Part shown: piece by piece, positions 1 through 32,000 of the stretch
Numbering within the stretch: position 1 is the stretch's first letter
Layout: the number at the start of each line of letters is the position of its first letter
Source of the DNA: Edaphobacter aggregans
Lineage (GTDB): Bacteria > Acidobacteriota > Terriglobia > Terriglobales > Acidobacteriaceae
Reading direction: 5' to 3'
NCBI RefSeq assembly: GCF_003945235.1
Contig: NZ_RSDW01000001.1
Coordinates: 1,860,001-1,892,000 of the forward strand
Length of the DNA stretch: 32,000 nucleotides
Position numbers and translations under genes: made by a program
Notes under the pieces: generated by a model
The model's database searches: none
Seen by the model: only the letters and a program-made list of their open reading frames with translations
Told to the model about the DNA's origin: nothing

Positions 1-22
1 CCGTTTCTCCACAATCTCTCTC

Positions 23-51
23 TTGACTCCATGTGAATTTCCCGTTATCTT
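23..51 (+). promoter_or_regulatory. Sigma70-like promoter candidate (TTGACT, 17-nt spacer, TATCTT)
   Basis: TTGACT lies at 23-28 and TATCTT at 46-51, separated by a 17-nt spacer. It sits upstream of a hairpin-rich non-coding stretch that ends in an intrinsic terminator. Confidence 0.3.
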
Positions 52-57
52 AGATGA

Positions 58-168
58 GTGGCAAGACTCCCTTCGGGTTGAGTCGGTCATAACGAAGTCC
101 ACCCACTTCGTTGCTTTACTGGAACACCCACGCAACAGCCCCCACCGCGCTGCGTGGGTTTCCATTTT
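58..168 (+). ncRNA. Candidate small structured RNA (about 110 nt, three hairpins, ends in a U-tract terminator)
   Basis: There is no plausible ORF here. Hairpin 1 (65-84) has a 5-bp stem, a 2-bp extension and a cUUCGg tetraloop. Hairpin 2 (91-112) is a perfect 8-bp stem, aacgaagt/acttcgtt. Hairpin 3 (126-159) is a 9-bp stem followed by ttccatttt. Confidence 0.3.
126..168 (+). terminator. Rho-independent terminator-like hairpin with T-tract
   Basis: acccacgca (126-134) pairs perfectly with tgcgtgggt (151-159) and is followed by t-t-c-c-a-tttt. The A-tract on the other strand means it could also stop the convergent 181..690 gene. Confidence 0.5.
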
Positions 169-180
169 AAGGCGAATTAT

Positions 181-690
181 TCACGCCATCCTCTGATTGT
201 GAGGCAGTTCGAGCACCACGCGTGCAGTCTCCGCCCCAAACACCGGCAGACCAACGTCCGTCAGCAACCCAATCTGCTTAAGCACCGAAGCCTGGTCCCA
301 ATAGACACGCTCGTGCGCCAGTTTGCCATCGCGGAACCGCACAATCGCCACCAGCGGTACCTCCACATGGCGGCCCGTCGGAGCAATACCCGGCAGAATC
401 CACGGCATCTCCACCGTGTGGGTAAACGAGATCACCATCTCGTCCACCAGCTGATCTTCCCCAACCGTTCGAGACACATCGGTCAGTGTAAAGTCAGGCG
501 GCATGCACGGTAAAAAGTCCTTGCCGTAGAACACTCGCAACTCACTCTTGCCTCTGCCGCCGGTCATCACCGGAACGTGGTTGACATACGCATCCGCTGC
601 CATCGTGGACAGTGTGGCCTCCACATCAGGAGTCGCGAACTCATACTTCGTGTGCTCGTCCCAAAGCTTTTCGAGGTCATACCGTTTCAT
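181..690 (-). CDS. SnoaL-like / NTF2-fold family protein (ester cyclase-like)
   Basis: The 169-aa ORF matches SnoaL/NTF2-like proteins in length and pattern (N-terminal 'LEKLWDEHTKYEF', 'VAIVRFRDGKLAHERVYWD'). It is the only long ORF with sensible composition in this interval. Confidence 0.65.
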   Translation of the reverse strand: MKRYDLEKLWDEHTKYEFATPDVEATLSTMAADAYVNHVPVMTGGRGKSELRVFYGKDFLPCMPPDFTLTDVSRTVGEDQLVDEMVISFTHTVEMPWILPGIAPTGRHVEVPLVAIVRFRDGKLAHERVYWDQASVLKQIGLLTDVGLPVFGAETARVVLELPHNQRMA

Positions 691-872
691 GCGGGCATTC
701 TACGCCCCATCCCGACTTGACGCCGCCGCCCAAACCCTCTAACCTTTTCCCATGGGATTGATGCGCATCGCAGCCTGTACTTGTTGCCTTTGTTGTAAGG
801 GCACTTGTTGCTGCTGCGTTGGACTCTCCCTCACCTAAGCGAACCGAACCAATTCGGCCTTAGAGGATCTCA

Positions 873-918
873 GGAACCCACGTATCAGCGCTAGCCGCGA
901 ACGTGGGTTTTCTTTTTG
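873..918 (+). terminator. Second copy of the 'ggaac-acccacg...cgtgggtt-T-tract' hairpin (terminator-like / REP-like)
   Basis: aacccacgt (875-883) pairs perfectly with acgtgggtt (901-909), with a 17-nt loop, followed by ttctttttg. The stem sequence and the 'cagc..ccgcg' loop are related to the hairpin at 126-168, and the orientation is the same. Confidence 0.45.
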
Positions 919-957
919 CCCCAACACCAACTCAAACATTCGGAATCAAGGAGCCAC

Positions 958-1080
958 ATGGCACCCCTCCACAACGGCAAAACAGCAAGCCGCATCAACG
1001 TCGACCTCATCGCCGTAGCCATCGCCCTCACCCTGGCTGCGCTCATCCGTTTCAACGTCATCCCTCCGATCTCCTTCTAG
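958..1080 (+). CDS. Small (40 aa) single-pass membrane protein, hypothetical
   Basis: The ATG at 958 follows AAGGAG with a 5-nt spacing. The product is MAPLHNGKTASRINVDLIAVAIALTLAALIRFNVIPPISF, with one hydrophobic helix. It ends 13 nt before the yeiH-like start. It is too short for the supplied ORF track. Confidence 0.45.
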   Translation: MAPLHNGKTASRINVDLIAVAIALTLAALIRFNVIPPISF

Positions 1081-1093
1081 CAAACAGAGAGAA

Positions 1094-2194
1094 ATGTCCG
1101 CCGCCCACACCATCACGACACCGATCGCCATCCCGGCACCATCGCCCGCGACCCGCCTCGCGCGCGCGCTCCCCGGCATCGGCCTTCTCTTCGGTATCGG
1201 CTTCCTGGGCAAGTTCCTCGAACACACCTTCACTCAACTCCGCACCGCCCACCCGGGCATCCCTTTCCCTCACCTCGAATACGTCCTCTGGGCCATCGTC
1301 CTCGGCCTCGCCATCGGCAACGTCTTCGGTGTAGCCGAAATCTTCCGTCCGGGCATAGCCACCTACGAGCTCTGGCTCAAACTAGGCATCGTCCTCGTAG
1401 GCGCCCGCTTCCTCTTGCAGGACATCCTCCACATCGGGGGCCTATCCCTCGCCCTTGTAGCCGTCGAGCTCATCCTCTCCCTCAGCGTGATGCACCTGCT
1501 AGGCCGCATCTTCAAGCTCCCACCCAAGCTCACGTCTTTGCTCGCCATTGGCTCCAGCATCTGCGGAGTCACCGCCATCATGGCCGCCCAGGGAGCCATC
1601 GAGCCCGAAGAAGAAGACACCAGCACTGCCATCGCCGCCATCCTCACCCTCGGAGCCATCGCCCTCTTCACCTTCCCCGCCATCGGCCACGCTCTCCACA
1701 TGAGCCAGCAGGGCTTCGGCATGTGGGCCGGCCTTGCCGTCGACAACACCGCCGAGTCCCTTGTCACCGGCTCGCTCTTCGGCGAAGAAGCCGGTCGCTG
1801 GACCGTCCTCGCCAAGACCGCCCGCTCCGGCTTCATCGGCTTCGTCGTCCTCGCCTACGCCGTCTACTGGTCCTCGCGCGGCCTCGCCCCCGACGTCGAG
1901 CACAAGGGCGTCTTCCTCTGGCGTAAATTCCCCAAGTTCATCCTCGGTTTCATCGCGCTCTCCATCCTCGCCACCAGCGGATTCTTCACCCACACCCAAC
2001 TCACCAGCCTCGCCAACCTCTCCCGATGGGCCTTTCTGCCCGCATTCGCTGGAGTAGGCCTCCGCACCAACCTCCGCGATCTGGGAGGCCAAGGCTGGCG
2101 CCCCTTGATCGTAGGCATCCTCGGCGAAATCTTCATCGCCTTCATCACCCTTGCTCTTGTTTATTGGAGCTTCAACCACGGAGTCGCCCGATGA
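1094..2194 (+). CDS. yeiH: YeiH/UPF0324 family putative sulfate-exporter-type membrane transporter
   Basis: The 366-aa polytopic membrane protein carries family-typical segments ('GSSICGVTAIMA', 'GLAVDNTAE', 'GVGLRTNLRDL'). Confidence 0.8.
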   Translation: MSAAHTITTPIAIPAPSPATRLARALPGIGLLFGIGFLGKFLEHTFTQLRTAHPGIPFPHLEYVLWAIVLGLAIGNVFGVAEIFRPGIATYELWLKLGIVLVGARFLLQDILHIGGLSLALVAVELILSLSVMHLLGRIFKLPPKLTSLLAIGSSICGVTAIMAAQGAIEPEEEDTSTAIAAILTLGAIALFTFPAIGHALHMSQQGFGMWAGLAVDNTAESLVTGSLFGEEAGRWTVLAKTARSGFIGFVVLAYAVYWSSRGLAPDVEHKGVFLWRKFPKFILGFIALSILATSGFFTHTQLTSLANLSRWAFLPAFAGVGLRTNLRDLGGQGWRPLIVGILGEIFIAFITLALVYWSFNHGVAR

Positions 2195-2232
2195 TCCCAA
2201 CCCACACCTCATCCCACTCGCCGGAGCACGTC

Positions 2233-2340
2233 ATGCAGGAAAGCAAACGCAAACCCGCCCTCTCGCCCGCCGAAATCCTCGTCTTCGGAACTCTCATCGT
2301 CTATTTCACCCTCACCATCCTTCACGTTCTTCCTGTCTAG
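2233..2340 (+). CDS. Small (35 aa) single-pass membrane protein, hypothetical
   Basis: The ATG at 2233 follows GGAG with a 6-nt spacing. The product is MQESKRKPALSPAEILVFGTLIVYFTLTILHVLPV, a basic N-terminus followed by one TM helix. An in-frame alternative ATG at 2191 overlaps the yeiH stop (ATGA). Confidence 0.4.
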   Translation: MQESKRKPALSPAEILVFGTLIVYFTLTILHVLPV

Positions 2341-2646
2341 ACCAGCGATGCCAACGTCATTCCCACAAACCGGACGCCTCACCTTCGCCGAGCGCTCTGC
2401 CGCGAAGAAAAGCATCCGCGTGACCACACCCTCCCACCCGGACACTGCCGGGTTCCTCATCTTCGCGCAGTCTTATCGCGCTAAGGCGGGCATTCGCGCG
2501 ACAGCGCGAGCCGTCTTCGCCGATCCCACCACACGCTGTCGTTGTCGCCGCTAAGCGAGAACCAGCCCCCTTCCTACCCCAAAAATCTAGCCCTTGCGAC
2601 TCGCACACAAAAAGCGAGCGCCCACGCCCATCTCCCGGAGCCCCCC

Positions 2647-5600
2647 ATGCAAGACCGCACCCACACGTCCCACGCGTCCCCCATTAAACTTCTTCTCCTC
2701 AGCACCCTTCTCTTCTTCGCCCTCCGCGCACACGCTCAGGTAGTAGGCGGAACTCTCTCTGGCACCATCACCGACCCCACCGGTGCGAGCCTGACCAACG
2801 CCCAGGTCCTCGTCCACAACGACGAGACTGGCAACGAGCGCCGCCTCACCACCGGCCCCGATGGCCGCTTCTCCGCCCCCTCCATCCCTGTCGGTACCTA
2901 CACCATCACAGTCGAGCTCCCCGGCTTCGCCTCCCAACGCCGCACCGGAATCCCCCTCACCGTAGGCCAGAGCAAGCAGATCGACATCGAACTCACTGTC
3001 AACTCCGTCGATCAGCAAATCTCTGTCGAAGACACTCCCGCCGTAGTCAATCTCTCCACGCAGCAAATCTCCGGCCTCGTCGACGAGCACCAGATCAAGC
3101 AGCTTCCCCTCAACGGCCGCAGCTACGACCAACTCATCACCCTCAATCCCGCGACGGTCAACTATACCGGCCAGCGCTCCGGCTCCATCGGCACATCGAA
3201 CTCCTCCGTCGGAAACATGTTCTCCATCTCCGGCCGCCGGCCGCAGGACAATCTCTTCCTCCTCAATGGCGTCGAGTACACCGGAGCCTCCCTCATCAAC
3301 GTCACCCCCGGCGGCACCAGCGGCCAGCTCCTCGGTGTCGACGCCGTACGCGAATTCAACGTCGTCTCCGATACCTACTCCGCCGCCTACGGCAAGCGTC
3401 AGGGCGCCCAAATCTCAATCGTAACCTTATCAGGCACAAATAGCCTCCACGGCTCCGCCTACGAATTCATCCGCAACTCCGCCCTCGACGCCCGCAACTA
3501 CTTCGACCAGTCCCACATCCCCGCCTTCCAGCGCAATAACTTCGGAGGATCCCTCGGCGGCCCCATCAAGCGCGACAAGCTCTTCCTCTTCGGCAACTAT
3601 GAGGGCTATCGCCAGAACCTCGGCCTCTCCGACGTCACCCTCGTCCCCGACAACGCCAGCCGAGCCGCCGCCGTAGCCAGCGTCAAACCTCTTCTGCAAC
3701 TGTGGCCGGTACAAAATGGCCCCGAACTCGGCAGCGGCATCGCCTACGCCTACTCCAACCCTATGCAACGCATCCGCGAGGACTTCGGCACCACCCGCTT
3801 CGACTACAACATCAGCCCCAAAGACCTCTTCTTTGCCGTCTACACCATCGACGACTCCTTCGCGAATACCCCCTCCGCCAATCCCTTCTCTCTCGTCAAC
3901 GAAACCCTCCGCGAACAAGTCCTTAGCCTCCAGCACCAGCACGTCTTCTCACCCAACCTCCTCAACACCGCACGCTTCGGCTACAGCCGCGCCTCCTACT
4001 TCTTCACCGGCACCGTCCCATCTGATATCAGCGCCAACATCCCCGGCTGGGTCGCCGGCAAAACCGTAGGAGCCATCGTCATCGCCGGCTCCACCGCCTC
4101 CAACGGAGCCTCCCAGATTACCGGCGCCGGAGCCAACGTAGGCAGCAACAACACCACCGCGCGCAATCTCTTCACCTTCGACGACCACATCTTCTTCACC
4201 CGAGGCCGCCACCAGATCGAAGCCGGTGGCTGGATCCAGCGTCTCCAGTCCAACGACAACCTGGCCCAGAACCAGTACGGCCAGGCCAGCTTCTCCACCC
4301 TATCCAGCTTCCTCGCAGGAACCGTCGCAACCTTCACCGTCGTCCCCGCCCCCACCGAACTCGGCTGGCGCTCCACCGAGTACGCCGGATACCTCGAAGA
4401 CACCATCAAGCTCACCCCGCGCCTCGAACTCCGCGCCGGCTTCCGCTTCGAAGGCACCACCGGTTGGAGCGAATCGCAATCCCGCGCCGCCAACTACGCC
4501 GTCACCAATGGCGTCATCGCCACCAATCCCACCATCGGCTCCAGCGCGCTCGCCGTCAACAACGCCAAATTCCTCCCCGAACCCCGCATCGGCCTGGCAT
4601 GGGACCCCAAGGGCAACGGCCGCACCGCCTTCCGCTCCGGCTTCGGCATCCACCGCGCCCTCCTCGATAACCTCGACTACCGCCTCGACCAGGCAGCTCC
4701 CTTCAACACCACCGTCTCGGTTAAAAACGTCTCTGTCAGCGCCCTCCACTTCACCCCGACGAGCACCCCGCCCGCCGGAAGCCTCATCTCCCCCTCCAAC
4801 GTCCAACCCGACATCGACACCCCCACCGTCCTCACCTGGTACTTCAAAGTCGAGCAGCAGATCGCCCCTAACACCTCCCTCACCGTCGGCTACATCGGCT
4901 CCCATGGCTATCACCAGATCCTCTCCGAAGACCAGAACGAGCCAATCCCCGTCACCTGCCCCAACCCCGCCTGCCCCACAGTGCTCGCCGCAGGCACGGT
5001 CTACTTCCCCTCCACAGTCAAAGCCAACCCGCTCGTAGCCAACACCACCTCGTGGGTCTCCACCGGCACCAGCCTCTACAACGGCCTCACGGTCGACGTC
5101 CGCCGCAGCTTCTCCAACGGCCTCCAGTTCCGCGGAAACTACACCTGGTCCAAAAACCTCGACAACGGCTCCGCCTGGAACACCAGCGTCAGCGGCAACA
5201 CCCCCGCCTTCGTCTCGAACCCCTTCAATCCCAAAGCTGATTGGGGCCGCGCCGCCACCGACGTCCGCCACCTCGCCAGCATCAGCGGCATCTATGACCT
5301 CCCCTTCGGCCACGGAGCCCTCAGCACCTCCAACGCCTTCGCTAACCATGCCATCTCCGGCTGGACCCTCAGCTCCATCGCAGGCCTCCAGTCCGGCTTC
5401 CCCTTCACCCCTCAGCTCGGCTACAACCCCACCGGCTCCGGAGACACCCGCAACCCCGTCCGCCCCGACATCAACCCCAACTTCAAAGGCAATCTCTACC
5501 CCGGAACCCCCACGCAATACTTCAACCCCGCAGCCTTCCTGACCCCAGCCTCCGGAGCCATCGGCAACCTCGGCCGCGACACTCTCACCGGCCCCAACCT

Positions 5601-5850
5601 CATCAACCTCGACGCCTCCCTCCTCAAATCCACCCAGATCACCGAACGCCTCCGCGTCCAGTTCCGCGCCGAGTTCTTCAACGTCCTCAACCACACCAAC
5701 TTCACCACCCCGAACCCAGTCATCTACAGCTCCGGCCCAACCCCCACTACCCTCAAAGCAGCCCCGACCCTAAGCCCCACCGCCGGAGTCATCACCGCCA
5801 CATCCACCACCTCACGCCAAATCCAGTTCGGCCTAAAAATCCTCTTCTAG
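2647..5850 (+). CDS. TonB-dependent outer-membrane receptor with N-terminal carboxypeptidase-regulatory-like domain
   Basis: The start is moved to ATG 2647, which gives the signal peptide 'IKLLLLSTLLFFALRAHAQ'. The protein has a 'GTITDPTGASLTNAQVLVHNDETG...TTGPDGRFS...PVGTYTI' CarboxypepD_reg-type domain, a plug region, a long beta-barrel and a C-terminal '...QFGLKILF'. Confidence 0.9.
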   Translation: MQDRTHTSHASPIKLLLLSTLLFFALRAHAQVVGGTLSGTITDPTGASLTNAQVLVHNDETGNERRLTTGPDGRFSAPSIPVGTYTITVELPGFASQRRTGIPLTVGQSKQIDIELTVNSVDQQISVEDTPAVVNLSTQQISGLVDEHQIKQLPLNGRSYDQLITLNPATVNYTGQRSGSIGTSNSSVGNMFSISGRRPQDNLFLLNGVEYTGASLINVTPGGTSGQLLGVDAVREFNVVSDTYSAAYGKRQGAQISIVTLSGTNSLHGSAYEFIRNSALDARNYFDQSHIPAFQRNNFGGSLGGPIKRDKLFLFGNYEGYRQNLGLSDVTLVPDNASRAAAVASVKPLLQLWPVQNGPELGSGIAYAYSNPMQRIREDFGTTRFDYNISPKDLFFAVYTIDDSFANTPSANPFSLVNETLREQVLSLQHQHVFSPNLLNTARFGYSRASYFFTGTVPSDISANIPGWVAGKTVGAIVIAGSTASNGASQITGAGANVGSNNTTARNLFTFDDHIFFTRGRHQIEAGGWIQRLQSNDNLAQNQYGQASFSTLSSFLAGTVATFTVVPAPTELGWRSTEYAGYLEDTIKLTPRLELRAGFRFEGTTGWSESQSRAANYAVTNGVIATNPTIGSSALAVNNAKFLPEPRIGLAWDPKGNGRTAFRSGFGIHRALLDNLDYRLDQAAPFNTTVSVKNVSVSALHFTPTSTPPAGSLISPSNVQPDIDTPTVLTWYFKVEQQIAPNTSLTVGYIGSHGYHQILSEDQNEPIPVTCPNPACPTVLAAGTVYFPSTVKANPLVANTTSWVSTGTSLYNGLTVDVRRSFSNGLQFRGNYTWSKNLDNGSAWNTSVSGNTPAFVSNPFNPKADWGRAATDVRHLASISGIYDLPFGHGALSTSNAFANHAISGWTLSSIAGLQSGFPFTPQLGYNPTGSGDTRNPVRPDINPNFKGNLYPGTPTQYFNPAAFLTPASGAIGNLGRDTLTGPNLINLDASLLKSTQITERLRVQFRAEFFNVLNHTNFTTPNPVIYSSGPTPTTLKAAPTLSPTAGVITATSTTSRQIQFGLKILF

Positions 5851-5878
5851 AAAGTGCTATTGCTGTTGCTTTTCTCGC

Positions 5879-5915
5879 TTGTCATCCTTTGCGAAGCGGA
5901 GGATCTGCTGTTGCC
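5879..5915 (+). repeat. Dispersed intergenic hairpin repeat, copy A (ttgtcatcctttgcgaagcggaggatctgctgttgcc)
   Basis: This 37-mer matches 7655-7691 at 36 of 37 positions. The core atcctttgc-gaa-gcggaggat folds as a 9-bp stem with G.U pairs. Confidence 0.85.
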
Positions 5916-5930
5916 CTTGCATCTAGGTAA

Positions 5931-5988
5931 GCCAAGCCTTCAGGCTTGGCCCTCTCCTCGGGTCAAAAAGAAAGGGGCTTTAGCCCCT
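5931..5988 (+). repeat. Two short GC-rich hairpins in the repeat-rich spacer
   Basis: The first hairpin is gccaagcc-ttca-ggcttggc (5931-5950) and the second is aggggc-ttta-gcccct (5973-5988). Both stems are perfect. Confidence 0.6.
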
Positions 5989-6295
5989 GGAGTATGCTTT
6001 TCAGCCGAAATGAACCACAGATTTCAAACCTGTCAAGCCCCCAGAACTCGTATCTTAATATAAACAAACAAGATCGTCGTGACATATCAATTCCCTTCAA
6101 CCCGCTATACTAAAAACAGCTAAAGAAAAAGGCCCCGGCCCCCCGGGGCATTCCTATTTAGAATGAATACCTTAGCCTCAAGACATTTCAACGCAATACT
6201 TAACTAGGAAGTCCAGACCTAAAGCCTTTTATTGGAAGACTTTAGATACTTAAGTAGGGGAGGGGCACACCCCAAAGGAGCACGAAGAGGCACTC

Positions 6296-7549
6296 ATGAT
6301 CGCCGAAATCATCGCCATAGGCTCCGAGATGCTGACTCCCTTCCGTCAGGACACCAATTCCCTCTATCTCACCGAGGGCCTCAACAACCTCGGCGTCTCC
6401 GTAGCCTTCAAAACCATCATCGGCGACAACCTCGCCCAACTCACCGCCGCCGTCCGCACCGCCATCTCCCGCGCCGACATCGTCCTCTTCTCTGGAGGTC
6501 TCGGTCCCACCGAAGACGACCTCACCCGCGAAGCCGTAGCCGCCGCCCTCAACCTCGAGCTCCACCGCGACAACGACATCGTCACCGACCTCTACAAGCG
6601 CTATGCCGCCCGCAAGCTCGTCATGCCGCCCAACAACGCCAAGCAGGCCGACGTCCTCGCCGGAGCCACCGTCCTCCCAAACCCCAACGGCAGCGCCCCC
6701 GGCCAATACCTCGACACAGTAGTCGACGGACACCGCAAGATCCTCATCCTCCTACCCGGCCCCCCCAACGAGCTCAAGCCCCTCTTCGACAACCAGGCCA
6801 AGCCCCTCCTCGCTGCCACCCTCCCGCCCCGCCACCTGGCCCGCCGCCAACTCCGGATGCCCCTCATCCCCGAGTCGCAGGTCGACGCCCGTACCGCCCC
6901 CATCTACCAGCAATACTCCGACATCGAAACCACCATCCTCGCTGCCCCCGGCGAAATCCAACTCCACTTCATCACCGCCAAACCCACCCTCGCTGAAGCC
7001 CAGGCCCGCGTCGACGAGCTCACCAGCCGTATCGAAGCCGAGATGCAGGAGGACGTCTACTCCTCCCACGGCGAGAGCCTCGAAGAGGTAGTCCTCCTCA
7101 TGCTCGGCCTCCGTCACCTCACCCTCTCTGCCGCCGAAAGCTGCACCGGAGGCCTGCTCTCCCAGCGCCTCACCGCCATCGCAGGTAGCTCCCGCTACTT
7201 CCTCGGCGGAGCCGTAGTCTACTCCGACGCCCTCAAGACCTCCTTCGCCGACGTCCCCGCCGACCTCATCGCCACCCATGGCCCCGTCTCCGCCGAGGTA
7301 GCCCGCGCCCTCGCCGAAGGCATCCGCACCCGGACCGGCTCCTCCCTCGGCATCTCCATCACCGGCATCGCCGGCCCCACTCCCGGCACCGGCCCCGACG
7401 CAGAAAAACCCATTGGCCTCGTCTACGTCGCCCTCTCCGACGGCCACGACACCCAGGTCAAACAACTCAACCTATTCGGCGACCGCGAACGCATCCGCTG
7501 GTGGGCCAGCCAGCACGCCCTCGAACTAATTCGCCGCACCCTCCTCTAG
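6296..7549 (+). CDS. cinA: CinA family protein (MoCF-binding domain plus nicotinamide-nucleotide amidohydrolase PncC domain)
   Basis: The 417-aa ORF starts 'MIAEIIAIGSEML...' with 'GGLGPTEDDLTREA' in the CinA N-domain. The C-terminal 'AESCTGGLL...GGAVVYS...ISITGIAGP' is typical of the PncC domain. Confidence 0.9.
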   Translation: MIAEIIAIGSEMLTPFRQDTNSLYLTEGLNNLGVSVAFKTIIGDNLAQLTAAVRTAISRADIVLFSGGLGPTEDDLTREAVAAALNLELHRDNDIVTDLYKRYAARKLVMPPNNAKQADVLAGATVLPNPNGSAPGQYLDTVVDGHRKILILLPGPPNELKPLFDNQAKPLLAATLPPRHLARRQLRMPLIPESQVDARTAPIYQQYSDIETTILAAPGEIQLHFITAKPTLAEAQARVDELTSRIEAEMQEDVYSSHGESLEEVVLLMLGLRHLTLSAAESCTGGLLSQRLTAIAGSSRYFLGGAVVYSDALKTSFADVPADLIATHGPVSAEVARALAEGIRTRTGSSLGISITGIAGPTPGTGPDAEKPIGLVYVALSDGHDTQVKQLNLFGDRERIRWWASQHALELIRRTLL

Positions 7550-7603
7550 CAGCGGCTGCCCTTGCAGTTGTAGTGGCTGTTGGCGTTGTAGTTGCCCTTC
7601 TGG

Positions 7604-7630
7604 TTGTCATCCCGTAGGGATCTGCTTCTG
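7604..7630 (+). repeat. Truncated variant of the 'ttgtcatcc...ggatctgct' repeat
   Basis: ttgtcatcc-cgta-gggatctgcttctg keeps the outer atcc(c)/(g)ggat stem but lacks the inner gcgaagcg segment. Confidence 0.5.
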
Positions 7631-7654
7631 TCGTTGTCGTTGCCTGTTCTTCAT

Positions 7655-7691
7655 TTGTCATCCTTCGCGAAGCGGAGGATCTGCTGTTGCC
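7655..7691 (+). repeat. Dispersed intergenic hairpin repeat, copy B (ttgtcatccttcgcgaagcggaggatctgctgttgcc)
   Basis: It matches 5879-5915 at 36 of 37 positions in the same orientation. It is followed by the gcctttgcctttgcc short-period tract. Confidence 0.85.
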
Positions 7692-7758
7692 TTTGCCTTT
7701 GCCGTTCCCTCCGCTTTCCACCAGCGGAGCTCCAACTTGCTAAACTCATCCAGACGAC

Positions 7759-8370
7759 ATGAACCCCTGGCTCATCACCATCCCGCTCGCCTACCTGCTG
7801 GGCTCCATCCCATTCGGCTACGTCCTCGTCAAAATCTTCCGCAAGCAGGACATCCGAACCACCGGCAGCGGCAACATCGGAGCCACCAACGTAGCCCGCT
7901 CCGGAGCCAAGGGCCTCGGCATCGCCACGCTCATCCTCGATCTAGCGAAGGGCTACATAGCAGTCGTCATCGCCCAACACCTCGCGCCAGGGAACTACGA
8001 CCTGGCCGTAGCAGCCGCCGTAGCAGCCATCCTCGGCCACGTCTTCCCCGTCTGGCTTGCCTTCCGCGGAGGCAAAGGCGTCGCCACAGCCCTCGGAGTC
8101 TTCCTGGCTCTCAACTGGCCTAGCGCGCTCTGCACTCTCGCCGTCTTCGTCGTCGTCTTCCTGCTCACCCGCTACGTCTCACTGGCCTCAATCATCGCCG
8201 CGGCAACCTTCCCCCTCTTCGCCTTCTGGTTCGTGCCGTATAGAACCCCCATCGTCATCGCAGGCCTGCTCTTCATCCCTCTCCTGATCATCGTCAAGCA
8301 CCACCAGAACATCCGCCGTCTCCTCTCTGGTACCGAGAGTCGCTTCGGCTCCCGTAAGGTGGCCGCTTGA
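7759..8370 (+). CDS. plsY: Glycerol-3-phosphate acyltransferase PlsY
   Basis: The 203-aa membrane protein carries the 'LLGSIPFGYVL...RTTGSGNIGATNVAR' signature. Confidence 0.95.
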   Translation: MNPWLITIPLAYLLGSIPFGYVLVKIFRKQDIRTTGSGNIGATNVARSGAKGLGIATLILDLAKGYIAVVIAQHLAPGNYDLAVAAAVAAILGHVFPVWLAFRGGKGVATALGVFLALNWPSALCTLAVFVVVFLLTRYVSLASIIAAATFPLFAFWFVPYRTPIVIAGLLFIPLLIIVKHHQNIRRLLSGTESRFGSRKVAA

Positions 8371-9359
8371 GCCGAATCGCCGTCCTCGGCGCTGGAGCAT
8401 GGGGAACCGCTCTGGCCCTCTCTCTCGCACGTCGCGGCGGCCACGAGATCGTCCTCTGGTCCCACTCGCCTGAGCTCGCCGACCAGCTCACCGAAGCCGG
8501 CGAGAACCTCCGCTACCTTCCCGGCTTCACCCTTCCCGCCGACATCCACATCACCTCCGACCTTCCCGGCGCCATCTTCGAGGCAGACGTCATCCTCTGC
8601 GTCACACCGTCACAGCACCTTCGCGCCATCATCGCCAACATCGCTCCCATCCTCACCCCCAACCAGATCATCCTCTCCGCCAGCAAGGGCATCGAGGAGA
8701 ACACCTACCTCCGCATGACCCAGGTCATCGCCGCCATCACTGACAACCCCGTCGCCGTCCTCTCCGGCCCATCCTTCGCTCAGGAGGTCGCCGCCGGAAC
8801 CCCCACCGCCGTAGTCGCCGCAGCCGCTAATCCACAGATCGCCCAGACCATCCAGCGCGACTTCACCTCCGCCTCCCTCCGCCTCTACACCAACGACGAC
8901 GTGACCGGCATCGAGCTAGGCGGAGCCCTCAAGAACGTTATCGCCCTCGCCGCAGGCGTCGTCCACGGCCTCAACCTCGGCCACAACTCCTCCGCCGCTC
9001 TCATCACCCGAGGCATAGCCGAGATCACCCGTCTCGCCGTAGCCTGCGGAGGCCGCCCCCAGACCCTGGCCGGCCTCGCCGGCATCGGCGACCTCGTCCT
9101 CACCTGTACCGGCCCCCTCTCCCGCAATCGCACCGTAGGCGTCGAGCTAGGCCGCGGCCGTCAGCTCCCCGAGATCATCGCCAGCCTCAACGGCAAAGTC
9201 GCCGAAGGCATCCGCAGCACCACCGCCGCCCTCGGCCTGGCCGCCCGCTACAGCGTCGAGATGCCAATCACCGAGCAGATGGACGCCATCCTCCACCACA
9301 ACAAAAATCCCCGTGAAGCTATCCGCGACCTCATGTCCCGCCCCGGCCGCGACGAATAG
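8367..9359 (+). CDS. gpsA: NAD(P)H-dependent glycerol-3-phosphate dehydrogenase GpsA
   Basis: The 330-aa ORF has 'IAVLGAGAWGTALA', 'GPSFAQEVA' and 'GGALKNVIALAAG'. Its TTG start overlaps the plsY stop (cTTGAg). Confidence 0.95.
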   Translation: MSRIAVLGAGAWGTALALSLARRGGHEIVLWSHSPELADQLTEAGENLRYLPGFTLPADIHITSDLPGAIFEADVILCVTPSQHLRAIIANIAPILTPNQIILSASKGIEENTYLRMTQVIAAITDNPVAVLSGPSFAQEVAAGTPTAVVAAAANPQIAQTIQRDFTSASLRLYTNDDVTGIELGGALKNVIALAAGVVHGLNLGHNSSAALITRGIAEITRLAVACGGRPQTLAGLAGIGDLVLTCTGPLSRNRTVGVELGRGRQLPEIIASLNGKVAEGIRSTTAALGLAARYSVEMPITEQMDAILHHNKNPREAIRDLMSRPGRDE

Positions 9360-9362
9360 CCC

Positions 9363-9569
9363 TCAGGCAAACTTCATCTCCTCAATCAGCGGAGGCCGCT
9401 GATCAAAATCGCTATACCGAATCCACCTCACGGGAAAATAAGGCGAGATGCGGGGTCTCTTCCACTCCGCAACGGACGATAAAGCTGTCCATCGCTCCGG
9501 TCCAGATGACGAAAGTTTCAGGGGGTAGAACAAGACCAACGGCAAGAGCGGCCGGGAGAGTATATACAT
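9363..9569 (-). CDS. Doubtful small ORF (68 aa from the internal ATG; 82 aa in the ORF track), hypothetical
   Basis: AAGGTGG lies just upstream of ATG 9569. There is no family resemblance, the W/R/P-rich composition is atypical, and the ORF contains a strong hairpin (atcagcgg-agg-ccgctgat, about 9385-9403). It may simply be non-coding spacer. Confidence 0.2.
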   Translation of the reverse strand: MYILSRPLLPLVLFYPLKLSSSGPERWTALSSVAEWKRPRISPYFPVRWIRYSDFDQRPPLIEEMKFA

Positions 9570-9645
9570 CGCCACCTTAGGCGTGATGAAACTGCGTCTG
9601 AGATGGTGCACCCGTGCGTTCGAGATATATGGATAGAGAGATGCG

Positions 9646-9686
9646 AAAGGCGTGAAGTCGTTTGGACTCCACGCCTTTTTGATTTG
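9646..9686. terminator. Strong hairpin terminator (bidirectional candidate) downstream of the M61 peptidase gene
   Basis: aaaggcgtg (9646-9654) pairs with cacgccttt (9670-9678), extended by an inner agtc/gact stem. The + strand has the T-tract tttttgattt. The - strand has a partial U-tract from the gaaagg complement. Confidence 0.6.
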
Positions 9687-9715
9687 GTTAGGCTAGTTCG
9701 TTTGCTTTTGCGAGG

Positions 9716-11632
9716 CTACTCCGATTTCGCCGTTGTGGCGGGAGCTTTCTCGGGAGTGGTTAGGGGCTTGGTAATGTCGTCGAGGTAGGCTGGAGTTCCT
9801 TCTACGCGGACGAGGGAGGGGTAGCGTTCGCCGTCGTGGTAGTCGATGTCGGCGAGGGTGACGAAGGTGTCGGATTGGAGGATGAAGTGGATGGGTTCGG
9901 TCTTGCCCTTAGCGTTTTTGATGGCAGCTTTGAGGGCGTCGGCGGAGAAGACGCGGCCGTCGACGGCGATGATCTTCTGGCCGGGGGCTAGCTTGGCTTT
10001 GTCGGCCGGACCGGACCAGCGGACGTCAGAGATGACGCCTTCGGCGCTGACGCGCAGGCCGAGGGAGTACCAGACGTTGAGACCTCCGCGGCGTGGGCCG
10101 CCTGCCATGGCCATGGTGCGTTCGGAGACGCTGGGCTTGTCGGTGAAGACCAGCTTGTAGCCACCGCGCTCGATACCGCTAAGGTCAGCGTGAGGATTGG
10201 GGTTGTCGATGCGCTCGTGCATGAAGGTGGCCCAGTCGTAGGGAAGAACCTGGTTGAGGTCACGGATGAGCTCGTCGCGGTTGTAGGTGAGGATGGAGGG
10301 ACCGGTGTTTCCGCCCTGAGCGAGGAAGATGTGCAGGAAGTCGGTGAGGGACTTCTTGTTCTCGGTCTTCTGGCGGATGAGGGTGTCGGCGTCGAGCCAG
10401 AAGAGCTCGCCCTCCTGGTAGTAGTCCTGTCCGCGCTTCCAGTTGGACCAGGCAGGGTTGCCGCCGCGAAGGATACTGGCGGCGATGGCGGTGTCTTCGG
10501 TGGAGCGCCACTCACGGCCGGGCTTGTAGTCGAGGTTGGCGGCGGACATGGCGAGCATATCGCGGTACTGGGCCTGGTTCTTGAGGCCAGAGCGAGCGGC
10601 GAGGACGTTGCCGAGGTACTGGGTCATGCCCTCGTAGACCCAGAGGAGGGAGCCCTCCTGCATTTTGGCGAAGTCGGTCTGGTAGAGGTTGTAGGGGCGG
10701 CGGTATTTGCCGTTCCAGGAGTGGGTGAACTCGTGGGAGAGTAGGTCAGCTTCGGCGAGCTGGTGGGCGTCGTCGGAGAAGCCTTTTTCGCCCACGCCGT
10801 TGTCGGAGGACTGGCCGTGCTCGAGGCCTTCGCCGCCAGCGACGTCGGAGAGGGTGAGGAGGAAGTGATAGACGTTGTAGTGGCGGGAGTTGTAGGCGGC
10901 TCCGGTCTCGCGGACGAGGTTGGAGAGTTGGGTGAGGAGCGTGGGGCGAAGTTCAGCGTCTTCAGGAGCGTCGGCGACTACGTCGATGAAGTGCTTGGGG
11001 GTGACTTCGGGGGCCAAGGCGAACTCATGGAAGTACTCGCCGGTGATGACGGGGGAGTCCTGGAGCTGTTCGACGTTGGTGGCGGCGAAGTGCGTAGTGC
11101 CGCCTTTGGGATGCTGCGGGTCGTAGCCGTCGGTTGGGGTGAGGGCTGTCCCGATGCCCCATCCTTCGGGGACGGTGACGGAGGGTTGGACTGCGATCTC
11201 TTTGACGGGGGTATTGGCCGGGTAGAGGAGGAGCTTTTCCCACTCGAGGACGGCGAGCTTCTGGCTCACGCGGGCGGTAACGATGCAGTCGAGGTGAGCG
11301 TGGAGGGTGGTGACTCCGGCGGGGACGGTGACGTGGAACTGGTAGAGGTCGGTGTCGTCGCGGCGCCAGGGGAGGGTTTGGCCGTTTGCGGTGAAGACTA
11401 CGCCGGTGATGTCATCGACAGGGCCGGTGGGGCGGTGGTTACCGGGGATCCACTTTGGGGTGGTGAGGGAGACGGGGCCGGGTTTGACGGGGACGTCGAT
11501 CTCGGCGTGGTAGAGCTTGCGCGGGGCGTCGGAGAGGTCGGCAGTAATCTGGATGGGGGCTTTTTGGGCTTGTAGCAGAGCGGGGGCAGTGAGAAAGAGG
11601 GTTAGAGGCAGGACGGACTTGCGGATGAACAT
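9716..11632 (-). CDS. M61 family glycyl aminopeptidase with C-terminal PDZ domain
   Basis: The zinc motif 'HEFTHSWNGKYRRP' and a C-terminal PDZ-like segment ('GLRVSAEGVISDVRWSGPADKAKLAPGQKIIAVDG') are present. The start is moved to ATG 11632, which gives the signal peptide 'MFIRKSVLPLTLFLTAPALLQAQ'. Confidence 0.9.
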   Translation of the reverse strand: MFIRKSVLPLTLFLTAPALLQAQKAPIQITADLSDAPRKLYHAEIDVPVKPGPVSLTTPKWIPGNHRPTGPVDDITGVVFTANGQTLPWRRDDTDLYQFHVTVPAGVTTLHAHLDCIVTARVSQKLAVLEWEKLLLYPANTPVKEIAVQPSVTVPEGWGIGTALTPTDGYDPQHPKGGTTHFAATNVEQLQDSPVITGEYFHEFALAPEVTPKHFIDVVADAPEDAELRPTLLTQLSNLVRETGAAYNSRHYNVYHFLLTLSDVAGGEGLEHGQSSDNGVGEKGFSDDAHQLAEADLLSHEFTHSWNGKYRRPYNLYQTDFAKMQEGSLLWVYEGMTQYLGNVLAARSGLKNQAQYRDMLAMSAANLDYKPGREWRSTEDTAIAASILRGGNPAWSNWKRGQDYYQEGELFWLDADTLIRQKTENKKSLTDFLHIFLAQGGNTGPSILTYNRDELIRDLNQVLPYDWATFMHERIDNPNPHADLSGIERGGYKLVFTDKPSVSERTMAMAGGPRRGGLNVWYSLGLRVSAEGVISDVRWSGPADKAKLAPGQKIIAVDGRVFSADALKAAIKNAKGKTEPIHFILQSDTFVTLADIDYHDGERYPSLVRVEGTPAYLDDITKPLTTPEKAPATTAKSE

Positions 11633-11728
11633 GTTGGGTGGTCCTTTGAGGTTGGCTGGATTTCTATGAGACGGATGAGCGGGGGATGGGGACGCAGGCG
11701 GCTTGGTCTCGCGCTGCATCCCGCGTGA

Positions 11729-12295
11729 TTAGTAGTTGAGGGCTGATTCGATGGCGGCGACTACAGAGGGGTCGTCGGGGGTGACCTCGGGGGAGAAGCG
11801 GGCTACTACGTTGCCGTTGCGGTCGACCAGGAACTTTTCGAAGTTCCAGAGGATGCCGGGTTCGGGGTTGGTGGTGGCTCCGTTGTGTTTGCCGTGGAGG
11901 AAGCCGTTGAGGCGCTCGCGGAAGGTTTCGCGCGTGGGGCCGGTGGCTTTGGGCTGGGCGGCGATGAGGGTCTGGTAGAGGGGATGGGTGTCGGGGCCGG
12001 TGACGGGGATTTTGGAGAACATGGGGAAGTCGACGGCGAAGGTGCCGGTGCAAAACTTGAAGATCTCCTGGTTGGAGCCGGGCTCCTGCGCGCCGAAGTC
12101 GTTGGCGGGGAAGCCGCAGACGACCAGGCCGGAGCCTTTGAAGCGGGAGTAGAGTTTTTCGAGGGCGTCGTACTGCGGGGTGAGGCCGCATTGGGAGGCT
12201 ACGTTGACGATGAGGAGGACTTTGCCTCGGTAGTCGGCGAGGGAGGTACCTTCTCCGGTGATGGTCTGGACGGGGATGTCGTAGAGGTTGGACAT
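11729..12295 (-). CDS. Glutathione peroxidase (Cys-type)
   Basis: The 188-aa ORF has 'LIVNVASQCGLTPQY', 'FPANDFGAQEPG' and 'WNFEKFLVDRNG', the classic GPx motifs with Cys at the redox position. Confidence 0.9.
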   Translation of the reverse strand: MSNLYDIPVQTITGEGTSLADYRGKVLLIVNVASQCGLTPQYDALEKLYSRFKGSGLVVCGFPANDFGAQEPGSNQEIFKFCTGTFAVDFPMFSKIPVTGPDTHPLYQTLIAAQPKATGPTRETFRERLNGFLHGKHNGATTNPEPGILWNFEKFLVDRNGNVVARFSPEVTPDDPSVVAAIESALNY

Positions 12296-12346
12296 AGTAA
12301 TTTCCAGTGTATCGCTACGGATTCTTTATGCGGCGGTGGGTAGGAT

Positions 12347-14227
12347 GTGGCTGCTATGTCGATAAGCGACTTTCTGTTTGGCCGGCCTTTGGCGACGAGT
12401 GAGGAGAGAGCTGAGCATATTGGCGTTGCGGCAGGGATCCCGGTGTTTGGGCTGGATGCCCTGACGAGCGCAGCATATGGGCCGGAGGCAGCGATGACGC
12501 TGCTGATTCCGCTGGGGTTGATGGGGCGGAACTATATCCTTCCGGTGATTGTGGCGATAGTTGGGCTGTTGGTGATTGTGTTCTTCAGCTACAGGCAGAC
12601 GATTGACGCGTATCCGAATGGTGGTGGGTCGTACACGGTAGCGAGTGAGAACCTGGGAAATCGTGCGGGGCTGTTGGCGGCGGCGGCGCTGATGATCGAC
12701 TATGTGCTGACGGCGGCGGTGGGGATCTCGGCAGGCGTGGGGGCGCTGATTTCGGCGGTGCCTAGTTTGCAGCCGCATACGCTGGTGCTGTGCCTCGTCA
12801 TTCTGGCGCTATTGGCGATGGTTAATATGCGTGGCGTCAGAGATACGGGCGCGGTGTTCATGATTCCGACGGTTCTGTTTATTGGAACGCTGTCGATCAT
12901 GGTGGCGGTGGGGGTATGGCGCGCGATGCAGAGTGGAGGGCATCCGGTTCCGTTGGTTGCTCCTCCGCCGGCGTTACCAGCGACGGTGGAGTTGCTGAGG
13001 TGGTGGCTGCTGGCGAAGGTGTTTGCAAGCGGATGTACGGCGATGACGGGCGTGGAGGCGGTTTCGAACGGGGTGATGGCGTTCAGTGAGCCGAAGACGA
13101 AACGTGCGAAGCAGACGCTGACGGTGATTATTGCGATTCTTATTGTGCTGCTGCTGGGGGTTGCGTATCTGTCGAAGGCGTATGGGATCACGGCGACCGA
13201 TCCGGGAGCGAACGGCTATCAGAGTGTGCTGAGCATGCTGGTGGCGGCGGTCTTTGGGAGGGGCTGGTTCTATCAGCTGACGATGGCGTCAGTGTTGTCG
13301 GCACTGGCGCTGAGTGCGAATACGGCGTTTGCGGATTTTCCGCGACTGACCCGGATGATCGCGATGCATGATTATCTGCCGCATGTTTTTTTGTTGCGCG
13401 GGCGGAGGCTGCTGTACTCGCATGGAGTTTATGCGCTGACCGGATTGACGGCGGTGCTGTTGATTTTGTTTGGTGGCGTGACGGACAACCTGATTCCCCT
13501 ATTTGCGATTGGGGCGTTTTTGGCGTTTACGCTTTCGCAGGCGGGAATGGTGGTGCATTGGTACAAGCAGGGACCGGAGCATCCGCGGCGCGGCTGGCAC
13601 ATGTTTGTGAATGGGCTGGGTGCGGTGGCGACGGGTATTACGCTGCTGGTGGTGCTGGTGGCGAAGTTTATGGCGGGGGCGTGGGTGACGGCGTTGCTGG
13701 TGCCGGTGTTGATGGGCATTATGGTGGCGGTGAAGCGGCATTACACGCGGGTGAAGGGCGAGATGGCTGAGCAGTGTCCGCTAAACCTGACGAATCTGGA
13801 GCAGCCGATTGTGGTGATCCCGATGGCGCGATGGGACAAGATCTCTGAGAAGGCGATGCGGTTTGGGCTGCTGATGTCGAAGGAGATCAAGGTGGTGCAT
13901 GTCCACTCGGATGATGAGCGGGAGGGGCTGGAGGAGGTTTGGAATGAGACGATATTAGGGCCGATCAAGGGTCAGGAGCTTGAGGAGCCGGAGTTGGTGA
14001 CGATTCCGTCGAACTATCGGTTCATCCTCGCGCCGTTGATGGACTACATCCTGGAGTTGGAGAAGGAGAATCCGGGGCGAAAGGTGGCGGTACTGTTGCC
14101 GGAGATGGTGGTGAAGCACTGGTGGGAGAACGCACTGCATAACCAGAGGGTGCAGCTGCTGAAACTGATGCTGCTGCTGAAGGGGAATCAGCGGATTGTG
14201 GTGGTGAATATCCCTTGGTACTTGTGA
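12347..14227 (+). CDS. APC-superfamily permease fused to a roughly 190-aa C-terminal cytoplasmic domain (paralog 1)
   Basis: The 626-aa ORF has an N-terminal 'GRPLATSEERAEHIGVAAGIPVFGLDALTSAAYGPEAA', about 12 TM segments, and a soluble tail '...VVIPMARWDKISEKAMRFG...LPEMVVKHWWENALHNQR...'. The start is GTG 12347 or ATG 12356. Confidence 0.85.
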   Translation: MAAMSISDFLFGRPLATSEERAEHIGVAAGIPVFGLDALTSAAYGPEAAMTLLIPLGLMGRNYILPVIVAIVGLLVIVFFSYRQTIDAYPNGGGSYTVASENLGNRAGLLAAAALMIDYVLTAAVGISAGVGALISAVPSLQPHTLVLCLVILALLAMVNMRGVRDTGAVFMIPTVLFIGTLSIMVAVGVWRAMQSGGHPVPLVAPPPALPATVELLRWWLLAKVFASGCTAMTGVEAVSNGVMAFSEPKTKRAKQTLTVIIAILIVLLLGVAYLSKAYGITATDPGANGYQSVLSMLVAAVFGRGWFYQLTMASVLSALALSANTAFADFPRLTRMIAMHDYLPHVFLLRGRRLLYSHGVYALTGLTAVLLILFGGVTDNLIPLFAIGAFLAFTLSQAGMVVHWYKQGPEHPRRGWHMFVNGLGAVATGITLLVVLVAKFMAGAWVTALLVPVLMGIMVAVKRHYTRVKGEMAEQCPLNLTNLEQPIVVIPMARWDKISEKAMRFGLLMSKEIKVVHVHSDDEREGLEEVWNETILGPIKGQELEEPELVTIPSNYRFILAPLMDYILELEKENPGRKVAVLLPEMVVKHWWENALHNQRVQLLKLMLLLKGNQRIVVVNIPWYL

Positions 14228-14292
14228 ACGGGGGTGCAAAAGACAGGGATTCATGGAGTTCAGACGATGGAACAATTAGTATCAAAAGAAAT

Positions 14293-16161
14293 ATGTCTAT
14301 TGTTGATCGTCTGGTTGGGAAGCCGTTAGCTACGAGCGAAGAGCGGGCCGAGCACATCGGTGTGGCCGCAGGAATTCCGATATTTGGTTTAGATGGGCTG
14401 ACGAGCGCAGCGTACGGGCCCGAAGCTGCGATGACGTTGTTGATTCCGTTGGGGATAGCCGGCGTTGAATATGGGTGGCGGATCATCTCGGCGATTTTGG
14501 TGCTGTTGACGATCGTTTATTTCAGCTACCGGCAGACGATTGAGGCGTATCCGAGCGGCGGTGGGAGCTATACGGTCGCTACGGAAAATCTGGGCGAGAA
14601 GTCGGGGCTGCTGGCAGCGGCGGCGCTGATGATCGACTACATTCTGACGGCTGCGGTGGGAATTTCGGCTGGTGTTACAGCGCTGACCTCGGCGGTTCCG
14701 AGTTTGCAGCGTCATACGTTGCTGATATGTCTGGTGATTCTTGCGCTGCTGGCTATTGTGAATCTGCGGGGCGTTAAGGATACGGGGACGGCGTTTATTC
14801 TGCCGACGTTTCTATTTGTGGGCACGTTGCTGGCGTTGATTGGGGTCGGCATGTGGAAGACGGTGCATGCTGGAGGGCATCCGATGCCGGTGGATCCGAT
14901 TCCTCCTGCGCTGCCTGCGACGGTGGGATCGCTCGGAATATGGATGTTGATGAAGTCCTTTGCGAGCGGCTGCGCGGCGATGACGGGCGTGGAGGCTGTA
15001 TCGAACGGGGTGATGGCCTTCGGCGAGCCCAGGGTGAAGAGAGCACAGCGCGCGCTGACGATAATCATTGGGATCCTCATGGTGCTGCTGTTCGGGATTG
15101 CATACCTGTCGAAGGTTTACAGGATCATGCCGATGGAGCCCGAGGGAACGGGCTATCAGAGCTTGATCAGCTTGTTGGTAACGGCGGTATTTGGCCGTGG
15201 TTGGTTTTATTACACGACGATGGGCAGCGTGCTGCTTGCGTTGGCTTTGAGCGCGAATACGGCGTTTGCGGATTTCCCTCGACTGACGCGCGCGATTGCG
15301 ATGCATGACTACCTTCCTCATGTGTTCATTCTGCGTGGGCGGCGGCTGCTTTATTCGCATGGAATCTATGCGCTGACTGGGTTTACTGCAGTGATCCTGA
15401 TCCTGTTCGGTGGTGTGACGGATCGATTGATTCCGCTGTATGCGATTGGGGCTTTTATGGCGTTCACGCTTTCGCAGGCGGGGATGGTGGTGCATTGGCA
15501 CAGGATGGAGAAGCATCCAGGGCGGCGGATTCGCCTGGTGGTGAACGGCTTTGGCGCGGTTGCGACGGGCATCACGTTGGTAGTGGTGCTGGTGGCGAAG
15601 TTCGTGGCTGGAGCGTGGGTGACGGCTCTGCTTGTGCCGATACTGATCGGCATCATGATGGCTGTAAAACGGCACTACTCAAGGGTGAAGCGGGAGATGA
15701 AGGACATGACTCCGCTGAACCTGGTGAATCTGCAGGAACCAATTGTGGTGATTCCGATGGCTCGGTGGGACCGGATTACGGAGAAGGCGATGCGGTTCGG
15801 GCTGCTGATGTCGAAGGAGATCAAGGTGGTGCACGTGCACTCGGATGATGAGGAGGAGGGTCTGGATGAGGTGTGGGATGACAAGATCCTACAGCCGATC
15901 AAGAGTGAGGGATTGCATGAGCCGGAGCTGGTGGTGATTCCTTCGTCGTACCGGTTCATTATTAATCCGCTGATGGATTACATTCTGGAGTTGGAGAAGG
16001 AGAATCCGGGACGGAAGGTGGCGGTGCTGCTGCCGGAGCTTGTGGTGCGGCATTGGTGGGAGAATGCGCTGCATAATCAGCGAGTTCAGCTGTTGAAGCT
16101 GTTTCTGCTGCTGAAGGGGAACCAGCGGATTGTGGTGGTTAATATTCCGTGGTATTTGTGA
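14293..16161 (+). CDS. APC-superfamily permease fused to a roughly 190-aa C-terminal cytoplasmic domain (paralog 2)
   Basis: It is collinear with paralog 1 over the full length, with near-identical blocks such as 'FASGC.AMTGVEAVSNGVMAF' and 'NPGRKVAVLLPE.VV.HWWENALHNQRVQLLK'. The start is moved to ATG 14293 ('MSIVDRLVGKPLATSEER') by alignment with paralog 1. Confidence 0.85.
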   Translation: MSIVDRLVGKPLATSEERAEHIGVAAGIPIFGLDGLTSAAYGPEAAMTLLIPLGIAGVEYGWRIISAILVLLTIVYFSYRQTIEAYPSGGGSYTVATENLGEKSGLLAAAALMIDYILTAAVGISAGVTALTSAVPSLQRHTLLICLVILALLAIVNLRGVKDTGTAFILPTFLFVGTLLALIGVGMWKTVHAGGHPMPVDPIPPALPATVGSLGIWMLMKSFASGCAAMTGVEAVSNGVMAFGEPRVKRAQRALTIIIGILMVLLFGIAYLSKVYRIMPMEPEGTGYQSLISLLVTAVFGRGWFYYTTMGSVLLALALSANTAFADFPRLTRAIAMHDYLPHVFILRGRRLLYSHGIYALTGFTAVILILFGGVTDRLIPLYAIGAFMAFTLSQAGMVVHWHRMEKHPGRRIRLVVNGFGAVATGITLVVVLVAKFVAGAWVTALLVPILIGIMMAVKRHYSRVKREMKDMTPLNLVNLQEPIVVIPMARWDRITEKAMRFGLLMSKEIKVVHVHSDDEEEGLDEVWDDKILQPIKSEGLHEPELVVIPSSYRFIINPLMDYILELEKENPGRKVAVLLPELVVRHWWENALHNQRVQLLKLFLLLKGNQRIVVVNIPWYL

Positions 16162-16241
16162 GTTTTTTTTGCCCCCGATTTCCAGCGAAAATGGTGGATA
16201 TATGGCGGTTTTTGCTGGTTAGCTGATGGAAAAAAGCGTGG

Positions 16242-16271
16242 AAATGCCGGTCAACTGACCGGCATTTTTTG
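16242..16271. terminator. Bidirectional rho-independent terminator between convergent genes
   Basis: aaatgccggtc-aact-gaccggcattt is a perfect stem flanked by an A-tract upstream and tttttgt downstream. Confidence 0.75.
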
Positions 16272-16288
16272 TCCTCAGAACGGGGGTC

Positions 16289-17494
16289 TCAGGCTTCTGT
16301 AGCGACTGCGTGCTGCTGCCAGGTGGGGGAGAGCTCGCGGAGGTGAGCTACGGCGGTTGGGATGAGTTCGAGAGCGTGGTCTACTTCCTCTTCGGTGGTG
16401 AGTTTGGAGAGGGAGAAGCGGATGCTGGCTCGGGCTCGGTTGGAGCTTAGGCCCATCGCAGTGAGGACGTGGGAGGGCTCGGTGGCTCCGGACTGGCAGG
16501 CGCTGCCTCCGCTGACGGAGAGTCCTTTGAGGTCAAGGGCTATGACGAGGGCTTCGGCTTCGATGTGGTCGAAGTAGATGTTTGTGGTGTTGGCTACGCG
16601 TGGCGCTCCACCGCCGTTGACGCCAGCTTCGGGGACCTGGGCGAGGATGCCTTGTTCGAGGCGGTCGCGGAGGGCGGCTAGTTTGGCGGGGCCTTCGGTG
16701 GCGAGCCACTGCTGGGCGATTTCGGCGGCTTTGCCAAGGCCTACGATGCCGGCTACGTTTTCGGTTCCGGCGCGGCGCTGACGCTCGTGGGAGCCGCCGT
16801 GCATCATCGGGTTGAGACGGACGTTGCGGCGGACGAAGAGGATGCCGATGCCTTTGGGAGCGTGCATCTTGTGGCCGGAGATGGTGAGGAGATCGACGTC
16901 CTTGAGGGGGCCGTGGGGGCCGAGGTCGAGGGGGAGCTTGCCAGCGGCCTGGACGGCGTCGGTGTGGAAGAGGGCTCCGGCGGCGTGGGCGATGGCGGCG
17001 AGCGCGGCGATGGGCTGGACGACGCCAGTCTCGTTGTTCGCGAACATGACGCTGACGAGCTTGGTGTTGGGGCGGATGGCTCCGATGAGCTCAGCCGGTT
17101 CGATGATGCCTTGTGCGGTGCAGGGGAGGAAGGTTACGTCGATATTGCGGTGCTCGAGCGACTCTGCGGCGTGGAGAATGGCGTGGTGCTCGATGCTGGT
17201 GGTAATGACGTGGGTCTTCTCTTTGGTGGGAGAGAGCTCGGAGGTGAGGGTGCCGAAGAGGGCGAGGTTGTCGCTTTCGGTGCCGCCGGAGGTGAAGACG
17301 ATCTCGGAGGCGCGGCAGTGGAACAGGCGGGCGATGGCGTCGCGGGCGTGGTCGACGGCGGCGCGGGCGTGCTGGCCGTGCTGGTGGATGGAGCTGGCGT
17401 TGCCGAAGTGTTCGATCCAGAAGGGACGCATGGCCTCGTAAACCTCTGGGAGGAGAGGCGTGGTGGCGTTAGCGTCCATGTAAATACGCTGCAT
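16289..17494 (-). CDS. Cysteine desulfurase (NifS/IscS-type class V aminotransferase)
   Basis: The 401-aa ORF has 'IYMDANATTP', 'FTSGGTESDN', 'SGHKMHAPKGIG' (PLP lysine) and 'SGGSACQSG' (catalytic Cys loop). Confidence 0.9.
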   Translation of the reverse strand: MQRIYMDANATTPLLPEVYEAMRPFWIEHFGNASSIHQHGQHARAAVDHARDAIARLFHCRASEIVFTSGGTESDNLALFGTLTSELSPTKEKTHVITTSIEHHAILHAAESLEHRNIDVTFLPCTAQGIIEPAELIGAIRPNTKLVSVMFANNETGVVQPIAALAAIAHAAGALFHTDAVQAAGKLPLDLGPHGPLKDVDLLTISGHKMHAPKGIGILFVRRNVRLNPMMHGGSHERQRRAGTENVAGIVGLGKAAEIAQQWLATEGPAKLAALRDRLEQGILAQVPEAGVNGGGAPRVANTTNIYFDHIEAEALVIALDLKGLSVSGGSACQSGATEPSHVLTAMGLSSNRARASIRFSLSKLTTEEEVDHALELIPTAVAHLRELSPTWQQHAVATEA

Positions 17495-17607
17495 AGCTCT
17501 ATTTTACCCTGTCTATTGTGACGAATGAGGGGGCGACGGATTGAAGAACTCTGTTAGGCTGGGCGCGGTTATCCGGTTTTCCGAGAAACGAACAGGAGAG
17601 AACGACG

Positions 17608-18192
17608 ATGATAAAGCAGATAGTTATGACGTTGGCGCTGGCTGCTTGTTGCGTGACGGGAGCGCGGGCGCAGATGAACAATGCGACTCCGAAGGCTGAT
17701 CCAGGTGCGGTGGTTGATCCTTCTAAATCACTTAGTGCGCTGCTGAAGATTTATGAAGACGAGATGATGGGCCTGGTGAATGCCATGCCCGCGGACAAAT
17801 ATAGCTTCGCGCCAAGCCAGGCGATCTTCAAGCCCGAGCAGGTGACAAAGTATGACGGAGTGCGGACGTTTGGGCAGATGGTTGGGCATGTGGCGCAGGC
17901 GAACTACTACTTCTATGGCTCGTTGGGCGGAGCAAAGCCTGATGTGGATGTGAAGGCGATTGGGAGCATGACGTCCAAGGAGGATCTGGTGAAGGCACTG
18001 GCGGCTTCGTTTGCTTATGCCCACAAACAGATTGATACGATGACGGCGGCGAATGCGTTTGCTTCGGTGAAGGGTGACCAGACGAATACGAGTATGGTGG
18101 CGTTTGGCATCGCGCATGGCTTCGACCACTATGGGCAGCTGGCTGAGTATCTGCGGATGAATGGGATTGTGCCTCCGGCGAGTGCGAAGTAG
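17608..18192 (+). CDS. DinB-family (DinB_2-like) protein with signal peptide
   Basis: AGGAGAG lies upstream of the ATG. The signal peptide is 'MIKQIVMTLALAACCVTGARAQ'. His-containing motifs 'GHVAQANYYF' and 'HGFDHYGQLAEYLR' are typical of the DinB four-helix-bundle family. Confidence 0.75.
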   Translation: MIKQIVMTLALAACCVTGARAQMNNATPKADPGAVVDPSKSLSALLKIYEDEMMGLVNAMPADKYSFAPSQAIFKPEQVTKYDGVRTFGQMVGHVAQANYYFYGSLGGAKPDVDVKAIGSMTSKEDLVKALAASFAYAHKQIDTMTAANAFASVKGDQTNTSMVAFGIAHGFDHYGQLAEYLRMNGIVPPASAK

Positions 18193-18207
18193 GCTTAGTT
18201 CGGCGTG

Positions 18208-18240
18208 AAAAGAGCAGCCCAAAGGCTGCTCTTTTCATTT
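18208..18240 (+). terminator. Rho-independent terminator
   Basis: aaaagagcagcc-caaa-ggctgctctttt is a perfect 12-bp stem followed by catttggg. Confidence 0.7.
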
Positions 18241-18364
18241 GGGAGGCCAGGGTCGACTTTTCGGTACTGATTAACTGCGGGCCGGAGTGACCGCAGAGTT
18301 CAATGAGTGACTCGCCCTGTTCTCACCAATAGAGACATAACTTGCGGTGACCCCAATTTCCCGA

Positions 18365-19927
18365 TCACTTCACCAATTCAACCTCACCCACACGCCAGGT
18401 CTTGTCGAACCATGGTTCGAGCGGACCGTAGAGGCGGAAGAGCATGTTCCAACCTTTGCCGGGGATGGTCTGTGCCCAGTTCGCCTCGGGGACTCCCGCT
18501 GGCAGCTTCGGGCTGAACCAAACATCGGTCGAACCATCCGGGTTGGTCACGAGGCCTTTGTCGAAACTGTTGACGCTTGGGAAGCGCTGGTCGGTCTGCA
18601 GACACGAGCGGGTCTGATTGTCATACAGAGTGAAGGACCAGTTGTCCTTAGCCGGGATGTTGGGCGGCAGATGCACCTTGTAGGTCTTGCTGCCGTCGAG
18701 ACCGTGGTGGGAACTGTCCGTAAACGCAGCAGCGTATTGCGAGCCTTTGCCGACCATCTTGGCGAACATCGCGGGCGTGACTCCTGTAGCCCAATAGTGA
18801 AAGCCGCTGCGGCTGTCCAGGTCAAATACGCCGGGTACGAGCAGAAACTGATAACCAGAACTGGACGGAATCCACCAGGAACTACCGGGGTAGATGTAGC
18901 TCGCCTCGTCGCGACTCCGGAAGCTAAGAGCGCGCGCCGTCGCATTACCGACCGCAACGGCCTCGGTGAGGATCTTCTTCATGCGGTCGTCCGGTGCGAA
19001 GGGTTTGCCTTTCTGGAGGCCGATGGAGGCGAACAGGCCCAGCGTTTCAGGATCCAACGCCTCGTTCGGTTCCATCTCCAGTACTTCGTGAACTTCTTCG
19101 TAGAAGTGGAAATTATTCGCATGAATCGTACTATGCGGAATGCCGCTCATGTTAGTGAACTTCGTGGCTGGTGGATGAGCAGCCTGCGCCAATGGATAGA
19201 CTTTAAGGAGCTTTTTGATACTCTCCACAGCTGGCTTGGGGTCACCATTTACCAACATTCCACGTCCCGGTGCCCACACGCCATAAGTCGCCGGGCGCAT
19301 GACAAAGTAGCCTTTCGGCACCTCACCTTTGTAGTCGGGAGGAAGAAACAGGAACTTGCCGCCCTTGCCCTTGTCCGGACCTGCATTGCCATAATCGCCC
19401 ACCCAGCGGAACCAGTGGTCGTCGATCACACCAAGGACATTAGGTGGCGTCTCCATCACGATTGGCCCCTTGCTGGTGTCGAGCCAAGTGTAGAAGTAAA
19501 CACTCGAGTTGTTCGGGGTCAGCCAGAGCGCCTTCGAGTCCATCAGGTCCTCGAAGATCATCACGTTGCCGTCAACGCCGCCGAACTTCTTAGCCGCAGG
19601 TAGAAAGGCCTGAATTGAGGCACCCGGTATGCCGCGCAGAAACGCCTGAACGCCGCGCTGGAAATCGAGGTTGTCGTAAACCAACTGGGTAGTCTTGTCA
19701 TCCGGGAAGCCATCGAAGAACTTCAGCGTTCCAATCCGAGTGTCGACCGAGTCCGGCGTAGTGATTTCCGGCGGAATGTCGGTGGTCATTTTCATCTTCG
19801 GCGGGGTCTGCGCCTCAGTGGTGGGGGAAGTCGAAGGCGCAGACTTGCCGTTACAGCCGGTGGCCGTTATAAGCGCAAGGGCAATGACGCAGCCGAGTGA
19901 ACGGAGCACGAGTCGAATTGCTTGCAT
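18365..19927 (-). CDS. DUF1254/DUF1214 domain-containing lipoprotein
   Basis: The 520-aa ORF has a lipobox signal '...ALALITATGC'. The 'YDNLDFQRGVQAFL' region is typical of DUF1254 and the C-terminal half is DUF1214-like. GC is lower and skew much weaker than in neighbouring genes. Confidence 0.8.
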   Translation of the reverse strand: MQAIRLVLRSLGCVIALALITATGCNGKSAPSTSPTTEAQTPPKMKMTTDIPPEITTPDSVDTRIGTLKFFDGFPDDKTTQLVYDNLDFQRGVQAFLRGIPGASIQAFLPAAKKFGGVDGNVMIFEDLMDSKALWLTPNNSSVYFYTWLDTSKGPIVMETPPNVLGVIDDHWFRWVGDYGNAGPDKGKGGKFLFLPPDYKGEVPKGYFVMRPATYGVWAPGRGMLVNGDPKPAVESIKKLLKVYPLAQAAHPPATKFTNMSGIPHSTIHANNFHFYEEVHEVLEMEPNEALDPETLGLFASIGLQKGKPFAPDDRMKKILTEAVAVGNATARALSFRSRDEASYIYPGSSWWIPSSSGYQFLLVPGVFDLDSRSGFHYWATGVTPAMFAKMVGKGSQYAAAFTDSSHHGLDGSKTYKVHLPPNIPAKDNWSFTLYDNQTRSCLQTDQRFPSVNSFDKGLVTNPDGSTDVWFSPKLPAGVPEANWAQTIPGKGWNMLFRLYGPLEPWFDKTWRVGEVELVK

Positions 19928-20120
19928 TGGATTTCAACCTCAAGTCGACTATCTGACGCCACCAACTATATGCTTTGGTATGGCTTCCCATTATTAACCA
20001 ATCTACGAACGAGCCCGCGAAAGATTGTTTTCGGAGTGGACGTTTAGCTGATTCTTCTGATTGAGCTATAAATCGCCGATGCGCTCATTGCCTCGTGATG
20101 AAGCTTCAGAATGGTGTGTT

Positions 20121-21167
20121 CTAGCGGAAGAGGTCGTCGTAGGTTGATGTTTCTTCGGAGGGTGGGGTTGCGTGGAGGACGTAGGTGATGCCGATGCCTG
20201 CGGTGTCGGTGTGGCGGCGGAGGCTGCGGCTGTAGTAGCCGGAGAGAGTGGTGTGGGAGTTGAGGGTGAGGTCGAGGGAGTTGGTGAAGCCGTTGTCTTC
20301 GGTGACGTTGTAGCCCTTGACGACCATGGTTTTGCCGCTGCGTGAGGGGCCGTAGATCTTCTGGTCGCCGATGGGGAGCTGCTCGTAGACGTTGGTCTCG
20401 AAGGCGACGCGGCGCATGAGGTCTATGCCGAGGCCTAGCTGGAAGTGGGCGAGCGGGCCGAGGGAGGTGTAGGTTTTGTTGACCTGGCGATTGACGAGGG
20501 TGGTGGAGTCTCCTGCGCCGAGTTCGAGAATGGGCGTTAAGCGGCCGAAGGTGCGTTCGAAGTGATTATTGAGATCGAAGGTCATGCGTCCGGTGGTGAG
20601 GCCGTAGGCTTCGTCGCCTGAGGGCACAGTGAAGGCGAAGGTGGACTGATAGAGATAAGGCCCGGGCGTGAACTGGGCGTGGAGGCCGAAGATGGCATCG
20701 CCGGGTTCGCCACGCTGGCTGACGAGACGCTCGTCGGGCTTGGGATGGGCAGCGAGGCTTTCGGCGAGGCGGTACATGTAGATGGGAATGGCCGCGTCGA
20801 TGGCGAAGGTGTCGTTGATGGTGTAGCCGACGGCGGGCATGGCGAGGGTGGCCCATCCGGTAGTGGACTCGTGAAAGCCGGAGACGGTGAGGCCGGCGTT
20901 CCAAGCGTGTAAAGGGGGAGGGTGCACTGTGACACTGGATGATGGGGACGGTTGTGCCGGGGCTGATGTTGAGGACGTTCCGAGGGGTACCTGCGAGTTG
21001 GGTTCGTCGGTCGCGTGAAGTCGTTGCGCAACGGCGAGGGGGACGCCGAGGAGAAGAAGCAGGCAAAAATATGCCCGGCGCTGGAGGAGTGAGGCCAAAC
21101 CCTGTCTTCCTGAGATTGCTAGGATGAACTGTCGTACGAGGATGGCATCTTTTGCGGTCCGTTGCAA
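20121..21167 (-). CDS. Hypothetical secreted protein, possible outer-membrane beta-barrel (MetA-pathway/'transporter'-like)
   Basis: The 348-aa ORF has a hydrophobic leader 'FCLLLLLGVPLAVAQ', a Ser/Pro linker, then alternating beta-like segments with 'GEPGDAIFG' and 'PSGDEAYGLTTG' motifs. The family assignment is tentative and the start codon is uncertain. Confidence 0.55.
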   Translation of the reverse strand: MQRTAKDAILVRQFILAISGRQGLASLLQRRAYFCLLLLLGVPLAVAQRLHATDEPNSQVPLGTSSTSAPAQPSPSSSVTVHPPPLHAWNAGLTVSGFHESTTGWATLAMPAVGYTINDTFAIDAAIPIYMYRLAESLAAHPKPDERLVSQRGEPGDAIFGLHAQFTPGPYLYQSTFAFTVPSGDEAYGLTTGRMTFDLNNHFERTFGRLTPILELGAGDSTTLVNRQVNKTYTSLGPLAHFQLGLGIDLMRRVAFETNVYEQLPIGDQKIYGPSRSGKTMVVKGYNVTEDNGFTNSLDLTLNSHTTLSGYYSRSLRRHTDTAGIGITYVLHATPPSEETSTYDDLFR

Positions 21168-21197
21168 AAATTTCTTGCGTGGAACCGTTGATGATGA

Positions 21198-22331
21198 CTA
21201 GCGCTCGGAGATGGGTATGTAGGTGGCGGGGTAGGCGGGGCCGACGTATTCGGCGCGCGGGCGGATGAGGCGATTGTCGTCGTGCTGCTCGATGACATGG
21301 GCGGCCCAGCCAGAGATGCGGCTGACGGCGAAGATGGGAGTGAAGAGATCGATGTCGATGCCGAGGGTGGTGTAGGTGGAGGCGGAGTAGAAGTCGACGT
21401 TGGCGTTGAGCTTTTTCTCTTGCTTAACGAAGAGCTCGATCTTGCGCGACATATCGAACCACTTGGTGCTACCGGCGGCTTTGCCTAGCTCTTCCGACAT
21501 GCGGCGGAGGTGCGTGGCGCGGGGGTCTTCGGTGTGGTAGACGCGGTGGCCGAAGCCGGAGATCTTTTTCTTCTCAGCGAACATCTGGCGGACGTACTCG
21601 ACGGGGTCGGCGCCGGCTTTGTCGATGGCGTAGAGGAGGCGCATGGTGGCCTCGTTGGCTCCGCCGTGGAGAGGGCCTTTGAGGGCGCCGATTGCTCCGG
21701 TGATGGCGGAGTGGATGTCTGCGAGGGTGGCGGCGACGACGCGCGCGGCGAAGGTGCTGGCGTTGAGCTCGTGGTCGGCATGGAGGATGAGCGCGATGTC
21801 GAAGGCTCGGGTGGCGGTCTCGGATGGCTTTTCGCCGTTGAGCATCCAGAGGAAGTTGGCGGCGTGGGAGAGGGTGGGGTCGGCGTCAACGACGGGCTTG
21901 CCTTTGCGGATGCGGTCGAAGAGGGCGACGATCATGGCGATCTGCGCGGTGAGCCGGTAGGACTTGCGTACGTTGGCATCGTGGGAGCAATCGGCCTCGT
22001 CGGCGTCGTAGATGCTGAGGAGCGAGACGGCGGTGCGGAGGACCTGCATGGGCGTCGCGTTGGTAGGGACGCTGCGGAGGAGGTCGATGATCTTGGGATC
22101 GAGCTTGCGGGCTGCGGCGAGTTTTTTGGTGAAGTCGGCCAGTTCGGCGGCGTTGGGGAGTTTGCCGAACCAGAGGAGGTAGGTGGTCTCCTCGAAGGTG
22201 GAACGCTGGGCTAGCTCGTGGATGTCGATGCCGCGGTAGGAGAGGACGCCGGCGTCGCCGTCGATCCAGCAGATGGAGGAGCTGGTGGCGACGATGCCTT
22301 CCAAGCCTTTAGGTGCGGCAACAGTGGACAT
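21198..22331 (-). CDS. gltA: Citrate synthase (about 377-aa small type)
   Basis: The N-terminal 'GLEGIVATSSSICWIDGDAGVLSYRGIDI', 'LILHADHELNAST' and 'GFGHRVY' are citrate synthase signatures. Confidence 0.95.
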   Translation of the reverse strand: MSTVAAPKGLEGIVATSSSICWIDGDAGVLSYRGIDIHELAQRSTFEETTYLLWFGKLPNAAELADFTKKLAAARKLDPKIIDLLRSVPTNATPMQVLRTAVSLLSIYDADEADCSHDANVRKSYRLTAQIAMIVALFDRIRKGKPVVDADPTLSHAANFLWMLNGEKPSETATRAFDIALILHADHELNASTFAARVVAATLADIHSAITGAIGALKGPLHGGANEATMRLLYAIDKAGADPVEYVRQMFAEKKKISGFGHRVYHTEDPRATHLRRMSEELGKAAGSTKWFDMSRKIELFVKQEKKLNANVDFYSASTYTTLGIDIDLFTPIFAVSRISGWAAHVIEQHDDNRLIRPRAEYVGPAYPATYIPISER

Positions 22332-22445
22332 AATGAACTTCTCCCAGAACTAAGTACATTTGGTTATAGCGCAGCGATGAAACGGTTGTCACGGTTCGGT
22401 GGGCGAATATCGGTAGCGGTGTGCGACTAAGGTGTTATGCGCTTG

Positions 22446-23507
22446 TTATGCAGTGCGATCAGGGGAGTAGGGCTCTAGGTCGATTGAGGGTGGTTCGCCG
22501 GATAGGAGTTGCGCCATGACGTGTGCCGTGGCGGGTGCGAGAAGGATTCCGTTGCGATAGTGGCCGGTTGCGATGAATTGATTTTTCTGGCCTGGTATCG
22601 GGCCGAGTAGGGGGAGGCCGTCGGGTGTTGCGGGGCGGAGGCCAGCCCAGGCTTCGAGTTGGGGAGCGTGGGTGAGGTCGGGCAGGAGATCGACGGCGAG
22701 GGTACGGAGGCGGTCGATGTCTGCGGGGTGAACGGTCTTGTCGAAGCCTACGTCTTCGATGGTCGCGCCGATGATGGCTCGGCCTGCGTTTGGGCCGGTG
22801 GTTCGCGGGACGATGTAGATCTCGGGTGTGCGGAGAACGAGGTCCAGCGGGAGAGACAAGGGAAGGGCGACGGCGAGCATCTGGCCTTTGCGCGGTGTGA
22901 TGGAGAGATGCGGGGGAGAGATGGATGCGGTGGACCAGGCCCCGGTGCAGTCGATGAACTTTGTGGCGTGAATCGCGTCAGTAGGAGTGTGGACTTCGAT
23001 GATGTCATTGGAGATGGATCGGACGAGGCGGACTGGACTGTGGGGGCGGAGGTCGATGGAGGTGGTGCTGACGGCGGCCAGGAGTGCGGCTGCGAGTTCG
23101 CGGGGATCAAGGCTGTGTTCGTGGAGGAGAGTGAAGTTTTGATTGCGAGGGTTAAGTTGCGGCAGGAGATGGGTGAGTTCTTCCGGGGTGAGGAGGTTGG
23201 CCTGGGTGTTGGGTTCTACGGATTGCAGGGTGACGTTGGTGTGAAAGGGGATTTGGTGGCTTGAGAGCGATTGAAGGTGGTCGAGGAAGGCTGGATAGAG
23301 AGAGAGGCTCAGGTCGGATAGAGGGCGAAGCTGGAGCGGATCATGGGGATCGCGGGCGGCCAACATGCCGGCTGCTGCGGTGGAGGCTTCAGAGAGGGGG
23401 GTGCTGCGATCGAGGACGGTGACGCGGGCTCCGCGTTCGTGGAGTTCGAGGGCGAGCGAGAGGCCGATGATGCCAGCTCCGGCGATGCAGATATCGGGGC
23501 GTTGCAT
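22446..23507 (-). CDS. thiO: FAD-dependent oxidoreductase, glycine oxidase ThiO-like
   Basis: The ORF has the dinucleotide-binding motif 'ICIAGAGIIGLSLALEL' and the C-terminal 'GLRPATPDGLPLLG...ATGHYRNGILLAP', typical of the DAO/ThiO family. The specific substrate is not provable from sequence alone. Confidence 0.7.
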   Translation of the reverse strand: MQRPDICIAGAGIIGLSLALELHERGARVTVLDRSTPLSEASTAAAGMLAARDPHDPLQLRPLSDLSLSLYPAFLDHLQSLSSHQIPFHTNVTLQSVEPNTQANLLTPEELTHLLPQLNPRNQNFTLLHEHSLDPRELAAALLAAVSTTSIDLRPHSPVRLVRSISNDIIEVHTPTDAIHATKFIDCTGAWSTASISPPHLSITPRKGQMLAVALPLSLPLDLVLRTPEIYIVPRTTGPNAGRAIIGATIEDVGFDKTVHPADIDRLRTLAVDLLPDLTHAPQLEAWAGLRPATPDGLPLLGPIPGQKNQFIATGHYRNGILLAPATAHVMAQLLSGEPPSIDLEPYSPDRTA

Positions 23508-23568
23508 AAGATAAGTCTAGATGGCAGGGGAAGAGGTTATAGTTTGGGTGTGCAGGTTTGCGTTAGCC

Positions 23569-23613
23569 GATAAGCGATAGTGATAAGCGCTGCGGTGATG
23601 CGTCCAAAGATAG
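23569..23613 (+). promoter_or_regulatory. Cluster of GATA(A)G direct repeats in a divergent promoter region
   Basis: GATAAGcGATAGtGATAAG spans 23569-23587, with another GATAG at 23609-23613. The cluster lies 28-72 nt upstream of the 23641 start. Confidence 0.25.
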
Positions 23614-23640
23614 CAGAGGCATGAAAATTCAGGAGGCGGA

Positions 23641-24480
23641 ATGAGTGAAGAGGGATACGTAGAAGAGCGGACAGTACCCGGAGCGTTGCTTGCAGTGGTT
23701 GTCGTAGCGTTGCTGGCAGGGTTGGGATCGCTGGTGTGGTGCTACGGTCTGCAGGGCCGTCTCGGCGTGGCGCAGCAGAAGTTGGCGGCGGCGGACCAGA
23801 AGAACGCGGATCTGGCGCAGAAGCTGGAGGCGACGAATGCTCGGTTGCGAGCGACCAGCGAGACGCTAGGTCAGAGCGTCGGGATTACGCAGAAGCAGAT
23901 GGAAGCGCGTACGCAGAGCTTGATCGCGGCGCAGGCGGCTCAGAGGGCTGAGGCGGCGAAACTTGCGGAGGCTCAGGAGGCGGCGAATAAACAAATTGGC
24001 GCTGTGTCGACCGATGTTGCCAGCGTAAGGACGGATGTCGGCGGTGTGAAGACGGATGTTGCTACGACGAAGAGCGATCTGGAAGCGACGAAGACGCAGT
24101 TGAACCGCGTGATGGGTGATGCGGGTGTCATGAGCGGATTGATTGCGACGAACTCCAAGGAACTGGACATCCTGAAGCATAAGGGCGACCGGAACTACTA
24201 CGAGTTCACGCTGCAGAAGGGCGCGAAGCCGGTGCTGCTGTCGACGGTCAAGCTGCAGTTGAAGAAGGCGGATGAGAAGCACTCGAAGTACACGATGAAT
24301 GTGAGTGCGGATGACCGCAATATCGAGAAGAAGGACAAGGGTCTGGATGAGCCGGTGCAGTTCTACACGGGCAAGGATCCGATGCTGTATGAGGTTGTGG
24401 TGAATGTGATTGAGAAGAACAAGGTGTCGGGGTATCTGTCGACGCCGAAGAATGCGCCGAAGCCTTCAGTGACGCAGTAG
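23641..24480 (+). CDS. Membrane-anchored coiled-coil protein with C-terminal beta-rich domain, hypothetical
   Basis: AGGAGG lies upstream. An N-terminal TM helix 'ALLAVVVVALLAGLGSLVW' is followed by about 130 aa of Ala/Gln/Lys-rich coiled coil. This includes five consecutive 7-aa units (STDVASV/RTDVGGV/KTDVATT/KSDLEAT/KTQLNRV) and is followed by a globular tail. Confidence 0.75.
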   Translation: MSEEGYVEERTVPGALLAVVVVALLAGLGSLVWCYGLQGRLGVAQQKLAAADQKNADLAQKLEATNARLRATSETLGQSVGITQKQMEARTQSLIAAQAAQRAEAAKLAEAQEAANKQIGAVSTDVASVRTDVGGVKTDVATTKSDLEATKTQLNRVMGDAGVMSGLIATNSKELDILKHKGDRNYYEFTLQKGAKPVLLSTVKLQLKKADEKHSKYTMNVSADDRNIEKKDKGLDEPVQFYTGKDPMLYEVVVNVIEKNKVSGYLSTPKNAPKPSVTQ

Positions 24481-24500
24481 CCGATGCAAGAGCTGTAGAC

Positions 24501-24537
24501 GCAGAACGGGGGACGCTCATCGCGTCCCCCGTTCTGC
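24501..24537. terminator. 16-bp perfect hairpin between convergent genes (terminator)
   Basis: gcagaacgggggacgc-tcatc-gcgtcccccgttctgc is followed by tttgcc on the + strand. It also lies 17 nt downstream of the stop of the micro-ORF on the - strand. Confidence 0.7.
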
Positions 24538-24553
24538 TTTGCCTTGGTTGAAG

Positions 24554-24628
24554 TTACTTTTTCTTTGCTGCCTTCTTTGCTGGTGCCTTCTTTGCTGGTG
24601 CTTTTTTGGCTGCCTTCTTCGTTGCCAT
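24554..24628 (-). CDS. 24-aa Lys/Ala/Pro-repeat micro-protein (histone-H1-tail-like), hypothetical
   Basis: The - strand reads ...GGGAGAataggcaaaATGgcaacgaagaag..., encoding MATKKAAKKAPAKKAPAKKAAKKK followed by a stop. It contains a perfect 2x15-nt tandem repeat (24571-24600), and a strong hairpin follows the stop. It is too short for the ORF track. Confidence 0.45.
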   Translation of the reverse strand: MATKKAAKKAPAKKAPAKKAAKKK

Positions 24629-24905
24629 TTTGCCTATTCTCCCTAGTGATTAGACATTGACACTGCAACATGCATCATTGCAGCTAACGAAGGTATAGAT
24701 TTACGAAAATTAACTGTCAAGAAAAATCGAATGTGTTTTGAATTTTTTTTTGAGTCGTTGTGTTTGTCGTGAACGCGAACGAGAGACGAATTCGAAGTTG
24801 CGAGATGCGTAACGCCGATGTGTGAGTGCGAGAGAGAGGCTGTGAGCCGTATACTGGCGCGTTCCGCTTCGCGGTTTGTGAGTGCAGTGTGATGAGGTGA
24901 AGGCG

Positions 24906-26084
24906 ATGAAGGATGTGGTGATTGTGTCCGCAGTGCGGACTCCGGTCGGGAAGTTTCAAGGTGCGTTGAGTGAGATGACTGCAGTGCAGTTGGGTTCGGT
25001 TGCGGTGCGAGAAGCCGTGCGTAGAGCGGGGATTGACACGGCGAGTGTCGATGAGTGCGTGATGGGATGTGTGCTGCCTGCGGGGCTGGGACAGAATCCT
25101 GCGCGGCAGGCGGCGCTGCAGGGTGGGCTTGCGGATACGGTGTCGGCGTTGACGATCAACATGGTTTGCGGGTCGGGGTTGAGGGCGGTGGCGCTGGCGG
25201 CGCAGAGTGTGATGGTCGGTGATGCGGAGATTGTTGTGGCGGGTGGGATGGAGTCGATGTCGAATGCGCCTTATCTTCTGCCGCAGGGGCGGAAGGGATT
25301 TCGGATGGGCGACTCGGTCGTGGTGGACTCGATGGTGAAGGATGGGTTGTGGTGTGCGTGTGAGGGTTGGCACATGGGGATGACTGGGGAGTTGGTTGCG
25401 GAGAAGCATTCGATTACGCGGGAGATGCAGGATGCTTATGCGCTGGAGTCGCATCGACGAGCGGCGGCTGCGTGGCGAGACGGGAGGTTCGATGCGGAGG
25501 TGATTCCCGTTTCGGTACCAGGGAAGAAGGGTGCAGTGACGGTGGTGGCTAAGGATGAGAGTGTGCGGGAGGATGCTTCGATCGAAGCGCTTTCTGCGTT
25601 GCGGCCTGCGTTCAAGAAGGATGGGACGGTGACGGCGGGGAATGCTCCGGGGGTGAATGATGCGGCGGCTGCGGTGGTGGTGATGTCGGCTGTGAAGGCT
25701 AAGGAGCTGGGGTTGACGCCGATGGTGACGATCAAGGCTCAGGCTACGAGTGGAGTGGCGCCGAGGTGGGTGATGCTGGCTCCGGTAATTGGGGTGCAAC
25801 GGGTTTTGAAGAAGGCTGGATGGGATCGGGATGAGGTGGATCTGTATGAGCTGAATGAGGCCTTTAGTGTGCAGGCGCTTGGTGTGATGAAGGAGTTGGG
25901 GCTGGATGCTTCGCGGGTGAATGTGAATGGTGGGGCGGTGGCGATTGGGCATCCGATTGGGGCTAGTGGAGCGAGGGTGCTGGTGACCCTGATTCACGAG
26001 ATGATGCGGCGGGATGTGAAGAAGGGTGTGGCGGCGCTTTGTTTAGGTGGGGGGAATTCGGTGGCGCTGGCGGTAGAGCGATAG
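24906..26084 (+). CDS. Acetyl-CoA C-acetyltransferase (thiolase II)
   Basis: The start is moved to ATG 24906 ('[19 protein letters not shown]'). The active-site contexts '[11 protein letters not shown]', 'NEAFSVQ' and '[16 protein letters not shown]...CLGGG' are present. Confidence 0.95.
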
Positions 26085-26111
26085 CAAGAAAATTTCTAAT
26101 CGGATCGTTCG

Positions 26112-26607
26112 TTAGAACATCGCTGTTCCAACGGAACGAATCTCGCTTCCGATCCAACAGTCACCCGATCTCAGAGAGGAAAACACTTGCTCCGCTTCAG
26201 ATGGATTAATCCCATGCGCAAACCGTAGCGGCATCATTACGGTGCGCACCATCAAGGCGAGCGCGGCATCATCTTGACCGGCTTCTGGTTCGTACCCTAA
26301 TCGTTCTACGTCCGAACGAGGGAAGCGCCTTAGTTCGACCCGCACCAAAGACGTGCTGGTTAAGGTAAACGAAATCTTCCGTGATAGTCAGAACGCTAAT
26401 ACCAAATTGCTGGCGTAGAACGATAAAGAGTGCCCAAGAGACACCTACGAATTCGGCGATAAGTCTTACCTCGCTTCGGTAGATGAGGAAATGTACGGCA
26501 GCCAAAAATACTCCCGTGGCAAATAGATGAAAAATGGCGCCCTTACGCTTTTCGCCTCGTATGGTTACGACGAAATTGTCTTTCGAAACTTCAGTACTAC
26601 ATTCCAT
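26112..26607 (-). pseudogene. Probable frameshifted gene for a 2-TM membrane protein (two overlapping ORFs, 112 aa and 78 aa)
   Basis: ORFs 26269..26607 and 26112..26348 overlap by 80 nt in different frames. The second frame stays open upstream of its TTG/GTG start. The tail of the first ORF after the overlap point is Arg-rich junk ('GRRTIRVRTRSRSR'). GC here is clearly lower than in the flanks. Confidence 0.4.
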
Positions 26608-26661
26608 AACGGATCAATACCATCTGCCTAAACATATCAAAATGACGCAAAGATATTCTGA

Positions 26662-28116
26662 TTAGCACTCGATGATGTTGAGGGCGAGGCCGGCTAGGCT
26701 GGTCTCTTTGTAACGGGATTGCATGTCGAGGCCGGTTTGGTACATGGTGGCGATGATCTGGTCGAGAGAGAGTTTGTGGTCTCCGGTTTCGTGCATGGCC
26801 ATGCGGGCGGCATTGATGGCTTTGACGGCGCCCATGCCGTTGCGCTCGATGCAGGGGATCTGGACGAGGCCGCCGATGGGGTCGCAGGTCATGCCGAGGT
26901 TGTGTTCCATGGCGATCTCGGCGGCGTGTTCGACTTGGGCGTTGGTACCGTTGAGGGCGGCGACGAGGCCTCCGGCGGCCATGCTGCAGGCTACGCCTAC
27001 TTCGCCCTGGCAGCCGACCTCTGCTCCGGAGATGCTGGCGTTTTCTTTGTAGAGGATGCCGATGGCGGCGGCAGTTAGGAAGTAGCGGATGAGGCCAGCT
27101 TCTTTATCTTGTGCGGTGGCTTCGTTGGTGAAGCGGATGTAGTAGTGGGCGATGGCGGGGATGACTCCAGCGGCTCCGTTGGTGGGGGCGGTGACGACTC
27201 GGCCTCCGGCGGCGTTCTCTTCGTTGACGGCCATTGCGTAGACGGTGACCCAGTCGAGTGGGGCGAGGGGATCTTTGGAGCCTTCGGTCTGGAGGCGGTG
27301 CGCGAGGCGTGGTGCTCGGCGACGAACGTTGAGGCCTCCGGGGAGAATGCCTTCGGTGGCAATGCCTCGGGTGGTGCAGGATTGCATGGTTTGCCAAAGG
27401 GTCAGGATGCTGGCTTTGATTTGGGCTTCGGGAGATTGAGATTCGGTTGATGATGTTTGCGGACGGTTGATGGTGGGGTCGTTGAGGAGTGCTACTTCGT
27501 TGGCGAGGAGGAGTTCGGCGATGGTGAGGTTGTGGGCTTCGGCTGTGGCGAGGAGTTGGGCGGCGCTGCGGAATGGGTAGGGGACGGTGCGGGTAGTGGG
27601 GGCTTGCGTGTTCTGCTGGGCTTCGAACTCGGCGGAGGCGAGAATGAAGCCGCCGCCTATGGAGTAGAAGATGTCCTGCGCGATGAGAGTGCCTGCGGCG
27701 TCGAAGGCGGAGAAGCGCATGCCGTTGGGGTGAGTCGTAACGGCGGGGTCGGGGTACATCTGGTTGCGATGGAAGAGGAGATGTTCGGCTTCGATGAATG
27801 AGATGGGATGGCGGGCAAGGAGGTTGAGGGTGTTGGTCGTGCGTATGACGGAGAGTTTGGTTTCGATGTGAGTGGGGTCGACGGTGTCGGGAGCTTCGCC
27901 TGAGAGGCCGAGGAGGATGGCGCGGTCGGTGCCGTGGCCGTGGCCGGTGAGAGCGAGAGAGCCGTAGAGATCGACGTTCACTTTTGCGGTTTGTTCAAGG
28001 AGATTGGCGGAGGCGAGTTGGCGTGCAAAGCGGAGAGCGGCGCGCATGGGGCCAACAGTGTGGGAGCTAGAGGGGCCGATGCCGATCTTGAAGAGTTCGA
28101 AGAGGCTGGTGTTCAC
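26662..28116 (-). CDS. sdaA: L-serine ammonia-lyase (iron-sulfur dependent, single-chain)
   Basis: The 484-aa ORF has the N-terminal '[21 protein letters not shown]' and the C-terminal '[13 protein letters not shown]...[18 protein letters not shown]'. Confidence 0.95.
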
Positions 28117-28121
28117 GCTGT

Positions 28122-28517
28122 TTATTGTAGGCGGGTGCGTGGAGACTTGCCGGGCCTGGCCATAGTGTGGGACTTCTTGTTTGACTTGTTCTCCGACTGC
28201 TTCTTCTGGAGGTTGTGGTAGGCAGTGCTGAGGGCTCCTGCGATGAGAGCTTCGTCGGCATGTTCGAGATGGATGAAGGTCATGCCCATGCGTCCCCAGC
28301 CACCTTGAACGGGCGAGAAGGACTGGGGCTGCTCGGTGATGAAGGCTTGTTGCTGCTCGGGGGTTAGCTTGAGGACGCCGTAGCCTTTCTCCTGTGCGGA
28401 GAGGGTGGCGAAGATGCGTTTGTTGAGGCGGAAGTCGGGATGACCCATGTGCGCGCTTTCGACGGCTCCGGGGAGTTGGAGTGCGAGGCGGCGGAAGAGG
28501 TCGATGCGCGGGTTCAT
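28122..28517 (-). CDS. MmcQ/YjbR family protein
   Basis: The 131-aa ORF has '...LPGAVESAHMGHPDFRLNKRIFATL...' in the YjbR-like pattern and a Lys-rich C-terminal tail. Confidence 0.75.
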   Translation of the reverse strand: MNPRIDLFRRLALQLPGAVESAHMGHPDFRLNKRIFATLSAQEKGYGVLKLTPEQQQAFITEQPQSFSPVQGGWGRMGMTFIHLEHADEALIAGALSTAYHNLQKKQSENKSNKKSHTMARPGKSPRTRLQ

Positions 28518-28623
28518 CTTGTGAAGGATTGTACGTCTGTAGTGTGACCTTCGCTGTTGCGAATCAGTGGGATGCTATACTCGGCGGAATTCATACTGCC
28601 TCAAGGGTGGACCAGGCTTAACA

Positions 28624-30216
28624 ATGCTTTTCAAGGCTCGTAGTGCTGCCGTTTATGGGATTGATGCCCACATTATTGATGTTGAAGTCGATTTTTCGAA
28701 CATCAAATTAGACAAGGAACAGTTCAGCACGGTGGGATTACCGGATGCGGCGGTGCGGGAGAGTCGCGATCGGGTAAGGTCGTCGATCAAGAACTCTGGC
28801 TTTGATATTCCGTCGACGCGGATCACGATCAATCTGGCTCCGGCGGATTTGAAGAAGGAAGGGTCGGGGTTTGATCTGCCGATTGCGATCGGGATATTGG
28901 GAGCGTATGGTGCGCTGCTCATCAAAGACCTGAGTGATTTTTTGCTGGTGGGGGAGTTGGGGCTCGATGGGAGCCTGCGCGCGGTGCAGGGGATGCTGCC
29001 GATCGCGGTCGCGGCGAAGGCGAATGGGATTGCGAATCTGATCATCCCTGCGAGTAATGCTCGTGAGGCGGCGGTGGTGCAGGGTGTGAATGTTTATCCG
29101 GTTAGCACTTTGCTGGAGGTTCGGGAGCTGCTGAACTCGGCGTCACTGGGGACGATATCAGCGCAGCCTTTGAAGGTGGAGACGACTAGCCTGCTAGATG
29201 AGTTGCAGCACTTTCCGTTCGACTTCAAGGACGTGCGTGGGCAGCTTGTGGCGAAGCGAGCGCTGGAGGTAGCGGCTGCGGGTGGACACAATATTTTGAT
29301 GATTGGGCCACCGGGTTCTGGTAAGACGATGCTGGCGAAGCGGCTGCCGTCGATTCTGGCTCCGCTGCGGTTTGAAGAGGCGTTGGAGACGACGAAGATC
29401 CACTCGGTTGCTGGGGTGCTAGACGCGGAGCAGGGGTTGGTGGCGCATAGGCCGTTCCGGTCGCCGCACCATACGATCTCGGATGCGGGGTTGATTGGCG
29501 GCGGGATGATTCCGCGGCCGGGCGAGGTTTCGCTGGCGCACAACGGGCTGCTGTTTCTGGATGAGTTGCCGGAGTTTCCGAGGAATGTGCTGGAGGTGCT
29601 GCGGCAGCCGCTGGAAGATGGCATGGTCACGATCTCGCGGGCGGCGATGAGCTTGAGCTTTCCAGCGAGATTTATGCTGGCGGCCGCGATGAATCCTTGT
29701 CCGTGTGGGTACTTCAATGACAAGTCGCGGGAGTGTATGTGTACGCCGCCGATGATTCAGCGATATGTTTCGAAGGTGAGCGGGCCGCTGCTGGACCGGA
29801 TTGATATCCATATTGAGGTTCCGGCGGTGAAGTACAAGGAACTGCGGGGTGGGATGGCGGCCGAGGGCTCGGAACAGATACGGGCCAGGGTGCTGGCTGC
29901 ACGGGAGCGGCAGCATGAGCGGTTCAGCGAGGGAGGCGACCGGACGAAGGGTTCGGCGAAGGCGGCTTCGCGGAGGGTGTTTGCGAACTCTCAAATGAGC
30001 ACGCAGCAGATACGGACTTATTGCGAGCTGTCGTCGGATGCGGAGCGGTTGCTGGAGAGGGCGATGCAGCAGCAGGGGTTGAGCGCGCGGGCGCATGACC
30101 GGATACTGAAGGTCGCGCGGACGATTGCCGATCTGGCTGGGGAAGCGATGATCGCGGTACCGCATATTGCTGAGGCGATTCAGTATAGGACCTTGGATCG
30201 GAGTTATTGGGCGTGA
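28624..30216 (+). CDS. comM: YifB/ComM family Mg-chelatase-like AAA+ ATPase
   Basis: The start is moved to ATG 28624 ('[23 protein letters not shown]'). The ORF has a Lon-like N-domain, Walker A 'GPPGSGKTM', '[11 protein letters not shown]' and the Cys-rich 'NPCPCGY...CMC' insert. Confidence 0.9.
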
Positions 30217-30288
30217 AGTTATTGATTTGACAGGGTCAAAAAATCCTATTTCTGGAATATCATTATTGGTGGGTTCCCAAAATAAGTA

Positions 30289-30317
30289 TTGACCTGAGCG
30301 CTCGAACAAGCTATTTT
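30289..30317 (+). promoter_or_regulatory. Sigma70-like promoter candidate (TTGACC, 17-nt spacer, TATTTT) with A-rich upstream tract
   Basis: TTGACC lies at 30289-30294 and TATTTT at 30312-30317. If used, it gives a leader of about 370 nt before the 30696 ORF. Confidence 0.3.
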
Positions 30318-30695
30318 TCTTAAGTGTCGAAGCTGCTCTGGTTGATGGATCTTCCCAACGACAAGTAGGGGTGGTTGACACAAGCGTCTGGTTTTGCTGG
30401 ACGTTCACTGCTTTTTCTGTTTCACGCCTGGGTGCTGACCCCTGAACGACATGGGAGTGACAGGTTTGTGCAGACGTAGTCGAGGTTTGACTGCGAGGCG
30501 GATTCTTGTCTGCCAGATTGGCACATAAGGATTTGATTTGAGAGATTTACGGAAGTTTTAGAATCCGCAGGCACTTGGTTTGCGTCTAACAGTTGGTATG
30601 CAGCGCTTGAAAGAGGCTGCTCAAGAACGAAGAAAATTTTGAGGCGAGTGAGCGCTATAAGACGCTTTTGCCTTGAAGACTGAAAAGGAGAAACT

Positions 30696-30914
30696 ATGCG
30701 CTCAGATCTTATTTTTGGAGCCCTCACGCACGTCACAAACCGGTATGAGCTGTGCCAGTTGGCGTCGAAGGCAACCCGTAAGCTGCACAAGCCGAATACT
30801 CGTTTGCAGGACACGACGAATGAAGTTCTCGATCGCTTCAAGGACACCGTTCCGATGGGTGAATCTGAAGCAGTTGTAGAGAAGGTACATGTTCAGGAAC
30901 GCCGCGCAGCTTAA
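30696..30914 (+). CDS. Small protein resembling RNA polymerase omega subunit (RpoZ-like)
   Basis: AAGGAG sits 5 nt before the ATG. 'LIFGALTHVTNRYELCQLASKATRKL' parallels the omega motif (for example '..V.NRF.LV..AAKRARQL'). Assigning it as the genuine rpoZ is tentative. Confidence 0.55.
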   Translation: MRSDLIFGALTHVTNRYELCQLASKATRKLHKPNTRLQDTTNEVLDRFKDTVPMGESEAVVEKVHVQERRAA

Positions 30915-30930
30915 CGCGCGGCTTTTTCCT
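30901..30930 (+). terminator. Intrinsic terminator/attenuator overlapping the stop codon of the omega-like ORF
   Basis: gccgcgc-agcttaac-gcgcggc is a 7-bp GC stem with the stop TAA in its loop, followed by tttttcctctt. Confidence 0.55.
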
Positions 30931-31075
30931 CTTACGCACAACCCACTATCTGCAGTACAATCCATCCTCAGTACAAATTCTCCTTACAATTGGCCTTCCG
31001 CACGACCCCCTCGTCAAGCAGATCCCGCCTCAGTTCCAAACAATCCCTCCTAAATTACAAAATTCCAGGTAAAAC
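30931..31075 (+). promoter_or_regulatory. C-rich/G-poor rho leader (rut-like candidate autoregulatory region)
   Basis: A hand count of 30931-31070 gives 52 C against 15 G. This is opposite to the G-excess of the surrounding + strand. The region lies immediately upstream of the rho start. Confidence 0.4.
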
Positions 31076-32000
31076 ATGACGATTTCTGAACTCAAAGAAC
31101 ACAATATTGCGGAGTTGGGCAAGCTCGCGCGTGGACTTGATATTGCCGGTACCAGCGGTCTGCGGAAGCAGGACCTGATCTTCAAGATTCTGCAGGCGCA
31201 GAGTGAGAAGGAAGGGCACATCTTCGCAGAAGGCGTGCTGGAGATCCTGCCGGACGGCTACGGCTTCCTGCGGTCGCCTGACTACAATTACCTGCCCGGT
31301 CCTGACGACATCTATGTCTCGCCTTCACAGATTCGCAAGTTCGATCTGAAGACGGGCGACACGATCAGCGGCAATGTGCGTCCGCCGCATGAGGGCGAGA
31401 AGTACTTCGCGCTAGTGAAGATCGAGGCGATTAACTTTGAGTCGCCGGAAGAGACGCGCAACAAGATTCTGTTCGACAACCTGACGCCGCTGTATGCGCA
31501 GGAGCGCGTGAAGATGGAGACCGTGCGTGAGCACATCTCAGGCCGCGTGATGGACCTGCTGACTCCGGTGGGCAAGGGGCAGCGTGGGTTGATTGTGGCT
31601 CCTCCGCGTACCGGTAAGACGATGCTGCTGCAGTCGATTGCGAACAGCATTACGTCGAATCATCCCGAGATCGTGCTGATCGTTTTGCTGATCGACGAGC
31701 GTCCGGAAGAAGTGACGGATATGCAGCGGTCGGTGAAGGGCGAGGTTATTTCGTCCACGTTCGATGAGCCGGCGGCGCGTCACGTACAGGTTGCCGAGAT
31801 GGTGATCGAGAAGGCGAAGCGGCTGGTCGAGCATAAGCGCGATGTCGTGATTCTGCTGGACTCGATTACGCGTCTGGCGCGTGCTTACAACACGATCGTT
31901 CCTCCTTCGGGCAAGGTGCTCTCAGGCGGTGTGGATTCGAATGCGCTGCAGCGGCCGAAGCGATTCTTCGGTGCGGCCCGTAATATCGAAGAGGGCGGTT
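31076..32000 (+). CDS. rho: Transcription termination factor Rho (3' end beyond window)
   Basis: The translation from ATG 31076 reads '[66 protein letters not shown]...[21 protein letters not shown]...[11 protein letters not shown]', which covers the Rho N-terminal, RNA-binding and Walker motifs. It is absent from the ORF track because no stop lies within the window. Confidence 0.95.

Follow-up and report, generated by a model that had tools for sequence, protein, structure and literature searches.

The abrupt change of sign in GC skew at position 9431 of the window, the whole 32-kb stretch of Edaphobacter aggregans DNA analysed here, very probably marks one junction of a recent inversion within a single replichore of an E. 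aggregans-type chromosome. It is neither a replication origin nor a terminus. The inversion is an ordinary kind of event, conspicuous through the extreme skew of this Edaphobacter clade. Judged from gene order and composition, a single inversion of roughly 31 kb would explain everything seen at the site. The coordinates of the features are collected in Table 1.

Table 1. Position, strand and character of the features in the window, counted from its first nucleotide.
Feature	Position	Strand	Remarks
Left arm	1..9430		C-rich on + strand, skew about -0.32; gene order: SnoaL-like (-), YeiH-like (+), CarboxypepD_reg/OMP beta-barrel receptor (+), cinA (+), plsY (+), gpsA (+)
gpsA, NAD-dependent glycerol-3-phosphate dehydrogenase	8367..9359	+	Pfam PF01210, PF07479
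PNPOx-family (PPOX-class) gene remnant	9363..9429	-	last ~22 codons (...PVRWIRYSDFDQRPPLIEEMKFA) and stop
Putative rearrangement junction, coinciding with skew change-point	9430..9451		homology end 9429, change-point 9431
REP-like dispersed intergenic element, M61 side	9452..9512	-	GTCATC...GGAGCGATGGAC type; copies in L011, L021, L009
M61-side intergenic DNA with AT-rich patches	9513..9650		no homolog detected in loci or metagenome contigs
M61 intrinsic terminator hairpin	9651..9687	-	-23.2 kcal/mol, z = -5.4
M61 glycyl aminopeptidase, intact	9716..11719	-	Pfam PF05299, PF17899
Right arm	9431..32000		G-rich on + strand; gene order: M61 (-), GPx (-), two permeases (+), class-V aminotransferase, AT5 (-), DinB (+), DUF1214/1254 (-), hyp (-), citrate synthase (-), DAO (-), hyp (+), thiolase (+), hyp (-), serine dehydratase, SDH (-), YjbR (-), ComM/YifB (+), hyp (-), rho (+)
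rho, 5' part, running past the right end of the window	31100..32000	+	TIGR00767, 523.8 bits

On the + strand, GC skew was about -0.32 over positions 1-9430 and +0.27 to +0.32 over 9431-32000, corresponding to G/(G+C) values of 0.338 and 0.636. When calculated per 1 kb, it ranged from -0.20 to -0.41 up to position 9500 and lay mostly between +0.25 and +0.45 thereafter, with three stretches (18-20, 26-27 and 30.5-32 kb) in which it approached 0. A skew model with two segments was favoured over one with a single segment (2*dLL = 1474). By maximum likelihood, the change-point was located at 9431 (support interval 9418-9521), which is identical to the minimum of cumulative G-C within the 32-kb window. 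The initial annotation had placed the flip between the stop codons of gpsA (9357-9359) and M61 (9716-9718), and the change-point falls there. The base counts quoted in that annotation were exact (5401-5460, 32 C and 10 G; 301-360, 22 C and 15 G; 13621-13680, 29 G and 10 C; 21601-21660, 27 G and 14 C), and the spacer between both genes is indeed lower in GC, with 52.5% vs ~60% in the flanks.

The skew was also correctly described as independent of gene orientation, since whole-gene and third-position values agree with the arm and not with the coding strand. In the right arm, genes on the + and - strands alike have a whole-gene skew of ~+0.3, measured on the + strand. Third-codon-position skew has the sign of its arm in every gene, regardless of gene strand. 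Values in the left arm were -0.63 to -0.76 in five of the six genes and -0.38 in the SnoaL-like (-) gene; those in the right arm were +0.45 to +0.83, mostly above +0.5, in all genes but one, the DUF1214/1254 gene (18365-19927), for which +0.10 was obtained. Skew at codon positions 1 and 2 tracks the coding strand. AT skew and GC skew have opposite signs, the G-rich strand being rich in T as well. The asymmetry is the classical strand-wide, mutation-driven pattern of the replication type. Within this Edaphobacter clade, the G:C ratio at third codon positions is ~85:15, equivalent to a skew of ~0.7, and near-zero skew occurs in some other Acidobacteriaceae. SkewDB (PMC8941118) gives a typical skew of 'around 2.5%'; by that figure, the skew of the window is roughly ten times larger.

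Gene order was compared with 85 loci of relatives (designated L followed by a number), 80 of which are GpsA loci. The GpsA relatives all belong to the Acidobacteriaceae (Edaphobacter, Tunturiibacter, Granulicella and Terracidiphilus). The order cinA-plsY-gpsA is syntenic in nearly all of the 80 GpsA loci, about 46 of which carry ftsY downstream of gpsA, on the same strand and at a distance of at most 5 kb. Between gpsA and ftsY, a ketopantoate-reductase-like gene and/or a convergent PNPOx-family gene of 143-150 aa is sometimes present. In the window, gpsA is the last intact gene left of the junction and encodes a protein 96% identical to that of L001; ftsY is absent from the 32 kb.

The initial annotation had offered an inversion breakpoint as the third of its options, beside origin and terminus, and had proposed a synteny comparison with relatives. 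This comparison was run and supported an inversion: two right-arm blocks are reversed relative to gpsA. Order and orientation in the right arm were compared across ten loci (L004, L005, L007, L014, L019, L025, L049, L056, L082 and L083). Downstream of gpsA, seven of these (L004, L007, L014, L019, L025, L049 and L056) carry rho(-), ComM(-), YjbR(+) and SDH(+), which is the block at 26.6-32 kb of the window with order and orientation reversed. Moving away from gpsA, L005 carries DinB(-), AT5(+) and permease(-), corresponding to 12.3-18.2 kb of the window, again reversed. L083 is collinear with the window from 9.7 to 24 kb. The 112-aa ORF at 31312-31650(-) was discarded as an antisense artefact within rho.

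The inverted block starts with M61, whose product is 100% identical to an NCBI protein of E. aggregans. In relatives, M61 is followed by an alpha-beta hydrolase gene, ahead of which stands YcxB in L084 and a bestrophin-like gene in L082. The block after M61 in L084 also includes a beta-lactamase. The M61 protein of L084 is 97% identical to that of the window, and its ancestral neighbours have been kept. In L085 (96% identical), two co-directional unannotated genes follow M61, not gpsA; L083 (95% identical) ends ~550 nt past M61, without homology to the spacer of the window. The C-terminal tail of M61 varies naturally across relatives. A gpsA gene adjoining M61 was not seen in any relative's locus examined, and the gpsA/M61 junction thus appears, by this comparison of gene neighbourhoods, specific to the window's own lineage.

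The spacer itself (9360-9715) can be divided into parts belonging to either side. Next to gpsA, a remnant of a PNPOx-family gene was identified, 52 nt of which are 96% identical to L001 11998-12049; it also matches L018 and L002. Intact orthologs of 143-150 aa (Pfam PF01243) are located at L001 11980-12411(-) and L018 11011-11463(-). The remainder of the gene was not found elsewhere in the 32-kb window; the gene is thus truncated, probably by the rearrangement. Its homology breaks off at 9429, within two bases of the skew change-point at 9431.

On the M61 side, the junction is followed by the REP-like element. Shorter GTCATCC...AGGATC elements, their relatedness being judged by eye, occur in the same orientation after the M61 terminator in L083 and L084, and also in the window at 5879-5920 and 7655-7696, flanking cinA. 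Predicted folding of the REP-like element was no better than that of shuffled sequence (z = +0.20 and -0.25). For the adjacent DNA at 9513-9650, no homolog was detectable among the relatives' loci or metagenome contigs; the AT-rich patches noted in the initial annotation lie within this part. Of the two strong hairpins reported there, that at 9651-9687 was significant, and the one proximal to gpsA was not (z = -0.9). The significant hairpin is the M61 terminator, which has A/T runs on both sides and is potentially bidirectional. In L081-L084, an equivalent hairpin is found 20-30 nt from the M61 stop codon. No long inverted repeats able to mediate inversion were found at the junction. Searches of the metagenome contigs with an exact 22-mer spanning the junction, and with an exact 22-mer from the M61 side of the spacer, gave no match.

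The rearrangement may be pictured as follows. The ancestral order would have been gpsA(+), PNPOx-family gene (-), ftsY(+) and, after further genes, rho(-), ComM(-), YjbR(+), SDH(+) and, after others, CS(+). Further on would have come DinB(-), AT5(+), permease(s)(-), GPx(+), M61(+), the REP-like element and YcxB/alpha-beta hydrolase (+). This ancestral block would have lain wholly on one replication arm and would have shown one uniform, very strong skew. One break would have occurred inside the PNPOx-family gene and the other just past the REP-like element downstream of M61. With the ends rejoined in inverted order, the M61 end of the block would have come to abut the 3' remnant (22 codons) of the PNPOx-family gene beside gpsA. 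The inverted block would have carried its own strand composition along, giving the switch from C-rich to G-rich exactly at 9431. One such inversion, from the middle of the PNPOx-family gene to past the REP-like element of M61, would reproduce the order M61...DinB...citrate synthase...SDH...rho. The other junction is predicted to lie ~8 kb beyond the window, and the segment to measure ~31 kb, because the spacing from gpsA to rho in L004 is 8.2 kb. At this reciprocal junction, the 5' part of the PNPOx-family gene and an inverted ftsY should be found beside YcxB/hydrolase. The break may have arisen by illegitimate recombination at or near the REP-like element, which may have had a causal role. 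Genes converging at a site of origin-type polarity are what would be expected if two blocks had originally been collinear, each with the majority of its genes on the C-rich strand, and one of them had been flipped.

The composition of both arms is that of their counterparts elsewhere. Skew is uniformly negative over gpsA +-10 kb in the closest relatives (L001, L003, L004, L009, L011 and others) and uniform across the M61 block in L082 and L083. The sense strands of M61 and gpsA are C-rich in the window and likewise in L082/L083/L084 and L001. Since the skew of each arm equals that of the orthologous DNA in relatives, the flip was probably inherited through rearrangement and not built in place. 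Outgroup-polarised substitutions were tried as a measure of lineage-specific erosion and rejected, the same common-to-rare excess appearing in both sister branches as a parsimony artefact; an outgroup-free comparison of aligned sites was used in their place. In this comparison, the difference in G-C count between the window and its closest relatives was -44 +- 42 for the right arm and -31 +- 36 for the left arm. Only M61, beside the junction, showed a skew deficit relative to relatives, at ~2 sigma. A misoriented block with a third-position skew of ~0.7 should erode quickly. Given such a skew and no erosion relative to genomes 8-12% divergent, the inversion would be very recent. The ~2 sigma erosion in M61 is a hint, and the sole clue, as to which arm is misoriented. 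A family-wide test of gene preference for the C-rich strand was set aside as confounded, all loci representing the same gpsA neighbourhood.

Several other explanations of the flip were weighed against this inversion. An oriC in the gpsA/M61 spacer is effectively refuted. Under the standard rule, the leading strand is the G-rich one, and the C-to-G change along the + strand is, as the initial annotation recognized, of origin-type polarity. Like a bacterial oriC, the site is a local minimum of cumulative skew in a lower-GC intergenic region. The spacer holds short AT-rich patches, with no extended AT-rich tract visible, and the three weak DnaA-like 9-mers described earlier are present at 9419-9427, 9458-9466 and 9628-9636, the last being the best (7/9). 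However, DnaA boxes (TTATCCACA-like, at most one mismatch) numbered four in 32 kb vs 2.9 expected, none of them in 9360-9715; no 600-bp window held three or more. As the initial annotation had noted, dnaA and dnaN are lacking: no such Pfam match was obtained in the window, and tblastn with an E. coli DnaA query, a moderately strong negative, found no dnaA in the window or in the 85 loci. Promoter and terminator scans of the window revealed nothing origin-like. A gene remnant, the REP-like element, unassigned intergenic DNA and a terminator together make up the whole spacer, and the flip is absent at the same locus in close relatives. The genes converge on the site, and with an origin here ~70% of the genes on both sides would run head-on to replication. 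A terminus, the second option, shares the convergent genes and the sign change of skew with XerC/D dif regions but would require the opposite polarity, from G to C, and a 28-bp dif-like site. Such 28-bp dif sequences have been predicted for Acidobacteria (Kono et al. 2011; PMC3025954). With these predictions and the E. coli and B. subtilis/Firmicutes sites (PMC3025954) as references, the best arm match in the window was 16/22, at chance level and inside a gene at 1212; nothing was found in the spacer, in keeping with the lack of a dif arm reported initially, nor in L081-L084. A further reading holds that the flip is a present global skew extremum and thus a functional replichore boundary, for example with the far end of an inversion at the true terminus or origin region. 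Strong flips are rare in relatives, which leaves the prior for an origin or terminus not negligible, and uneroded arms would also be expected if both were still replicated in the old direction. We nevertheless regard this as highly improbable: the polarity is of the origin type yet the origin features are missing, and those of a terminus, polarity and dif, are missing as well. In addition, 8 of the 10 loci with a rho gene have it on the G-rich strand, which fits the standard polarity of a G-rich leading strand, and a young junction absent from relatives cannot be a conserved replication landmark.

It is improbable, though slightly less so than a replichore boundary, that the deposited 6.15-Mb contig contains a misoriented segment or a chimeric join at 9431 and that the real chromosome is ancestral and collinear. 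The junction was seen neither in strains whose M61 is 95-97% identical nor in metagenome contigs or any other sequence, and the absence of arm-wide skew erosion would be expected of an event with zero age; published 'complete' genomes with misoriented segments have been detected through their skew by SkewIT (PMC7717575). Here, however, the join interrupts a unique gene and is flanked by a 60-nt element, with no long repeat at the junction, and the ~140 nt of unique intergenic DNA (9513-9650), unlike that of all relatives, suggests a distinct lineage history. Assembly mis-joins normally occur at long repeats, and one within a unique gene would be unusual. The ~2 sigma skew erosion of M61, if real, would moreover require elapsed time. 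That the right arm was instead acquired horizontally, as an island placed beside gpsA in opposite orientation, has hardly any probability. The compositional boundary is abrupt and the DUF1214/1254 gene is atypical in its third-position skew, but the arm carries core genes (rho, citrate synthase, serine dehydratase, ComM) that many relatives have in the same neighbourhood downstream of gpsA, in inverted arrangement. The arm agrees with the host genome in skew magnitude and GC content, and the window yielded no integrase or other mobile-element gene in the Pfam search and no tRNA or Rfam family. A programmed invertible segment was rejected, as there is no recombinase, a gene has been destroyed and the block consists of core genes.

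The inversion favoured here resembles known intra-replichore inversions, such as those treated in SkewIT (PMC7717575), which shows GC-skew plots to be visibly disturbed by inversions, and in genometric assembly checks (PMC1285363). The sign of the skew changes at a synteny breakpoint, the blocks keep their inherited composition, and flipping one of them back restores both collinearity and uniform skew. It differs from them in that one of the two junctions is visible within the 32-kb window, and in that the break occurred inside a gene and beside a REP-like element and not in rRNA operons or IS copies. It also differs in its skew, which at ~10x the 'typical 2.5%' of SkewDB (PMC8941118) makes even a ~31-kb inversion conspicuous. 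As with REP/BIME repeats, a dispersed intergenic element of ~60 nt directly abuts the junction; in contrast to them, folding predictions gave no significant hairpin for the element, and a RAYT-type transposase was not observed in the window. Literature searches on acidobacterial skew anomalies and on the genome description of E. aggregans returned nothing specific.

The interval downstream of gpsA is repeatedly rearranged in the Acidobacteriaceae, with skew tracking orientation each time. Differing local rearrangements were observed in the window, L002, L010, L036/L046 and L051, the last with yet another arrangement. In four relatives (L002, L046, L036 and L010), an inverted ftsY coincides with opposite or changing skew. 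Clear cases are L002, in which skew is positive over the inverted ftsY and negative after it, and L046, in which ftsY starts at ~12,070 and the flip lies at 12,000; in L036 the change is more gradual, and in L010 the link is weak. Strong two-sided skew flips numbered two in about 0.73 Mb of loci, one of them being that of the window. We propose, tentatively and with more doubt than belief, that this interval is a recurrent REP-associated hotspot, that the strong asymmetry of the clade makes inversions both visible and datable, and that the ~31-kb block of E. aggregans now stands against its own composition.

For genome scans, the site carries a caution: what looks like a textbook skew switch of the origin type can be no more than a scar left by a small inversion, and synteny with relatives resolves such a case quickly. 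For E. aggregans, it flags a position in the assembly worth checking against reads. If real, a very young inversion has destroyed a PNPOx-family gene and reversed ~20 genes, including rho. Should the tentative proposal above hold, each inversion in the interval would be visible and, in principle, datable from skew erosion. Replication of the ~31-kb block with rho and citrate synthase would then run counter to the block's composition and to the orientation of its genes, a natural experiment on head-on replication-transcription conflicts. By its size, the strand asymmetry of this clade invites study of changes in replication or repair.

The strain whose M61 glycyl aminopeptidase is 97% identical to that of the window carries a C-to-G skew flip of its own in the compared locus (L084), at ~7800-8300, ~6 kb downstream of M61. 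At this position GC falls to 0.47-0.55 and synteny with the M61 locus L081 ends; neither a dif site nor a DnaA-box cluster was found there.

Within the window, the SnoaL-YeiH-OMP block (1-5850) adjoins cinA, an arrangement seen in none of the compared loci, and ~5850-6026 is therefore a second synteny break, which is not accompanied by a skew flip. The gene cinA lies between two REP-like direct repeats of sequence TTGTCATCCTT[T/C]GCGAAGCGGAGGATCTGCTGTTGCC, whose general type is that of the dispersed element at the probable inversion junction. The same genes are rearranged differently in L002, a 10.2-kb Edaphobacter MAG contig, with the order ftsY (-), plsY and gpsA (+), a fragmented PNPOx-family gene, then SnoaL, YeiH and OMP; its skew changes from + to - at ~1400. 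Either this arrangement requires more than one event, or the contig may be chimeric. In L001, the closest relative, ~5 kb (4164-9393) is inserted between cinA and plsY, and a ketopantoate-reductase-like (ApbA/PanE) gene (11050-11973) is located between gpsA and the PNPOx-family gene. This ApbA-like gene is common to L001, L004, L005, L006 and L011.

Coordinates of the features in the window, with strand and remarks
Feature	Position	Strand	Remarks
Direct repeats, 42 nt, two copies	5879-5920 and 7655-7696		95% identical; either side of cinA
Amino-acid permease genes, tandem pair	12347-14227 and 14215-16161	+	74-77% DNA identity to each other
DUF1214/DUF1254 gene	18365-19927	-	Third-position GC skew only +0.10
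ORF	24717-25997	-	Rejected; shadow of thiolase gene
Thiolase gene	24882-26084	+	
rho	~31100-32000	+	Incomplete; extends past window end
ORF, 112 aa	31312-31650	-	Rejected; antisense shadow of rho

Two permease genes are present in L082, as in the window, and only one is shown by L083 and L085. In L083, the place of the DUF1214/DUF1254 gene is taken by two others, a Formyl_trans_N gene and a hypothetical one. The AT3 skew of the DUF1214/DUF1254 gene is opposite in sign to that of its neighbours, and the gene probably represents a recent replacement or horizontal acquisition. The skew dip of the window at 18-20 kb is due to the presence of this atypical gene.

On each arm of the window, and likewise in L082 and L083, ~70% of the genes are carried by the C-rich strand, a figure that describes these neighbourhoods and carries no information on the genome as a whole, as all loci represent the same ones. 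The C-rich strand is presumably the lagging strand. The rho gene is located on the G-rich strand; cut off by the window end, it did not figure among the listed ORFs, and the small ORF antisense to it had seemed 95-98% conserved across genera.

Third-codon-position GC skew in the window is extreme, at approximately ±0.5 to 0.8, with G:C near 85:15. Whole-sequence skew is 0.2-0.4 in many Edaphobacter/Tunturiibacter-like relatives among loci L001-L085, whereas it is near zero in the loci of Granulicella mallensis, G. rosea and Terracidiphilus. No report of this strand asymmetry was found in the literature searched. The pattern points to a change, specific to the lineage, in mutation or repair associated with replication.
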